From assembly GCA_945864585.1 (NCBI GenBank), contig CAMBCF010000004.1, forward strand, positions 762-64,761: a DNA stretch of 64,000 nucleotides, given 5' to 3'. The translations under genes were made by a program, and so were the position numbers. Shown here in pieces: positions 1-64,000 of this stretch. This DNA comes from Bordetella parapertussis (GTDB lineage Bacteria; Pseudomonadota; Gammaproteobacteria; Burkholderiales; SG8-41). Below the pieces are notes generated by a model that worked only from the letters and a program-made list of their open reading frames with translations, was not told the origin of the DNA and did not search any database. Every line of letters begins with the position of its first letter. Positions within the stretch are counted from its first letter, which is position 1.

Positions 1-1
1 G

Positions 2-418
2 GCGTGCCATACGATATTCGAGGAAGCATCGCCCACCTTCAAGCGCCGCTTTATGTACATGTCGGGTTACACCGACGAGCAAAAATTCAATGCTTTCTGT
101 AAAACGCTGACGTGGGAAGGTCACGCTGACCATATTTGCATGCCGTACCTTTGTGTCGCCGGCGAAGCCGACGAACTGAGCCCTCTCGAGCACACCGAAC
201 GACTGCTGCACACACTCCAGTGTCCGAAGCAGTTGGTGGTGTACCAGGATTCGCGCCATTCAGTCGGCAACGTGCCCGCCGCGCATCTGGGCCCACATCC
301 GCAGACGCTGGTGGCGGACTGGATTCAGGCGCGACTCCATGCCAAACCCGGAAATCCGTTCACTTCGGAACGCTGGTATGTAGAGTCCAGCGGGCGCATC
401 GTCAAAACGCCGTACTGA
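2..418 (+). CDS. alpha/beta-hydrolase fold protein, C-terminal part (5' end outside window)
   Basis: Reading frame is open from the window edge. C-terminal acid (GEADELSP) and His (DSRHSVGN) loops are typical of dienelactone-hydrolase/peptidase S9-type hydrolases. Confidence 0.6.
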   Translation, partial: ACHTIFEEASPTFKRRFMYMSGYTDEQKFNAFCKTLTWEGHADHICMPYLCVAGEADELSPLEHTERLLHTLQCPKQLVVYQDSRHSVGNVPAAHLGPHPQTLVADWIQARLHAKPGNPFTSERWYVESSGRIVKTPY

Positions 419-441
419 GCTTCGCGGAACGATTACACCGG

Positions 442-1056
442 CTATAGAACAATCAACCCGACGGTGAGCGCCGCGAACAATCCGGCCAGCACATCCATGG
501 TCCAGTGCGCGCGCAGCACAATCACCGCCACCACTTGCAGCGCGGCGACCACCGCACCGGCAACAGTCAGCGCGGGTATATGCAACGCGGAAGGTTGCAT
601 CGCGCCGTAGACCGCCAGGGCGGTGTGACCGGAAAAAAAGAAATCATTGCCCACGCCATAGGTCACAAACAGCGAAGGCACGCCCGGATCACGCCAGATG
701 ATGCCTTGCGACGCCGGCAGCGCCACCGATGCCTGGCTCATTTGACGCAACGCAAACAGCCCGAACAGCCCCCAGAACGGCATGAATGACGGCCCCAGCA
801 CAGCGTAAAACAGCACGAACAGCGTGACCGCATCCACGCACAGCGAACTCGCGATCAGCAGCGCATTGGCCGGCCTGGGGTGCTGATTCAACCAGGCATT
901 CCAGTGCCTGCTGAGTACGTGCAGATGGTCGTAAATCACACCCTCATCGATACGCCGCGCACCGATCATTTTCTGCGTGAGGAACCACAAAAACAGGCTG
1001 CCCGCTATCAGTAGCACCCGTATGACAATGGTTTGGACGTCAGGGATGTTGAACAC
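442..1056 (-). CDS. integral membrane protein with PAP2_C (sphingomyelin-synthase-like) motifs
   Basis: 204-aa hydrophobic ORF with motifs FFFSGHTA and RAHWTMDV (SGHT ... HxxxD). It starts 11 nt after the stop of the upstream hexapeptide gene. Confidence 0.6.
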   Translation of the reverse strand: MFNIPDVQTIVIRVLLIAGSLFLWFLTQKMIGARRIDEGVIYDHLHVLSRHWNAWLNQHPRPANALLIASSLCVDAVTLFVLFYAVLGPSFMPFWGLFGLFALRQMSQASVALPASQGIIWRDPGVPSLFVTYGVGNDFFFSGHTALAVYGAMQPSALHIPALTVAGAVVAALQVVAVIVLRAHWTMDVLAGLFAALTVGLIVL

Positions 1057-1067
1057 AGCCAGCGCAA

Positions 1068-1802
1068 TCAGGTCACATCCGCGGCATCGCGCTCCGGCCT
1101 TGAGCGATCCAGTTCGATACGCTGCGCCGGTATGCCTGCCCAGGTCTCTCCCGCGGAATTCTTCGTATTGGGCAACACAAATGAACTGGCCAGCACTTTG
1201 GCTTTCTCGCCAATCTCCACCCCGCCCATCACTACCGCGCGCAGCCCGATGGTTGCGCCTTTGCGTATTTTTACCGGCGCAATCACCAGATAACCGCCTT
1301 GCGCATAGTGCGCCAGCACACTGGCCGAGCCGCCGATGGTGACGTTATCCTACATTTCGATCAGCGAGGGGTCGGCGATGGCGGTTGAATTGATCGCGAC
1401 ATTGTTGCCTATTTTCATGCCCATCAAGCGGTAATACAGCGTCGCAAACGCCGATGGCGTGACAAACTCCAGAAACGAATAACGCACCACCAACGTCATC
1501 GTGCAATGCACATACCAGCGCATCGCTGCCAGCGATACCACCGAACCGCGATACAGCTGCAGACGTCCGCCAAGTACAAAATTGATCGCCGGTGCAATCA
1601 GCAGAAACGACAATCCGTACGCGAAGTAACTCGTCGCAACAATCACGCCCAGCAACGGATAGCGCAACCAGGAAGTAACCCCTGCGATTTGCACGCTCAA
1701 TAACTGAAACACAAATATCGCAACATCCAGGGCGCATCCCGCCGCGAGGATGGCCAGCGCCATAAACGGAATTGGGCTGAGGATGGTTAGTAGACGTTGC
1801 AT
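1068..1802 (-). pseudogene. membrane-anchored hexapeptide-repeat (LbH) protein resembling the Pls/PosA NRPS terminal domain, interrupted by one in-frame TAG
   Basis: ORFs 1350..1802 and 1068..1319 are in the same frame. The translation reads ...ADPSLIEM-TAG-DNVTIGGSASVLAHYAQGG..., with the stop codon at 1350..1352. The N-terminus is hydrophobic and the C-terminus has left-handed beta-helix-like repeats. Confidence 0.7.
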
Positions 1803-1840
1803 CCTTGATGCGCCGCAGCGCGGGACAGTATCTGCAATGC

Positions 1841-2770
1841 TCAGCCCAATTCCGTGACCAACTCCGGCACCACCTTGAACAGATCGCCAACAATCCAGTA
1901 GCTCGCCACCGAGAAAATCGGCGCTTCCTCGTCTTTGTTGATGGCGATGATAACCTTGCTGTCTTTCATGCCGGCCAGATGCTGAATCGCGCCGGAAATC
2001 CCCACTGCGATGTATAACTCTGGTGCGACGATTTTTCCGGTCTGCCCAACCTGGTAATCGTTCGGCACAAAACCCGAATCCACCGCTGCGCGTGATGCGC
2101 CCACCGCTGCGCCGAGCTTGTCGGCCAGCGGTTCGAGTATTTTGAAGTTCTCCGCGCTACCCATGCCACGACCGCCGGAGACAATGATGCGCGCGGCCGT
2201 CAATTCAGGACGCGCGGATTTGGTGAGTTCCTGGCCGTTGAACTTCGACAGGCCCGCATCCGCTGTTGCCGCCAGCGCTTCAACCGACGCAGAACCCGTA
2301 TCACCTGCCGGATCAAACGCCGTGGCGCGCACCGTGATCACTTTGATTGCGTCGCTCGACTGCACGGTGACCATCACGTTACCCGCGTAGGTCGGGCGCA
2401 CAAAGGTATCCGCCGACACTACACCGCTGATATCGGAAATTTGCTGCACGTCCAGCATCGCCGCTAAGCGCGGCATGAAGTTCTTGCCCATGCCGGTGGC
2501 CGGCGCAACGATGTGGCTGTAGTTTTTGGCGACACTCAACACCAGCGCCGTCATGTTTTCCGCGAGTGAACCTTCGTATTGCGGCGCATCCGTTACCAGC
2601 ACTTTGGCGACGCCCGCGACTTTTGCCGCAACCGCGCCCGCCGCCGCGCATTGGTGCCCGGCAACCAGCACCGTGACATCGCTGCCGAGCTTGCCCGCTG
2701 CGGTAATGGCGTTGGTAGTGCCGGGCTTTAATTGCTTGCCGTCGTGTTCGGCTATGACCAGGACTGCCAT
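1841..2770 (-). CDS. etfA: electron transfer flavoprotein subunit alpha
   Basis: 309 aa with a conserved C-terminal FAD-binding region ([19 protein letters not shown]). Start overlaps the etfB stop. Confidence 0.95.
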
Positions 2771-3519
2771 CAGATTACCCTCGCTTCAGTCTTCAGTTTG
2801 TGGACGAGTTCTTTGACGTCGGCCACTCTGACGCCGGAGCTGCGCTTGGCAGGCTCTTCCACCTTGAGTGTTTTTAAACGCGGCTTGATATCTACACCCA
2901 GCGCATCGGGCTTGATGTTTTCCAGCGGCTTTTTCTTCGCCTTCATGATGTTGGGCAACGTCACATAACGCGGCTCGTTCAAACGCAGGTCGGCGGTCAC
3001 TATCGCCGGCAGTTTCACCGTAAGTTTTTCCAGTCCGCCGTCGATTTCGCGCGTGATCCCGGCGCTGTCGCCGTTAATAGTGATATTGGAAATATGCGTC
3101 GCCTGCGGCCAGCCCAGCAACCCTGCAAGCATCTGCCCGCATTGATTGGAATCATCGTCAATCGCCTGTTTACCCATGATGACCAAGCGCGGCTGCTCTT
3201 TGTCGACTATGGCTTTGAGGATTTTGGCGACGGCCAGCGGCTGAGCTTCTGCGCTGGTCTCGACCAAAATGCCACGGTCAGCGCCCATCGCCATTGCAGT
3301 GCGTATAGTTTCCTGACATTGCAGCGCGCCGATGGACACCACCACGATTTCGGTGACGATGCCGGCCTCCTTCATGCGCACGGCCTGCTCGACCGCGATT
3401 TCGCAAAATGGATTGATCGTCATTTTGATATTGGCCGTCTCGACCCCGGTGCCGTCGGATTTGACGCGCACCTTCACATACGGGTCGATCACGCGCTTGG
3501 CCGTGACCAGAACTTTCAT
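2770..3519 (-). CDS. etfB: electron transfer flavoprotein subunit beta
   Basis: 249 aa with N-terminus [19 protein letters not shown] typical of EtfB. Paired with etfA. Confidence 0.95.
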
Positions 3520-3797
3520 TGCTACTCCTTTGGAAGGAACGGATGGAAACCTGCTTGAGATTGACGCTGGAACGCGGCGTATTTTAGCGGAAAGCGTGCC
3601 CGCGCGAAACCTTTGCGCGACGCTGTTACGTCATAGATATTTGTTTTTGTTTAATTTTTTATAAAGTGGACTGACGCATACTCAAGCCGATGGAGCAACT
3701 GATGGCCGAGTTCATGAACCAACAAATACGCCGCGCATTTTGCCGCATCGGCGCTGGAATAGCTCTGATTACCGCGCAACTCCCGGGTGGCGGCATC

Positions 3798-4577
3798 TTA
3801 ACCGATAAACGGATAGGTTGAATCTACCGATGTTGAACCAAAGCGCGCGCCGCCGTTTTGCGCGCTTATGCCGTTACTGATGCCGCCGCGAATCGCGCTG
3901 TGAACTTCGGGATCGTAGTACTCCGCGCTGGCGATCAACTGATTGGTGATCACGACTTCGTAGGGCGCTCGAATCAAATCCGGGCTGCCCCAATAGGCAT
4001 ACTCATTATAGGGCTGCTGGTCGATCAGCAAGCCACCGTCGGGTACCCGTTGCATGGCGAACTGCCGCAGCCGCGATAGATGTGTCTGCATCAACGCGTC
4101 ACTCAAGGCCTCATAGCTGCGGCCCGTTAACGGCGTCAGCAGATAAGGCCGAACATAAGCGATTTGATCGTCAAGATTGTCCTTGAAGCGGCCGATGCCC
4201 TGCACATACGCTTTGCGCAGCCGCGCGTCACCACCACCACCCGCTTTAAAATCATAGATGCCGCTATTCAGAACCTTGGCGTCCTCTGCCCTGAACCGCT
4301 GAAACAGTTCCTGCACGTAAAGCCGTGCGAGCGTAGTGAATGTGATGTCGCGGCCAAAATGTTCGCGCACGCCCAGGCGCGCGGTTTCCAGCAGCAAGTG
4401 CAGTTGCGCATCCGTCATCTCCGGCAGCCGCGCGTTGCGCACATAAGCAACACGCAACTCAATCACGCCCTCGGGCAGCGCGGGCAACGGCAATATTTGG
4501 TGTTGGGCGTGCGCGTGGCCAGCCGACAAGGTGATCGCGAGTAGCAGCCGTTGCAGGAGCGTGTGCAAGGAATTCAA
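3798..4577 (-). CDS. secreted hypothetical protein
   Basis: 259-aa ORF with a signal-peptide-like N-terminus (LLLAITLSAGHAHA). No family recognised. Divergent from the ABC operon. Confidence 0.5.
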   Translation of the reverse strand: MNSLHTLLQRLLLAITLSAGHAHAQHQILPLPALPEGVIELRVAYVRNARLPEMTDAQLHLLLETARLGVREHFGRDITFTTLARLYVQELFQRFRAEDAKVLNSGIYDFKAGGGGDARLRKAYVQGIGRFKDNLDDQIAYVRPYLLTPLTGRSYEALSDALMQTHLSRLRQFAMQRVPDGGLLIDQQPYNEYAYWGSPDLIRAPYEVVITNQLIASAEYYDPEVHSAIRGGISNGISAQNGGARFGSTSVDSTYPFIG

Positions 4578-4674
4578 GTAATCTGACGGAAAAACAAATG
4601 ATTACAGAATTATCCCCATCTAGCCAGCACTATCTTCGCTGCGCGCAGCACACCACAGCCTCTATACTCCACCT

Positions 4675-5346
4675 ATGCTAGCTGTCACTCATCTCACCAA
4701 ACGCTTTGGCGCACGCACGGTGTTTGATAACCTCAACCTGACCCTCCAGCGCGGCGAGTATGTCGCCATCACTGGCGAATCGGGCATCGGAAAATCAACG
4801 CTGCTCAATTTGCTGGCCGGACTGGACGTGCCGGACAGCGGACGCATCATCCTCGATGGCGCGGATTTGGCAACCCAAAGCGATGACGTGCGCACCCGCA
4901 TCCGCCGCGCTCGCATGGGCTTTGTGTTTCAGGCATTTCATATGTTGCCGCACCTTAATGTCACCGACAATGTTGCGCTGCCGTTACTGCTGCTGCGGGT
5001 TGCCGCAGACGAGCGCCGCCACCGCACGCAGGCGATGCTGACGGCAGTGGGCCTGGCGGACCGGGGCGCGAGCTTTCCGCGCGAACTCTCCGGCGGCGAA
5101 TTGCAGCGTATCGCGGTGGCGCGCGCACTGATCCATCGCCCGCAACTGGTGCTGGCCGATGAACCCACCGGTAATCTTGATCCGGAACGCGCCGCCGAGA
5201 TTCTGCAATTGCTCAGAGACTCGATAGTGCGCGACAACGCCATCGGCATTCTTGTCACGCATTCGCAGGTCGCCGCCTCGACCACGCATCGCATATTACG
5301 ACTGACGCCCGCCGGATTGCACAGCGCAACGCCGGCAACACCATGA
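4675..5346 (+). CDS. ABC transporter ATP-binding protein (LolD/MacB/YbbA-like)
   Basis: Walker A GESGIGKST, signature LSGGELQR and Walker B LVLADEPT. 4-nt overlap with the permease gene. Confidence 0.9.
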   Translation: MLAVTHLTKRFGARTVFDNLNLTLQRGEYVAITGESGIGKSTLLNLLAGLDVPDSGRIILDGADLATQSDDVRTRIRRARMGFVFQAFHMLPHLNVTDNVALPLLLLRVAADERRHRTQAMLTAVGLADRGASFPRELSGGELQRIAVARALIHRPQLVLADEPTGNLDPERAAEILQLLRDSIVRDNAIGILVTHSQVAASTTHRILRLTPAGLHSATPATP

Positions 5347-7925
5347 TCGCATTGCTGCGCGCGCTGGCGCTGGCGCCGTTGCGGGCACGTGCGCGCCGCA
5401 GTGTGCTGGTGATGCTGGCGATTGCCGTGGGCGTGGCATTGGGGCTCGCGGTCAACCTGGTCAACGAAGCGGCTTTGGCGGAAATGCAGCAGGCGTTTCG
5501 CACCGTAGCTGGCGAAGCCGATGTGCGCATCGAAGGTGTCAATGGCACTATCAGCGAATCGCTCTACGGCAAAATCGGATTGCATCCGCAGGTCGCAGCG
5601 ATTGCACCGATCATCGACATTGAAGTGACTGTTGGCGGCAGGCGCGAGCCGCTTAAAGTCATAGGACTCGACCCCTTTGCCTCGGCGCAATTCACGCCGC
5701 AGTTGCTCGCACCGCGCGACGCAACGACGGACCCGCTGCCATTTTTTGGCAGCGCCCGCATCCATGTGTCGCCCGCCGTGCTGGCGTGGTTGCAGGAGGG
5801 CAGTCAACCCGCCACGCATGTAACGCTGGCAACAGCGCAAGGCCCGCGCAAGCTTGAAATCGCCGGCGCGCTGGCTGGCATCGAAAGCCGGCAGCGCGTG
5901 GCGGTGCTGGACATCGCCATCGTGCAGGAACTTTTTGAACTGCAAGGCCATATCACGCGGCTGGACTTGCGTCTGGTCGCGGGGGTGGATCGCACCGCGT
6001 TCATACGCGACATTGCGCGCACGTTGCCGGCAGGCGCGCATGCGGTGGCGCCTGTAGTGCGCGAGCAGCAGGCAGCCGCCATGTCACGCGCCTATCGTGT
6101 CAATCTCACGATGCTGGCGATGATCGCCCTCTTTTCGGGTGCGCTGCTGGTGTTCTCAACCCAAATGCTGAGTGTCGCAGAGCGCGTAGCCGAGCTCGCA
6201 TTGCTGCGTGTCATCGGTGTCACTGCGCGCGGCACGGTGGGCCTGATGCTGTTTGAGGCGGCGCTGCTGGGCGCCGCCGGTGCGATCGGGGGTGCGGCAC
6301 TCGGCTATGCGCTGGCGTGGGGCGCGTTGCATGTGTTGGGCGGTGATCTGGGCGCGGGCTTTTTTCACGGCACGCGCCCCGCTCTCGTTTTCGCGCCGTG
6401 GACTACCTTGCTGTTCGTCCTGCTGGGCGGCGCTGCCGCGCTGCTGGGCGCCTTGATACCTGCGCTCAGAGCCGCGCGCGCGCACCCGGCGCAAGCCCTG
6501 AAAAGCGGCATATTGCATGACACTCTGGGTGCTGGTCCGCCGCCGGCCTGGGGCGCCAGCTTGTGCGCGGCCAGCGCGCTGCTGGCATTTGCGCCCGCAA
6601 TTCAGGGCATACCACTATTCGGCTATCTCGCGATCAGCGGCATGCTGATCGGCGCCCTGCTGCTCACACCCGTCATTTGCGCGTGGACGTTTCGCTGCGC
6701 CGAACGCGGCATCAAAACCTCTCCCTCCGCATCTCCCACACTGCTGCTCGCCATCACGCGGCTCGCCCATGCACCCGCGCCCGCCGGCATCAGTCTGGCG
6801 GCTATACTCGCCGCGGTAAGCCTCGCCGGCGCCATGGCGATCATGGTTACCTCGTTCCGCTACTCGGTCGAAAACTGGCTCGAACAAGTGCTGCCCGCAT
6901 CCGCCTACTTGCGGCAAAAGAGCGTGGAGCAGGCCAAATCGCAGGGGTATTTTGACGCCGCCACGCAAGTGGCAATTCGGGCAACGCCCGGCGTGTTGCG
7001 CGCGGAGTTTGTGCGCGCCGAAGCGTTGACACTGGACCCGGCGCGTCCACCGGTGACGCTGGTAATCCGGGAATTTGGCGCCACCCCCGAGAACCAGCCC
7101 GCCCAACGCCTGCCGCTGGTCAGGCGTTTTGCCTTAGCAAGCAACACGCTACCGCTGGTGTGGGTGTCGGAATCATTCTTCGATTTATACCGTAGTGCCC
7201 TGCATCTCGATAACGGCGGCAGCTTCGAGTTGCCGCTGCCGCTCAATCCGAACGGCGCGGCGGCATTGCGCGTGCACGTAGCAGGCGTGTGGCGCGACTA
7301 CGCACGCCAGCACGGTTCCATCGTCATCTCTTTGGCAGACTATGCGCGTGTCACCGGCGACCCGCGCGCGCGCGATGCCGCCTTATGGATAAGCGCCGGT
7401 GTCAGCGCGCCGACTCTGCTGGCGGCGCTCAAGTCACGTCTACCCGGAATCAGCGCCCTCGACCTTGCCGACAGCGCTGAGGTGCGCGCATTGACGCTGA
7501 AAATATTTGACCGCACCTTTGCTATTACCTACGCACTGGAAGCGGTCGCCGTGTTGATAGGCCTGGCGGGCATGGTGGCCGCGTTCATGAGCCTTATCGT
7601 TGCACGAAAAAAGGAGTTCGGCATGCTGCGTCACCTGGGACTGACACGGCGCGAGCTGACGCGCATGCTCACGCTCGAAGGCGCGGCGCTGGCCGCGCTG
7701 GGCGCACTGCTGGGACTCGCACTGGGCGTGGTTCTGGCAGCGATTCTGGTATTCGTCATCAACCCGCAGTCGTTTGGCTGGAGCATGGATTTTCATATTC
7801 CCGTTGTGCAACTGGCCGCCTTGTTCGCAACACTCGTTGCAGCGGCGGCGCTCGCCGCGTGGCTGACCGCCCGCCATGTGCTCGGCACACAGAATCTGCT
7901 GTTGTCGGTGCGCGAGGACTGGTGA
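5343..7925 (+). CDS. ABC transporter permease with two FtsX-like domains (YbbP/AttFG-like)
   Basis: 860-aa polytopic ORF with two hydrophobic 4-TM modules separated by soluble domains. Translationally coupled to the ATPase gene. Confidence 0.85.
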   Translation: MIALLRALALAPLRARARRSVLVMLAIAVGVALGLAVNLVNEAALAEMQQAFRTVAGEADVRIEGVNGTISESLYGKIGLHPQVAAIAPIIDIEVTVGGRREPLKVIGLDPFASAQFTPQLLAPRDATTDPLPFFGSARIHVSPAVLAWLQEGSQPATHVTLATAQGPRKLEIAGALAGIESRQRVAVLDIAIVQELFELQGHITRLDLRLVAGVDRTAFIRDIARTLPAGAHAVAPVVREQQAAAMSRAYRVNLTMLAMIALFSGALLVFSTQMLSVAERVAELALLRVIGVTARGTVGLMLFEAALLGAAGAIGGAALGYALAWGALHVLGGDLGAGFFHGTRPALVFAPWTTLLFVLLGGAAALLGALIPALRAARAHPAQALKSGILHDTLGAGPPPAWGASLCAASALLAFAPAIQGIPLFGYLAISGMLIGALLLTPVICAWTFRCAERGIKTSPSASPTLLLAITRLAHAPAPAGISLAAILAAVSLAGAMAIMVTSFRYSVENWLEQVLPASAYLRQKSVEQAKSQGYFDAATQVAIRATPGVLRAEFVRAEALTLDPARPPVTLVIREFGATPENQPAQRLPLVRRFALASNTLPLVWVSESFFDLYRSALHLDNGGSFELPLPLNPNGAAALRVHVAGVWRDYARQHGSIVISLADYARVTGDPRARDAALWISAGVSAPTLLAALKSRLPGISALDLADSAEVRALTLKIFDRTFAITYALEAVAVLIGLAGMVAAFMSLIVARKKEFGMLRHLGLTRRELTRMLTLEGAALAALGALLGLALGVVLAAILVFVINPQSFGWSMDFHIPVVQLAALFATLVAAAALAAWLTARHVLGTQNLLLSVREDW

Positions 7926-7927
7926 AC

Positions 7928-9031
7928 ATGCATCGACGTGCATTCATGCAGCGCGCGTTACTGCTGGCAGGGGGCAGTGGCGGATGGCTGCCATCCGCGC
8001 ACAGCGCTGAATTCACCTATGCGCCGGTGGCGCCTGGTGTCGCCTTGCAGTTTCCGCGGGATTACGGCGCGCATCCCGATCATCGCATTGAATGGTGGTA
8101 TGTCACGGGTTGGCTGGACCGCACTGACGATGCGCCAGCGTGCGGTTTTCAGGTGACTTTTTTCCGCGTTCGCACACCCCTGCCGGCCGCTGCCAATCGC
8201 TTCACCGCGACGCAATTGCTGTTCGCGCATGTCGCCGTCAGCGATCCACGCATCGGGCATCTCCTGCACCAGGAACGCGCCGCGCGCGCAGGCTTCGGGC
8301 TTGCCGAAGCGAGCGCCACCGATACCGAGGTATGGATTCGCGACTGGCGTTTGCAGCGCGAAGCGCCGGGCGCTTATCACACGGCGATACAAACACGTGA
8401 GTTTGCCTTGCGCCTTAACCTGCAGCCGACCCAGCCACTGCTGCTGCAAGGACGCGAGGGCTACAGCCAAAAAGGCCCCGCCATCGAAAACGCCAGCCAC
8501 TATTACAGCGAAGTGCAACTGACGATCAGCGGTGAACTCACCGTGCGCGGCAAACGCGAGAAGGTAGGCGGCACGGCCTGGCTCGACCACGAATGGTCCA
8601 GCGCCCTGATGCCTCCCGGCGCCATCGGCTGGGACTGGCTGGGCTTGAACCTCGATGATGGCGGCGCGCTGATGGCGTTTCAACTGCGTGGCGGCAACCC
8701 GGCCGCAGCAGCCGTGTGGTCGGCGGCAACGTTGCGCCGCGCGGATGGCGCGGTGTTGCAGCCTGCGCGCGACACACTCGGCTTCGCGCCTGCGCGCTAC
8801 TGGACTTCGCCGCAAGGCGGCCGCTACCCGGTCGAAACCCGCATCACACTGGGTGCGCGCACGCTGCATCTACAACCGCTATTCGACGCGCAGGAACTGC
8901 ACGCACAGACCATGGGCAACACTTACTGGGAAGGCGCAGTGACGGCGCTTGAGGGCGCAGGCCGCGACGCCAAACGCGTGGGGCGCGGCTATTGGGAATT
9001 GACGGGTTATGCCAAGCCGCTGCGGATTTGA
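7928..9031 (+). CDS. lipocalin-like / hydroxyneurosporene-synthase (CrtC, AttH)-like periplasmic protein
   Basis: The ATG at 7928 follows the permease stop. Twin-arginine-like leader MHRRAFMQRALLLAGG, motif RIEWWYVTGWL and C-terminal YWEGAV. The upstream part of ORF 7859.. overlaps the permease and was rejected. Confidence 0.75.
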   Translation: MHRRAFMQRALLLAGGSGGWLPSAHSAEFTYAPVAPGVALQFPRDYGAHPDHRIEWWYVTGWLDRTDDAPACGFQVTFFRVRTPLPAAANRFTATQLLFAHVAVSDPRIGHLLHQERAARAGFGLAEASATDTEVWIRDWRLQREAPGAYHTAIQTREFALRLNLQPTQPLLLQGREGYSQKGPAIENASHYYSEVQLTISGELTVRGKREKVGGTAWLDHEWSSALMPPGAIGWDWLGLNLDDGGALMAFQLRGGNPAAAAVWSAATLRRADGAVLQPARDTLGFAPARYWTSPQGGRYPVETRITLGARTLHLQPLFDAQELHAQTMGNTYWEGAVTALEGAGRDAKRVGRGYWELTGYAKPLRI

Positions 9032-9206
9032 GGTGCCCGCCAACAAGGGCATCCCGTAAAGCTTAAATCAGCGCGCACCAAAGCGCGCCACTTCGCATCC
9101 GGCCATTAAATATAAGCCTGTGTTTTTAAAACACACTAATATTACCCGATTGAATGTCACTCAGGTGTGGCGCGCGTTTTCGCGAACACCACCGGTTCTG
9201 GTGCGG

Positions 9207-9488
9207 TCATGCCAGACTTTTCTGCAACAACTCCGCGACCACTTCATTCAGGCCTACCCCGCGCGTGGTCGCCGCGTGACGCAACGCGTTGACAAGTTCG
9301 AGCGGCAGTTTGCACGCAAACGGCACCAGCCCTGCCGCTTGATCGGCCTTCCGTTGCTCGCGCCGATCCGCAGTGGCGTTACCCTGACCGAAGCGATTAG
9401 CTCGCACGTCGCCTTTCATGGCGCCCATGCTCTTCAACATCTTGTTTTTGTCGATACCGGCAATTTTCATACTCATGATGTGCTCCAT
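9207..9488 (-). CDS. small protein with ribbon-helix-helix-like C-terminus
   Basis: 93-aa ORF. The C-terminal segment LVPFACKLPLELVNALRHAATTRGVGLNEVVAELLQKSL has a beta-alpha-alpha RHH pattern behind a basic flexible N-terminus. Start codon is uncertain. Confidence 0.4.
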   Translation of the reverse strand: MEHIMSMKIAGIDKNKMLKSMGAMKGDVRANRFGQGNATADRREQRKADQAAGLVPFACKLPLELVNALRHAATTRGVGLNEVVAELLQKSLA

Positions 9489-9558
9489 TTTTTATGCGTC
9501 GTTCCCCGCGGGTTCCTTGCAAATAAGCAAGCCGGGATGGCGCGCACGAGTTGCCGAC

Positions 9559-10920
9559 TCAGACGGACACGCTACGCGCGGTGCGCATGGTCACGAATTC
9601 TTCGGCGCCCGTGGGATGAATGCCTATTGTCGCATCGAACTGCGCCTTGGTGGCGCCGCATTTGAGCGCTACCGCAAAGCCCTGGATGATTTCGCCAGCC
9701 TCGGCCCCAACCATATGTGCGCCCAACACGCGATCCGTAGCGCGCTCCACCACCAGCTTCATGAAAACGCGTTCCGGGCTACCGGAGAGCGTTGCTTTAA
9801 GCGGACGGAAGTGGGCGATATACACATCAATCACCCTGCCGCGCGCAAGCGCCTGCTCCTCACCCAGCCCGACAGTAGCTATATTGGGATGACTGAACAC
9901 GGCGGTCGGCACCTGCTCGTAATCCATGCGGCGGGAAGCGCTGCCAAACAGGTTATGCGCCAGCACCATGCCTTCAGCCAGCGCCACCGGGGTTAGCTGT
10001 ATGCGGTCTATGGCATCACCGATGGCGTAGATCGAGGGGGTGCTGGTACGGAATTCATCATCCACTTTGATCGCGCCATTCTCCGCGAGCAACACACCGG
10101 CCTCTTTGATCCCGATTCCGGCAGTGTTTGGCGCACGCCCGGTCGCATACATGACCAGGTCTGCCTCCTGCTTCGCGCCCGACGCGAAATGCAGCCGTAA
10201 TGCGCCCGCACTGCGCTCTATGCGCTCGATATTTTCCTCGAGCTTCACAGTAACGCCCTTAAGCGTCATTTCTTCCGCCAGGCGTTTTCCAAGATCGTGG
10301 TCGAAACCGCGCAGCAGTTGCGGCCCGCGATATACCAGTGTTGTTTGCGGGCACAGGCCATTAAATATGGAGGCGAACTCCACCGCAATGTAGCCCCCAC
10401 CCACAACCACGATGCGTTGCGGCAGATGCCCCAGGACAAAGGCCTCATTGGAGGTAATGGCGAGTTCGGCGCCGGGAATGCGTGGCACTACCGGCCAGCC
10501 GCCAGTCGCAATCAGTATGTGCTGCGCCGTCATGCGCCGTCCTGCCGCTACGACCGTGTGCGCATCACTCACCACGCCTCGCGCCGCGATAACTTCGACC
10601 CCGGCTTGCTTGAGCAGCATTGCATAAACGCCGTTGAGTCGCGCAATTTCGGTATTCTTGTTGCTGACCAGTGCCGCCCAGTCAAACGGGCTGGCGCCAG
10701 GTTTCCAGCCATAGCCGCGCGCCTCTTCGAAGTCGGACGCAAAGTGGGCCGCGTATGAAAAAAGTTTTTTGGGTATGCACCCCACATTGACGCAGGTGCC
10801 GCCGAGCCGGCTTTCTTCGATCAACGCAACGCGTGCCCCCAAACCGGCTGCTACGCGGCTTGCGCGCACGCCACCCGAACCGCCACCGATGGTAATTAAA
10901 TCGTAATCGTATTGCGTCAT
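9559..10920 (-). CDS. gor: glutathione-disulfide reductase
   Basis: GGGSGG dinucleotide fold, redox-active GGTCVNVGCIPKK and C-terminal HPTGAEEFVTMR. Confidence 0.9.
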   Translation of the reverse strand: MTQYDYDLITIGGGSGGVRASRVAAGLGARVALIEESRLGGTCVNVGCIPKKLFSYAAHFASDFEEARGYGWKPGASPFDWAALVSNKNTEIARLNGVYAMLLKQAGVEVIAARGVVSDAHTVVAAGRRMTAQHILIATGGWPVVPRIPGAELAITSNEAFVLGHLPQRIVVVGGGYIAVEFASIFNGLCPQTTLVYRGPQLLRGFDHDLGKRLAEEMTLKGVTVKLEENIERIERSAGALRLHFASGAKQEADLVMYATGRAPNTAGIGIKEAGVLLAENGAIKVDDEFRTSTPSIYAIGDAIDRIQLTPVALAEGMVLAHNLFGSASRRMDYEQVPTAVFSHPNIATVGLGEEQALARGRVIDVYIAHFRPLKATLSGSPERVFMKLVVERATDRVLGAHMVGAEAGEIIQGFAVALKCGATKAQFDATIGIHPTGAEEFVTMRTARSVSV

Positions 10921-11131
10921 GGATCCCCCAGGATTGTGTATGGGGGAATTCTAATCGGCAACCACCACAACGCGGGCGTATTTCAGCGACCGGCCGGGCG
11001 AATTGTTTTCGCACACCGGTTGGTGTGATTTTCGTTTAATCTGGGCGTAACATGGGCATGATCCGTGAATAAACTTGTTCAATACAATGTTTGTCGTTGC
11101 ACTTTAATTTTGCGACCAGGAGGGTTGGAAA

Positions 11132-13531
11132 ATGCTTACCATCGAATCGACTCCCGCAATGGCAGCCAGGGTGTACCAGACTATGGCCAAAAACCTCAAG
11201 GTAGTGCGACGCCGCCTGGGCAAGCCTCTGACCCTGGCGGACAAGGTGCTGCTCGGACACCTCGACGATCCGCAACGTCAGGACATGCAACCGGGCAAGA
11301 GTTATCTCTTCCTGCGCCCCGACCGCGTCGTTTTTCAGGATGTGCTGGGGCAGACCGGCCTGCTGCAGTTCATGCAGACGCTGCGCAAGCGCGTCGCCGT
11401 GCCGACCACGGTCCACTGCGATCATCTGATCCAGGCCCGGGTCGAGGGCAAGCGGGACTTGCGCGAGTCGCTTGCGGAAAATACCGAGGTCTATGACTTC
11501 CTGCGTGCCGCCTCCGCCAAGTACGGCGCGGGCTTCTGGGGGCCGGGCTCGGGCATCATCCACCAGGTGGTGCTGGAGAACTACGCGTTTCCGGGCACGC
11601 TCATCATCGGCACTGACTCGCATACGCCCAACGCCGGCGGGCTGGGTGCGTGCGCGGTCGGCGTGGGCGGCGCCGATGCGGTGGAAACCATCGCTGGTCT
11701 GCCGTGGGAAGTGCTGTATCCGAAACACATCGCCGTCTACTTAACGGGCACATTGAGCGGCTGGACCGCACCCAAGGACGTGATCCTCTACGTCGCGGGT
11801 GCGCTCACAGTGTCCGGCGGCACCAACGCCATCGTCGAATACATAGGCCCCGGCGCGCGCACCATCAGCGCCACCGGCAAGGCCACTATCACCAACATGG
11901 GCGCCGAACTTGGTGCGACCACGTCGATGTTCCCCGCCGACGACCATATGTCGAAATACCTGCGTGCGACCGGCCGTGGCGGGCTGGTGCCGCTGATGGA
12001 AAAGTACATGGAGTTGCTCCAGCCGGATCCGGAAGTTGAAGCCGACCCCGAGAAATACTACGACCGCGTTGTGCGGCTCGACCTGTCGACGCTCGAGCCG
12101 CATGTCGTCGGCCCGCACTCCCCGGATCGCGCACGCCCGATCTCCAAACTCGCCGCCGAGGTGTTTGCCGCGAACAACAAGTTCATCGACCACATTTCGA
12201 GCGCGCTCATTGGCAGTTGCACCAATTCTTCGTACGAAGACATGAGCCGCTCGGCAGACGTTGCGGAACAGGCGAAGGCGCACGGCGTGAAAGCAGCCGT
12301 GCCGTTCCTGGTGACCCCCGGCTCGGAGCAGGTGCGCGCCACTATCGAGCGCGACGGTCAGATGCAGTCTCTAAAAGACATCAACGGCGCGGTGCTCGCG
12401 AACGCCTGCGGTCCGTGCATCGGCCAGTGGCGCAGAGCCAAGGATGTCGCTACCGTGCCCAATACCATCGTCACCTCGTACAACCGTAACTTCCCGGCGC
12501 GCAATGACGGCCAGGCAACCACCATGAACTTCATTGCCAGTCCCGAGATCGTCACTGCGATGGCGCTTGCCGGAAAACTGTCATTCAACCCGCTCACTGA
12601 TATGCTTGCCGCTGCGGACGGCAGGCTGTTCAAGCTGAATGCGCCGAAGACTGCGCCCGAAGTGCCGGCAAAAAATTTCGACCGCGGCCATGCCGAGTAC
12701 ATCGCACCACCGCCTGACGGCAGCCGCGTCAAGCTTACCGTCAACCCCAAGAGCCAGCGGCTGCAACTGATGCAACCGTGGCTCGCATGGGACGGCAAGG
12801 ACTATCTCGACATGCCGGTGCTGCTGAAGACCAAAGGAAAGACCACGACCGATCACATCTCTCCGGCCGGCGTATGGCTGAGCTTACGCGGGCACCTCGA
12901 CAAGTTCAGCGATAACCTGTGTATGGGCGCGATCAATGCCTATACCGGCGAGGCCGGCAAGGTGAAGAACATGCTGAGCGGAGCGACCGGCGAAATGGTC
13001 TCGAAAACCGCACGCCACTACAAGGCAAAGGGCGTAAAGTGGGTGATCGTCGGCGATGCCAACTACGGCGAGGGCAGCAGCCGTGAACACGCCGCGTTGA
13101 GCCCGCGCCTGCTGGGCGGCGTCGCAGTTATCGTGCGCAGCTTCGCGCGCATCCACGAATCGAACCTGAAAAAGCAGGGCCTGCTCGCGCTCACGTTTCA
13201 GAAACCGGAGGATTACGAGCGCCTGCGTGAAGACGACCGTTTGAGCCTGGTCAGACTGAACAGCCTCGCCGCCGGCAAGCCGGTCGAGTGCCGCGTAAAA
13301 CACGCCGACGGCAGGACCGAGACGCTGCAGCTCAATCACACATTCAGCGAACCGCAACTCGAATGGTTCCGCCAGGGTTCGGCGTTGAATCTGTTCCATG
13401 CGGCGGCGAAGAAATCCGCTGCGAAGAAAAAAACCGGCAAGAAGTCTGCCGCGAAGTCCAGCGGTAAGGCGATGAAGAAATCAACAGCGGCGGGGAGAAA
13501 GGCGGGCGCACTGAAGCCCGCTAAAAAGTAA
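11132..13531 (+). CDS. acn: aconitate hydratase, mitochondrial-type, with a C-terminal Lys/Ala-rich extension
   Basis: Motifs RPDRVVFQDVLGQ, IGTDSHTPNAGGLG, GSCTNSSYEDM and NACGPCIGQW (Fe-S ligands). The last 43 aa are AAAKKSAAKKKTGKKSAAKSSGKAMKK.... Confidence 0.9.
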   Translation: MLTIESTPAMAARVYQTMAKNLKVVRRRLGKPLTLADKVLLGHLDDPQRQDMQPGKSYLFLRPDRVVFQDVLGQTGLLQFMQTLRKRVAVPTTVHCDHLIQARVEGKRDLRESLAENTEVYDFLRAASAKYGAGFWGPGSGIIHQVVLENYAFPGTLIIGTDSHTPNAGGLGACAVGVGGADAVETIAGLPWEVLYPKHIAVYLTGTLSGWTAPKDVILYVAGALTVSGGTNAIVEYIGPGARTISATGKATITNMGAELGATTSMFPADDHMSKYLRATGRGGLVPLMEKYMELLQPDPEVEADPEKYYDRVVRLDLSTLEPHVVGPHSPDRARPISKLAAEVFAANNKFIDHISSALIGSCTNSSYEDMSRSADVAEQAKAHGVKAAVPFLVTPGSEQVRATIERDGQMQSLKDINGAVLANACGPCIGQWRRAKDVATVPNTIVTSYNRNFPARNDGQATTMNFIASPEIVTAMALAGKLSFNPLTDMLAAADGRLFKLNAPKTAPEVPAKNFDRGHAEYIAPPPDGSRVKLTVNPKSQRLQLMQPWLAWDGKDYLDMPVLLKTKGKTTTDHISPAGVWLSLRGHLDKFSDNLCMGAINAYTGEAGKVKNMLSGATGEMVSKTARHYKAKGVKWVIVGDANYGEGSSREHAALSPRLLGGVAVIVRSFARIHESNLKKQGLLALTFQKPEDYERLREDDRLSLVRLNSLAAGKPVECRVKHADGRTETLQLNHTFSEPQLEWFRQGSALNLFHAAAKKSAAKKKTGKKSAAKSSGKAMKKSTAAGRKAGALKPAKK

Positions 13532-13589
13532 CTATGAACTCCGCACCATCACTTGTCGCGGATCACGCATCCGCATTGAGGAAAGTACC

Positions 13590-14369
13590 ATGATGCAAAT
13601 CAGTTTCCCCGGTTCAGGCAATCACATCACGCAGGCTCTGCAACGCAACAATTCGGGTAGCGCCCGGCGCCGGTGGACGCCTTGGATCGTGCTGGGCCTT
13701 GTTACAGCAGCCGCAGCATTGTGCATTCCGGTTTCTATCGCGACCACCACACCCGCGACCGGGGACGCCTATGTGTATCGTCTCGTGAACGGCTACAACC
13801 ATGAAACCGTCGGTCACATCCGCCACGAAGTTACCGAAGCGACTATGGCGCAGGGTGCGGTTGTTTCAGTCACGGTGGACAAGCCCTCGCTCGGGCTATC
13901 TCATACCGAAATCTACACTCAGGCGGGGCAGTGGGTGCGCCATCCCCTCGACAACCATGGCATCGCCGTCGATTATGAGTTCACTCCCGCGCTTCCTGTG
14001 TACCTGTCGCCGCTGGTCGCGGGCAAGTCCTGGTCGGTGCGGGTCAACGCGAAGGTCCCGGGTGAAAACACAAACCGCAGCGTGCGTATCGACGGCGAGG
14101 TGCTGGGCAATGAACGCATCCGCATGCCAGCCGGGGAATTCGACACCGTGAAAATCCGTCGCATTATTTATCCCGGCGACGCCGGGGATTTCAAGACCGA
14201 GACGCAAATCGTCGAATTCGACTGGTACGCGCCCATCCTCGGCCGCAGCGTGCGATCCGAAACCCGGTCGAGCTGGCGGACGCAGTCCGGGTGTCGTCGC
14301 GGGTACCGCGACTATCGCGGCGACTGGAATGTTCTCGAACTCACCGAGGCGCACGCGGCAACGCGCTAA
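13590..14369 (+). CDS. hypothetical membrane-anchored protein
   Basis: 259-aa ORF with one N-terminal TM segment (WIVLGLVTAAAALCIPVSIA). No family recognised. Confidence 0.45.
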   Translation: MMQISFPGSGNHITQALQRNNSGSARRRWTPWIVLGLVTAAAALCIPVSIATTTPATGDAYVYRLVNGYNHETVGHIRHEVTEATMAQGAVVSVTVDKPSLGLSHTEIYTQAGQWVRHPLDNHGIAVDYEFTPALPVYLSPLVAGKSWSVRVNAKVPGENTNRSVRIDGEVLGNERIRMPAGEFDTVKIRRIIYPGDAGDFKTETQIVEFDWYAPILGRSVRSETRSSWRTQSGCRRGYRDYRGDWNVLELTEAHAATR

Positions 14370-14371
14370 TT

Positions 14372-14489
14372 CGCGCTCCATTCGGCGGCTGCGCTGCCAA
14401 CCCCAGGTGCGTGAGGATGCACTCGATATTTCATATGCGCGCCAGATAGATGACGCCTTCCTCCTCGACAAGATGGCCGAGGCGGGTCA
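14372..14489 (-). mobile_element. IS91-family (Y2) transposase gene fragment a, internally deleted
   Basis: Minus-strand translation reads LLTRLGHLVEEEGVIYLA joined to IECILTHLGLAAQPP. This matches mid and C-terminal segments of the same family as fragment c. Confidence 0.6.
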
Positions 14490-14595
14490 GGAGCCGTAGG
14501 GCGCAATCCCGATTGCGCCGAATGCGTGCTGCCGATCAAGCACACGGCGCAATAGGACAAGGGAACACTTGAAGCGAAGCATTGCGCCCTGGCCC
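14490..14595 (+). repeat. 106-nt structured repeat, copy 1
   Basis: About 96% identical by eye to 15625..15730, in the same orientation. Contains alternating GGCGCAAT / ATTGCGCC boxes, two of each. Confidence 0.85.
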
Positions 14596-14603
14596 TACGA
14601 ACG

Positions 14604-14681
14604 TCACGCGCCAGCCTTTGCCTCACGCGCGAGATACAGCCAGGTCTCCACCAGGGTAGCGGGGTTGCGCGAAAGTGAGCG
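14604..14681 (-). pseudogene. 3'-terminal fragment of a diverged ppsA-like gene
   Basis: Translates to [24 protein letters not shown]-stop, against [24 protein letters not shown]-stop at the end of ppsA (21467..). Roughly 83% nt identity by eye. Confidence 0.75.
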
Positions 14682-14765
14682 ATAGACGGGTTTTCTATCA
14701 ATCAATAACCGTTCGTTCATACCCCGCTGGAAAAGGCTTGTTCTTGATTTGCCTATCGCCCCGGT

Positions 14766-14794
14766 GATATTCTAGTCAGTACGACTAGAATATC
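14766..14794. promoter_or_regulatory. perfect 12-bp inverted repeat (GATATTCTAGTC n5 GACTAGAATATC), candidate TA operator/promoter
   Basis: Lies about 60 nt upstream of the Phd/YefM-like ORF. The right arm contains the -10-like hexamer TAGAAT. Confidence 0.5.
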
Positions 14795-14852
14795 AAACAG
14801 CAAGGCATCGCCTTCCACCTCGCGTTCCCGCGCGCAATCAGGTTATTGGCCG

Positions 14853-15098
14853 TTGCAGGACGCCAAAGCGCGTTTCAGCGAACTCGTGCGTAAAGCCAGG
14901 AACGAAGGCCCGCAGCACGTTACCCTTCATGGCTGTGAAGAAGTCGTGGTTATCGCCGCTGAGGAATTTAACCGCTTAAGCGGTGATCTAACCGGCGCTG
15001 CGTTGATTGCCGCAGCGCAAGCGTCACCCTATCGTGATATTCGCGATATCAATCTTGCGCCCGCGCGCGTGCAAATGCCTGTACGCAAAGTCAAGCTG
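14853..15098 (+). CDS. Phd/YefM-family antitoxin domain (TTG start; ORF runs on into the toxin remnant to 15155)
   Basis: Reads LQDAKARFSELVRKARNEGPQHVTLHGCEEVVVIAAEEFNRL...PVRKVKL, typical of antitoxins paired with VapC/FitB. No clean ATG, and its own stop codon is lost. Confidence 0.6.
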
Positions 15099-15305
15099 CG
15101 CCCGCTATTCGAGCAAAGAACGCTTGCGGTCAGTGAAGACGTGATGCTCTAGTGCGCTTGCTGGTCGAAGGAGGTCGCAAAGCCGGCATACCTTTTCGCA
15201 GCCCGATCTTATTATCAGGCCACTGCGCTCCATCACGGATTGACCATCGTGTCACGCGATGTAACGGATTACACGCGGGCAGGTGTGCCTGTGTTCAACC
15301 CCTAA
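15099..15305 (+). pseudogene. VapC/FitB-type PIN toxin remnant (5' third deleted, in-frame TAG plus frameshifts)
   Basis: Pieces in three frames: LFEQRTLAVSEDVML, RLLVEGGRKAG, HTFSQPDLII and ATALHHGLTIVSRDVTDYTRAGVPVFNP-stop. The N-terminal catalytic LLDTNV region is absent. Confidence 0.7.
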
Positions 15306-15335
15306 ACTGATGCATTACCCCACGCTTAGGCGTGA

Positions 15336-15383
15336 GTACAAGGGCGGATTAGGCGCGTTTTTTGCGTCGTAACCCGCCCGTAC
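15336..15383. repeat. REP-like imperfect hairpin (GGGCGGaTTA ... TAACCCGCCC family)
   Basis: Same arm motif as the composite element at 18698..18803. Confidence 0.6.
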
Positions 15384-15384
15384 C

Positions 15385-15624
15385 GCTTACCGGCGGCCAA
15401 GCACGTTATCCGCATCAATCAAACCGTTACTGCCAGCCAGACGGAGACGCCCTCCTGTTCGATCGAATGACCGGCGTACGTCAGTAAAATCTTGATTCTT
15501 TTTTGTCGAGCAAGGCTTGTAGCTGTTGGTTACTTGGGGCCGGTGGGACATGGAACACTGGCGCGCCCTCGCCGCCGGTGCGATAGACGTCCAGGCCATG
15601 CAGGTGAATGTTCAGCTTAGCGGC
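15385..15624 (-). mobile_element. IS91-family transposase gene fragment b (HUH-motif region), frameshifted
   Basis: Minus-strand translation reads KLNIHLHGLDVYRTGGEGAPVFHVPPAPSNQQLQALL, then in another frame LTYAGHSIEQEGVSVWLA. The HLH sequence is an HUH-type motif. Confidence 0.6.
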
Positions 15625-15730
15625 GGAGCCGTAGGGCGCAATCCCTATTGCGCCGAATGCGTGTTGCGGATCAAGCACACGGCGCAATAGGACAACGGAA
15701 CACTTGAAGCGAAGCATTGCGCCCTGGCCC
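15625..15730 (+). repeat. 106-nt structured repeat, copy 2
   Basis: Second copy of 14490..14595, with about 4 mismatches by eye. Confidence 0.85.
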
Positions 15731-15903
15731 CATCTCGTCGCGCACTTTTTTCATCGCGCGGCATTCGAGTTCGAATGACTTTCTGAAACTATCGGAGATA
15801 TAACGTGACGCGCCACGGAATCCCAGCATGGAGATGCACGCCGATCATGCGCGCGATAATGAATTCCAGCCGCGCCAGTCCCACGCCTTCATTCGGCAGG
15901 CGG
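15727..15903 (-). pseudogene. two joined internal ppsA fragments
   Basis: 15727..15831 matches ppsA 21943..22047 with about 5 mismatches. 15833..15903 matches ppsA 22285..22355 with about 3 mismatches. 237 nt of ppsA is missing between them. The ORF track shows the shared antisense peptide [19 protein letters not shown] in ORFs 15805.. and 22281... Confidence 0.85.
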
Positions 15904-16014
15904 AAATATTTCTTCCCACTGCACGCGATCATGCGGCAAATCCTTCGCGTGAAACACTATCGCGTTGCTGGTGCCGCCGCGCATGAACACTGCGGGCAGT
16001 TTAAATTGCCTCAT
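15889..16014 (-). pseudogene. 5' stub of a PrpF / methylitaconate-isomerase-family gene
   Basis: An ATG at 16014 is preceded by GGGAGA. It translates to [37 protein letters not shown], a PrpF-like N-terminus, then runs out of frame into the ppsA fragment and stops. Confidence 0.6.
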
Positions 16015-16040
16015 ATAAATTCTCCCTTAAAAACAATTAC

Positions 16041-16628
16041 TTAATTTTTTTGCTGAAGTACCCAACCGGCCAACTGCGCTAGCTCCGCGTCGGACAGTTG
16101 GGCATTCGGCGGCATCGGCGCGGCGCCCCACGCGCCTGCGCCGCCATACTTGATTTTTTTTGTCAGCGCACCGCGGGCGCCGGCGTCGCCCGCGTATTTC
16201 GCCGCCACCTCTTTAAAGGAGGGACCTACCACACGCTTGTCGATCTGATGACACGCCATGCAGGCATTCGTGGTCAGCAGGCGGGCTACCGGATCGCCGG
16301 ATAGCGCCGGCGTCGTGGCATCGGCCGCAGGCGGCGCGCTGTCGCGGTTGTAATACGTGGCGAGGTATTCAAGTATCGGTGCGATTTCCTCGGGCGCAAT
16401 CGGCGCGCCGCGCTCAATCATGTTTTTGATACTGAATTCCCATTCGCCGCGCGAAAGCTTGGTGCGCGTGATGTGCGTGGCATCATGGCACAGCACACAG
16501 CGCGTGATGGTGATCTCCACGCCCTTGCCGGGAGCCAGTGTTTTGGAAGGCGCGCGTTCGTCCTGCGCTTGCAGCGGCGCGAGACCCGCCGCCAGACAAA
16601 TGCCCGCCAGCGCGGCGCGCAGGCGCAT
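16041..16628 (-). CDS. sorB: dihaem c-type cytochrome, sulfite dehydrogenase cytochrome subunit-like
   Basis: Signal peptide and two CxxCH motifs (CVLCH, CMACH). ATGA start/stop overlap with the upstream molybdoenzyme gene. Confidence 0.8.
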   Translation of the reverse strand: MRLRAALAGICLAAGLAPLQAQDERAPSKTLAPGKGVEITITRCVLCHDATHITRTKLSRGEWEFSIKNMIERGAPIAPEEIAPILEYLATYYNRDSAPPAADATTPALSGDPVARLLTTNACMACHQIDKRVVGPSFKEVAAKYAGDAGARGALTKKIKYGGAGAWGAAPMPPNAQLSDAELAQLAGWVLQQKN

Positions 16629-17917
16629 CAGGCTTCAACCATAAAGCCGACGCGGTGGATGCCATTCCAGAAATACCCCAGCGGATTCCACGCGGTCACA
16701 ATCGGTTGCACATTGCCGCGGCTGTCGGTGGCGCGCGCCAGCACGGTGACAAAGCCCGGCCCGCGCGGGGTGTACTCGTGCGCGAACGTGCGCCAGGCAT
16801 ACGGATCGCCACTGCGGTCAAGCGATGCGCGCTGCCAGCTTGCACCCTCGTCAAACGATACGTCCACGCGGCTGATATTGCCCTCGCCCACCCACGCGCG
16901 GCCTTCCACCTGCACCGCCTTTTCCGCCTTGAACAGGGCATTGGGCGCGGGAGTGGTAATCATCGATTTCACTGGCCACGCCTCCGTCACCAGTGCATCC
17001 GGCGGCAATTTTTCGCCCGGCCTCACGGCGTGGCGTGGTATGCGGTAGCTGGTGTCCATGTAGGTGCCCTTGAACGGCGCGTCCAGCACGGTCAGCGTAT
17101 GCAACCACTTGGTCGAGGCGGAAGCCGCCCAGCCGGGCACGACCAGACGCAGCGGATAACCGTGGATTTTCGGCAGCGGTCCGTCGTTCATGCCGAACAC
17201 GATCATCGTGCCCGTATCCAGGGCTTTCGCCATGGGAATCGAACGAATAATCGGCGCGGCCGTTGCCACCACGCCGAAATCGCCGCCCTGTCCGGCGACG
17301 TGCGCCGCGCCCGCCTTCAGGCCGGCGGCCTGCAACACATCGCGCAACAGCACGCCGTTCCACACCGGGCAACCCATGCCGCCGGTCGCCTGCCACGGCG
17401 TGCCGCTTGGGCGCGGATTGAAGGCCGTGCGTCCGGCGCCCGCGCACTCGAGCATGGCCTGCATGCGCACGACGCGAAACGACTTGCGAAGCTCTTCTAC
17501 GCCATAACTGACCTCGCGCTCGGTCAAACCCTTGATCGTCAAACGGTGTTGCGCGATATCGATGTCGGGCGTCAGCAAATTGTTGCGAACGAACATGCGG
17601 TCATTGGGCGTCACCGCGAAATGATGGTGTTCCGCAGTTACGCTGGCGGTCAACGGTCGTTCGGAATGCATCGGCATGCCGGAGAATTTTTCCGCCATCA
17701 CCGTGCTGTTGGGAATCGCGCCTGCGGGTTCGGGCGGCGGCGTGGGCGCATTCTGTGCAAGCGCCGGGGTTGACACCCCTGCCGTGGCCGCTACGGCTGC
17801 GGCGCCTGCGCCGACGACACGCTCCAAAAAATCGCGCCGTGAGATTAAATCGGCGGGTGTGGGGGCGGGTGGGCGGGCGAGTGAAGGGTTCATGGTGACG
17901 GATCCTGTGTGAATCAC
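16628..17917 (-). CDS. sorA: sulfite-oxidase-family molybdopterin oxidoreductase (sulfite dehydrogenase catalytic subunit)
   Basis: Tat leader SRRDFLERVVGAGAAAVA, Mo-ligand cysteine context MLECAGAGR and a C-terminal dimerisation-domain-like region. Confidence 0.85.
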   Translation of the reverse strand: MIHTGSVTMNPSLARPPAPTPADLISRRDFLERVVGAGAAAVAATAGVSTPALAQNAPTPPPEPAGAIPNSTVMAEKFSGMPMHSERPLTASVTAEHHHFAVTPNDRMFVRNNLLTPDIDIAQHRLTIKGLTEREVSYGVEELRKSFRVVRMQAMLECAGAGRTAFNPRPSGTPWQATGGMGCPVWNGVLLRDVLQAAGLKAGAAHVAGQGGDFGVVATAAPIIRSIPMAKALDTGTMIVFGMNDGPLPKIHGYPLRLVVPGWAASASTKWLHTLTVLDAPFKGTYMDTSYRIPRHAVRPGEKLPPDALVTEAWPVKSMITTPAPNALFKAEKAVQVEGRAWVGEGNISRVDVSFDEGASWQRASLDRSGDPYAWRTFAHEYTPRGPGFVTVLARATDSRGNVQPIVTAWNPLGYFWNGIHRVGFMVEA

Positions 17918-18255
17918 TATTGTGTGTGGATAGAAATTTTATACACTATTTTTCACCAGTCAGCAATTTATCCCCCGCCCGGCGAACAGTCAAATGCGTG
18001 AATTTTCACCAAGCCTCGATGTTATTTTGAAAATATTGCCGCGCGAAACGTTCCGTAGCGGCTGATTTGCGGCCCATCGACGCATTAACACGAGCACCAG
18101 CCGAGCCCACCCATCAACCCTGGCAAAAACCAGTCGGAATCCGGGAATCAAGCCGCCTGAAAAAGATCAACCCGCCGCGCCGGCGCGCGTGGCGGCGGCT
18201 GCGCGCACAACCCCAGATGCGTGAGAATGCGCTCAATCACCGAAGGTTCTTCGAT

Positions 18256-18278
18256 CCCTGTCCTGAGCCTGTCGAAGG
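18256..18278 (+). repeat. 23-nt insert CCTGTCCTGAGCCTGTCGAAGGG
   Basis: Breaks the transposase frame between KIIAV and IEEPSV. Reverse complement of the 18594..18616 element with one mismatch. Confidence 0.75.
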
Positions 18279-18593
18279 GACTGCGATGATCTTCAATTTG
18301 CCACCACACGCTTGGCAGTGCTCAATATCGATGTCGTACACGCGTTTGAGCAAGCGCGCCCAACTCATGCGCACCGGCGCGCTGTGGGCATGCGCATGCG
18401 TGCAACCGCCTTCGCCTGCTGTTGTACTCGGCACCGGCGCCGGCACCACCGTCGAACGTAACTTCGCATTCGGCGCCAGTACCCCATGAAAGCGTATGAG
18501 ATGCAAGCGCGGGCGCGGCACCAGTGCGGCGAGCCGTTGCATGAACTCCAGCGGCGACATCACGATGTGGGTGGCGCCGTTGCGGTAAGGTGT

Positions 18594-18616
18594 CCCTTCG
18601 ACAAGCTCAGGACAGG
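18594..18616 (+). repeat. 23-nt insert CCCTTCGACAAGCTCAGGACAGG (inverted partner)
   Basis: Breaks the transposase frame between VVLKLK and TPYRNG. Confidence 0.75.
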
Positions 18617-18697
18617 TTTGAGTTTGAGCACTACCTGCCCCTGACGGTTCACACTCAACCGTTCGTTGGCCGATCGTAAACAGCAGCCGGGCGCGTG

Positions 18698-18803
18698 ACG
18701 TAGCGTGTAGGGCGGGTTAGGTGCGTTCTTGCGCCGTAACCCGCCGCCTCGCTTGCCCATGCACACCGGCCGGCGGGTTACCCCCGGATCAAGTCCGGGG
18801 TAA
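18698..18803. repeat. composite REP-like element (two GGCGGGTTA...TAACCCGCC hairpins inside an outer GTAGGGCGGGTTA / TAACCCGCCCTAC inverted repeat)
   Basis: Hairpins lie at 18701..18735 and 18762..18799. The second has about 15-nt arms with one bulged C. Confidence 0.7.
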
Positions 18804-18809
18804 CCCGCC

Positions 18810-19250
18810 CTACGTGCTTCTAACTGGCTTCCATCCTTGTGGATTCGTAAAATCTGCACCACACTTCCAGCACATTGGATCGTCATGCCGCAAAGGAGCG
18901 GTGCAGTCTGTTCGGGGGCAGGTGGCGTTGGGTCTCGTGGCATCGGCAATACTTTTCGCTTCCGGAGATGCAGAGGGTGCCGCAGCAGCTAACGAGCCTC
19001 CGCTTTCAACCAGCGGCCCCTGATTCCGTGGGACTTGCGTGTAACTTTCAAATTTGGTTCTTAAAATTACTAACTCTTGGCTTGTAATAAGTAACGCATG
19101 GTTTGTTTTCTTTGCTTCATGAATTAACTGATCTAGCTTACTTTTCGTGCCAAAAATAGCAAACGGCAATATGAACCAAAGAATCGCTAAAACAATTGAA
19201 AACAGCACGATAATGACAGTGAAAGAACCCAATGCGTGCGTATCGGTCAT
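18810..19250 (-). CDS. small membrane protein with a C-terminal Cys-rich (zinc-ribbon-like) tail
   Basis: 146-aa ORF with TM segment FTVIIVLFSIVLAILWFILPFAIFG, a coiled segment, then CPRTDC...CWKCGADF. The 5' half is visibly AT-richer than the 3' half, and the 3' end runs into the REP element, so the true C-terminus is uncertain. Confidence 0.4.
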   Translation of the reverse strand: MTDTHALGSFTVIIVLFSIVLAILWFILPFAIFGTKSKLDQLIHEAKKTNHALLITSQELVILRTKFESYTQVPRNQGPLVESGGSLAAAAPSASPEAKSIADATRPNATCPRTDCTAPLRHDDPMCWKCGADFTNPQGWKPVRST

Positions 19251-19481
19251 CTGGGAACTTCTTGTTTGTTAGAAATCCACAGTTCATGGGTGCGTCATCG
19301 TTTATGGGTGCATCGCACGCAGGGTAGAGTAGACAGGCGCAAGCCTGATCTACCCTACCCTTCACATTGGCTAATCTGGGTGCGTGTAATCGCTTCGCGT
19401 AAGCCCTGAAACATCGTGCCATTCACACCATTCGCACCGCTGCTGCGCCTGTCTTGCGAGGCCAGAACTCTAAGCCCGCGG

Positions 19482-19904
19482 CTATCGCAGCATCGTCGGC
19501 TGCAATGATTGCCCGCCGGTGTCGTAACCGACTCGGAAATAAGACGGTTTGCCCGCTACAAGTGTCGCTGATCGCTCAAGCAATCCGGCGAGTGCGGCCA
19601 AGCAATTTGGCTCGATTCCTAGAATTACTTCACCAGCGGGAATGTGCAGCGTTACCTTTTCTGAAGTTGATAGCCGCGCTGCGAGTTGCCCGTTGACGAA
19701 TATTTTTGTGTCGCAGGCAGCGCCCGACCATCCGCTATCGCGTATCACAAGCACCGGCGCTGTGTTTGCGCCTGGCTGTTTGAAAAGCAGATGTTTTGAT
19801 GGTGGCACTGGCGTAGCTTCGCTGCTCGGCACTGGCGTTGTGGCGCAGCCCACAAAAAATAGAAGAATAGAAATCAATGTATATCGCATAGTGTTCGTCC
19901 TCAT
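19482..19904 (-). CDS. putative lipoprotein (DUF2846-like pattern)
   Basis: Lipobox LLFFVGC after MRYTLISI. The mature part has VLVIRD...IFVNGQLAARL...LHIPAGEVIL, reminiscent of DUF2846 lipoproteins. Confidence 0.5.
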   Translation of the reverse strand: MRTNTMRYTLISILLFFVGCATTPVPSSEATPVPPSKHLLFKQPGANTAPVLVIRDSGWSGAACDTKIFVNGQLAARLSTSEKVTLHIPAGEVILGIEPNCLAALAGLLERSATLVAGKPSYFRVGYDTGGQSLQPTMLR

Positions 19905-20086
19905 TTTTCGAGTGCCAAACGCTTGCCGCGCTGGACAAGCTCGCTTTCAACTCTCGTGATGCGCGCGTTGCATAAAATCGCAATTTCGTCTGTGCCTGGC
20001 TCACGGCCAGCCATTGCCGAACGCCAGAATGAATAATAATCCTTTGTTATAGATGCGGCTAGTGGATTACGCGCGGATCGCTTCAC
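19901..20086 (-). CDS. hypothetical small protein
   Basis: 61-aa ORF overlapping the lipoprotein start by 4 nt. No family recognised, and the 5' end abuts a transposase fragment. Confidence 0.25.
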   Translation of the reverse strand: MKRSARNPLAASITKDYYSFWRSAMAGREPGTDEIAILCNARITRVESELVQRGKRLALEK

Positions 20087-20089
20087 CGC

Positions 20090-20165
20090 GGCGATGTAAA
20101 AGACTTGCGCGTGCAGCGGTCAACATCAATGTCGAGCACACGCTTGAGCAGTCGCGCCCATGTCA
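20090..20165 (-). mobile_element. IS91-family transposase gene fragment d
   Basis: Minus-strand translation MTWARLLKRVLDIDVDRCTRK parallels MSWARLLKRVYDIDIEHCQACGG of fragment c. Confidence 0.55.
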
Positions 20166-20420
20166 TCGCGACCGCCTTACAAAATAATTCACTGCGACCA
20201 TACCACTATCATTTACATCCTCGACTCCAGCATCAACTTGCTTCTGAATGTCTTCCCGTCCGCCTTGAAGCATCTTCTCGATAAGTTGTTTATGCTCCCT
20301 CTCGAACCACTCGAATAGAGAAAGTTCGTTTGCGTCTAACCCACGCAACTCGATTAAATACTTTAAAAAGTGGTTCCTAAACTCTCCTTGAAGATGAAGC
20401 GGAATGTTTTTCTTGTCCAA
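20163..20420 (-). CDS. hypothetical protein, AT-richer than surroundings (TTG start, 3' end fused to transposase fragment)
   Basis: 85-aa ORF reading MDKKNIPLHLQGEFRNHFLKYLIELRGLD.... No family recognised and probably truncated. Confidence 0.3.
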   Translation of the reverse strand: MDKKNIPLHLQGEFRNHFLKYLIELRGLDANELSLFEWFEREHKQLIEKMLQGGREDIQKQVDAGVEDVNDSGMVAVNYFVRRSR

Positions 20421-20560
20421 TTGTCCACATCCTTCACTATCATGAACCGCGTTGGGTGCTAGCTTTGATCGGCATCACAGCGCAGCCCCGCGTGCAAGCT
20501 GAAGCCGTGGGCGTTGTTGCAGCGTTGTTGTGTGACCGGCGCCTGGCGGCGAAAGCGATA

Positions 20561-20965
20561 CTACCCAGCAAGAAATTCCTGCATGGACAATGCGATTGCG
20601 GGCACTGCCTTTTGAAGCTTCCGGTCTTCCGTAATCAACGGGACATTCAGGCTTTGCGCCAGCGCAACGTATTGCGCGTCGTAGCCGGTTATGGCGTATT
20701 CCGCCGCTACGGCAAGCACCGTATCCATCACCACTTCGCACTGCGCAACCTTGATGAAGCGCTCGACATGGCTCAGCAAGGCCCGGCACTGCACGAACGT
20801 CAGCACTTCGCGCCGCTGATAGGTTGTCAGCACGTTCACTGTTTCATGCAAGCACAGCGCTGCGGTACGCCAATCGGCATCTTTTCCGCGCAGCTTCTGG
20901 ATAAGCGGTGACTGGTCGCATTTGATCAATGAGTAGATCAGGATATTGGCGTCAACGACAATCAT
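20561..20965 (-). CDS. vapC: PIN-domain ribonuclease toxin VapC
   Basis: N-terminus MIVVDANILIY, TGYDAQYVALA and PLITEDRKL supply the PIN acidic residues. 4-nt overlap with the upstream antitoxin gene. Confidence 0.85.
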   Translation of the reverse strand: MIVVDANILIYSLIKCDQSPLIQKLRGKDADWRTAALCLHETVNVLTTYQRREVLTFVQCRALLSHVERFIKVAQCEVVMDTVLAVAAEYAITGYDAQYVALAQSLNVPLITEDRKLQKAVPAIALSMQEFLAG

Positions 20966-21213
20966 TTCGACGGGATTGTTTTGTTCAAATCCCGGGTCTT
21001 GCGGATGACAGAAACAACATTACCACGTGTGAGCGGCTTTACCGGTTTGAGCGGATCGGGCAGCAGATCGGCTGCATCCCTTGCAGGAGCAGCCAATGCC
21101 TGTTCCAGAAACGCCAGAGCTTGCCGAGTCATGGAGCGATGATAGTGTGCGGCTTCTGCCTTAAGCCTACGGTGCAATTCAGGTGGAAAGTCTTTAATCA
21201 ATAAGCCCGGCAT
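20962..21213 (-). CDS. vapB: ribbon-helix-helix (Arc/FitA-like) antitoxin VapB
   Basis: The 83-aa ORF has an RHH signature at its N-terminus, MPGLLIKDFPPELHRRLKAEAAHYHRSMTRQALAFLEQAL. Confidence 0.8.
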   Translation of the reverse strand: MPGLLIKDFPPELHRRLKAEAAHYHRSMTRQALAFLEQALAAPARDAADLLPDPLKPVKPLTRGNVVSVIRKTRDLNKTIPSK

Positions 21214-21232
21214 GACATCCTCGATACTATGT

Positions 21233-21258
21233 AAATGGTATCAAAATGATAGCCATTT
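21233..21258. promoter_or_regulatory. near-palindrome AAATGGTATCA n3 TGATAGCCATTT, candidate vapBC operator
   Basis: Located about 20-45 nt upstream of the vapB start on the minus strand. Confidence 0.4.
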
Positions 21259-21466
21259 CGGGCTGAAGCGTCAACCCGCGACACCCGCTCTCAGACGTCT
21301 GCCTCGCTAAAATCATGCCGTCATTTAGACCTCCTCCCCGTTGGACAAGGCTGGTGACATAGCGCTACAGTCGTTCAAGCTTACTGCGCTGATCGGACGC
21401 TACTTTACTCTGTTGCGTTCTTGGCGTGCGGCGGCTTGCCGCCACATTCAAACAGCGGCACGGCCA

Positions 21467-23854
21467 TCACGCCCCAGCCTTTACTGCACGCGCGAGATAC
21501 AGCCAGGTCTCCACCACCGTATCCGGGTTAAGCGAAAGACTTTCAATGCCCTCCTCCACCAGCCACTGCGCAAGATCCGGATGATCCGACGGCCCCTGCC
21601 CGCAGATGCCCACATATTTGCCGGCCTTGCGGCAGGCTTGGATTGCCAGATGCAGCATGTGCTTCACCGCCGGGTCACGTTCATCAAAGCCCTCGGCTAT
21701 GAGACCGGAATCACGATCCAGCGCCAGTGTCATTTGCGTCATGTCGTTGGAGCCGATGGAAAAGCCGTCGAAGTGTTCGAGGAATTGATCGGCGAGCACC
21801 GCGTTGGATGGAATTTCGCACATCATGATGATGCGCAGGCCGTTGCCGCCGCGCTTTAAGCCGTTGGCCGCGAGTAGCTCCAGCACCTGTTTTGCTTCGG
21901 TCACGGTACGCACGAATGGCACCATGATTTCGACGTTGGTCAGCCCCATCTCGTCGCGCACTTTTTTCATCGCACGGCATTCGAGTTCGAATGACTTTCT
22001 GAAACTGTCGGAAATATAACGCGACGCGCCACGGAAACCCAGCATGGGGTTTTCTTCATGCGGCTCGTATTTGGCGCCTCCGGTGAGGCTGGAATACTCG
22101 TTGGACTTGAAATCTGACAGCCGCACGATCACCGGCTTGGGCCAAAATGCCGCGCCCAGGGTCGCAACACCTTCAACAAGTTTCTCGACGTAAAACGTCA
22201 CCGGGTCGGCATAGCCGGCGCTGTGCCCTTCGACCGCGGTTTTCAAATCCGCCGCAAGATCGGGATACGCCAGCACTGCTTTGGGATGCACGCCGATCAT
22301 GCGCGCGATAATGAATTCCAGCCGCGCCAGCCCCACGCCTTCATTGGGCAGACGGCTGAATTCAAAAGCCAGTTCCGGGTTGCCGACGTTCATGGTTATT
22401 TTCACCGGCGGCTTGGGCATGGCGCTGAGCGACAAGTCGATAATCTCAACTTCCAATTTGCCGCGATAAACAAAACCGGTGTCGCCTTCGGCGCACGACA
22501 CGGTAACGTCTTTGCCGTCTTTCAGCACCTGCGTCGCATCGCCACAGCCCACCACTGCAGGCACCCCGAGCTCGCGCGCGATGATGGCCGCGTGACAGGT
22601 GCGTCCGCCGCGATTGGTGACGATGGCCGAGGCGCGCTTCATCACCGGTTCCCAATCGGGGTCGGTCATGTCGGTGACCAGCACATCGCCCTCGCGCACG
22701 CGGTCCATTTCCGCAGCGCTGCTTACCAGCCGCACCGGGCCGCTACCGACACGCTGACCAATCGCGCGGCCGGTTGCCAGCACTTCGGAGCGCTGCTGCA
22801 AACGATAGCGCCGCAGCGTATCGACATTTTCACTAGCCTTCACCGTTTCGGGACGCGCCTGCAGAATATAAAGCTGGCCATCGACACCGCCGCGGCCCCA
22901 CTCGATATCCATCGGACGCTGATAGTGCTTTTCAATAATCAATGCGTAACGCGCCAGCGTCTCGACTTCGGCATCGGTAATCGAGAATTTACGGCGATCC
23001 GCTTCCGGCACCGGCTCGGTCTTTACCGAACGACCCACTTCGCGCGACGTGTCATACACCATACGCACCGCTTTGGAACCCAGGCCGCGCCGCAAAATTG
23101 CCGGACGATTATTATTGAGCCCGCGTTTATAAACATAAAACTCATCCGGATTCACCTGCCCTTGAACGATGGTTTCACCCAGGCCATAAGCGGAAGTAAT
23201 GAGCACCACTTGGTCGAATCCTGATTCAGTATCAATGGTGAACATCACGCCGCTTGCACCGAGATCACTGCGCACCATGCGTTGCACCCCTGCCGACAAC
23301 GCTACTTCGGCGTGCTGGAATCCTTTATGCACACGATACGAAATCGCGCGGTCGTTATACAACGACGCAAACACCTGCTTGACAGCCTCAAGCAGATTAT
23401 CGAGGCCGTGTACATTAAGAAACGTTTCCTGCTGGCCGGCGAATGAGGCATCCGGCAAATCCTCCGCCGTGGCCGAAGAGCGCACCGCGAACGTGACGTC
23501 GGACCCTGCTGTCAGCACCAGTTGGTTGTAGGCATCACTTACTGCCGCCAGCAACGTGTCTGAAAACGGCTGCGCAACGATCCAGCCGCGTATGTCTTTG
23601 CCCGCCGCCGCCAACGCATTAACGTCATCGACACGCAGCATTGCCAGCCGTTGTTCTATGCGCTTATCCAAATCGCCCTGCGCAAGAAAATCCCGATACG
23701 CCGCGGCGGTTGTGGCAAACCCGCCTGGCACGCGTACACCCGCGCCGGAAAGATGGCCGATCATCTCGCCCAGCGATGCATTTTTTCCGCCGACTGTGCC
23801 CACATCACTGATGCGTAAAGTGGCTAGGTCGAGCACATAGGGTGGCGCGGTCAT
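21467..23854 (-). CDS. ppsA: phosphoenolpyruvate synthase
   Basis: 795 aa with N-terminal ATP-grasp ([11 protein letters not shown]), phosphohistidine domain ([15 protein letters not shown]) and a C-terminal PEP-utilising TIM barrel. Confidence 0.97.
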
Positions 23855-23964
23855 AAGCAGGTTCCGGTAAAGTGCATGGTGGGGTGCGGCGAAAGGCGGT
23901 ATATTACAGAAAATTATCGCGCCGCAACATATTTAACATCCAGCACTCAATATTTCGCCCTCTC

Positions 23965-24792
23965 ATGACCACTTATCGTCGCAGCGCCTTCTTTGTATCT
24001 GACCGCACCGCCATCACCGCCGAGATGCTCGGTCACAGCCTGCTCACGCAGTTCGATGGCCTGAGTTTGCACGAGACGACGCTGCCCTTTATCGACAGCG
24101 TAGCCAAAGCGCAGGAGGCAGTGCAAACAATCAACACCGCCGCCGCTGCCGACGGCGCGCGCCCGATCATTATCAGCACCCTGGCAAACACCGAAATCGC
24201 CGCGGAGTTCGGCAAAGCCAATGCGTTATTTATGGATTGCTTTCAAATCTTTATCGCACCGCTCGAAACCGAACTCGGCGCAAGAGCATCGCACGCGATC
24301 GGGCGCACCCATAATGTCAACGATATCGTCAACTACTACAAACGCATGGAATCGGTGAACTACGCGCTGGCGCACGACGATGGGGTATCGACGCGCGATC
24401 TGGCCGAAGCCGATATCATTCTGGTGGGCGTATCACGCTGCGGAAAAACGCCCACCTGTCTATATATGTCAATGCAGTTTGGCGTGCGTGCGGCGAACTA
24501 CCCGCTGATACCGGAAGATTTCTCCAGTCACCTGCTGCCCGCCACACTGCGTCCGTTGCGCGGCAAACTCTACGGCCTGACCATCACACCTGCGCGCCTG
24601 CAGCGCATACGCAGCGAGCGCCGGCCCAACAGCACCTACGCTGAATTGAAAAACTGCGACTACGAAATCCGCGAAGCGGAATCATTGATGCGCCACGAGA
24701 ACATTCCGTTTCTCGACGCCACCAGCAAATCGGTGGAAGAACTCGCCACCACCATCATGCAGCAGGCAAAGCTGGAGCGGCGGATTTACTGA
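23965..24792 (+). CDS. ppsR: PEP synthase regulatory protein (bifunctional kinase/pyrophosphorylase, DUF299)
   Basis: From the ATG at 23965 it reads [27 protein letters not shown], with P-loop GVSRCGKTP. Divergent from ppsA. The 31 upstream codons of the ORF were rejected. Confidence 0.9.
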
Positions 24793-24900
24793 AGCTGGCG
24801 CACGCGCTCAAATTCTGTTCTTCCCCCATTCCGCTCTCTTGTGCTTTCGTTGCAACGTGATGTATGGTGCGTGATGTTTGATGCAGAACTGGAGGCTGTC

Positions 24901-25130
24901 ATGCGCACTACACTGGCAATAGATGATGACGTTCTGACTGCGGTCAAAAGACTTGCGGCCCGGCAAAAAAAACCGTTGGCAAGGTGGTATCCGAACTTGC
25001 ACGCCAGTCCCTGCGTCCCGCAGCGGCTTCCGGAAAGCTCCGTAACGGTGTTCCACTGCTCCCGGTTAATGCCAACGCAAGCCCGGTGACGCTGGCAGTT
25101 GTCATCGCGCTGCGAGACGAATCGCCGTGA
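24901..25130 (+). pseudogene. vapB: VapB-type antitoxin gene with a frameshift in an A8 tract
   Basis: Reads MRTTLAIDDDVLTAVKRLAARQKK, then the A8 run (24965..24972), then in another frame VGKVVSELARQSLRP...RNGVPLLP...VIALRDESP-stop. The stop overlaps the vapC GTG (GTGA). One extra A would restore a 76-aa ORF. Confidence 0.8.
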
Positions 25131-25561
25131 CCGCCTATCTGCTCGATGTCAACGTGTTGATTGCACTGATTGACCCGGCGCATGTCCATTACGATACCGC
25201 TCATGCGTGGTTCAAGGCGAGCGGCCGACGTAGCTGGGCAAGCTGCCCGTTAACCGAAAACGGCTTCATCCGTATTGTCAGCCACCCAAAATATCCCAAT
25301 TGCATCGGCTCTCCTGGATTGGCGGCCGATGTCATGGCGCGTCTCTGTAGATTGCCCGGCCACGTTTTCTGGCCGGAAGACATCAGTGTCTTGGACAACC
25401 AGTACATAGACATCACGCGGCTGCTCAGTTCCTCACAAATAACCGACAGCTACCTGTTGGCGCTAGCCCGCGCTCACGACGGGCAACTAGCCACCTTCGA
25501 CAACCGCCTGGTTGTCGATGCTGTGCGCAACGGCCGCGCGGTCTTACATTTGATCAAGTAA
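25127..25561 (+). CDS. vapC: PIN-domain toxin VapC (intact)
   Basis: The 144-aa ORF carries YLLDVNVLIALIDP and ITDSYLLALARAH, which contain the PIN acidic residues. Confidence 0.85.
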   Translation: MTAYLLDVNVLIALIDPAHVHYDTAHAWFKASGRRSWASCPLTENGFIRIVSHPKYPNCIGSPGLAADVMARLCRLPGHVFWPEDISVLDNQYIDITRLLSSSQITDSYLLALARAHDGQLATFDNRLVVDAVRNGRAVLHLIK

Positions 25562-25693
25562 CACTGAAAGCAAGCCCTCCCAGCCCCACCTCCCTCTGCT
25601 GCCAAAAAGTCAACTGCGTGAATTATCGGGAGAATTTGCCACTATATTCTGCGCAGCGCACGCCAAAAAAATAAGCCGGCGAACGCTGAATTA

Positions 25694-26473
25694 TTAGCAG
25701 CGCCCTTGAGTTTGTCGCACCCGTTCAAACAGACACACCGCCGCTGCCGCTGCGACATTCAGTGATTCGGTGGACGCACTTATCGGAATGGCCATCGCAC
25801 CGTGGGCGCATTGCAGCAGCGCATCTGACACGCCCGCGCCTTCGTTGCCGAACACCAGCGCGATTTTCCCGCGTAGATCGGTGTTGAAAACACTTTTTGT
25901 TGCATGCTGTTGAGCCACCAGTACGCGGCCCGGAAACGCGCGCGCAAATGCAAGCAAATCGATACGCTCGTGAACCTCAAGGCTGAAGTGCGCGCCCATG
26001 CCGGCCCGCAGCACACGCGGTGACCATGCATTTACGCAATGTATTGAAAGGAATATTTGCCTGACGCTGACAGCAGCGCACGAGCGCAATATCGAGCCGA
26101 GATTGCCGGGGTCTTGCACGTCTTCGAGCATCACGCAGGTGTCCAGTACGCCGGGCAACCCTACACGCTGGGGGGTTTTGATGACCGCGATGATGCCGGT
26201 GGGTGTAGCCACTGACGACAGTTGCTTGAACAGGTGGTCGCTCAATAACCAGACGTGCGCTGCGTTTTGCAACAGCGTGCGAATTTCGGGATTGTCCGCG
26301 CCGACGTGGCTCACGATAATTTTCTCGGGCTCACCGAGGCGCAAGCGATACGCCTGCAGCAAATGCACACCATCCAACAGCGAATAGCCCGCGAGCCTGC
26401 GCTCGCGCGATGAATGCACCAGCTTTAACAGCGCCTTGAATTGCGGATTGTCCGCCGAGGTAATTTGTTTCAA
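25694..26473 (-). CDS. TrmH/SpoU-family RNA 2'-O-methyltransferase
   Basis: SpoU motifs are present: LEDVQDPGNLGSILRS, LVFGNEGAGVS and IPISASTESLNVAAAAAV. Confidence 0.85.
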   Translation of the reverse strand: MKQITSADNPQFKALLKLVHSSRERRLAGYSLLDGVHLLQAYRLRLGEPEKIIVSHVGADNPEIRTLLQNAAHVWLLSDHLFKQLSSVATPTGIIAVIKTPQRVGLPGVLDTCVMLEDVQDPGNLGSILRSCAAVSVRQIFLSIHCVNAWSPRVLRAGMGAHFSLEVHERIDLLAFARAFPGRVLVAQQHATKSVFNTDLRGKIALVFGNEGAGVSDALLQCAHGAMAIPISASTESLNVAAAAAVCLFERVRQTQGRC

Positions 26474-26488
26474 AAGGTTCTCAGGTGC

Positions 26489-27808
26489 TCAGTCAAGCGC
26501 GCAGGTTCTGAAACCCGCCAGCACATCGCGCCGGTCGGGGGTGTAGAAATTGCGCCACGTATTACGCAACAGGCTTGCGCGCGTGGCGTAGCAACCGCCG
26601 CGCAGCACTTTGTGATTGCCGAACCACGGCTCGGAGTATTCCTGATACGGGTCGCGCACGAACCCGGGATACGGGTTGAACCAGTCCGCCGTCCACTCCC
26701 ACACGTTGCCAAACATCTGGCGCACGCCCCAGGCGCTGTCGCCATCGGGAAAAGCCGCCACATCCAGGGTGCCGGAGGCAACGCCAAACAGATTCGCGTG
26801 TGCCGCCGTGGGCGGCGTGTCGCCCCACGGATAGCGGCGCTTGCGTGTGTCATCGCCCGGTATCGTCGCTGCGGCGAATTCCCACTCGGCTTCACTGGGG
26901 AGACGCCGCTGTGCCCAGTTGCAGTAGGCCTCCGCCTCATACCAGTTGACGTGAATGACTGCGGCATTTGCTTCCAGACGCATCAGCGCATCGTAACGCC
27001 GCACCCACCACTCACTGCCCTGCCTGCTCCAATACAAGGGCCCGGTCGCGCCAGCCGCTACACGCCAGCGCCACCCCTCGTCACGCCATAATTCACGCCG
27101 CGTATAACCCGCGTCATCTGCAAACGCCGCGAACTCGGCGTTGGTGACGGCCACGCGCGCGATGCGGTACGGCGGCACTTCCACTGGGTACGCCCACTTT
27201 TCATTGTCAAAAATAAAGCCCTCATTTGCGCCGGCCCCGAGCATGAACTGGCCGCCGCTAATGCGCGCATCACCAGCGGGAGGATGTGGCGTAACTATTT
27301 GTTTTTGTTCAACTGTTCGAACCGCATTACCCAGCGTCTGGTGCGTGTAGTCAAATGCTTCATTGTGCATTTCTTCATGGAACGCTGCGAGCTGCGCAAA
27401 ATAGCGCAGGTGTCCGGTTGCGCCTTCGCGCTGGATGCGTTCGAGTACGGCATCGAACACCACGCGCAAATATTCAAGCGTCTGATCACCCGTTGGCAGC
27501 GGTAGATGCCAGCGCTTCGCGTGCGGCACCAGGGCCGAGTTGTACAACGCATCCGCGTCCTGCCGCATCGGCTCGGCGAGCGATCCATCGGGCCGGTAGC
27601 GCAAACACCAATGCTCCTGAAACCAGGCCAGATGCCCCAGCTCCCACAGTGGCGGGTTGACGATTGTTAAGTACGGACCAAGCCATTGATCCGCTTGCAA
27701 TCGCATGGCATAAGCCAGGGTGCGTACACGCGCCGCATGCAGTATTTCGCACAGCGTTGAGACGCCGGGTTGGATTTGTTCAGTTGGCATACCGTAGATG
27801 GAGTTCAT
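26489..27808 (-). CDS. EgtB/SenA-family enzyme (DinB-like N-domain + FGE/SUMF1-type C-domain)
   Basis: N-domain motifs WELGHLAWFQEHW and FHEEMHNEAF. C-domain motifs GNVWEWTADWF and LRGGCYATRASLLRNTWRNFYTPDRRDVLAGFRTC. Confidence 0.75.
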   Translation of the reverse strand: MNSIYGMPTEQIQPGVSTLCEILHAARVRTLAYAMRLQADQWLGPYLTIVNPPLWELGHLAWFQEHWCLRYRPDGSLAEPMRQDADALYNSALVPHAKRWHLPLPTGDQTLEYLRVVFDAVLERIQREGATGHLRYFAQLAAFHEEMHNEAFDYTHQTLGNAVRTVEQKQIVTPHPPAGDARISGGQFMLGAGANEGFIFDNEKWAYPVEVPPYRIARVAVTNAEFAAFADDAGYTRRELWRDEGWRWRVAAGATGPLYWSRQGSEWWVRRYDALMRLEANAAVIHVNWYEAEAYCNWAQRRLPSEAEWEFAAATIPGDDTRKRRYPWGDTPPTAAHANLFGVASGTLDVAAFPDGDSAWGVRQMFGNVWEWTADWFNPYPGFVRDPYQEYSEPWFGNHKVLRGGCYATRASLLRNTWRNFYTPDRRDVLAGFRTCALD

Positions 27809-27846
27809 TTGCTATAGTGGCGCGAGTGTATCCTTGAAATGACTAT

Positions 27847-28794
27847 GTGAAAATCGCATTGATCACACCCGCGGCGCCCGGCTCGCGGCACGGCAACCGC
27901 GGCACTGCCACGCGCTGGGCGGGCATGCTGCGTGAACTGGGTCACCGTGTCAGCATCCAGGTGGATTGGGATGGCGCCGCAACCGATTTGATGCTGGCGC
28001 TGCACGCGCGCCGCAGTCACGCGTCGATGCGCAACTATGCGATGTGTTATCCCGGGCAACCCTTGATACTTGCGCTGACCGGCACCGATTTATATCGCGA
28101 TATTCGCAGCGACGCCGAAGCGCAGGCATCGCTGCAACTGGCCACGCGCATGATCGTGCTGCAGGAGATGGGGCTTGCTAAACTCGCGCCGGCGCTGCGC
28201 CGAAAAACACGCGTGGTGTATCAATCGGCGCCGCAGGTGAAACGCCTGCCGCCACTGACATCGTGCTTCGAAGTCGTGGTCAGTGGTCATCTGCGCGACG
28301 AAAAAGATCCCTTTCGTGCCGTAGCGGCGCTAGCCTACCTGCCCGATGCATCGCGCATCCGCGTCACCCACATCGGCGGTGCGATGTCAGCCGAAATGGC
28401 GCAACAAGCGCGTATCTGGATGGCCGGCGAAAAGCGTTACCGCTGGCTGGGCGAAGTCACGCACGGCACAGCGCTGCGTTTGCTTGCCCGCAGCCGACTG
28501 ATGGTGATCAGCTCGCGCATGGAAGGCGGCGCCAATGTGGTGAGTGAAGCGCTGGCGAACAGTGTGCCTGTTATCGCCTCGCGGATCGCGGGCAATGTCG
28601 GCATGCTGGGCAGGGATTATGCAGGCTACTACCCGCTCGAAGATCAGCGTGCGCTGGCGCGGCTATTGTTGCGCGCGGAAACGGATAACACTTACTACCG
28701 CAAACTCGCCGCGCAATGCCGCGCACGCAAGCCGCTGGTGACCCACGCCAGCGAACGCAATGCGTTGCAGCGGGTGTTGGCGGAAATCTCGTAG
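27847..28794 (+). CDS. GT-B glycosyltransferase resembling the SenB selenosugar-synthase family (TIGR04348-like, from memory)
   Basis: GTG start. N-terminus KIALITPAAPGSRHGNRGTATRWAGMLRELGH, with FEVVVSGHLRDEKDP and MEGGANVVSEALANSVPVIASRIAGN. Divergent, 38 nt from the EgtB/SenA-like gene. Confidence 0.6.
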   Translation: MKIALITPAAPGSRHGNRGTATRWAGMLRELGHRVSIQVDWDGAATDLMLALHARRSHASMRNYAMCYPGQPLILALTGTDLYRDIRSDAEAQASLQLATRMIVLQEMGLAKLAPALRRKTRVVYQSAPQVKRLPPLTSCFEVVVSGHLRDEKDPFRAVAALAYLPDASRIRVTHIGGAMSAEMAQQARIWMAGEKRYRWLGEVTHGTALRLLARSRLMVISSRMEGGANVVSEALANSVPVIASRIAGNVGMLGRDYAGYYPLEDQRALARLLLRAETDNTYYRKLAAQCRARKPLVTHASERNALQRVLAEIS

Positions 28795-28826
28795 GCAATG
28801 GACAGAGCCAACCTCAAGAACACTTC

Positions 28827-28878
28827 GACAGGATTTACAGGATGCACAGGATAAAACCTCCATCCTGTTAATCCTGTC
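28827..28878. terminator. 18-nt-arm hairpin built from ACAGGAT repeats; candidate bidirectional terminator
   Basis: GACAGGATTTACAGGATG, a 16-nt loop, then CATCCTGTTAATCCTGTC (one arm mismatch), followed by TGCTGTTTTC. Sits between two convergent gene ends. Confidence 0.6.
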
Positions 28879-28892
28879 TGCTGTTTTCAGAT

Positions 28893-29459
28893 TTAAAGGT
28901 ATTTCTTAACCGGCGCGTAGCTGCGGCGATGCACAGGCGAGGCGCCGTGCGCCGCCAGGGCCGCCATATGCCGCGCCGTGCCGTAACCCTTGTGCGCATC
29001 AAAACCGTAGTGCGGATACCTTGCGTGCAGCCTGCGCATTTCATGGTCACGGGCGACCTTGGCGAGTATCGAAGCGGCGGATATCGCAGGTTCTTTGGCG
29101 TCGCCTTTGACGATGGCACGCGCAGGCATCACAACTTCGGGGCAATGCAGGCCGTCGACAATAATTTTGTTCGGCTGCGTAGCCAGACTTTCCACCGCGC
29201 GTTTCATTGCGAGCAGACTCGCCTGCAATATGTTGATGGCGTCAATTTCTTCCACGCTTGCGCTGGCGATGGCCCACGACAGCGCGTCACGCTGTATCAC
29301 CTCAGACAGCGATGCGCGCCGCCGCGCGCTGAGTTTTTTGGAATCCGCCAGGCCGGCTATGGGTTTGGCGTAATCCAATATCACCGCTGCGGCGTAAACC
29401 GGTCCCGCCAGCGGCCCGCGTCCGGCTTCGTCCACGCCGGCAATTAACCGGCGCGTCAT
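28893..29459 (-). CDS. rnhB: ribonuclease HII
   Basis: Contains the catalytic motif [15 protein letters not shown]; 188 aa. Confidence 0.95.
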
Positions 29460-30604
29460 GGTGTTTTTTCCAGATAAGGCATGATCGCAGCGGCGGCTTT
29501 TTGCGCGGTGTTTTGCTTCAGATCAAGCAGCAGGTGCGCAAAGCGTGCACTGATGCGTTGCCGGCGCGGCGCGTCATGAAACAGGTCGAGTAACGCACGC
29601 GACAAGCCTTGCGGCGTGGCGGCGTCTTGCAAAAGTTCCGGCACCACAAATTCGCCGGCAAGTATATTCGGCAGACCCACATACGGCAGATAACCACGCC
29701 GTTTCATCAGCCATGCGCTCAGGCGCGGCATGCGGTAGGTAATCACCATCGGCCGTTTGAGCAGCGCCGTTTCCAGCGTGGCCGTGCCGGAAGCCACCAG
29801 CACGACATCCGCGGCAGCGATAGCGTCGTGGGATTTTCCATCGAGCAGCATGACCATAACGCCCGGCTCACGCGCCAGAGCTGCTGCAAAAATCGCGCGC
29901 GTTTCGCGATTCACCAACGGTGTGACGAAGCGGGCGCCGGGCACGGCGTCACGCACTAATTTGGCAGTGGCCACGAACAACGCGGCCATTGCCTGCAGCT
30001 CGCTCACGCGGCTGCCGGGCAGCAGCGCAAATACCGCTGCATCCCCGCTAATGCCCAGCGTCGCGCGCACCTCGGCCTGCGCGGGATAGTCAGCCAGCAT
30101 GTCAGCCAGGGGGTGGCCGACGTAACTCACCGCAATGGATTGCTTGTCGTAAATATTTTTTTCAAACGGGAACAGCGTCAGCACACGATCCACCGCGCGC
30201 TTGATGAAGTGGATGCGCTCGCCGCGCCACGCCCAGATCGACGGACTGACGTACTGGATCGTCGTGATGCCGGCTCGCTTGAGATCAAACGCCAAGCCAA
30301 GATTAAAATCTGGCGCGTCAATGCCAATAAACAGTGCGGGCGGATGTTGCAGAAAATGCCGCTTCACCTGGCGGCGTATACCTGCGATTTCGGGGTAATG
30401 GCGCAGCACTTCGACATAACCACGCACCGCCAGCTTTTCCATCGGATGCAGCGCCTGCACGCCCGCAGCGATCATGCGCGGGCCGGCAATGCCAGCGAAC
30501 CGCAGGTCGGGCCGACGCGCCTTGAGTGCTTCCACCAGGTGCGCGCCGAGTAAATCGCCAGAGGCTTCGCCGGCCACTATTCCCACCACCGGTGCGGCGT
30601 GCAT
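29456..30604 (-). CDS. lpxB: lipid-A-disaccharide synthase
   Basis: 382 aa with GEASGD near the N-terminus, in the conserved lpxA-lpxB-rnhB order. Confidence 0.95.
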
Positions 30605-30610
30605 GGCCGT

Positions 30611-31390
30611 TTAGCGGATGATGCCGCGGCCCGCCACAGCCAGAAAATCGATCAGCGGCTGAATTTCCGCGCACCCATTCACCTGCTGCGTCAACTCGGC
30701 AAGCGCCTGCTCGAGCGTAGCGCCCGAGCGGAAAACCGTTTTGTAGGCGCGCTTGATGCCGGAGACAGCTTCGGCACTGTAACCGCGGCGGCTGAGTCCC
30801 TCGGAATTGATGCCATAGGGCTTTGCGGGGCTGCCGGAAGCGGTGACAAACGGCGGCACGTCTTTCAGCACGTGCGAACCGATGCCGGTGATGACATGCG
30901 CGCCCACGCGGCAGAATTGATGCACGCCGGTATAGCCGCCCAGAATCGCGTAGTCGCCCACCTGCACATGCCCCGCCAATTGTGCATTGTTGGCAAACAC
31001 GGTGTGGTTTCCGACCTGGCAATCGTGCGCCAGATGCACGTAGGCCATGATCCAGTTATTGTTGCCCAGCCGGGTGACGCCGGCATCCTGCGCCGTGCCG
31101 CAATTCAAGGTGCAGAATTCCCGGATCGTATTGTTATCGCCGATCTCCAGGCGCGTGGGTTCGCTCTGATACTTTTTGTCCTGCGGAATTTCGCCCAGCG
31201 ATACGAATTGAAAAATACGATTGTTGGCGCCGATGCGCGTGCGGCCCTTGATCACCGTGTGCGGGCCAATGACGCAGCCTGCACCGATCTCGACCTGCGG
31301 CCCGATAATCGAATACGGCCCGATCTCAACATCTGCCGCGATACGCGCAGCGCAGTCAACGATGGCGGTGCCGTGGATTCGCGAAGTCAT
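30611..31390 (-). CDS. lpxA: acyl-ACP--UDP-N-acetylglucosamine O-acyltransferase
   Basis: 259-aa hexapeptide-repeat protein sitting between fabZ and lpxB. Confidence 0.95.
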   Translation of the reverse strand: MTSRIHGTAIVDCAARIAADVEIGPYSIIGPQVEIGAGCVIGPHTVIKGRTRIGANNRIFQFVSLGEIPQDKKYQSEPTRLEIGDNNTIREFCTLNCGTAQDAGVTRLGNNNWIMAYVHLAHDCQVGNHTVFANNAQLAGHVQVGDYAILGGYTGVHQFCRVGAHVITGIGSHVLKDVPPFVTASGSPAKPYGINSEGLSRRGYSAEAVSGIKRAYKTVFRSGATLEQALAELTQQVNGCAEIQPLIDFLAVAGRGIIR

Positions 31391-31408
31391 GAAATTATTG
31401 TTTTAAAA

Positions 31409-31858
31409 CTACTTCTTGACGGCGCGCTTGGCGCACAACAACTGCGCCGCGGCCACCAGTTCACCCTCAACCTTCGCCTGCGCGTTATAGCGCCACACGC
31501 CGCGCAGGTGTTTATCCAGCACCACGTGCAAATGCAGCGCATCGCCCGGCAACACCGGCTTTTTGAAACGCGCGTTGTCGATGCCGACAAAATAATAGAG
31601 CGAATTGTCGTCGGGCTTCTCATTCATGGTGAGAAACGATAATATCGCAGCCGCCTGTGCCAGCGCCTCGATGATCAGCACGCCTGGCATCACCGGGTAG
31701 TGTGGAAAATGGCCATTAAAAAACGGTTCGTTGGCGGTAACGTTTTTCAGCGCGCAAATTTCCTTGCCCGGCTCGCATGACAGCACGCGATCCACCAGCA
31801 AAAAAGGATAACGGTGCGGCAGGTACTCCAGCACCTGGTGTATGTTCATCTGGATCAT
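31409..31858 (-). CDS. fabZ: 3-hydroxyacyl-ACP dehydratase
   Basis: Motifs [13 protein letters not shown] and FFNGHFP. Confidence 0.95.
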
Positions 31859-32907
31859 GCGTCTTTCCCTTCCAACTGCGCCAGGCGCTTTTCAAGCAGT
31901 TTAACCTGCCTGGCCATTGCGTCGAGATGGCGAATTTGAATCGCGTTGCGGCGCCACTGCCGGCTTTCCTCGAACGGATAGCCGCCGCTGTAGACACCGG
32001 GCTGGGTAATCGATTTCGTGATCAGCGTCTTGCCGGAGATCTCGACATGATCGGCAAGCGTCAGATGCCCGGCAATGCCCACTGCGCCGCCTATGCGGCA
32101 ATAGCGTCCGATGCGCGTGCTGCCTGCAATACCGGTGCAAGCGGCAATCGCGGTGTGCGCGCCCACATGCACGTTGTGGGCGATCATAATCAAATTGTCA
32201 AGCCGCACACCGTCTTCGATAATCGTGTCGTCGATGGCGCCGCGGTCAATAGTGGTGTTGGCGCCGATCTCAACATCGTCACCTATTACCACGCGCCCCA
32301 CCTGCGGCACCTTGATCCAGTGGCCGCCGTCGCCATCCGCTTCCCAGGCGTTGCCGAAACCATCGGCGCCGATCACCACCCCCGCATGCAGCAGACAGCT
32401 TGCACCGATATGACAGTCCGCATAAACCACCACCCCCGGCCACAGGCGTGTGTACGCGCCGATGCGCACATCCTCTGCGATGGTGCAGTTGGCGCCGACG
32501 ATGGCATGGTCGGCGATGCGGGCGCGTGCGCCTATCACCGTATTCGGCCCTACGCTGACGGCCTGCCCCAGCATAGCGGACGCGTCCACCGACGCGCTGG
32601 TATGCACCCCGTGCGCTGCCGCGGCCGGCGGATGCAGTAACGCCGACACCCGGGCAAAATAGGCATAGGGATTGGCGCACACGATGCGCGGCAGCACGGT
32701 CGCATCACGGTGGGCGGCGGCCAGTATCACTGCGCCCGCGCGTGTTTGGCGCAAATCGCGCACAAAACGCTCGTGCGTCAAAAACGTAATCGCAGTGGGG
32801 CCGGCGCCCTCCAGGGTGCCCACTTTTTCAACGGCGGTGCGGGGATCGCCTGCAACCTCGCCGCCGAGCGCGCGCGCCAATTCACCCAGGCTGTACGAAG
32901 TTGCCAT
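31855..32907 (-). CDS. lpxD: UDP-3-O-acylglucosamine N-acyltransferase
   Basis: From the ATG at 32907 it reads [16 protein letters not shown], followed by hexapeptide repeats. The 56 upstream codons of the ORF were rejected. Confidence 0.9.
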
Positions 32908-32998
32908 GCGTCGCGCTCGGATGAGGTAAGGTGCCGTGAAGTGAGCCTGGGAGCGTGAGATTGCGTCGTCGGCGCGCGGCAGCCCCGCCGTGGCGTGA

Positions 32999-33523
32999 CT
33001 ATCTGCCCGCGAGCGCCTTGAGCACGCGATCGGTGATATCCACGCGCGGGCTGCGGTAAACGGCTTCCTGCACAATAAGATCGTATTTCTCCGCTTCCGC
33101 GATTTGCCGGATGATCTTGTTGGCGCGCTCCAGCAGCGTGCCCAGTTCCTGATTGCGCCGCAAATTCAGGTCCTCCTGAAACTCGCGCTGCAAGCGCTGC
33201 AGATCCACCAGTTGCCGTGACAATTCCTGCTCGCGACCGCGGCGCTCGTTTTCACTCAGCGTCAAGGCATCTTTTTCGAACTGCGTCTGCGTGGCCTTGA
33301 TCTGCGCTTCCCGGCGCTGGATTTCCAGAACCCGCGGCTGGAATTCTTTTTCCAGTCGCTTGCTGGCCTCATCGGCAGGCGCGGATTCGCGATTAACGCG
33401 CTCGGCGTCGACAAATCCGACTTTCAGATCCGCCGCCTGAACGCCTGCAGCCAATGACAGTATCAAGGCTGTCAGCCCGCACAAGTCATGTACACGCATA
33501 CGTAGTACCATCCTTGGAATCAA
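32999..33523 (-). CDS. skp: periplasmic chaperone Skp (OmpH)
   Basis: Signal peptide and a charged coiled-coil body. Lies between bamA and lpxD. Confidence 0.85.
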
Positions 33524-33529
33524 ACAGCG

Positions 33530-35881
33530 CTAAAACACACCACCGAACGTAAACTGGAAAATTTGCCGATGGTCCAATTGCGTGGAAGCCAGCGGTACCG
33601 CCACGCTGAATTTAAGCGGGCCCATCGGTGACACCCAGGCGAGCCCCACGCCCGTCGAATAGCGCATGCTACTCCCAAGGCTGCTGAAATTAGAGTAGCC
33701 GGCCACTGGCGGCGCACCGGGATCAATCACCGTGCCCGCATCGAAAAAGGCGCTCATCCGCACCGAGCGGTCATTGATCAAACCCGGCATGGGGAACAAA
33801 AACTCCAGATTACCAAGCAGCTTGCGGGTGCCGCCGCGCGGGTCATTATTGGCATCACGCGGCGCAACCGAGTTGAGCCGGTATCCGCGTATCGACGATA
33901 CGCCACCCAAATAGTAATTCTTGAAGAACGGAAGCGCTTTGCCGCCATACCCGCCACCGTAGCCGAGTTCGGCATTCCACATCAGCGTGTACTCACGCGA
34001 TAACGCAAAATAGCGCTGATACTGGTAATTCGTGCGGTAGTAGCGCAAGGTGCCACCCGGCAAGCCGCCATCGACAAAGACACGCTGCATGGTGCCGGTT
34101 GTCGGATAAATCAACGAATCGCGGCCGTCGCGTATCCAACCTATGCTCGCCGTAATGGCCGTATTCTTCTCGCCAAAATCTCTCACGTAATCGGTATAAA
34201 ATAGCGGGCTGGTGGGAAATATGGTGATTTTTGTGTCCTCGAAACCCAGGCCATACTGAATGGTGTCCCGATCAGTGATGGGCACGCCGAATCTCACGCC
34301 AAAGCCTGTTGTGTTCGTGATGTACTCGCCCTGACCACTGCCGCGCGCATTGATCTTGCGGTGAAACACATCGTAGCCCAGGCTGACACCATCATTGGTA
34401 AAATAAGGATCGGTATACGACAGCGAATAAATGGTATTGATTCTGCCTGAACTGATTTGCGCACCGACATGTTTGCCGGAGCCAAATATATTGTTCTGCG
34501 AAATGGACCCTGACAGAACGACACCCGAACCGCTGCCGAATCCCGCCCCCAGCAATACATTTCCGGTGGGCTTCTCAACCACGCTGACATTCAAATCCAC
34601 CTGATCCGTGGTGCCCTGCACCGCTGGATTTTCGATGTTGACTTCGGTAAAGTACCCCAGCTTGTCCACACGCTGGCGCGAGCTGGTGATATTGCTGCCT
34701 GAATACCACGCGCTTTCCATCTGCCGCATTTCACGGCGTATCACTTCATCGCGGGTGCGGGTGTTGCCGGCGATATTGATCCGGCGCACGTATACGCGCC
34801 GACCCGGGTCGATAAAAAACGTAAACGAGGCTTGGCGCTTATCCTTGTCCAATTCGGGCGCGGCGTTAACGTTGGCGAACGCATAACCGTCATTACTCAG
34901 GCGGTCGGTAATTTTTTTCGTTGATTCGTTGAGCCGCACCCGCGAAAAGACATCGCCGGTCTTGATCGCAATCAACTTGCGAATTTCGGCTTCGGGGATC
35001 AGCAATTGCCCGTCGACCTTGATCTCGGCCACGGTGTACTTTTCACCCTCGGCAATGCTGACAGTGATGTAAATATCTTTTTTGTCGGGCGTGATCGACA
35101 CTTGCGTGGATTCGATGTTGAACTCGAGATAGCCGCGATCCTGATAGTAGGAGCGCAGGGTCTCCAGATCCGCACCCAATTTCTGGCGCGAATATTGATC
35201 CTGCTTGCTGTACCAGGTCAGCAGCCCCGGCTCGCGCAGCACAAACAATCTGAGCAGTTGTCTCTCGCTGAAAGCCTTGGCCCCGATGATCGAAATCTGG
35301 CGAATCTTGGAAGACTCGCCTTCGGTCACCGTGAAATTGACCGCGACGCGGTTGCGCTCCAGCGGCGTCACGGTAGTGGTGACTTCCGCAGCGTACTTAC
35401 CGCGCGTCAGGTATTGCCGCTTCAATTCCTGCTCGGCGCGATCGGCAGTGCTGCGATCGAAAATCCGCCCCTCGGACAAGCCGACCTGCCGCATCGCCTT
35501 GTTGAGGATTTCTTTGTCGAATTCCTTGACGCCGATGAATTCGACTTGCGCTATCGACGGACGTTCCTGCAACACCACCACCAGCACATTGCCATCGACT
35601 TCAAGCGTAACGTCGCGGAAAAACCCCGTGGCGAACAACGAGCGAATGGCCTCCGAGGCTTTTTCATCGTTCATGGTATCGCCCACACGCACCGGCAGAT
35701 AGCTAAAGATGGTGCCCGCTTCAGTGCGCTGCAGACCTTCGACGCGTATGTCCTTGATGACGAACGCTTCCATCGCCCGCGCCGGAACAGCGTGGATTGC
35801 AGCAAGGATCAGGAAACAGGAAACGCACGATAAACACGATAGGCACCAGGACCGCGAGGCGCGCAAAACGCTAAAAATCAT
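33530..35881 (-). CDS. bamA: outer membrane protein assembly factor BamA
   Basis: 783 aa with POTRA repeats and a C-terminal beta-barrel ending FQFTFGGVF. Confidence 0.95.
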   Translation of the reverse strand: MIFSVLRASRSWCLSCLSCVSCFLILAAIHAVPARAMEAFVIKDIRVEGLQRTEAGTIFSYLPVRVGDTMNDEKASEAIRSLFATGFFRDVTLEVDGNVLVVVLQERPSIAQVEFIGVKEFDKEILNKAMRQVGLSEGRIFDRSTADRAEQELKRQYLTRGKYAAEVTTTVTPLERNRVAVNFTVTEGESSKIRQISIIGAKAFSERQLLRLFVLREPGLLTWYSKQDQYSRQKLGADLETLRSYYQDRGYLEFNIESTQVSITPDKKDIYITVSIAEGEKYTVAEIKVDGQLLIPEAEIRKLIAIKTGDVFSRVRLNESTKKITDRLSNDGYAFANVNAAPELDKDKRQASFTFFIDPGRRVYVRRINIAGNTRTRDEVIRREMRQMESAWYSGSNITSSRQRVDKLGYFTEVNIENPAVQGTTDQVDLNVSVVEKPTGNVLLGAGFGSGSGVVLSGSISQNNIFGSGKHVGAQISSGRINTIYSLSYTDPYFTNDGVSLGYDVFHRKINARGSGQGEYITNTTGFGVRFGVPITDRDTIQYGLGFEDTKITIFPTSPLFYTDYVRDFGEKNTAITASIGWIRDGRDSLIYPTTGTMQRVFVDGGLPGGTLRYYRTNYQYQRYFALSREYTLMWNAELGYGGGYGGKALPFFKNYYLGGVSSIRGYRLNSVAPRDANNDPRGGTRKLLGNLEFLFPMPGLINDRSVRMSAFFDAGTVIDPGAPPVAGYSNFSSLGSSMRYSTGVGLAWVSPMGPLKFSVAVPLASTQLDHRQIFQFTFGGVF

Positions 35882-35883
35882 GA

Positions 35884-37263
35884 CTAGCCGCTTATCAGTC
35901 GATATACATCATTGTAGAGCGCAAATGCCATCATCAGTAACAAAACACTCATGCCGACACGCTGCCCGATTTCCATGGTCTGATCCGACACCGGAGCGCC
36001 CTTGAAAATCTCAACGATATAATACATCAAATGCCCTCCATCCAATAACGGGATCGGCAGCAGATTCAGCACGCCAAGACTGATACTGATCAAGGCCAGA
36101 AAAACCAGGTAGGCGATCCAGCCCTGTTGCGCAGATTGTCCCGCGTAATCGGCGATGGTAATCGGGCCGCTTAAATTCTTGAGCGAAATTTCACCCATCA
36201 GCATCTTGCCCAGCATTTTCAGACTGAATATCGAAGTGTCCCAGGTTTTACTCAGCGCTTGCGTCAGACTTTCAAGCGGCCCATAGCGCACGATCACACG
36301 ATGTTTTTCGAATGCCTGGCGCAAAGGCTGCAGCACCGCGCCGATGCGGCCTATGGTAAGTCCTCCCGCTTCGCTGGCTGCGTCCGGTGTGATCTGCAGT
36401 GACGGCGCCACCACACCATTGCGGCGTATCTCCATGATCATCGCTTTGCCCGGGTGCTCGCGTATGAGTTGGATCGCCTGCTCCACGGATTCAATGCGCG
36501 TGTTGTTCAGCGCAACGATTTCATCCCCGACCGCGAGCCCTACGCGAGCGGCGGCGCTGCCGGGCATGATGCGCCCGATTTCCGGCGGCGCTTTTATTTG
36601 AAACCGCGTGATCCCCAGCGTTTTCAGAAAATCGCCGTCCAGATCGGCGGTTGTCAGTCCCGACATGTCAAGATAACGTGTAGCGGTTTCATCCTTCGCA
36701 CTGAGCACCTGCACCGCGACGGCGCCGTCGTGACCTCTTTTCACTGCGCTTTTCAGCAGCGCCCAGCGCGCGTCCTGCCAGGTGCCGACGCTTTCGCCCG
36801 CGATGCTCAGCAGCGTGTCACCCGCTGCGAAACCGGCTTTGGCAGAGGCGCTGGCGACAACCGGCGCACCCACCACCGGCCGCACACCCGGCACGCCGTG
36901 CATGAATATGCCCCAATACACGGCCACTGCCAGCAACAGATTCGCCAGCGGACCGGCAATCACTATGGCAATACGCTTCCATACGGTTTGACGGTTAAAT
37001 GCGCGCGGCAATTCCGCGGGTGCCACCGGCCCCTCCCGCTCGTCCAGCATTTTGACGTAACCGCCCAGAGGTACCGCGGCCAGCACCCATTCGGTAGCGT
37101 CGGCGCCGCGCACCCAGGTGCGCAGCGGCATGCCGAACCCAACCGAAAATCGCAACACTTTCACGTTGCACCAGCGCGCGACCCAGTAGTGCCCTAATTC
37201 GTGGATCACCACCAGCACGCCGAGGGCGACCACAAATGCAGCTACGGTATAAAGAAAACTCAT
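35884..37263 (-). CDS. rseP: RIP zinc metalloprotease RseP
   Basis: HELGHY zinc motif, PDZ regions and polytopic topology. Confidence 0.93.
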   Translation of the reverse strand: MSFLYTVAAFVVALGVLVVIHELGHYWVARWCNVKVLRFSVGFGMPLRTWVRGADATEWVLAAVPLGGYVKMLDEREGPVAPAELPRAFNRQTVWKRIAIVIAGPLANLLLAVAVYWGIFMHGVPGVRPVVGAPVVASASAKAGFAAGDTLLSIAGESVGTWQDARWALLKSAVKRGHDGAVAVQVLSAKDETATRYLDMSGLTTADLDGDFLKTLGITRFQIKAPPEIGRIMPGSAAARVGLAVGDEIVALNNTRIESVEQAIQLIREHPGKAMIMEIRRNGVVAPSLQITPDAASEAGGLTIGRIGAVLQPLRQAFEKHRVIVRYGPLESLTQALSKTWDTSIFSLKMLGKMLMGEISLKNLSGPITIADYAGQSAQQGWIAYLVFLALISISLGVLNLLPIPLLDGGHLMYYIVEIFKGAPVSDQTMEIGQRVGMSVLLLMMAFALYNDVYRLISG

Positions 37264-37276
37264 GATATTCAGCCCA

Positions 37277-38518
37277 TTATGACGGGACGCTCGCGCCGCT
37301 GCTTGCCGCTACACTGGCAAAACCAGAGTGCCCGCGCCACGCCCATGCCCGCTCGCGTGCTTCGTGATCCAGGCCCAGCACGTCATCCAGTCCCGTGGCA
37401 AGCGGGGCCGGTGTCGCGCTCAAAACAGACTCAACCAGCCGCGGGATATCCGCGTATTTCAACGCGTGTTGCAGAAACCGCTCGACCGCCACTTCGTTGG
37501 CCGCGTTGAGGACTGTCGCCGCACCGTTGGCGGCGCGTAAGGCCTCAAACGCCAGTGTCAGGCAGGGAAAGCGTTGCAGCTCCGGTTTTTCGAAATGTAA
37601 TGCGCCGATGGCCGCCAGATCCAGAAAATTCACGCCATTGCTGATGCGCTCCGGGTAGGCCAGCGCATGCGCGATGGGCGTGCGCATATCCGGGTTGCCC
37701 AACTGCGCGATCACCGAACCATCCACATATTCCACCATCGAATGCACAATGCTTTCGGGATGCACCAGCACTTCGATGTGCTGCGGCGGCAGACTGAACA
37801 GCCAGTACGCTTCAATCACCTCGAGGCCCTTGTTCATCATGGTGGCTGAATCCACCGAAATCTTGCGTCCCATCACCCAATTGGGGTGCGCACAGGCCTG
37901 ATCCGGTGTGACCTGCGAAAATTGATCCAGCGGCAGGGTACGAAACGGCCCGCCGGAGGCTGTGAGCAAAACGCGGCGCACGCCGGCGCTATCCAGATCA
38001 CCGCTGTACCCGGCCGGCAATGCCTGGAACACGGCGTTATGTTCACTGTCGATGGGCAGCAAAGTGGCGTGATTGCGCCGCACCGTATCCATGAACAGCG
38101 CACCGGCAGTTACCAATGACTCTTTGTTGGCGAGCAGCACCTTTTTGCCGCTGCCCGCCGCTGCCAGCGTCGGCCGCAGTCCGGCGATACCCACGATGGC
38201 CGCCATCACCGCATCAACTTGCGGCAGACTGGCGACGGTTTCCAGCGCTTCCACGCCACACAACACGCGTGTGCTTATTCCCGCTTCGATGACACGCTGC
38301 TCGAAATCGCGTGCGGCATCCACATCCACCACCACCGCAAATTCCGGCAAAAACTGTTTGCATTGTTGCAGCAGCACCTCGGTGCGCGATTTCGCTGTCA
38401 GCGCCACCACGCGAAAGCGTTGCGGATGGCGCGCCACCACGTCGAGCGTGTTGACGCCGACGCTGCCGGTGGAGCCAAGTATGGTGAGATGCTGCAGGTG
38501 CGGGGCGGTCAGCATCAA
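37277..38518 (-). CDS. dxr: 1-deoxy-D-xylulose-5-phosphate reductoisomerase
   Basis: N-terminal ILGSTGSVG NADPH fold; 413 aa. Confidence 0.95.
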   Translation of the reverse strand: MMLTAPHLQHLTILGSTGSVGVNTLDVVARHPQRFRVVALTAKSRTEVLLQQCKQFLPEFAVVVDVDAARDFEQRVIEAGISTRVLCGVEALETVASLPQVDAVMAAIVGIAGLRPTLAAAGSGKKVLLANKESLVTAGALFMDTVRRNHATLLPIDSEHNAVFQALPAGYSGDLDSAGVRRVLLTASGGPFRTLPLDQFSQVTPDQACAHPNWVMGRKISVDSATMMNKGLEVIEAYWLFSLPPQHIEVLVHPESIVHSMVEYVDGSVIAQLGNPDMRTPIAHALAYPERISNGVNFLDLAAIGALHFEKPELQRFPCLTLAFEALRAANGAATVLNAANEVAVERFLQHALKYADIPRLVESVLSATPAPLATGLDDVLGLDHEARERAWAWRGHSGFASVAASSGASVPS

Positions 38519-39327
38519 CCCACCACCAGCACCAACAGCGTCGCCGCGGGTATGCCCGCGGTCAACGCATCAATGCGATCCATTACGCCACCGTGACCGG
38601 GGAATAGTGTTCCACTGTCTTTAACGCCCGCCGTGCGCTTGATCCACGATTCGAACAAATCGCCCTCGATGCCCAGCACCGTGATGAATAAATAAACAGC
38701 GAACCCTGTAATGCCTTGCAACACCGCGAGCCGATCTATACCGGCCACACTGGTCAGCCAATAATACCCGCTGACGGCCACCAGTGCGCCGAACACACCT
38801 TCCCAGGTTTTGCCTGGACTAACGCTGGGCGCCAGTTTACGCCGGCCCCACTGGCGGCCGCAGAAATACGCCGCAGTATCGGAAATCCATACGATAGCCA
38901 TCAGCAGCAGCAATAAGACGGGATTAGGGTGCCACCATACCAGCGCGGACCACAGCGGCAGCAATAACAGCGCCCCCGCCACCGCCAGCGCTATGGGGGA
39001 GCTTACGCGCCAACCGCGTGCGAGCCACAGCGGCGCCACCAGCAGCCAGAACAGCAGCGAAACACCAAACGCAGTCACCAGTACCCACTGCGCCTCCGGC
39101 GCAGAGCCGTGCCCAAAGTGCCACAGCAGTACCCCGCCCACAGCAATCGCACCCACGTACCCGATGCGCGCCCTGGCGCCCCATCCTGCCAGTGCCCCCC
39201 ACTCCCACGCGCCAATTAACGCCAGCGGCGCCACACACAATGCCCATCCCGCCCGCGGCAGGTAAAACAACGCCGCGGCAAATAGCGGCAGCAGGACGAC
39301 AACGGTGAGAACGCGCGTTTTGAGCAT
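38515..39327 (-). CDS. cdsA: phosphatidate cytidylyltransferase
   Basis: The signature SDTAAYFCGRQWGRRKLAPSVSPGKTWEG is present. Confidence 0.93.
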   Translation of the reverse strand: MLKTRVLTVVVLLPLFAAALFYLPRAGWALCVAPLALIGAWEWGALAGWGARARIGYVGAIAVGGVLLWHFGHGSAPEAQWVLVTAFGVSLLFWLLVAPLWLARGWRVSSPIALAVAGALLLLPLWSALVWWHPNPVLLLLLMAIVWISDTAAYFCGRQWGRRKLAPSVSPGKTWEGVFGALVAVSGYYWLTSVAGIDRLAVLQGITGFAVYLFITVLGIEGDLFESWIKRTAGVKDSGTLFPGHGGVMDRIDALTAGIPAATLLVLVVG

Positions 39328-39366
39328 TCACCGCAGTCGCTGCACGCTCATAACGAGAGGCGAAAG

Positions 39367-40164
39367 TCAGCCGCCGGCCACACCGCGTTGCGGCGTGTCC
39401 AACTGCAATTGTTCGCTGGTGCGTCCGTAGCGCCGTTCACGCTGTTGATACGATGCGATCGCCGTATCCAGCGCAGCCGCATCAAAATCCGGCCACAGCA
39501 TATCGGTGAAATAAAATTCAGTGTACGCCAGCTGCCACAACAGAAAATTACTGACGCGCTTTTCACCGCCGGTGCGGATGAATAAGTCGGGCTCCGGCGC
39601 ATCGTGCATCGATAAATAAGGCGCGAGATCGCTTTCGGCGTAATTTCCGGCGCGCACGGGATGCTCGCGCGTCATACGGTTCAGCGCCTGCAGGATATCC
39701 CAGCGTCCTCCGTAGTTCGCGGCAATGGTTAATGTCAGCCCGTTATTCTGCCGGGTTGTTGCTTCTGCCTGTTCAACCAGTTGCACCAGCTTCGGATCAA
39801 ATTGCGAAAGGTCGCCAATCACGCGCAAACGAATATGGTTGTGATGCAGCTTGGCCACTTCAACTTCGAGCACATGCACAAAAAGCTGCATCAGGAATTT
39901 GACTTCTTCCTTGGGCCGCCGCCAGTTTTCACTGCTGAACGCGAACATCGTCAGATGCTCAACACCACACGCAACGCAAGCACGCACCGCGCCGCGCACC
40001 GCTTCAACGCCGCGTTTGTGACCCGCGACACGCGGCAGAAAACGTTGTTTGGCCCAGCGTCCATTGCCATCCATGATGATGGCGACGTGGCGCGGAATTG
40101 CCCGCGCGTCGGGAACGGCTTGCGTGGAACTGGGCGCGGAAGGCACGGCGGGCACGGCGCTCAA
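39367..40164 (-). CDS. uppS: di-trans,poly-cis-undecaprenyl-diphosphate synthase
   Basis: Contains [13 protein letters not shown] and the C-terminal ERRYG. Confidence 0.95.
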
Positions 40165-40721
40165 ACCGCCATCAATTCGGCTTCCTTGGCCTGCAATGCC
40201 TTGTCAATCTCGGCAATGTGGCGGTCGGTAAGCTTTTGAATGTCGTCCTGTGCACGGCGCTCGTCGTCTTCGGCCACGGATTTTTTCTTGAGTAATTCTT
40301 TCAGGTGCGTGTTGGCGTCGCGCCGCACATTGCGCACGGCCACCTTCGCGTTTTCACCTTCACCTTTGACGATTTTGGTGAGATCGCGCCGGCGCTCTTC
40401 GGTCAGCGAGGGCATCGGCACGCGCACAATATCGCTGGTGGTGCTCGGATTCAGGCCCAAATCCGCATCACGTATCGCTTTTTCGATAACGCTGGCCATT
40501 TTTTTTTCCCACGGCGTCACACCCAGCGTGCGCGCATCGATCAGCGCCACGTTCGCCACCCCGGGTATCGCCGTCGGCGTGCCGTAATAATCTACCATCA
40601 CGTGATCGAGTATGCCGGCGTGCGCGCGGCCGGTGCGTACTTTCGCCAGATCCATTTTCAGCGATTCCAGCGACTTTTTCATTTTCTGTTCGGCAGTTTT
40701 CTTGATATCGGCGATCATCAT
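40161..40721 (-). CDS. frr: ribosome recycling factor
   Basis: 186 aa, in the conserved pyrH-frr order. Confidence 0.95.
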
Positions 40722-40759
40722 TTTCTCCGCTGAGGCAACTCACCCGGTCACTTGGCCGC

Positions 40760-41485
40760 TCACGCTACAACCATAGTGCCTTCGTCCGCGCCTGTCACCA
40801 CCCGCTTCAGGGCGCCTGCTTCAAAGATGCTGAAAACATTGATCGGCAACCGCTGATCGCGGCACAAGGTGAGCGCCGTGGCATCCATTACTTTCAGATT
40901 CTTGTTAATCGCTTCGTCGAAAGTTAATTTCTTATAACGCACCGCGGTGGCATCCGTTTTGGGGTCAGCGCTGTACACACCATCCACTTTGGTGGCTTTC
41001 AACACCAGTTCCGCGTTCATCTCCATGCCGCGCAGCGCCGCTGCGGTATCGGTGGTGAAGAATGGATTACCGGTGCCCGCAGCAAAAATCACGATCTTGC
41101 CCTCTTCAAGGTAGCGCATCGCCTTGCCGCGTATGTACGGTTCAACCACTGCCTCCACATTCAGCGCCGACTGCACACGGGCGCTAATGTTCATCCGGCG
41201 CATCGCATCCTGCAACGCCAGCGCGTTCATGATCGTCGCCAGCATACCCATGTAATCCGCGGTGGCGCGATCCATATGCGCCGCCGCCGGTGCGACGCCG
41301 CGGAAAATGTTACCGCCGCCGATCACCACTGCGATCTCCACACCAAGCTTTGCCACATCACCAATTTCTCCGACGATACGCTCAATCACGTCCTGATTGA
41401 TGCCATAACTATCGTCGCCCATCAACGCTTCGCCGCTTAGTTTAACCAGTATGCGTTTGAAAATGGGCTTGTCGGACATTGGCAT
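40760..41485 (-). CDS. pyrH: UMP kinase
   Basis: Begins [12 protein letters not shown]; 241 aa. Confidence 0.95.
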
Positions 41486-41524
41486 AGATCCTTAAGTTAT
41501 TGTTTTAAAAGTTCTTTTTAAATA

Positions 41525-42442
41525 TTACCGCAGACCGCCTTTGCCGTCCTCGCCGCTCTTTTGGGCTTGCGCTACCGCTTTCTTGACTTCGTCCGCGAAA
41601 TCATCCTTCTTTTTCTCCATCCCCTCGCCCACCAGGTAAAGCTTGAAGGATGCCACGCTTGCGTGGTTCGCTTTCAGCAACTGCTCCACGGTCTGCTTGT
41701 CGTTTTTGACGAACGGCTGGCCCAGCAGCGTGACCTCTTTCAGGTATTTTTGCACCGAGCCTTCGACCATTTTCGCCACGATATCGGCGGGCTTGCCCGA
41801 TTCCGCGGCTTTTGCCGTTGCGATATCGCGCTCCTTTTGAATCAGTTCCGCGGGCACTTCTTCCTTGGCCAGCGATAGCGGCCTGCTCGCCGCGATATGC
41901 ATCGCCAGATCCTTGCCCAGTGTTTCGCCACCGCCAGCGATGTCCAGCAGCACGCCGATTTTCGCGCCACCGTGAATATACGAATAGAGCTTGCCTTGCG
42001 CCGCGATGCGCACGAAGCGGCGGATACTCACGTTTTCGCCGATTTTGCCAACCAGCGCCTTGCGCGTTTCTTCAACCGAGGCGCCGTTTAAGGGCAGCGC
42101 CGACAACGCCGCGGCATCGGCAGGATTTTTATCCGCCACCAAGCCTGCGAGCGCACCGGCGAAAGCCAGGAAATCCGCGTTCTTCGCCACGAAGTCGGTC
42201 TCACAGTTGATTTCCAGTAGGGTGCCGAGTTTGCCGTCCGCTGCTATGTGTGTGGCAACGATACCTTCCGCCGCCACGCGCGACGCGGCTTTGGTCGCTT
42301 TATTGCCGAGCTTCACGCGCAGGATTTCCTCGGCCTTGCCCATGTCGCCGGCGGCTTCGCTCAGCGCTTTTTTACATTCCATCATCGGCGCGTCGGTCTT
42401 CTCGCGCAGTTGTTTGACCATGCCTGCGGTAATTTCCGCCAT
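41525..42442 (-). CDS. tsf: elongation factor Ts
   Basis: From the ATG at 42442 it reads [27 protein letters not shown]. There is a short charged C-terminal extension. Confidence 0.95.
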
Positions 42443-42513
42443 TACAAACTCCACCACTTAAAAAAAGAGGCGTCCCTGTGTATGAGCCGCCCCGGGTTGA
42501 ATCGGATTGTGTG

Positions 42514-43254
42514 TTACTTGTCTTCTTCGACTTCGATGAATTCTTCGCCGGCGGGCGCCACAATTTGCTGCAGGCTGTCGTTGCGGCCCTCGAGAATCGC
42601 ATCCGCCATGCCGCGCGCGTAGAGGCGAATCGCGCGGCTGGAATCGTCATTGCCGGGAATCACATAGTCGACACCGATCGGCGTGTGATTGGTATCCACT
42701 ACAGCGATCACCGGGATGCCCAGTTTGTTGGCTTCCGCCACGGCATTTTTCTGGTAGCCCACATCGATCACGAACATGGCGTCGGGTAGACCGTCCATAT
42801 CCTTGATGCCGCCCAGACTGCGCTCGAGCTTGGTTAGCTCGCGCTGGAACAGCAAGCCTTCTTTCTTGATCAGTTTTTCAACCGAACCATCGGCCACCAT
42901 CGCCCGCATATCATGCAGGCGCTTGATCGATTGCTTGACCGTTTTATAGTTGGTCAGCATGCCGCCGAGCCAGCGCTCATCCACAAACGGCGTCGCGCAA
43001 CGCAGCGCTTCTTCGCGGATGATTTCGCGCGCCTGGCGTTTGGTGGCGACGAACAGCACGGTGCCGCGGTTGGCCGTCAACTGGCGCACGAATTTAATCG
43101 CCGCTTGATACATTTCAAGCGTTTTTTCGAGATTGACGATGTGTATCTTGTTGCGATGGCCGAAAATATACGGGGCCATCCGCGGGTTCCAGAAACGGGT
43201 TTGGTGCCCGAAATGGACGCCGCACTCCAGCATTTCACGCATGGTGACTGACAT
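42514..43254 (-). CDS. rpsB: 30S ribosomal protein S2
   Basis: From the ATG at 43254 it reads [26 protein letters not shown]. Confidence 0.95.
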
Positions 43255-43617
43255 GATACTTCTCCTGTTTGGGTTGAGCCTCCATCCGCCAATATCCCCA
43301 AAATTCCTTAGGGACACCCAAATGCAAACCTGCGGGGCGGATGTGCGTATTTTTAACTCACCGGTTTGCCAATGACCACCACTGACAATCCCGGATTGAG
43401 CTAACCCGTTATTTTAGCACGAAAATTTGCCGCCCCTCAAGCAGTCATTCACTCGAAAGTTTATCTCCACGCCATTAATAGCGTTTAAAAACAGAAAGTT
43501 AGTCACTTCCATTTGGATTTTCTTCACTTATCTCCCGGCGCCAAATTCGATTCAGCGCATTCTGAAATACAATACCCGCCTTCGACTAGACTCATCTTGC
43601 GCTCGCACGAACACCGC

Positions 43618-44415
43618 ATGCCCATCGAAATCAAAACCGCCGAAGACATCGAAAAGATGCGCATCGCGGGCAAACTCGCCGCCGAAGTGCTCGATTTCAT
43701 CGCCCCCTTTGTAACCGCTGGCCGCACCACCAACGAAATCGACCAGCTGTGTCACGATTACATTGTGAACCAGCAAAAGACCATACCTGCGCCGCTTAAC
43801 TATTGCCCGCCTGGCTATTCGCCATATCCGAAGTCGATCTGCACTTCCGTCAACCATGTCATCTGTCACGGCATTCCCGGCGAAAAAAAGCTGAAAAACG
43901 GCGACATCGTCAATATCGACATCACCGTGATTAAAGACGGCTACCACGGCGACACCAGCCGCATGTTTTACGTCGGGGCGCCGTCAATACAAGCCAGACG
44001 ACTGTGCGAAATCACCTACCAATGCATGTGGCGCGGCATCCGCGCGGTGGCGCCCGGCGCGCGTCTGGGTGACGTGGGACATGCCATACAAAGTTATGCG
44101 GAAGGCAACGGCTTTAGCGTGGTGCGCGAGTTCTGCGGCCACGGCATCGGCAAAAAATTTCACGAAGAACCGCAGGTAGTGCATTACGGACGTCCCGGCA
44201 CCGGCGTGCCGCTCAGCGCCGGCATGACGTTTACCGTGGAGCCGATGATTAACGCGGGCCGTGCCGACATCCGTGGCCTTGCCGATGGCTGGACCATAGT
44301 CACCAAAGATCACAGCCTTTCAGCACAATGGGAGCACACCGTGCTGGTCACCGATAGCGGTTTTGAAGTGCTCACCGTTTCACCCGGCATGCCCGCCGAA
44401 CCCGCGGCGGCCTGA
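43618..44415 (+). CDS. map: type I methionine aminopeptidase
   Basis: From the ATG at 43618 it reads MPIEIKTAEDIEKMRIAGKLAAEVL. Metal-ligand context is DIVNIDITV, FCGHGIG and EHTVLVT. Confidence 0.95.
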   Translation: MPIEIKTAEDIEKMRIAGKLAAEVLDFIAPFVTAGRTTNEIDQLCHDYIVNQQKTIPAPLNYCPPGYSPYPKSICTSVNHVICHGIPGEKKLKNGDIVNIDITVIKDGYHGDTSRMFYVGAPSIQARRLCEITYQCMWRGIRAVAPGARLGDVGHAIQSYAEGNGFSVVREFCGHGIGKKFHEEPQVVHYGRPGTGVPLSAGMTFTVEPMINAGRADIRGLADGWTIVTKDHSLSAQWEHTVLVTDSGFEVLTVSPGMPAEPAAA

Positions 44416-44419
44416 CACC

Positions 44420-47016
44420 ATGTCGGGCTCTGCGCCGGCTTTAGCCCAGACCTGCGCGCCGTCAGCCACGGAAAACTACCGGCAGCTGCTGGCAGCCGGT
44501 CGCGCCAGTCTGCGCGCGGCGTTCGAGGCCACACCCGCGGCAGCGGATCTGTTTCGCCAGCATTGCGCACTGATTGATGCGCTGTTGCGCCGCATCTGGC
44601 AAGCACACGAACTTCCCGCAGGACTGGCGTTGGTCGCTGTGGGCGGCTACGCGCGTGGACAACTTTTTCCGCACTCCGACATCGATCTGCTGATTTTGCT
44701 GGATGCCCCGGCAGACGACGCATTGCAGGAAAAACTGCAACGTCTGGTGGGCGCCTGGTGGGATGCCGGCCTCGACACCGGTCACAGCGTGCGCACGGTG
44801 GACGAATGCGTGGAAATCGCGCGGCAGGACATTACCGTGCAAACCAATATGCTGGAATCACGCTGGCTCGCGGGCGATCGCAAGCTCTACAAACAATTCG
44901 TCGAGGCCACCACGCGCGTGCTGGAGCCGCTGGCGTTCATGCAGGCCAAACGCCTGGAACAACGCCAGCGCCACACGCGCTTCGAGGAAACCAACCTCGA
45001 ACCCAATGTCAAGGAGCGGGCCGGCGGGTTACGCGATCTGCACCATATTCTGTGGATCGCGCGCGCTTCGGGCTACGGCAAGAGCTGGCGTGATCTGGTG
45101 CGCCGCGGTGTCATTACCGAGAGCGAATCACGCGCTATTCAGCGGCACGAACGCTTTCTTCAACTGCTGCGCATTCGTTTGCATTATTTGGCGGGCCGCC
45201 GTGAAGACCGCCTGATCTTCGATCTGCAGTCCGCGCTGGCGCAGCAATTTGGCCTGACCAACCGTGCGCACCGTCTCGCCAGCGAGCAATTAATGCAGCG
45301 TTATTATCAAAGCGCCAAAGCGGTCTCGCAAATCGACAACATCGTGCAGCAAAATCTGCGCTCACGTCTCACCGGTGCGCGCAATATCAAACTGCTGGCC
45401 CTCACCGAACAAACCGCTGAACGTTTCGGATTACGCAACGAAGTGCTCGCCATACGTCGCGATGATGTTTACGAAAAACATCCCGAAGCCATACTCGAGA
45501 CTTTTCTGCTGCTACAAAAACACCCTGAAATCAAAGGCATAGGCGCCAACACCTTGCGTGCGTTGTGGCGTGCCGGCAAGCTCATTGGTCCCGCTTACCG
45601 GCACGAACTGCGCCATCGCGCACAGTTTCTCGAAATCCTGCGCAGCCCCACGCGGGTGGTGCGCGAACTGCGCCGCATGAACCAGCTCGGCATCCTCGGC
45701 AGCTACCTGCCTGCATTCGGCAGGATCGTCGGGCAGATGCAACACGATCTGTATCACGTCTACACCGTGGATGAACACATTCTGCGTGTGATTCGCAATC
45801 TGCGCCGCTTCGCAGTGCCCGAACTCGCGTATGAATTCCCGCTGTGCAGCCGCCTGCTCTCCGAATTCGACAAACCCGAGGTGCTGTATCTCGCCGGACT
45901 GTTTCACGACATCGCCAAAGGCCGCGGCGGCGATCACTCCTTTCTCGGCAAGGCGGATGCGGCGCGCTTTTGTAAAGCGCATGGCTTGTCCGCCGCTGAC
46001 TGCGCGCTGGTGGTATGGCTGGTAGAACAGCACCTGATGATGTCGAGCACCGCGCAGAAGCAGGACTTGTCCGATCCCGAAGTCATTCAGGCCTTCGCGG
46101 CCAAGGTGGTCACGCAACGGAAACTGATCGCGCTCTATCTGCTGACCGTCGCCGACATCCGCGGCACCAGTCCCAAAGTCTGGAATGCCTGGAAAGGCAA
46201 GCTGCTCGAAGACCTGTTTTTGATTGCGCAGCGCCGGCTCGCCGGCAACGCGCCCACCATCGAAAACAGCCAGCGCGCGCGGCAGGACGAAGCGCGCGCC
46301 ACATTACGGCTTTACGCCATCGACGATGCCGCCATCGACAGCTTCTGGCGCAAATTCGACACCGCTTATTTTCTGCGTCACGACGCGCAGGAAATCGCCT
46401 GGCACACGCGCACGCTCTACTATCGCGCGCAGTCTCCGATTCCAGTAATCAAAGCGCGGCCGTCGCGCGCCGGCGAAGGGCTGCAAGTGATGGTTTATAC
46501 CGCGGACCAGCACGAGCTGTTCGCGCGCATATGCGGATTTTTCGAGGGCATGCGCTACAATATTCACGAAGCACGCATTTACACCGCGCACTATGGCTAT
46601 GCGCTCGACACTTTTCAGGTGCAGGATGCGGGCAGCGCCAGCGTCGACTACCGCGATCTTACCGCCTACATCGAACATGAGCTGGGCGAACGGCTGCGTC
46701 TCAAAGCACCATTGCCGGCGCTGACCACCGCGCGTCTCTCGCGCCAACTCCGGCATTTCCCCATATCACCCGAAGTCAACATTCAGAAAGACGAGCGCGG
46801 CGTCTATCACGTGCTGTCCATCATCGCTGGCGATCGGCCGGGATTGCTGTCACGCATTGCGCGCATATTTCTGGCTTATGGCATCAACCTGCACACCGCC
46901 AAAGTCAACACCCTCGGCGCGCGCGCCGAAGATACGTTTTTGATTACCGGCGACACGCTGAGCGACCCAAAACAAGTCGTGCGCATGCAAAACGAGTTGA
47001 TCGAAACGCTTAAAGT

Positions 47017-47020
<4 letters not shown>
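44420..47020 (+). CDS. glnD: [protein-PII] uridylyltransferase / uridylyl-removing enzyme
   Basis: Nucleotidyltransferase motif [19 protein letters not shown] domain and two C-terminal ACT domains. Start chosen at 44420. Confidence 0.93.
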
Positions 47021-48292
<1,272 letters not shown>

Positions 48293-49186
48293 CTACCGTG
48301 CTGCCTTGGCAGATTGGCGTTTCCACGCGCCGCGAACAACGTAGTTGCGAAACTCCGCGCCGATTTCCACGTGCGCCAGTGCATAAGCAAGATTCGCTTT
48401 TACATAACCCAACTTGCTGCCGCAATCGTAACGCACGCCTTCGAAAGGATAGGCGTAAGCCGCTTCCACACTGATGAGACTGGAAATCGCATCGGTCAAT
48501 TGCAACTCCCTGCCGGCCGCGGGACGCAGTGCCCGCAGATGATCGAAGATGCTGGGCAGAAGAATATAGCGGCCGACCACCCCCAAATTCGACGGTGCGT
48601 TTTCAGGCGCGGGTTTTTCAACGATCTGCGTAATTGCGGATAGTCTGGATGGGTTGCCTTTGACCTTGACGATGCCGTACTGGCGCGTCTGGTCATGCGG
48701 AACTTTCTCCACCGCGAGTATGGTGCGCCCGTGGTGGTTGAATTGCGTCACCATCTGCTTGAGCGCCGGCGTTTGCGCATCGATCAGATCATCGGCAAGC
48801 AACACGGCAAAAGGCTCATTACCCACCAGCGGCGCCGCGCACAACACCGCGTGCCCCAGCCCCAGCGGATTGACCTGCCGCACATAGCTGCACGACACAT
48901 TCGCGGGAAGAATGTTTCTGACCATCTTGAGCAGCTGCCGCTTTTGGCGCTGCTCGAGCGCTACTTCCAGCTCTATCGCACGGTCAAAGTGATCCTCGAT
49001 GGCGCGCTTGCCGCGCCCGGTGACAAATATCAATTCCGTTATGCCGGCGGCTATCGCCTCCTCGACTGCATACTGGATCAGCGGCTTGTCCACGATCGGC
49101 ATCATCTCTTTGGGGCTGGCCTTGGTCGCAGGCAAAAACCGCGTGCCCAGACCGGCTACCGGAAACACCGCTTTTCTGACTTTCAC
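48293..49186 (-). CDS. galU: UTP--glucose-1-phosphate uridylyltransferase
   Basis: The N-terminus carries [34 protein letters not shown]. Confidence 0.93.
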
Positions 49187-49213
49187 GAAAATACTTTCCT
49201 GTAATTAATCACT

Positions 49214-49762
49214 TCAATCATTCAGTGCATAAACTGCCGGCAAATTGCGCCAGTAGCCATGCACATCCATGCCGAATCCGAACACATAGCGATTCGGTAA
49301 ATCCACGCCGAAAAAATCCGCGCTAACCGGCGTGGCGCGACCGGTATGCTTGCGCGCGAACACTGCTATCAGCACCCGCGCCGCGCCCTGTGCAAGCAGT
49401 TTGTCACGCAGCGCAGTCAGGGTCACGCCCTGGTCAAGGATATCATCGAGCAGCAACACCGTGCGCCCCGCCACGGGTGTTGCCGGCAGGTGCCGAAAAA
49501 TCAGTTCGCCGCCGCGCGTGGCATCGTGGTAGCGCGTCACGTCCAGCGTATCCAGTTCCAGCGGAAAATCCAGTTGCGGCAACAGTTGCCCCGCGAACAC
49601 CAGCCCGCCTCGCATCACGCACAGCACCAGCGGATGCGCATCGCTTAAAGCGAGCTTGAGTTCGGCCGCGATGCGTGCCACAGCCGCCGTCACCGCTGCT
49701 GCCGAACACACTTGCTGCGCCGACTGCAGCATCGCCCGGGCTTGCTCAGGCGTAGGTTTCAT
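49214..49762 (-). CDS. hpt: hypoxanthine/guanine phosphoribosyltransferase-family protein
   Basis: PRPP-binding motif VLLLDDILDQGVTL; 182 aa. Confidence 0.75.
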   Translation of the reverse strand: MKPTPEQARAMLQSAQQVCSAAAVTAAVARIAAELKLALSDAHPLVLCVMRGGLVFAGQLLPQLDFPLELDTLDVTRYHDATRGGELIFRHLPATPVAGRTVLLLDDILDQGVTLTALRDKLLAQGAARVLIAVFARKHTGRATPVSADFFGVDLPNRYVFGFGMDVHGYWRNLPAVYALND

Positions 49763-49804
49763 GGTAAATTTATCAATAAAAACAGATAGTTATGATGATG
49801 CAAG

Positions 49805-52953
<3,149 letters not shown>

Positions 52954-52972
52954 GGCGTGACCCTCGCGAGAA

Positions 52973-55900
52973 TCACGCGGCCTCGGACAACTTCATCGCT
53001 TCCTCGATATCCACCGCCACCACGCGCGATACACCCGCTTCCTGCATGGTGATGCCGAGCAGCTGCTGGGCCATTTCCATGGTGATTTTGTTGTGGCTGA
53101 TAAACAGAAACTGTGAGTGGTTCGCCATTTTTTTCACCAGATCGCAAAAGCGTTCGGTGTTGGTGTCATCCAGCGGCGCGTCCACCTCATCCAGCAGGCA
53201 AAACGGCGCGGGATTCAAACGAAATATCGCGAACACCAGCGCCAGCGCGGTCAGCGCTTTCTCGCCACCTGAGAGCAAATGGATCGAAGCGGTTTTCTTG
53301 CCCGGCGGCTGCGCGGTGACATGCACGCCGCAGTCGAGGATTTCCTCGCCGGTCAGCGTAAGTTTGGCCTGTCCGCCGCCAAACAAGGCGGGGAACATTT
53401 CGCCAAAATGCCGATTGACCTCATCAAATGTGGTTTGCAGCCGTTCGCGCGTGTCACGGTCGATGCGGCGTATCGCGTCTTCGAGCGTGGCCATGGCATC
53501 GGTCAGGTCGCGTGACTGCGCATCCAGGTAATCGCGGCGCTCGGTGGCAGCTGTCAATTCTTCGAGCGCGGCAAGATTAACCGCCCCCAGCGCACGAATT
53601 TCCTCGCCGAGGCGATTGATTTCCGCTTGCAAGGCATGCGAGCGCGTGCCTTTTTCGAGCAGCGCCGCCAACGCTGCTTCGTCGGCACCGGCGTCGAACA
53701 GTTGCTGTGCGTATTGCTCTTCGGTAATGCGCGCCTCCTGCTCCTTCAAGCGCACCTCGGCGATGCGCTCGCGCAGCGGCCCGAGTTTTTGCTCGCAGCT
53801 GATGCGCTCCTGCTCGACGCCGCGCAACTGCGTTTCCATGCCTTCCAGCACGTCACGAGCCTGCGCCAGCGCCTGTTCGCGCGTTACCCGTGTTTCGAGC
53901 ATGCGCTGTAGTTGCATTTGCCACGGCGCTTCATCGTAACCTGACAAGTCCTGTGCTGACTCGCCAAGGCTCGTTTCGAGCGCCGAAATAGAGGCGCTTA
54001 AGCGCTCAATGGATAGCTCTATCTCATTGATTTTATTGATAACTGTTTTTCGTGCAAACTCAGCTTCCTGCTGCGCCTGACGCGCGCCTTCGAGTAACTG
54101 CCGTTGCGCATTGAGCGCGGCCTCCGCGCTGCGGTGGCTGGCGGCGGATTGCTCCACTTGTGCGGAAAATGCAGTGCATTCGGTTTGCAACTGCGCGACG
54201 GCGGCCTCGGCGTTATGGCGATTCACCGTCTCGGCCGCCGCCAGAGCCGCAATCTCCGCCAATTCGGTGGCGATTTGTTCGCCGCGTTGGGTGGCGCGCT
54301 GCGCCTGCTCCGAGGCGCGAACGGCTGCGACTTGCGCATCATGAAACGCACTCAGCGCCAGATTTACCGCCTGCCGTAATTCGACGCTTTCGCCGCGGCA
54401 CTGATCAATCGCTGTCTGGGCTTCTGCCACGGTGGTTTTCAAACCGTCCGCTGCCGCCATCAGCGTCTGCAGATCAGCGCCCGCGTTTTCAATTTCTCGC
54501 TGTCGCGACAATACCCCATGCAACTCGCTGTCGGGCGCGTGAAAACTCACACTGTGGCGCGTAAACACATAACCATTCGCAGACACCAGGGTAGTGCCGG
54601 GTGGCAATTGCGCACGCTGCGCCATGCCTGCCGCGCTATCAGAAACGGTATACACGCCATGCAGCCACTCATTCACCACCGCCTGCAGACGCGCATCGCG
54701 GCAGATGACATAGTCTTTGAGCGGCTTGAGTTGCGCCCAACCTTGCATGTCTTGCGGGCTGGCCGCCGCAGCACCATCGTGCAAATCAATCACGGTCAAT
54801 TTTCCCGGTGGCGCCTGGGTTAACCACGCCGCGGCACTATCCACAGGGTCGAGCGCGATTCCGTTCAAACGCTCGCGCAGCACGGCTTCCAGCGCATCTT
54901 CCCAACCCACGGCAATTTCAATACCCTGCCAGAATCGCGGCGATTTATCGAAATGGCATGCGGCAAGCCAGCCTTCCATAGCCGCGCCGTTCGCGCCTTT
55001 GGCGAGTTTGGCCTGCAACTGCGACAACGCTTCTATACGCGCTTGCACCGCAGCGACTTTTTGCACAGCAGTATCCAGGTCGGTCTGGCGCTCGCGCGCC
55101 GTCTGCTCCAATTGCGGAATGCGCTGTTCGCTGCGCTCAAGCCGCTCGCGCTGCTCGGCAAGCTGTTGCTCGCAGCGTTGTGTGTGCGCACTCAATTGCC
55201 CCAGCAAAACCGCTTCCACCACCGGCAGCGCATTGCGTTCGCCGCTCAAACGGTACTCGCGCTGCGCGAACTGTTCCAGCAAGCGTGCGGCGTGGCCGCT
55301 TTGGGTGTGCTCGACTTGCAGGCGCTGCTGCACCTGCGCCAGACTCTGCTGCGCCGCATCGCGCCGCTCATAACTGGCGCGATGCGCGGCCTCGGCCAAC
55401 GGCAGCTTTTCGGCTTGCGCAGCCACTTCCGTCGCACTCACGCTCAGCCGCGTGTCCGCGTGCGCGCGCGCGTCGCGCGATTCGTCCAGCCCGCGCTGCG
55501 CGGACAACAGCTGCGTATGGTTTTCATCCCGCTGCGAACGCAGTGTGTCCATGTAATGTTCGATACGCGCGCGGTTTTCGCGCACATGGGTAATCTGCTG
55601 TTCCAGCCGCGCGACCTCGGCGTTGGACTCGTAGAGCGCGCCTTGACACGCATGCAACGCGTCTCCCGCCTGATAGTGTTCGCTGCGCAGTTGTTCAAGG
55701 CGTTTTTCGGCTTCGCGCAGGCGCGCTGTTTCTGCTTCGAGTTCGACCCCGGCGCGCTCGACTTCACGCGCATAACGAGCGCGTGCGGCCAGCGCTTCTT
55801 TTTTGCGCGTGAACCACAGCAAACTCTGCGAGGTGCCGAGCTCACCCTGCAGCTGGTGATACTGGCGCGCGACTTCGGCTTGCGCCTGCAGATGTTCGAG

Positions 55901-56512
55901 CTGCTTCACCAGCTCCTGACGAATGTCATCCACGCGCAGCAGATTTTCACGCGTGTCTTTCAAGCGGGCTTCCGTTTCACGCCGCCGCTCGCGGTATCTG
56001 GAAACACCCGCTGCTTCTTCGAGAAACACCCGCAACTCTTCGGGTTTGGCCTCGATCACACGTGAAATCATGCCCTGCTCAATGATCGCATACGCGCGCG
56101 CACCGAGGCCGGTACCCAGAAAAATATCAGCAATATCGCGCCGCCGCACAGGAATATTGTTGATGTAATACGCGGAATCGCCATCGCGCTCGAGCACACG
56201 CTTGACGGAAATTTCACCGTACGAGGACCACTGCCCCCCGGCTTTGCCCAGACTGTTGTCGAACAACAGTTCGACACTTGCGCGATTGACCGGCTTGCGT
56301 TCGCCGGAGCCGTTAAACAGAACGTCCTGCATGGTGGCGCCGCGCAAATGACGCGCTGAAGTTTCGCCGAGCACCCAGCGTACCGCGTCGATCACATTGG
56401 ATTTACCGCAGCCGTTGGGGCCGACAATACCGACCAGTTGACCGGGCACTGGAATCTGTGTGGGGTCAACGAATGATTTGAAGCCTGCGAGATTGATATG
56501 AGTGAGGCGCAA
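52973..56512 (-). CDS. smc: chromosome segregation protein SMC
   Basis: 1179 aa with Walker A GPNGCGKSN, long coiled coils, a hinge, signature LSGGEKALTALA and Walker B LLDEVDAPLD. Confidence 0.96.
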   Translation of the reverse strand: MRLTHINLAGFKSFVDPTQIPVPGQLVGIVGPNGCGKSNVIDAVRWVLGETSARHLRGATMQDVLFNGSGERKPVNRASVELLFDNSLGKAGGQWSSYGEISVKRVLERDGDSAYYINNIPVRRRDIADIFLGTGLGARAYAIIEQGMISRVIEAKPEELRVFLEEAAGVSRYRERRRETEARLKDTRENLLRVDDIRQELVKQLEHLQAQAEVARQYHQLQGELGTSQSLLWFTRKKEALAARARYAREVERAGVELEAETARLREAEKRLEQLRSEHYQAGDALHACQGALYESNAEVARLEQQITHVRENRARIEHYMDTLRSQRDENHTQLLSAQRGLDESRDARAHADTRLSVSATEVAAQAEKLPLAEAAHRASYERRDAAQQSLAQVQQRLQVEHTQSGHAARLLEQFAQREYRLSGERNALPVVEAVLLGQLSAHTQRCEQQLAEQRERLERSEQRIPQLEQTARERQTDLDTAVQKVAAVQARIEALSQLQAKLAKGANGAAMEGWLAACHFDKSPRFWQGIEIAVGWEDALEAVLRERLNGIALDPVDSAAAWLTQAPPGKLTVIDLHDGAAAASPQDMQGWAQLKPLKDYVICRDARLQAVVNEWLHGVYTVSDSAAGMAQRAQLPPGTTLVSANGYVFTRHSVSFHAPDSELHGVLSRQREIENAGADLQTLMAAADGLKTTVAEAQTAIDQCRGESVELRQAVNLALSAFHDAQVAAVRASEQAQRATQRGEQIATELAEIAALAAAETVNRHNAEAAVAQLQTECTAFSAQVEQSAASHRSAEAALNAQRQLLEGARQAQQEAEFARKTVINKINEIELSIERLSASISALETSLGESAQDLSGYDEAPWQMQLQRMLETRVTREQALAQARDVLEGMETQLRGVEQERISCEQKLGPLRERIAEVRLKEQEARITEEQYAQQLFDAGADEAALAALLEKGTRSHALQAEINRLGEEIRALGAVNLAALEELTAATERRDYLDAQSRDLTDAMATLEDAIRRIDRDTRERLQTTFDEVNRHFGEMFPALFGGGQAKLTLTGEEILDCGVHVTAQPPGKKTASIHLLSGGEKALTALALVFAIFRLNPAPFCLLDEVDAPLDDTNTERFCDLVKKMANHSQFLFISHNKITMEMAQQLLGITMQEAGVSRVVAVDIEEAMKLSEAA

Positions 56513-56597
56513 TTTCCAGCTTCGGCAAAGGTTATAATCGGCGTCAAATTCCAGCGCGCTATTCTAACCGATTCTCAGTGTACCTCCCTTGCGAATA

Positions 56598-57014
56598 ATG
56601 CCCGTCAAGCCTTCAAAACCGCTCGAAACTTTTGTCAATCCGGCGCCGCGCCGCGGCTACCGGATTCACATGGAAATTCCTGAATTTACTTGTCTTTGTC
56701 CAAAAACCGGGCAGCCGGATTTCGCCACTTTGGTGCTGGATTATGTGCCCGATAAGCGCTGCGTCGAATTAAAAAGTCTGAAACTTTACGTGGGGGCGTT
56801 CCGCAACCAGGGCGCCTATCACGAAGCCGTAACCAATCAAATACTCGATGATTTAACCCTGGCGCTGCACCCGCGCTTCATGCGCCTGGCCGCGCATTTC
56901 TACGTGCGCGGCGGCATTTTCACCACCGTCGTCGCCGAGTACGCACAGCGTGGCTGGAACAACGCCAGGCTGCCCGGCTACGCGACAGCCCCGACACCGC
57001 CCAATACCCGCTGA
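56598..57014 (+). CDS. queF: NADPH-dependent 7-cyano-7-deazaguanine reductase, short (type I) form
   Basis: Catalytic Cys context [13 protein letters not shown] and the QueF motif ELKSLKLYV. Confidence 0.85.
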
Positions 57015-57073
57015 CCATGCACGCTGACAACGCTGGCGAGAAAACTATTCTCTCTATAATACAAGGACTTAAA

Positions 57074-57895
57074 GTGTCAACACTACAAACCATTATCGAT
57101 GCAGCGTGGGATGACAGGGCGCGCATCTCACCCGCCAGCGCGAGCAAGGAATTGCGCGATGCCGTCAACGAAACTATCGATCAGCTCGATTGCGGCAGCT
57201 TGCGCGTCGCTGAAAAAATCGATGGCCAGTGGCACACCCACCAGTGGGCAAAAAAAGCGGTGTTGCTGTCGTTCCGACTACAGGATAACGCGGTTTTGCA
57301 AGACGGCTATTCTCAGTATTACGACAAAGTGCCGTCAAAATTCAGCGGCATGTCGGCGGCGGCGTTTCAGCAGGCGGGCTATCGCGTGGTGCCGCCCGCT
57401 GCCGCGCGCCGCGGTTCATTCATCGCAAAAAACGTGATTTTGATGCCTTCATTCGTCAACATTGGGGCCTACGTGGATGAAGGCACCATGGTGGATACCT
57501 GGGCGACGGTTGGTTCCTGCGCGCAAATCGGCAAAAACGTGCACCTGTCGGGCGGCGTGGGCATCGGCGGCGTGCTCGAGCCGCTGCAAGCCAATCCAAC
57601 CATCATCGAGGACAACTGCTTTGTCGGCGCACGCTCCGAAATCGTTGAAGGCGTGGTGGTCGAAACCGGCGCGGTGATTTCGATGGGCGTATTCATTGGC
57701 CAGAGCACGAAAATCTATCATCGCGAAAGCGGCCAGGTGCTGTACGGGCGCGTGCCGGCGGGTTCTGTGGTGGTGCCAGGGTCACTGCCCTCGCCGCGCG
57801 GCGAATGCAATCTGTACTGTGCGGTAATCGTGAAACAGGTCGATGCCCAAACCCGCGCCAAGACCAGCATAAATGACCTGCTGCGCGCGGATTAG
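57074..57895 (+). CDS. dapD: 2,3,4,5-tetrahydropyridine-2,6-dicarboxylate N-succinyltransferase
   Basis: The GTG at 57074 gives [19 protein letters not shown], followed by C-terminal hexapeptide repeats. Confidence 0.9.
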
Positions 57896-57933
57896 CGTAC
57901 TATTGCATACGTCATACCTCGGGAGGAAAAATC

Positions 57934-59118
57934 ATGTTTGTTACGCCGTTGTTCAAACTGATGGCCGACAAGCAGGCATCAGACCTGTTTTTTACCTGTG
58001 GCGCGCCGATACAAATCAAGATTAATGGTGTGGTGATGCCCATCAACGATCAGAGATTGACGCCTGATCAGGTACATGCCATCTGCTACGAATTGATGAA
58101 TCCGCAGCAGACCAAGGAGTTCGACGAAATCCACGAAATGAATTTCGCGCGGCGCGGCGAGGCCGGTCCCGACGGCGAGGTAGGCAATTTTCGCATTAAT
58201 ATTTTTCAGCAACGCAACACCGTCGGCATGGTGATCCGCTACATCAAACCCGCCATACCCGAATTCGATACACTCGGACTGCCGGCGGTGCTGAAAGACG
58301 TGATCATGGAAAAGCTGGGGCTGATCCTGATTGTGGGATCAACTGGTTCCGGTAAATCCACCACCATGGCATCGATGATCGACTATCGCAATAGCACGCG
58401 CTCCGGACATATACTGACCATTGAAGACCCGGTGGAATTCGCGTTCAAGCACAAGAAATCCATCGTCAATCAGCGTGAAGTGCGGGTTGACACCCGATCC
58501 TATGAAGCCGCGCTGATCAGTGCCATGCGCGAAGCGCCCGACCTGCTGATGATCGGCGAGGTGCGTGACAAAGACACCCTGCAAAGCGCCCTGCTGTTCG
58601 CGCAAACCGGTCACCTGTGCATGACCACGCTGCACGCCAACAACAGCTACAACGCGCTAAACCGTATTGTCAACTTCTTTCCGCGCGACATGCGCGATGC
58701 GGTACTCGCCGACCTCTCCATCGGCGTGCGCTGTGTGATTTCGCAGCGTTTGGTGCGCACCGCGGACGATCGCCGTGTGCCGGCAGTGGAAGTGATGCTC
58801 AACACCAAGTTCATTCAGGAACTGATCGCCAAGGGCGACCTCGGCGCGATCAAGGAAGCGATGGAGCAGAGTATGGCGCCCGGATCGCAAACTTTTGAAC
58901 AGGCCCTGTTCAAGCACTACAAGGCGGGAACCATTACGCTGGATGAAGCACTCGCCAATTCCGATTCGCCCACCAATCTGCGCTGGCTCATCGACAATGC
59001 GATGCCCGGCACGGATGATAAATCCAAGCCCGCGCCATCCGCTAGCGCCGCGCACGGCATGCCCAAGCCAGCGGACGACATTTCCAGCATCAAGCTCAAT
59101 CTTGACGCATTGAATTAG
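57934..59118 (+). CDS. PilT/PilU-family type IV pilus retraction-type ATPase (solitary)
   Basis: Walker A GSTGSGKST, Asp box ILTIEDPVEF, Walker B LLMIGEVRD and His box TGHLCMTTLHAN. A ~40-aa Pro/Ala/Ser-rich C-terminal tail follows. Confidence 0.85.
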   Translation: MFVTPLFKLMADKQASDLFFTCGAPIQIKINGVVMPINDQRLTPDQVHAICYELMNPQQTKEFDEIHEMNFARRGEAGPDGEVGNFRINIFQQRNTVGMVIRYIKPAIPEFDTLGLPAVLKDVIMEKLGLILIVGSTGSGKSTTMASMIDYRNSTRSGHILTIEDPVEFAFKHKKSIVNQREVRVDTRSYEAALISAMREAPDLLMIGEVRDKDTLQSALLFAQTGHLCMTTLHANNSYNALNRIVNFFPRDMRDAVLADLSIGVRCVISQRLVRTADDRRVPAVEVMLNTKFIQELIAKGDLGAIKEAMEQSMAPGSQTFEQALFKHYKAGTITLDEALANSDSPTNLRWLIDNAMPGTDDKSKPAPSASAAHGMPKPADDISSIKLNLDALN

Positions 59119-59142
59119 CCCGCTCAGTCGGATGACTGGCGC

Positions 59143-60045
59143 GTGACTGGCGTGCGCTCCGCCGTGCCGGCCACCGTCGGCAGCCTGGTCAGTCGTGGCG
59201 TAGGGTTGTTCACGCAGGCGCGCCTTGCGTTCGGGCACGGCGTCACCAACGCGCGTGATGAAGCGATCTACCTCACGTTGCACACGCTGAAACTGCCGCT
59301 TGATCAGTTGCCGGTTGCACGCAAAGTGACTGCTGCAGACGCAGCGAGGGTGCTCGCGCTGTTCGAGCGGCGCATCCGCGAACGCAAGCCCGCAGCCTAT
59401 CTTACGCAGGAAGCGTGGCTGGGCAGGCACCGTTTTTTTGTCGATGAGCGGGTTATCGTGCCGCGCTCGTATATCGCGGAACTGCTGTTCGACTATGATT
59501 TCCCCTATCTGCCTGCAGCCCGCAAGGTACGTCGCGCGCTCGACCTGTGCACCGGGTCGGGTTGCCTTGCGATAGTGCTTGCCAAACGTTATCGCGCAGC
59601 GCACGTGGATGCAACGGATGTAGCGCCTGGCGCACTGCAAGTCGCTGCCATCAACGTACGCAAACATCGCTTGCAGGGTAGAGTTACGTTATTGCTTTCA
59701 AACTACTTTTCCGCACTGAAAAAGCGCCGCTACGATCTCATCCTGAGCAACCCGCCATACGTGCGCAGCGCCGTCATGCGCACGCTGCCGCGCGAATACA
59801 AAAGCGAACCCGCGCTGGCGCTGGGCGCCGGCCGTGATGGCCTGGATGCGCTGCGCGTGATACTTGCCGAGGCCGCGCGCCATCTCAATCCCGCTGGCGT
59901 GCTGGTGGTGGAATGCGGTCACGCGCGCACGTTGGTGGAGCGCACCTGGCCGCGCTTGCCGTTCCTGTGGGCGGAAACTTCGGGCGGTGACGATTGCGTG
60001 TTCATTTTGACGCGCGAGGATTTACCAGCGCCACCAGCTGCTTGA
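59143..60045 (+). CDS. prmB: 50S ribosomal protein L3 glutamine N5-methyltransferase
   Basis: Contains FFVDERVIVPRS, LCTGSGCLAI and the NPPY motif. Confidence 0.88.
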   Translation: MTGVRSAVPATVGSLVSRGVGLFTQARLAFGHGVTNARDEAIYLTLHTLKLPLDQLPVARKVTAADAARVLALFERRIRERKPAAYLTQEAWLGRHRFFVDERVIVPRSYIAELLFDYDFPYLPAARKVRRALDLCTGSGCLAIVLAKRYRAAHVDATDVAPGALQVAAINVRKHRLQGRVTLLLSNYFSALKKRRYDLILSNPPYVRSAVMRTLPREYKSEPALALGAGRDGLDALRVILAEAARHLNPAGVLVVECGHARTLVERTWPRLPFLWAETSGGDDCVFILTREDLPAPPAA

Positions 60046-60925
60046 CTTCCCCCTGCGGCAACTCCTCGATTTGCCCGCGCTTCAGGCGGGGCGGCAATTG
60101 CAGCGGGCCAAAGCGCACGCGCATCAGCCGGCTGACGGTAAAGCCCACCGCCTCGAACATGCGCCGCACCATGCGATTGCGCCCCTCGCTCAAGGTTAAT
60201 CGATACCAGTGATTTGAGCCTTCGCCGCCTTCGTCGATCAGCGTGTCGCAGCGCGCCGGACCGTCTTCCAGCGTGACGCCGTCCAGCAGCATGCTGCCTT
60301 GCGCATCGGATAATTTGCCAAACACGCGCACCGCGTACTCGCGCTCTACCGCAAAGCGCGGATGCATCATGCCGTTGGCCAACTCGCCCGAGGTGGTAAA
60401 GATCAACAAGCCGCTGGTGCTGACATCCAGCCGCCCTATCGACAGCCAGCGTGAACCGCGCAGACGCGGCAGGCGTGTGAACACCGTTTCACGGCCCTGC
60501 GGATCATCGCGGGTGACGATTTCGCCTTCGGGCTTGTGGTAGAGCAGCACGCGCGGCGTTTGCGCACTGTCTTCGACGCGCACGTCGCGGCCATCGGCCT
60601 GTATGCGGTCCAGCGGCGACACCCGGGCGCCGATGCCCGCCACCTTGCCGTTGACCGTGATGCGCCCGGCTTGAATCCAGGTCTCCATTGCACGGCGCGA
60701 TCCCAATCCCGACTGCGCCAGTATTTTTTGCAGCTTTTGGCTTTGCGCCACAATCTCGGCCCCGCTGTCACGCCGGCCGCGCGGACCGCGCGGCCCGCGC
60801 ACGTAAGGCTCGCCACGCGCATCCGTGGATGACGGCGCCGCATCGGGCGTCCGCGTCGCCGCCGCTTTTCGGCGCGGCGGCCGCTGCGGGCGCTGCGGGG
60901 ATTTAGCGGACGGCACGGCGTTCAA
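60002..60925 (-). CDS. rluB: 23S rRNA pseudouridine synthase RluB-like
   Basis: S4 domain, catalytic [14 protein letters not shown] and an Arg/Pro-rich N-terminal extension. Exact start is uncertain. Confidence 0.85.
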
Positions 60926-61502
60926 TCACGGCTTGCGCCAGGGTGCCGCTATCCACATGATCAAGCTCGCCCCCCACCGGAAGACCGCGCGCGATACGCG
61001 TAACGCGGATGCCCCGCGCAGCCAGCAACTCGCCGACATAGTGCGCAGTGGCCTCGCCCTCGGCAGTGAAGTTCGTCGCCAGCACCGCCTCGCTGACTAT
61101 GCCATCGGTAGCGCGTTTCAACAGCCGATCGAGGTGTATCTCCCTGGGGCCTACGCCATCAAGGGGTGACAACACACCGGCCAGCACGAAATACAGTCCG
61201 CTATAACTCTGTGTCTGTTCGATCCGCAGCAAATCCGCGGGTGATTCCACCACACACAGCAGGCTGGCGTCGCGGCGCGTGGACGCGCACAAATCGCACA
61301 GCGTTTCCTCGGAAAACGAATTACATTTCTCGCAATGACGTATGCGCTCAAGCGCCGCGCGCAATGCGCCGGACAAGCGCGCTGCGCCCGCCTGATCACG
61401 TTGCAACAGGTGATATGCCATGCGTTGCGCCGATTTCGGCCCCACGCCCGGCAGGCAGCGCAAGGCTGTCATCAGTTCTTCGAGTGCGGATGGCGGCTTC
61501 AT
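60903..61502 (-). CDS. recR: recombination protein RecR
   Basis: Hh[14 protein letters not shown], Cys4 zinc finger and a Toprim domain. Confidence 0.95.
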
Positions 61503-61530
61503 AGGTTATACCGCGCTTTCCTGGCGCTGC

Positions 61531-61857
61531 TCAAAACGGCATCTTGAAACCCGGCGGCAGCGGCATGCCCGCCGTGATGCCGGACATTTTTTCCTGGCGC
61601 GTCGATTCAACGCGCCGCACCGCATCGTTAATCGCGGCGGCGATCAGGTCTTCGAGCATATCTTTATCATCTTTCAGCAGGCTGTCGTCGATGGTCACAC
61701 GGCGCGCGCCGTACTGGCAGGTCATGGTGACTTTGACCATGCCGGCGCCCGCCTGACCTTCAACTTCCATGGTCGCGAGCTGCGCCTGCATTTTTTGCAT
61801 GTTGTCCTGCATCTGCTGCGCCTGTTTCATCAGCCCTGCAAGCTGGTTTTTCATCAT
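61531..61857 (-). CDS. ybaB: nucleoid-associated protein YbaB/EbfC
   Basis: 108 aa, in the conserved dnaX-ybaB-recR order. Confidence 0.93.
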
Positions 61858-61867
61858 GATGGTTTCC

Positions 61868-63439
61868 TCATGGATTCGGTTTGATCGAAGATTCTTTCAC
61901 GCGCGCGCCGAAAGTATCGACCAATTCCCTGACGAACGGATCACCCTCAATCTCCCGCACCGCCTGCGCCTGGCGCTCCTGCTGCTCGCGGCTGGCGATG
62001 AACGCGGGTGAATTGATCGCGCCGTGCGCGACCTGGATGGTCACTTTGAACGCCGCGCCGTAGCGCTGCTGTAAAGCCGCTTTGAGCCGGCCCTGATGTG
62101 CGCCATCGAGCAGATGCTCCTGCGCCTTGGGCAGGCTCAAAACGATTTGCGTCGCCTCCAGCTGCGTCATCTCGCAGTGCTGCGCGAGTTGTTTGGTCAT
62201 GCCGGTCACGCCCAACTGCTGCACCAGCTCGTCCCATGTCACGTTGATGCTGGCCGCCGCCGGCGCGGACACGTTAGTTTCCGCCGCAGCAGCAGGGCGG
62301 CCCGCTGCCGGTAACGGTGGCGCAGAAATCGCCGCTGCCGGTCGCGCCAGCGGCGAGCCGGCCGGCGCGAACGCCAGCATGCGCAACAAGGTCATGGTAA
62401 ATCCGGCATATTCGTCCGGCGCCAGACCGATATCCTGGCGGCCCTGCATAACGATTTGATAATAAAGCTGAATTTCGTCCGCGCCGAATTGCGCTGAAAG
62501 CCCCAGTAGTGGCTCGCGATCAGGATCGTCATCAGCCACGGTGGCGGGAATTTTCTGCGCCAGCGCCAGGCGGTGCAGCAAGCTGCCCAAATCCAGCAAC
62601 GCGGCTTCAAACGACAGGCTGCGCGCCGCCATGTCATCGGCCTTTTGCATCATCGCCGCGCCATCGCTGCGCGCCAGCGCTTCGAGCAGGGCAAACAGAT
62701 GCTGCTGATCAACCGCTCCCAGCATAGCGCGGGTCGAGGCTTCATCAACTTTGCCGCCGCCGTGCGCAATCGCCTGATCCAGCAGTGACAGCGAGTCGCG
62801 CAGGCTGCCCTGCGCGGCACGCGCGATCAACGCCAGCGCTGGCAGCTCGAAGGCCACCTGCTCGGCCTCGAGCACGTACGCCAGCCGGCCAGCGATCTGC
62901 TCGCGCGGGATTTGTTTCAGATTGAACTGCAGGCATCGCGACAGCACTGTCACCGGAATTTTTTGCGGATCCGTGGTGGCGAGTATGAACTTGACGTGCG
63001 CCGGCGGCTCTTCCAGTGTTTTCAGCATGGCATTGAACGCAAAGCGCGACAGCATGTGCACTTCGTCGATGATGTAGACCTTGAAGCGTCCGCTCGACGG
63101 CGCATACAGCGCGTTTTCCAGAAGTTCGCGCATGTTGTCGACTTGCGTGTTGGATGCTGCATCCAGCTCAACCAGATCGACAAAGCGGCCGGCATCAATT
63201 TCGCTGCAAGCGCGGCAGGTGCCACAGGGCGTATCGGAGATGCCGGCTTCACAATTGAGCGCTTTGGCAATAATACGCGCCAGCGTGGTTTTGCCCACAC
63301 CCCGTGTGCCGGTAAACAAATACGCGTGATGCAGCCGCTGCTGCTTCAAGGCATTGCCGAGCGCGCGGACAACATGCTCTTGTCCGACGAGTTCAGCAAA
63401 GGTTTTGGGACGCCACTTGCGGGCGAGTACTTGCGTCAC
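61868..63439 (-). CDS. dnaX: DNA polymerase III subunit gamma/tau
   Basis: The GTG at 63439 gives [23 protein letters not shown], with Walker [10 protein letters not shown]. The longer ORF reaching 63625 overlaps the SRP RNA and was rejected. Confidence 0.9.
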
Positions 63440-63524
63440 GACAGTGCGGCAACCGGTAACACGGAAGCCGTATTGTACGCTGCTTCGCGCGTGCTGTTTA
63501 CCCCGGTAAAAGCTTTGAATAAAG

Positions 63525-63628
63525 GGTGGCGAGCCTGACCCCCGGCACTTGCAGAGAATAGCTTTGGCTGCTTCCTTCCGGACCTGACCAGGTTCACTAC
63601 CATGCAATGCGGGGAGGCCCGCCATGGG
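63525..63628 (-). ncRNA. ffs: signal recognition particle RNA (4.5S, small bacterial type)
   Basis: The minus strand reads GGCGGGCCUCCCCGC...CCUGGUCAGGUCCGGAAGGAAGCAGCCAAAG...GCCGGGGGUCAGGCUCGCC. The conserved domain IV core matches the E. coli 4.5S RNA, the ends pair, and the position upstream of dnaX is classical. Ends are approximate. Confidence 0.85.
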
Positions 63629-63743
63629 ACTACAAGTATCTACGAATTAAGCTGTTTTTCCTAATGTCGTGACGATACACCGCAAAAATACCGGCGGCTG
63701 TTGCGTCGCGCATACAGGCGCGCCAGCCAGCCGCTGCAAGCGC

Positions 63744-64000
63744 TCAAGTAGCCGGCAATAGCTGGATCGGATCAACCGGTTTTCCCTGGCGGCGGATCTC
63801 AAAGTGCAATTTCACCTGATCCGCATCCGAACTGCCCATTTCTGCTATGCGCTGACCTTTGCCGACGGCTTGACCTTCCTTCACCAGCAAATTTTCGTTG
63901 TGTGCGTAAACGCTCAGGTAATTGCTGTTGTGACGGATCACCACCAGTTTGCCGAGGCCGCGTATACCCGTGCCGCTAAAAATCACCCGCCCGCCAGCAC
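63744..64000 (-). CDS. M23-family peptidase (NlpD/LysM-lipoprotein-like), C-terminal part; 5' end outside window
   Basis: The M23 C-terminal signature LVVIRHNSNYLSVYAHNENLLVKEGQAVGKGQRIAEMGSS...KLHFEIR is present. Confidence 0.8.
   Translation of the reverse strand, partial: AGGRVIFSGTGIRGLGKLVVIRHNSNYLSVYAHNENLLVKEGQAVGKGQRIAEMGSSDADQVKLHFEIRRQGKPVDPIQLLPAT

Follow-up and report, generated by a model that had tools for sequence, protein, structure and literature searches.

A decayed mosaic of ISCR-like, REP-doublet, toxin-antitoxin, ppsA and prpF fragments at a betaproteobacterial synteny break

We analysed positions 14372-16014 of a 64-kb window (the whole stretch of DNA under study) from an uncultured betaproteobacterium. 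This interval is 1.6 kb of dead DNA composed of ISCR/IS91-type scraps, two REP doublets, a dead toxin-antitoxin (TA) pair and bits of ppsA and prpF, and it forms the left end of a 7-kb decayed ISCR-like zone (14.4-21.5 kb). The debris begins ~60 nt past the stop of the resident ppsA, which is the exact point where synteny with relatives breaks: the block lpxB...spoU-ppsR-ppsA is kept in relatives up to there, and three of them (L211, L212 and L216) continue from ppsA into pyrG-kdsA-eno-ftsB-folD. Base composition gave no clear island signal, the exception being a lower GC content (47-53%) at 19-20.5 kb. A first-pass annotation had described the interval as a gene graveyard, and all of its sequence observations were confirmed. 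The features are listed below, the intact resident ppsA serving as reference for the fragments.

14372..14499, minus strand: S1, ISCR-like (IS91-family) transposase shard in two sub-pieces (tblastn with the L213 lineage reference, E 3.5e-8)
14490..14598, no strand: w1, REPIN-type REP doublet (96.2% identity to w2; nested hairpin, z = -4.2)
14604..14690, minus strand: ppsA' 3' end, last ~28 codons and stop (86.1% identity to resident 21467-21538)
14748..15152, plus strand: TA promoter/operator region, then Phd/YefM-type antitoxin ORF (Pfam PF02604, E 9.3e-10)
15100..15307, plus strand: dead VapC/PIN toxin, C-terminal third only, in three reading frames, '...ATALHHGLTIVSRDVTDYTRAGVPVFNP*'
15374..15624, minus strand: S2, more decayed ISCR-like shard, HUH-motif region to mid-transposase (tblastn with L213)
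15625..15730, no strand: w2, REPIN-type REP doublet, its outer end shortened by 3 nt (TAC) where it joins ppsA nt 1912
15727..15831, minus strand: ppsA piece, nt 1808-1912 of the resident gene (5 mismatches, all synonymous third-position)
15833..15903, minus strand: ppsA piece, nt 1500-1570 of the resident gene (3 mismatches, all synonymous third-position)
15904..16040, minus strand: prpF stub with native upstream region, RBS and 37 codons (Pfam PrpF, E 2.5e-7)
17930..18774, minus strand: S3, best-kept ISCR-like remnant (Pfam Y2_Tnp, 27.4 bits against a cut-off of 20.9)
20178->20020, minus strand: S4, 'MTWARLLKRVLDIDVDRC'
20551->20465, minus strand: S5, 'CNNAHGFSLHAGLRCDAD', within the context 20020..20551 (S4/S5, E 3e-6 and 1e-9)
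21353..21406, minus strand: S6, 'SDQRSKLERL*RYVT', weak (81% nucleotide identity to L128 4772-4814 over 43 nt, E 1e-5)
21467..23854, minus strand: resident ppsA, intact, 795 aa (Pfam PPDK_N, PEP-utilizers, PEP-utilizers_C)

Read along the minus strand, the interval thus runs from prpF (codons 1-37) through ppsA 1500-1570, ppsA 1808-1912, a REP doublet and S2 to the dead Phd-VapC module, the ppsA' 3' end, the other REP doublet and S1.

At least six IS91-family shards lie within 14.3-21.5 kb, all on the minus strand, and among plasmid elements they are closest to ISCR2 (51% amino-acid identity over 216 aa). S3 retains 173 C-terminal codons and its native stop at ~18151, plus ~220 nt leading to a probable ISCR-type oriIS terminus ('...AAAATTTCTATCCAC') located 13 nt upstream of sorA. 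Two 23-nt insertions in inverted orientation are also present in S3, which matches P0006 with an E-value of 6e-62 and has 4437 database homologs. The region downstream of S3 aligns with three other copies, ending in '...TTTCTATCCAC' where the others end in '...TTCCTATACCC', and this end probably fits the published ISCR oriIS consensus; the sequence past it is ACAC, not GTTC/CTTG. S1 consists of a mid-transposase piece (14499->14430, 'LRLLTRLGHLVEEEGVIYLAR') fused directly to a C-terminal piece (14427->14383, 'IECILTHLGLAAQPP'), with ~200 codons absent in between; positions 14383-14427 share 84% nucleotide identity with S3 18193-18237 by self-BLAST, and the C-terminal part also matches P0006/P0107. 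S1 is cut off beside the stop of a DUF3108-like gene (14369). S2 reads 'GSAAKLNIHLHGL..DVYRTGGEGAPVFH..APSNQQLQALL..LLTYAGHSIEQEGV', contains a stop, frameshifts and small deletions, and matches L213 (tblastn, summed E 3.4e-10) and ISCR2 (E 0.02); a hairpin at 15341-15378 is 87% identical to S3 18709-18745. The oriIS end is lost from both S1 and S2. Further along the zone, the region holding S4 and S5 has 87% nucleotide identity to L128, and S6, weak by tblastn (E ~0.3-0.5), is supported mainly by its 43-nt nucleotide match.

The shards are remnants, not active elements. No intact transposase gene (about 400-500 aa, with an N-terminal zinc-binding domain) was found, the longest shard being 173 codons, and the N-terminal transposase domain had no match anywhere in the 64-kb window. 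We searched for terIS and identified none, all upstream parts being deleted; likewise, we recovered no intact member of this ISCR lineage, and neither repeat-plus-shard region had a blastn match among 72,556 plasmids. Pfam profile searches on the short shard peptides gave no match for S1 or S2, which are significant only with the L213-derived reference. We withdrew the idea that this ISCR lineage consists mainly of 5'-truncated C-terminal ORFs: the best 120 hits are all at most 237 aa, an apparently length-limited set, the longest listed match being ~1.7x the query length in three protein searches (237/137, 538/317 and 98/56), and the truncated ISCR copies in context (L125-L128, L213) are real but a biased sample.

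Both S1 and S2 directly abut a 106-nt repeat, as the first-pass annotation had noticed, the two copies being 96.2% identical over 106 nt (14490-14595 against 15625-15730, E 4e-45 by self-BLAST). This repeat is a GTAG-tagged REP doublet of the REPIN type, independent of ISCR. In w1, GTAG (14496-14499) is followed by GGCGCAAT-CCCG-ATTGCGCC and a spacer, and then by GGCGCAAT-[27-nt loop]-ATTGCGCC-CT(GGCCCT)AC, with the outer CTAC end 5 nt past the stop of the ppsA' fragment. The sequence GTAGGGCGCAAT, with the GTAG tag, is found at 14496 and 15631, and w1 and the related copies have CTAC at the opposite end. The GTAG tetranucleotide is a hallmark of REPs (PMC3733652), and the fold (-31 to -33 kcal/mol, z = -3.8 to -4.2) agrees with the definition of a REPIN doublet (PMC3337134, PMC3116915). 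Doublets of the same architecture occur in L017, L014, L104 and L044, the last of these being 87% identical to w1 over nearly its full length; L044 belongs to the related betaproteobacterial MAG CAMATZ01, in which at least six loci carry related doublets and solo units away from transposase remnants. Two copies are present in the 64-kb window, whereas other contigs of the same metagenomes (~27 kb) have none. Across many phyla, the REP motif occurs at at least 119 other loci with essentially no IS91 sequence there, and ISCR copies elsewhere (L125-L128, L213) lack the REP. We also rejected a transposase origin of the REP, suggested by a translated match of S2 running into it ('RRVKRDEAASGAITLIQRFGS'), because the same REP occurs elsewhere without a transposase; the match is a junction resemblance only. 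An Rfam scan of 13.5-21.5 kb (E <= 1) yielded no matches, so the repeat is not a known RNA.

The TA locus had been called dead, and an intact Phd/YefM-VapC module is indeed not present. An operator-like palindrome (14765-14795) precedes the antitoxin ORF (14853-15152), whose N-terminus was probably lost because the only in-frame start, TTG at 14853, lies past the conserved Trp; it has no upstream start. The toxin is a frameshifted PIN remnant, its reconstructed peptide matching positions 88-111 of the 120-position PIN profile (E 0.001, 20.1 bits, under the 23.6 cut-off). Two intact PIN modules lie nearby, at 20561-21213 and 25127-25561.

On the sorAB side, the prpF start codon lies 27 nt past the sorB stop, and the stub (16014->15904) matches positions 1-35 of the Pfam PrpF profile (30.4 bits against a cut-off of 27). 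The full domain (371 profile positions) is absent, the gene being truncated at codon 37 and fused out of frame to ppsA nt 1500, as had been described. The stub has 84% amino-acid identity to the N-terminus of a prpF downstream of sorAB in the relative L133, whose sequence upstream of prpF is also homologous to that of the stub; gene order in L133 is sorAB, three genes and prpF, the contig ending inside prpF. A protein search with prpF returned only short N-terminal fragments.

To compare the ppsA pieces with the resident gene we used self-BLAST of 14300-16100 against the window, in which the ppsA-like matches are significant. The two internal pieces, put at ~95% identity in the first-pass annotation, are 95.2% identical over 105 nt (15727-15831 against 21943-22047) and 95.8% over 71 nt (15833-15903 against 22285-22355), and the 3' end, put at ~83% by eye, is 86.1% identical over 72 nt (14604-14675 against 21467-21538, E 1e-18, stop codon included), with protein-level homology extending to ~14690. 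The gap between the internal pieces (~235-237 nt, given earlier as 237 nt) is real. All three pieces are colinear with ppsA (nt 1500-1570, 1808-1912 and ~2305-2388) and in a single orientation, and one or two partial ppsA copies, since eroded, could account for them; speaking of three pieces stitched together overstated the number of events.

Comparison at the codon level bore out the proposed division of the ppsA pieces into two age classes. Among the tails of 120 PpsA homologs, the 3' piece keeps the tail typical of close homologs and is decayed at residues invariant among homologs; it is older, or from a more distant gene. The internal pieces differ from the resident gene at eight positions, all of them synonymous third positions, leaving the translation identical (0 of 57 codons changed). 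This pattern has a P of 1e-5 under random changes and of 5e-4 if the resident is taken as selected and the fragment as neutral, with a dS of ~0.19, and the fragment has lacked function for under ~25% of the time since divergence. Because every difference is silent, the donor was a functional allele and not the present gene followed by neutral decay: either a distinct ppsA allele ~5% off the present resident, or a former resident allele since replaced. The donor copy was broken up recently, and the internal fragments are nearer to the resident ppsA than to the ppsA of any relative found.

Junction homologies across the mosaic are 1-4 nt, which indicates illegitimate joining. At 15831/15833, the internal ppsA pieces meet as ...GCATC-T-CCATGC..., with CC(C) microhomology and a 1-nt filler or substitution. 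Microhomology is also present at the junction of w2 with ppsA nt 1912, but it covers 4 nt (GGGC/GCCC) and not the five (GCCCC) reported earlier. Both REP/transposase junctions share 'GGCTCC' (the 'CTACGGCTCC' end), which can reflect either common ancestry or microhomology reuse. The repeats abut internal transposase codons (~28 and ~77 of the reference) and not an element end, and at w2 the junction falls in register with a part of the transposase gene that shares ~67% similarity with the REP arm. In their region of overlap S1 and S2 have only ~60% identity, against 96% between the REP doublets next to them.

We regard the interval as a real genome scar of an ordinary type, and the account that we favour, as somewhat the more probable side of an even call, is a decayed ISCR array that arose by one-ended transposition and was trimmed by microhomology deletions. 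ISCR copies would have settled downstream of a ppsA bearing a REP doublet just past its stop codon. Rolling-circle replication starting at oriIS and missing terIS would then have copied the DNA upstream of the transposase gene, in this case the REP doublet plus the 3' portion of ppsA; when terIS is missed, one-ended transposition is known to co-mobilise this side of the element (PMC13181058). One ppsA-REP-ISCR unit would have inserted inside prpF at codon 37, downstream of sorAB, and the units would have been trimmed to the present order by slippage and by deletions at short homologies (1-4 nt), events that the REP doublets, which form hairpins, probably promoted. We infer this order of events, as well as one-ended transposition, as opposed to another kind of duplication, as the mover of the ppsA-REP modules.

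This reading is suggested by the single strand of the six IS91-family shards, by the alignment of the S3 terminus with the ends of other copies, by the closeness of the shards to ISCR2 and by the start of the zone at the point past ppsA where synteny stops. It is also suggested by cargo lying on the transposase-upstream side (sorAB-prpF'-ppsA''-REP before S2, TA-ppsA'-REP before S1), and by ppsA pieces that are colinear, co-oriented and joined at 1-4 nt of microhomology. The ppsA 1912/REP junction can be derived by a single GGGC-mediated deletion from the arrangement seen at w1 (ppsA stop, 5 nt, REP). The illegitimate recombination linked to HUH transposition that had been proposed therefore stands in part: the short junctions are there, and a rolling-circle, one-ended link is plausible because the six shards share an orientation and captured fragments lie on the upstream (terIS) side, but copying from the present resident ppsA as template is not supported. 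Given the missing terIS and intact element, one-ended transposition by this lineage is proposed by analogy. Counting against the model, a search for a donor locus combining ppsA and a REP doublet found none, three relatives having ppsA-pyrG without a REP; the shared 'GGCTCC' is ambiguous and S6 is weak. The divergence of S1 and S2 beside near-identical REPs means that the two ppsA-REP-ISCR modules are not simple sister copies, so the model needs REP gene conversion, REP x REP recombination or independent formation of the junctions.

A possible but unlikely alternative, the best of the others, addresses that last difficulty. A partial second ppsA (nt 1500 to its end, REP, S1) would have eroded in place, and a circle carrying REP-S2-TA-ppsA' would have joined it later by Campbell-type REP x REP recombination, leaving two REPs as direct repeats whose flanks do not match. 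Such an entry predicts precisely the order ppsA''-REP-S2-TA-ppsA'-REP-S1. It would explain why the REPs are 96% alike between differing flanks, and why a young ppsA piece sits beside the old S2 and an old ppsA piece beside the better-kept S1; IS91-family elements do form circular intermediates (PMC13181058). However, 106 nt of 96% identity offer RecA only a short substrate, few sites underlie the 'age' of each small piece, and two prior ppsA-REP-ISCR arrangements are still needed, which makes this a variant of the favoured array, with ISCR still involved.

We consider somewhat less likely again a template switching of the MMBIR/FoSTeS type, in which the resident ppsA 6 kb away was recently copied into a break near prpF, the older foreign ppsA end being separate. 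The 1-4 nt microhomologies, one with a 1-nt filler or substitution, would suit it, as would pieces that are short, colinear, oriented like the resident gene just 6 kb off and nearer to it than to other ppsA found. Neutral drift after copying, however, predicts mostly non-synonymous or first- and second-position changes, and the eight-out-of-eight synonymous outcome has a P of ~5e-4 or less, while the dS points to a distinct allele as source. Recent copying from the resident gene, as the first-pass annotation had it, is thus not supported, and template switching is viable only with later replacement of the resident allele by homologous recombination.

Also improbable is a mechanistic coupling, in which the IS91-family HUH transposase used the REP hairpin or its GTAG/CTAC ends as a stand-in site for termination or strand transfer, or in which ISCR elements preferentially targeted the REP. 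If true, it would amount to cross-talk of two single-strand-DNA HUH systems (REPIN/RAYT and ISCR), and would explain why both REPs lie exactly between ppsA-derived and transposase-derived DNA, why both REP/transposase junctions have the same end, and why the w2 junction is in register with the REP-arm-like transposase stretch.

That the repeat is itself the terIS/oriIS structure of an IS91-family element, each repeat-plus-shard being a truncated IS end, is very improbable: IS91-family ends do bear subterminal palindromes (PMC13181058) and both copies touch transposase-derived sequence, but they abut internal codons, the repeat-less ISCR copies of the same lineage and the 119 motif loci refute it, the probable oriIS end of S3 looks different, and GTAG plus palindrome in an inverted doublet is REPIN architecture. 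Least credible of all is an assembly chimera with junctions found in no real molecule, since, although all data come from short-read metagenome assemblies, two independent MEGAHIT assemblies (ENA ERZ27280197 k141_1706860 and ERZ27280196 k141_3174512) have the same arrangement without gaps at 99.86-99.93% identity, an independent Logan assembly of another run (ERR4405442, covering only 15849-17379) spans the sorB-prpF-ppsA junction, and the repeats (106 nt at 96%; 105 and 71 nt at 95%) are shorter or more diverged than would cause misjoins at k = 141.

For annotation, the interval is best recorded as pseudogenes and repeats and not as small ORFs, the public 41-, 47-, 78- and 111-aa gene calls being spurious. 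Apart from possible outward transcription from the ISCR end beside sorA, the mosaic has no present function. What it records is the presence of ISCR-type rolling-circle elements where chromosomal synteny breaks in an uncultured betaproteobacterium; the sulfite dehydrogenase operon (sorAB) beside them may itself be cargo. It also illustrates that scars of this type can keep a relic of a different ppsA allele. Testing codon positions is an inexpensive means of separating copying from a neighbour followed by decay from import of another functional allele. Current understanding of IS91/ISCR or REP biology is unchanged, unless the REP-ISCR coupling proves mechanistic.

Among known systems, the TA remnant resembles type II Phd/YefM-VapC(PIN) modules in its antitoxin domain, operator-like palindrome and directly downstream PIN C-terminal motif, and differs in a frameshifted toxin without its N-terminal two thirds and an antitoxin that has lost its normal start. 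Microhomology-mediated pseudogene decay is matched by the 1-4 nt junctions, by deletions of ~235 nt (within ppsA) and ~480 nt (to the REP) and by hairpin-forming repeats at breakpoints, with nothing distinctive against the generic process. As in REPINs mobilised by RAYT (TnpA-REP), GTAG precedes a GC-rich palindrome, two inverted REPs surround a spacer, and the doublets lie a few nt past a stop codon and are multi-copy in a related genome, with solo and doublet variants. Unlike REPINs, there are only two copies in 64 kb, both within the scrapyard, and the second REP has a 27-nt loop insertion; w2, at least, is cut short at a deletion junction and so was not brought in by a clean REPIN insertion. 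Unlike ISCR elements on resistance plasmids or integrons with resistance cargo, the copies here, all dead fragments with no terIS or intact master copy found, lie on an environmental betaproteobacterial chromosome with housekeeping and metabolic DNA (ppsA, prpF, sorAB) and TA modules as cargo. The likeness to ISCR1/ISCR2 (IS91 family) lies in the HUH/Y2 transposase (Pfam PF04986, Y2_Tnp) and a probable oriIS-type end ~220 nt past its stop, and that to ISCR arrays in several same-orientation copies, often truncated, that are separated on the terIS side by unrelated captured DNA. As with the outward promoters of ISCR1 (PMC6218425), an element end lies immediately upstream of an operon in the position of cargo, here sorAB.

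BLAST comparison of positions 14300-16100 against the whole window reproduced every match of the first-pass annotation, with coordinates identical to the base. The two copies of the 106-nt repeat (w1, 14490-14598; w2, 15625-15730) are 96.2% identical to each other, the two internal ppsA pieces show 95.2% and 95.8% identity to the resident ppsA, and the ppsA 3' end shows 86.1% identity over 72 nt, stop codon included. The prpF stub scored above the Pfam threshold over profile positions 1-35, and the dead toxin-antitoxin (TA) locus was found to comprise a Phd/YefM antitoxin and a toxin reduced to a C-terminal PIN remnant with frameshifts. A chimeric assembly is very unlikely, as the whole mosaic was retrieved at 99.9% identity and with zero gaps from the two MEGAHIT assemblies ERZ27280196 and ERZ27280197 of other samples, and every repeat in the mosaic is shorter than the assembly word size of 141; a Logan assembly of another run likewise covers 15849-17379. 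The features of the locus, in a window of 59% G+C, are as follows.

Features of the locus (coordinates, strand, description; S1-S6 are IS91-family, ISCR-like transposase shards)
9559-10920, minus: lpd
11132-13531, plus: aconitase
13590-14369, plus: DUF3108-like gene
14372-16014: flagged mosaic
14499-14372, minus: S1
14748-15307: dead Phd-VapC
15624-15374, minus: S2
16041-16628, minus: sorB (cytochrome c)
16628-17917, minus: sorA (molybdopterin oxidoreductase)
after sorA: ~3.5 kb with few credible genes
18774-18151, minus: S3
18810-19250, minus: small ORF, weak zinc-ribbon match
19482-19904, minus: small ORF, weak DUF2846 match
20178-20020, minus: S4
20551-20465, minus: S5
20561-21213, minus: intact FitA-like/PIN TA pair, between S6 and S5
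21406-21353, minus: S6 (weak)
21467-23854, minus: resident ppsA
23872-24792: ppsR
25127-25561: second PIN gene

The 106-nt repeat is a REP doublet. It folds into a nested hairpin (z ~ -4) with the layout GTAG-GGCGCAAT-CCCn-ATTGCGCC, a spacer, and GGCGCAAT-(27-nt loop)-ATTGCGCC...CTAC. Scanning 185,579 species genomes for the pattern GGCGCAAT...ATTGCGCC...GGCGCAAT yielded at least 119 loci, with Chloroflexota, Alpha-, Beta- and Gammaproteobacteria and other groups among the matches listed. The closest relatives of the repeat among these matches came from the betaproteobacterial MAG CAMATZ01 (labelled Bordetella parapertussis), which has a near-full-length copy at one locus (87% identical), a simple GTAG...CTAC doublet at further loci and the big-loop unit by itself at others. 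Both w1 and w2 carry a 6-nt duplication at their outer end (GCCCTG-GCCCTA) that the MAG copies lack, and therefore belong to one sub-lineage. We rejected the possibility that the repeat is a transposon end, since IS91 sequence is essentially absent from the repeat loci among the matches listed and the repeat is absent from the other copies of the same ISCR lineage that we examined. Units with GGCGCAAT/ATTGCGCC as their core, mostly doublets tagged with GTAG, are multi-copy in Chloroflexota, Alphaproteobacteria, Acidobacteriota and other MAGs (loci L006-L124 among the matches listed, more than 20 of the listed loci falling in a single Chloroflexia MAG); the REP core GGCGCAAT/ATTGCGCC is shared very widely.

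At least six transposase shards are present, all on the minus strand. S3 is the strongest remnant, with a Pfam Y2_Tnp match and 4437 database homologs, its nearest plasmid relative being ISCR2 (51% identity). Using a more complete copy of the lineage from another metagenome (L213) as a reference, both mosaic shards were significant (E-values of 3.5e-8 for S1 and 3.4e-10 for S2). Beyond the S3 stop codon, ~220 nt are kept that can be aligned to the termini of three other copies, placing an oriIS-type end at ~17930 (17917-17935), with the sorA ORF beginning 13 nt downstream of it. As ISCR1 ends have outward promoters (PMC6218425), sorAB may be transcribed from the S3 element end, or may have been delivered beside the element; sorAB may itself be cargo within the ISCR array.

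Four ORFs of 47-140 aa called as genes in public assemblies (18067-18489 on the plus strand; 14366-14701, 15481-15717 and 15789-15932 on the minus strand) cross REP doublets or run antisense to transposase remnants, and almost certainly do not represent real genes; CAMATZ01 retains the first 38 codons of 18067-18489 solely owing to their overlap with the ISCR end. S3 also contains two 23-nt insertions (18257-18279 and 18594-18616; CCTGTCCTGAGCTTGTCGAAGGG and CCCTTCGACAGGCTCAGGACAGG in minus-strand reading) that form an inverted-repeat pair with a single mismatch and are missing from the homologous copies L128 and L125. The 314 nt between them are colinear, otherwise unbroken transposase core, no transposase bases were lost, and no further copies of the insertions were found in the window or in 211 other loci. 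In L213 (3006-4090), and also in L125-L128, the TGA that closes the HUH-region ORF overlaps the start codon (ATG) of the Y2-domain ORF ('...LDPIT', stop; 'MAPLQAAS...'). ISCR2 is uninterrupted at this position ('DDPMTPLLG'), and several database ORFs begin at the same Met. The break could be a shared frameshift; the pile-up at this Met may be an artefact, the listed proteins being at most ~1.7 times the query length.

Three relatives carry ppsR and ppsA-pyrG-kdsA-eno-ftsB-folD, with PpsA 94%, 89% and 89% identical to the resident protein. The window retains the block lpxB-rnhB-GT-egtB-spoU-ppsR-ppsA. Synteny breaks off precisely at the stop codon of the resident ppsA (interval 21353-21469), S6 lies ~60 nt further on, and neither pyrG nor the genes that follow it in relatives occur in the 64 kb; the 7 kb at 14.4-21.5 kb therefore join blocks that are not adjacent in relatives. 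In a relative with sorAB (SorB ~69% identical), three genes follow downstream and then prpF, which shares its upstream sequence with the stub and is 84% identical at the N-terminus (L133). The stub therefore lies in its native place beside sorAB and was broken at codon 37. Between S3 and S4, the small ORFs 18810-19250 and 19482-19904 are probably foreign cargo. G+C falls to 47-53% at 19000-20500, against 59% for the window, and three PIN-type TA loci lie within 11 kb.

The ppsA pieces, all on the minus strand, correspond to gene nt 1500-1570, 1808-1912 and ~2305-2388, in correct order and orientation. The internal pieces depart from the resident gene at eight sites (fragment bases 1503C, 1509G, 1524A, 1818A, 1833A, 1842C, 1848T and 1881C in gene numbering), every one a synonymous change at a third codon position, and 57 of 57 codons translate identically. 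Synonymous changes make up only 24% of the substitutions possible in these stretches (P = 1e-5 under random changes; P = 5e-4 with the resident under selection and the fragment drifting). The internal fragments are nearer to the resident ppsA than to any other ppsA recovered. Given the synonymous-only divergence, the donor was a different functional ppsA allele (dS ~0.19), and the internal fragment has been non-functional for less than ~1/4 of the divergence time. The 3' piece has a tail (LAREAKAGA, stop) typical of close homologs and reads SLSRNPATLV, with changes at residues invariant across 120 homologs, which marks it as older or as derived from a more remote gene. The observations of the first-pass annotation stand in full and its interpretation in part, the two classes of ppsA pieces being borne out by these patterns and recent copying from the resident gene failing as stated.

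At the prpF-ppsA junction the overlap is 1-2 nt, or perhaps CTGCC, should the ancestral prpF have been like the one in L133, and the internal ppsA deletion occurred at CC(C), with one base changed or added. ppsA nt 1912 is joined to w2 via GGGC, the last three REP bases being gone, which is the exact product expected of a single GGGC-mediated deletion from a w1-type layout (ppsA stop, 5 nt, REP doublet). On their other side, both w1 and w2 run on with GGCTCC into transposase codons, w2 at ~codon 28 ('FGSAA') and w1 at ~codon 77 ('LRLLT') of the reference; the w2 junction is in register with a ~30-nt stretch of transposase gene showing ~67% similarity to the REP arm. In their region of overlap, S1 and S2 share only ~60% identity, against 96% for the REPs, so the two ppsA-REP-ISCR modules are not simple sister copies, and a model must add REP gene conversion, REP x REP recombination or reuse of the same microhomology.

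IS91-family elements initiate transposition at the oriIS end, located downstream of their transposase gene, and often miss terIS, so that DNA upstream of the gene is co-mobilised; circular intermediates are formed (PMC13181058). Here, foreign DNA lies upstream of every shard, the shards are co-oriented and the array begins at the ppsA 3' end. The locus is read most economically as a decayed ISCR array: one-ended transposition would have carried ppsA-REP modules, one of them inserting into prpF, and short-homology deletions around the hairpin-forming REPs would later have trimmed all modules. About as good is a variant in which the inner block came in as a circle through recombination between REP doublets, which accounts for the mismatch in age between the flanks.

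Overall, the locus represents a common type of ISCR/IS91 scar, though an easily read one, with REP doublets and dead cargo, and its ppsA scraps are the fossil remains of another functional allele, as their synonymous-only divergence shows. The new facts of greatest use are this divergence, the six co-oriented shards together with the synteny break at ppsA, and the REP identity of the repeat, whose architecture is the same as that of GTAG-tagged REPs and of REPINs, in which two inverted REPs flank a spacer (PMC3733652, PMC3337134, PMC3116915).

What the first reader, a model, noticed from the sequence alone, without database searches (positions are those of the whole stretch)
26489..28794. Divergent EgtB/SenA-like synthase and SenB-like glycosyltransferase with no selD/egtD partner in 64 kb
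The 439-aa protein has the two-domain architecture of EgtB, OvoA and SenA. Its DinB-like domain carries His-rich motifs (WELGHLAWFQEHW, HEEMHNEAF) and its FGE/SUMF1-type domain carries GNVWEWTADWF and RGGCYATRA...AGFRTC. These enzymes make C-S or C-Se bonds on histidine derivatives. Only 38 nt away and divergent lies a 315-aa GT-B glycosyltransferase (KIALITPAAPGSRHGNRGTATRWA..., MEGGANVVSEAL...PVIASRIAGN). From memory this looks like the SenB selenosugar-synthase family that accompanies SenA in selenoneine clusters (Kayrouz et al. 2022). Described sen clusters also contain senC, a SelD paralogue. Here no selenophosphate synthetase and no hercynine-forming EgtD-like methyltransferase is visible anywhere in the window. 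The synthase is instead followed within 15 nt by a TrmH/SpoU methyltransferase gene. This may be a split selenoneine pathway or a variant chemistry using a different donor or acceptor. The divergent genes also share a very short control region.
Basis: partly seen in the sequence, partly recalled or inferred. Interest (0 to 1): 0.6.

Follow-up and report, generated by a model that had tools for sequence, protein, structure and literature searches.

The report
Selenoneine senA–senB pair, partners unlinked

Summary
A 439-aa gene (26489-27808, -) and a 315-aa gene (27847-28794, +) diverge across 38 nt. A SpoU/TrmH gene lies 15 nt downstream of the first. Verified SelD and EgtD probes find nothing in the 64 kb.

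The two proteins are not divergent family members. They pass NCBI's curated equivalog cut-offs for SenA (478 bits, cut-off 420) and SenB (417, cut-off 300), and fail those for EgtB and OvoA. The synthase carries the published SenA composite motif, not the OvsA or EgtB one. The glycosyltransferase keeps every published selenophosphate-pocket and catalytic residue. Both genes are under purifying selection like their housekeeping neighbours.

The missing partners are not unusual:
- egtD is rarely co-localised (Kayrouz et al.; 1 of 82 related loci here).
- Only 4 of 37 related SenB loci with at least 5 kb of flank on each side carry selD.
- The layout trmH-senA<>senB-rnhB recurs in 26 other related loci, most of them Burkholderiales or other betaproteobacterial MAGs.
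- Canonical Burkholderiales clusters read selU-senB<>senA-selD, so one general SelD can feed SenB.

Best reading: a split selenoneine pathway that uses unlinked selD and egtD. This is a new member of a known kind and of low interest. I could not search the rest of the genome for selD or egtD.

The parts
26489..27808 (-). senA, selenoneine synthase (non-haem-iron selenoxide synthase; DinB-like plus FGE-type domains), 439 aa
   Evidence: NCBIfam NF041186 SenA scores 478.1 bits (cut-off 420). EgtB scores 318.5 (below 360) and OvoA 125 (below 400). Pfam gives DinB_2 + FGE-sulfatase. The residues read off the PDB alignments match the published SenA rule xNEH--HRHxHYYN(F/Y)(F/Y)R: Fe ligands H59, H144, H148; H96 and R99; catalytic Y388; Y391, N420, F421, Y422. 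dN/dS is 0.12-0.22 against relatives.
27847..28794 (+). senB, selenosugar synthase (Se-glycosyltransferase, GT-B fold), 315 aa, GTG start
   Evidence: NCBIfam TIGR04348 SenB scores 417.2 bits (cut-off 300). It aligns over its full length to the solved SenB structures 8jjn, 8fbx and 8k5u at 212-224 bits. The SeP-pocket and catalytic residues N17, T20, H53, R56, T78, T80, D81, R150, K153, E226 and E234 correspond to VpSenB N20, T23, H58, R61, T83, T85, D86, R155, K158, E231 and E239. All but one are invariant in the alignable sequences among 81 relatives; the R61 equivalent is Lys in 7 of them. dN/dS is 0.09-0.24. The GTG start is needed to include N17 and T20; some gene callers used a later start that gives 289 aa.
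27809..27846 (.). 38-nt divergent intergenic region holding a conserved TGnTATAGT element (27810-27818, + strand, extended -10-like, 28 nt upstream of the senB GTG) and a conserved AGTGTAT (27825-27831)
   Evidence: The sequence was read. The motifs TTTG[CT]TATAGT and AGTGTAT are largely conserved in L003-L007 and L011 (SenB 78-95% identical), with small variants in L006 and L011, while the rest of the spacer diverges and lengthens to 39-68 nt. Promoter function is inferred. The consensus sigma-70 scan, which requires a -35 element, found nothing in the gap.
25694..26473 (-). Neighbour only: SpoU/TrmH-family RNA 2'-O-methyltransferase, 15 nt downstream of senA and probably co-transcribed. Not considered part of the pathway.
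   Evidence: Pfam gives SpoU_methylase plus MRM3-like substrate-binding domain. The best NCBIfam match is RlmB at 90.6 bits, below its cut-off of 160. A homologue flanks senB in 49 of 82 related loci, including 22 without senA, and is absent from canonical selD-linked clusters.

Best explanation
The locus encodes the two pathway-specific enzymes of selenoneine biosynthesis. SenB takes selenophosphate and a UDP-sugar and makes a 1-seleno-sugar. SenA, a non-haem-iron selenoxide synthase, couples that selenosugar to C2 of hercynine, and the selenoxide then eliminates to give selenoneine. The two substrates the locus cannot make come from unlinked genes: selenophosphate from a general cellular SelD, and hercynine from the EgtD of an ergothioneine pathway. 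The pair sits in a conserved housekeeping slot (ppsA-ppsR...trmH | senA<>senB | rnhB-lpxB-lpxA-fabZ-lpxD) that is inherited across a clade of mostly Burkholderiales and other betaproteobacterial MAGs.

Shown here: family membership, active-site conservation, purifying selection, the recurrence of the layout, and the absence of selD and egtD from the 64 kb.
Inferred: that selD and egtD exist elsewhere in this genome, and that selenoneine is actually made.
For: 1. Both proteins exceed the curated equivalog cut-offs for SenA and SenB and fall below those for EgtB and OvoA.
2. The window SenA score of 478 lies inside the range of SenAs from canonical selD-linked clusters, 462-519.
3. The SenA composite motif is met in full: Fe triad, catalytic Tyr, His and Tyr at the EgtB Arg87 and Asp416 positions, and the hercynine triad Y/N/F.
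4. The SenB selenophosphate pocket, the Se-P-cleaving Lys and the sugar-binding residues are all conserved.
5. dN/dS for senA and senB is 0.09-0.24, the same as for rnhB and trmH.
6. The same layout is found in 26 other loci, down to about 55% SenB identity. These include a 2-Mb JGI contig and the isolate Pelomicrobium sp. G1.
7. Among related loci with at least 5 kb of flank, 17 of the 20 that contain senA lack selD. egtD is present in 1 of 82.
8. [quoted passage not shown] Only 827 of 2,353 TIGR04348 loci had egtB and selD homologues within 5 kb. The related ovs genes are chromosomally separated in Marinobacter vinifirmus, which still makes the product.
9. In canonical Burkholderiales clusters the selD beside senA also lies in the same cluster as selU (selU-senB<>senA-selD). 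A SelD shared with the selenouridine pathway can therefore serve SenB.
Against: No selD or egtD was found on the available DNA, and I could not search the rest of the genome. The pathway is therefore incomplete as observed. The source appears to be a metagenome-assembled contig of up to 124 kb, so even the full bin might not settle whether they are absent. Pairwise, the synthase scores higher against OvsA (281 bits) and M. thermoresistibile EgtB (258) than against V. paradoxus SenA (246). It therefore belongs to a longer SenA subtype that has not itself been characterised biochemically. Two second-shell SenB residues differ from VpSenB (V157 to E, and EGGAHV to EGGANV), which could shift sugar-donor preference.
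Confidence: 0.8

Rival explanations
1. Variant chemistry. The lineage has no selenophosphate synthetase at all. SenB then uses another chalcogen donor, for example a sulfur donor giving a thiosugar, and SenA makes ergothioneine or another imidazole-thione or -selone by a two-enzyme route.
For: No selD lies within 64 kb here, nor within 10 kb in most relatives. This includes 22 loci where senB stands without senA. SenB differs from VpSenB at V157 (Glu here) and in the EGGAHV motif (EGGANV here).
Against: Every residue shown by mutagenesis to bind selenophosphate or to cleave the Se-P bond is conserved. SenA keeps the selenosugar-type His and Tyr pair. Thioglucose was reported to be a very poor SenA substrate, and SenC does not make thiophosphate. 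Close relatives in the SenB and SenA trees are canonical selD-linked clusters. An unlinked selD is the simpler explanation and has published precedent.
Confidence: 0.05
2. Stranded pair. The genome has lost selD and/or egtD. The genes are then idle, or they depend on imported hercynine or on substrates supplied by the community.
For: The partners are absent from all DNA available for this lineage. Relatives L003 and L004 also lack them within 10 kb.
Against: Both genes are intact and under purifying selection as strong as that on the flanking housekeeping genes (dN/dS 0.09-0.24). The layout persists over divergences at which synonymous sites are saturated (dS above 1). That is not what is expected of idle genes.
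Confidence: 0.08
3. Misassigned synthase. The 439-aa protein is really an OvsA-type (histidine C5, ovoselenol) or EgtB-type (thiol) enzyme. That would explain why no egtD is needed.
For: The best pairwise PDB hits are OvsA (280.6 bits) and MthEgtB (258.4), ahead of VpSenA (246). No egtD is in the window.
Against: The top hit, 8ux5, appears to be the OvsA-YNF variant that was engineered to behave like SenA: its sequence differs from 8u41 at exactly those three positions. At the three specificity positions the window protein has Y/N/F where OvsA has M/Q/A. There is no OvsM-type methyltransferase nearby. The EgtB Arg87 and Asp416 thiol-binding pair is replaced by His and Tyr. The EgtB and OvoA HMM scores are below their cut-offs while the SenA score is above its cut-off.
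Confidence: 0.03
4. The adjacent TrmH/SpoU methyltransferase replaces EgtD by methylating histidine or a pathway intermediate.
For: It lies 15 nt downstream of senA on the same strand. A homologue is next to senA or senB in 49 of 82 related loci.
Against: It has the architecture of an RNA 2'-O-methyltransferase, an MRM3-like RNA substrate-binding domain plus a SpoU domain. To my knowledge no SPOUT enzyme is known to methylate a small-molecule amine. It stays beside senB where senA is absent and is missing from canonical clusters. In L003 it abuts ppsR as part of the housekeeping backbone.
Confidence: 0.01

Closest known systems
Variovorax paradoxus sen cluster (senA-senB-senC; Kayrouz et al. 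2022, preprint 10.1101/2022.04.13.486033; structures 8k5i/8ryz for SenA and 8jjn/8fbx for SenB)
   Same: The two enzyme families are the same by curated HMM. The SenA composite motif and the SenB selenophosphate pocket and catalytic Lys are the same. egtD is likewise not in the cluster.
   Different: No senC/selD is adjacent. The synthase is a longer subtype (439 aa) and aligns to VpSenA in two stretches at 246 bits. SenB has Glu in place of V157 and EGGANV in place of EGGAHV. The pair is embedded in a housekeeping gene row rather than a stand-alone cassette.
Canonical Burkholderiales clusters selU-senB<>senA-selD (L085, L086, L087)
   Same: The divergent senB<>senA core is the same, and both genes pass the same HMM cut-offs (L086: SenA 462, SenB 374).
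   Different: Those clusters carry selD and selU on either side, and their SenA is short (355-366 aa). SenAs of this short Burkholderiales type that were compared (L055, L079, L080, L083) are 42-46% identical to the window SenA. In the window, trmH and rnhB occupy the flanking positions.
Rubrobacteraceae and Blastocatellia clusters senA-senB-selD (L027, L045, L069, L082)
   Same: These are the closest selD-linked relatives of the window SenA, at 47-57% identity and of the long subtype. L069 scores 519 bits and L082 493 on the SenA model.
   Different: selD is adjacent, 145-180 nt after senB in the Rubrobacteraceae loci. They belong to different phyla.
Ovoselenol pathway (OvsA/OvsM plus SenB/SenC; Kayrouz et al. 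2024, preprint 10.1101/2024.04.10.588772; structures 8u41/8u42/8ux5)
   Same: OvsA is the best pairwise structural homologue of the synthase. It shares the selenosugar-side His and Tyr. The pathway sets a precedent for functional genes that are chromosomally separated, as in M. vinifirmus.
   Different: OvsA has M/Q/A at the acceptor positions and uses histidine at C5. The window protein has Y/N/F. There is no OvsM-type methyltransferase here.
EgtB type I (Mycolicibacterium thermoresistibile, 4x8b)
   Same: The fold, the Fe triad and the catalytic Tyr are the same, as are the hercynine-binding Tyr and Asn.
   Different: The thiol-binding Arg87 and Asp416 are replaced by His and Tyr. The score on TIGR03440 is 318.5, below the cut-off of 360.

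Membership tests
SenA (selenoneine synthase, NF041186) | Scores at or above the curated equivalog cut-off, and below the cut-offs of the sister families EgtB and OvoA | tested here: met
   SenA 478.1 bits (cut-off 420). EgtB 318.5 (cut-off 360). OvoA N-terminal model 125.2 (cut-off 400). SenAs from canonical clusters score 462-519.
SenA (selenoneine synthase, NF041186) | Published composite active-site motif xNEH--HRHxHYYN(F/Y)(F/Y)R: Fe triad, catalytic Tyr, hercynine-binding and selenol-binding residues | tested here: met
   The rule is quoted. The residues were read from the alignments to OvsA and MthEgtB: N-E-H59 / H96-R99 / H144-M-H148 / Y388-Y391-N420-F421-Y422-R. The 10 of these positions that I tabulated are conserved across 40 related SenAs; the last one varies only as Y, F or A. 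The two leading positions (N, E) and the final R were read by eye from the printed alignment.
SenA (selenoneine synthase, NF041186) | [quoted passage not shown] | not testable with these tools
   This needs an enzyme assay or metabolite analysis.
SenB (selenosugar synthase, TIGR04348) | Scores at or above the curated equivalog cut-off rather than clustering with generic GT4 enzymes | tested here: met
   417.2 bits (cut-off 300). The next best family scores 96.3 bits against a cut-off of 400.
SenB (selenosugar synthase, TIGR04348) | Selenophosphate pocket (N20, H58, R61, T83, T85, R155) and the Se-P-cleaving Lys K158 | tested here: met
   The residues are defined. They map to N17, H53, R56, T78, T80, R150 and K153 by the alignment. 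They are invariant in the alignable sequences among 81 relatives, except that the R61 equivalent is Lys in 7.
SenB (selenosugar synthase, TIGR04348) | UDP-sugar-binding residues (T23, E231, E239) and the EGGAHV motif | tested here: met
   T20, E226 and E234 are conserved. The motif is EGGANV (His to Asn), as in 73 of 81 relatives, and V157 is Glu. The catalytic residues are met; the motif differs in one non-catalytic residue.
sen biosynthetic gene cluster as defined by Kayrouz et al. (egtB homologue + TIGR04348 + selD within 5 kb) | A selD/senC homologue within 5 kb of senB | tested here: not met
   The best tblastn hit of the SelD probes anywhere in the 64 kb has E = 0.11, and no AIRS domain appears in the scanned ORFs. 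The locus is therefore a senAB pair and not a three-gene sen BGC.
Selenoneine pathway (functional) | The genome also encodes SelD (selenophosphate) and EgtD (hercynine) | not testable with these tools
   Only 64 kb of the genome is available. 
OvsA (ovoselenol selenoxide synthase) | Acceptor-site triad M/Q/A (composite motif ...YMQAYR) and an associated OvsM N-pi-methyltransferase | tested here: not met
   The window protein has Y391/N420/F421. No OvoA-type or OvsM-type methyltransferase is in the window; the only nearby methyltransferase is of the SpoU type.
EgtB type I (TIGR03440) | The HMM cut-off and the thiol-binding Arg87/Asp416 pair | tested here: not met
   318.5 bits, below the cut-off of 360. 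Arg87 is replaced by His96 and Asp416 by Tyr422.
   PvdO scores 33.6 bits (cut-off 500) and PorK/GldK 47.9 (cut-off 350). FGE structures match only the C-terminal domain, at about 100 bits or less.

The most novel reading that the evidence does not exclude
The betaproteobacterial clade that keeps senB beside trmH has no selenophosphate synthetase at all. This would cover the window lineage with senA, and Thiobacillus, Sulfuricella and Hydrogenophilales without senA. SenB there would use a different chalcogen donor, or would feed a different acceptor enzyme. In Thiobacillus a YcaO gene directly follows senB, which would point to an undescribed seleno- or thio-sugar-dependent pathway.
Probability: 0.05. 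Interest if true: 0.7.

Novelty: new member of a known kind. Interest (0 to 1): 0.2.

Why it matters
It matters little for discovery. The enzymes, their mechanism and their structures have been published since 2022-2024. NCBI's curated models would name both proteins, and close relatives are already labelled SenB or TIGR04348 in public records.

One modest point is useful. The three-gene sen cluster is not the only layout, and in this clade it is not the main one. In the sampled SenB relatives, which are largely betaproteobacterial, the conserved unit is the divergent senB<>senA core. selD is usually unlinked, or is found in the same cluster as selU. Genome-mining rules that require a selD within 5 kb will therefore miss many likely selenoneine producers, most of them uncultured Burkholderiales and other betaproteobacteria known only as MAGs.

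Tried and rejected
1. A regular-expression search of all six frames for the SelD active-site motif (G-C/U-G-C/U-K and variants) gave only one spurious hit in an antisense frame. I replaced it with tblastn using SelD probes checked against NCBIfam.

2. Extending beyond the window along its own contig failed. The exact SenA and SenB proteins are recorded on contigs of up to 124 kb, but only a 6.2-kb contig was served. Source names were also absent for these proteins.

3. Testing for selD elsewhere in the genome by contig-length matching failed. I searched with a Burkholderiales SelD from L080 and compared the longest_contig values of the 120 best hits with the known senAB contig lengths (2,016,069; 624,996; 511,526; 475,499; 303,184; 195,538 and others). 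None matched. The listed hits were all at least 79% identical to the query, so the test had little reach. The result is inconclusive and is not evidence of absence.

4. The consensus sigma-70 and terminator scan of 25.5-29.1 kb found nothing in the 38-nt gap and no more sites than in shuffled sequence. The conserved TGnTATAGT element came from aligning the gaps of relatives instead.

5. I considered OvsA seriously, because it was the best PDB hit. I rejected it on the three specificity residues and because the top hit appears to be the SenA-mimicking YNF mutant.

6. I considered TrmH as a substitute for EgtD and rejected it on domain architecture and synteny.

7. I did not run structure prediction or fold search, because solved structures of both families already align over the full length.

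8. I did not use the metagenome-collection scan for SelD.
Full report
OBSERVATION. ORF 26489-27808 (-) encodes 439 aa and ORF 27847-28794 (+, GTG start) encodes 315 aa. They diverge across 38 nt (27809-27846). A 259-aa ORF, 25694-26473 (-), begins 15 nt downstream of the 439-aa gene. Pfam gives DinB_2 + FGE-sulfatase for the first protein, Glycos_transf_1 for the second, and an MRM3-like substrate-binding domain plus SpoU_methylase for the third. GC content around the pair (0.60) matches the window average, so nothing suggests recent import.

IDENTITY OF THE TWO PROTEINS. In the sequence sense these are not divergent members of their families. Against NCBIfam, the synthase scores 478.1 bits on the SenA equivalog model (cut-off 420). 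It scores 318.5 on EgtB (cut-off 360), 125 on the OvoA N-terminal model (cut-off 400) and 34 on PvdO (cut-off 500). The glycosyltransferase scores 417.2 on TIGR04348/SenB (cut-off 300), and the next family reaches only 96 bits.

One result needed explaining. By pairwise phmmer against PDB sequences, the best match of the synthase is OvsA, the ovoselenol selenoxide synthase (8ux5, 280.6 bits). M. thermoresistibile EgtB follows (258 bits) and then V. paradoxus SenA (246 bits, in two stretches). OvsA uses histidine rather than hercynine and so needs no EgtD, which made the distinction important.

The printed alignments resolve it. 8ux5 appears to be the engineered OvsA-YNF mutant: its sequence differs from 8u41 at exactly the three positions that Kayrouz et al. 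mutated to turn OvsA into a SenA-like enzyme. At those positions (OvsA M401/Q430/A431) the window protein has Y391/N420/F421, which is the hercynine-binding SenA state. The Fe ligands are H59, H144 and H148, and the catalytic Tyr is Y388. The two EgtB thiol-binding residues Arg87 and Asp416 are His96 and Tyr422, the substitution reported for all SenA proteins. Collapsed in the way the 2024 paper describes, the protein reads N-E-H / H-R / H-M-H / Y-Y-N-F-Y-R. That satisfies the SenA rule xNEH--HRHxHYYN(F/Y)(F/Y)R and not the OvsA rule ...YMQAYR or the EgtB-I rule. SenAs from canonical selD-linked clusters score 462-519 bits on the same model and also fall below the EgtB cut-off. The window protein at 478 bits is therefore typical. 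It belongs to a longer SenA subtype of about 430-460 aa. This subtype is shared with Rubrobacteraceae and Blastocatellia clusters that do carry selD, at 47-57% identity.

For SenB, the alignment to the solved V. paradoxus enzyme covers the full length at 224 bits. The residues that mutagenesis identified as the selenophosphate pocket are N20, H58, R61, T83, T85 and R155. K158 cleaves the Se-P bond, and T23, E231 and E239 contact the sugar and UDP. All of these are present in the window protein, as N17, H53, R56, T78, T80, R150, K153, T20, E226 and E234. The visible differences are V157 to Glu and EGGAHV to EGGANV. Both are shared by most relatives and may affect sugar-donor preference.

ARE THE PARTNERS REALLY ABSENT? 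Yes, from these 64 kb.
- I took SelD sequences from related loci and scored three of them against NCBIfam. All three pass TIGR00476, and the two full-length ones also pass NF002098 at 517-528 bits against a cut-off of 299.
- Five such probes were then run by tblastn. The best window hit has E = 0.11 and lies inside rpsB.
- An EgtD taken from a Polynucleobacter locus scores 366 bits on TIGR03438 (cut-off 291). It gives no window hit at E <= 10.
- Pfam scans of 33 window ORFs show housekeeping and miscellaneous functions. These include ETF, a MacB/FtsX-type permease, a disulfide oxidoreductase, aconitase, a SorAB-like molybdoenzyme with its cytochrome c, ppsA and ppsR, RNase HII, LpxB, GlnD, a peptide deformylase, a GalU-like enzyme, a PilT-like ATPase and PIN toxins. 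None has an AIRS or Methyltransf_33 domain.
- The only tRNA is tRNA-Gly, and there is no tRNA-Sec.

IS THAT UNUSUAL? No. [quoted passage not shown] It also counted 2,353 TIGR04348 loci, of which only 827 had both egtB and selD homologues within 5 kb.

I checked this directly. Two close relatives keep the row ppsA-ppsR...trmH-senA<>senB-rnhB-lpxB-lpxA-fabZ-lpxD, with no AIRS protein within 10 kb. One has 95% SenB identity on a 195-kb contig and the other 78% on a 2-Mb contig.

A scan of species-representative genomes with a SenB alignment returned 80 loci at 49-82% identity. A tblastn census found three layouts:
- trmH-senA<>senB, usually followed by rnhB, with no selD. There are 27 loci including the window. 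Most are Burkholderiales or other betaproteobacterial MAGs, and one is the isolate Pelomicrobium sp. G1.
- trmH<>senB with neither senA nor selD. There are 22 loci, from Thiobacillus, Sulfuricella sp. T08 and Hydrogenophilales.
- selD present near senB, in 12 of 82 loci, most of them also with senA.

Restricting to loci with at least 5 kb on both sides of senB, 4 of 37 have selD, and 17 of the 20 that contain senA lack it. egtD occurs in 1 of 82. This sample is biased towards the window's SenB clade and is not a census of the whole family. In neighbour-joining trees the window clade is coherent and lies next to canonical selD-linked clusters. The SenB pocket residues and the SenA motif are conserved in all layouts.

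Looking from the SelD side, three Burkholderiales contigs show selU-senB<>senA-selD. The divergent senB<>senA core is thus the conserved unit. The SelD called SenC there lies in the same cluster as the 2-selenouridine synthase gene. A general cellular SelD can evidently supply SenB, so an unlinked one is plausible. The ovs system gives an experimentally supported precedent for chromosomally separated genes of this kind, in M. vinifirmus.

ARE THE GENES FUNCTIONAL? Nei-Gojobori dN/dS against six relatives is 0.12-0.22 for senA and 0.09-0.24 for senB. This cannot be told apart from rnhB (0.11-0.25) and trmH (0.11-0.40). It holds at divergences where synonymous sites are saturated.

THE NEIGHBOURS AND THE 38-NT GAP. 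The TrmH/SpoU protein has an RNA-binding N-terminal domain and a SPOUT methylase domain. It is next to senB whether or not senA is present, and it is missing from canonical clusters. I treat it as part of the housekeeping backbone into which senAB is set, not as an EgtD substitute.

The short gap is real for the closest relatives (39-68 nt) but ranges up to 365 nt in others. It contains a TGnTATAGT element (27810-27818) and an AGTGTAT (27825-27831). Both are largely conserved among relatives at 78-95% SenB identity while the surrounding spacer diverges. The first looks like an extended -10 promoter placed to drive senB without a -35 element. That is an inference. The consensus scan, which requires a -35, reports nothing in the gap.

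MECHANISM. Shown here:
- Family membership by curated models.
- Conservation of the active sites.
- Purifying selection on both genes.
- Recurrence of the layout in related genomes.
- Absence of selD and egtD from the 64 kb.

Taken from the literature on these families:
- SenB couples selenophosphate to a UDP-sugar and hydrolyses the Se-P bond to give a 1-seleno-sugar.
- SenA uses Fe(II) and O2 to join the selenosugar to C2 of hercynine.
- The selenoxide then eliminates the sugar to give selenoneine.

Inferred: that this organism has selD and egtD elsewhere and makes selenoneine. I put this at about 0.8.

The main alternatives are:
- A stranded pair that depends on external substrates (about 0.08).
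- A different chalcogen donor or acceptor (about 0.05).
- A misassigned OvsA-type or EgtB-type enzyme (about 0.03).
- TrmH acting as the missing methyltransferase (about 0.01).

LIMITS. I could not search the rest of the genome. 

VERDICT. The suggestion of unusual or variant chemistry is not supported. This is a new member of a known kind, in a gene layout that is common but seldom remarked on. Interest is 0.2.

Noticed in passing
L020, L021, L022, L028, L029, L032-L037, L040, L042-L044, L050, L065, L067, L076-L078, L081 (senB at about 10001-10945 in full-length loci): 22 related loci have senB divergent from trmH with no senA and no selD within the available flank (10 kb or less). They come from Thiobacillus, Sulfuricella sp. 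T08, Hydrogenophilales and some Burkholderiales MAGs. These orphan SenBs still pass TIGR04348 (441-444 bits for the two tested) and keep the selenophosphate-pocket and catalytic residues. What uses the selenosugar there is unknown.
   Followed up: partly
L042:10986-12740 (+), and the same ORF family in 11 loci (for example L062:1065-2789): In Thiobacillus a YcaO-family protein (584 aa, YcaO + YcaO_C domains) starts 23 nt after the orphan senB on the same strand. A senB-ycaO pairing has not been described, to my knowledge.
   Followed up: partly
L085:6794-11053, L086:6831-11050, L087:3554-7771: Canonical Burkholderiales clusters are arranged selU (rhodanese + AAA_SelU) - senB <> senA - selD. 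A single selD lies in the same cluster as both the selenouridine and the selenoneine genes.
   Followed up: partly
window 27810-27818 and 27825-27831: A TGnTATAGT element (extended -10-like) and an AGTGTAT lie in the 38-nt senA<>senB gap. Both are largely conserved in relatives at 78-95% SenB identity while the rest of the spacer diverges. This is a candidate senB promoter lacking a -35 element.
   Followed up: partly
window 27847 vs 27925 (senB start): Public gene calls for the identical protein use a later start that gives 289 aa (P0005; L001 and L002). That start removes the catalytic N17 and T20, so the 315-aa GTG start is the functional one. Relatives are called at 315-316 aa.
   Followed up: yes
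window 24841-25561 (+): A small ORF plus a PIN-domain protein (a VapBC-like toxin-antitoxin pair) sits between ppsR and trmH. In the 95%-identical relative L003, ppsR and trmH abut directly, so this is a recent insertion.
   Followed up: partly
window about 18000-21300: A lower-GC patch (0.54-0.55 against about 0.60) holds a Y2-transposase fragment (18240-18716) and a FitA-like antitoxin plus PIN toxin pair (20564-21240). It is probably a small mobile or degraded island.
   Followed up: no
L030:1100-2050, L045:3636-4541, L069:8677-9582, L082:3412-4368: The selD ORFs in the Rubrobacteraceae and Blastocatellia sen clusters begin after the N-terminal active-site region. This would fit an in-frame UGA (selenocysteine) at the SelD active site. 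I did not check it.
   Followed up: no
window 16044-17938 (-): A SorAB-like pair: a molybdopterin oxidoreductase (Oxidored_molyb + Mo-co_dimer) followed by a cytochrome c. This fits a sulfur-oxidising lifestyle like that of the related Thiobacillus and Sulfuricella lineages.
   Followed up: no
L005, L010, L017, L018, L031, L041, L049, L067, L072, L075 (record titles): Several MAG records that carry this betaproteobacterial synteny are labelled Bordetella parapertussis, Klebsiella pneumoniae, Streptomycetaceae, Enterobacteriaceae or Planctomycetaceae. These taxonomic labels look wrong.
   Followed up: no
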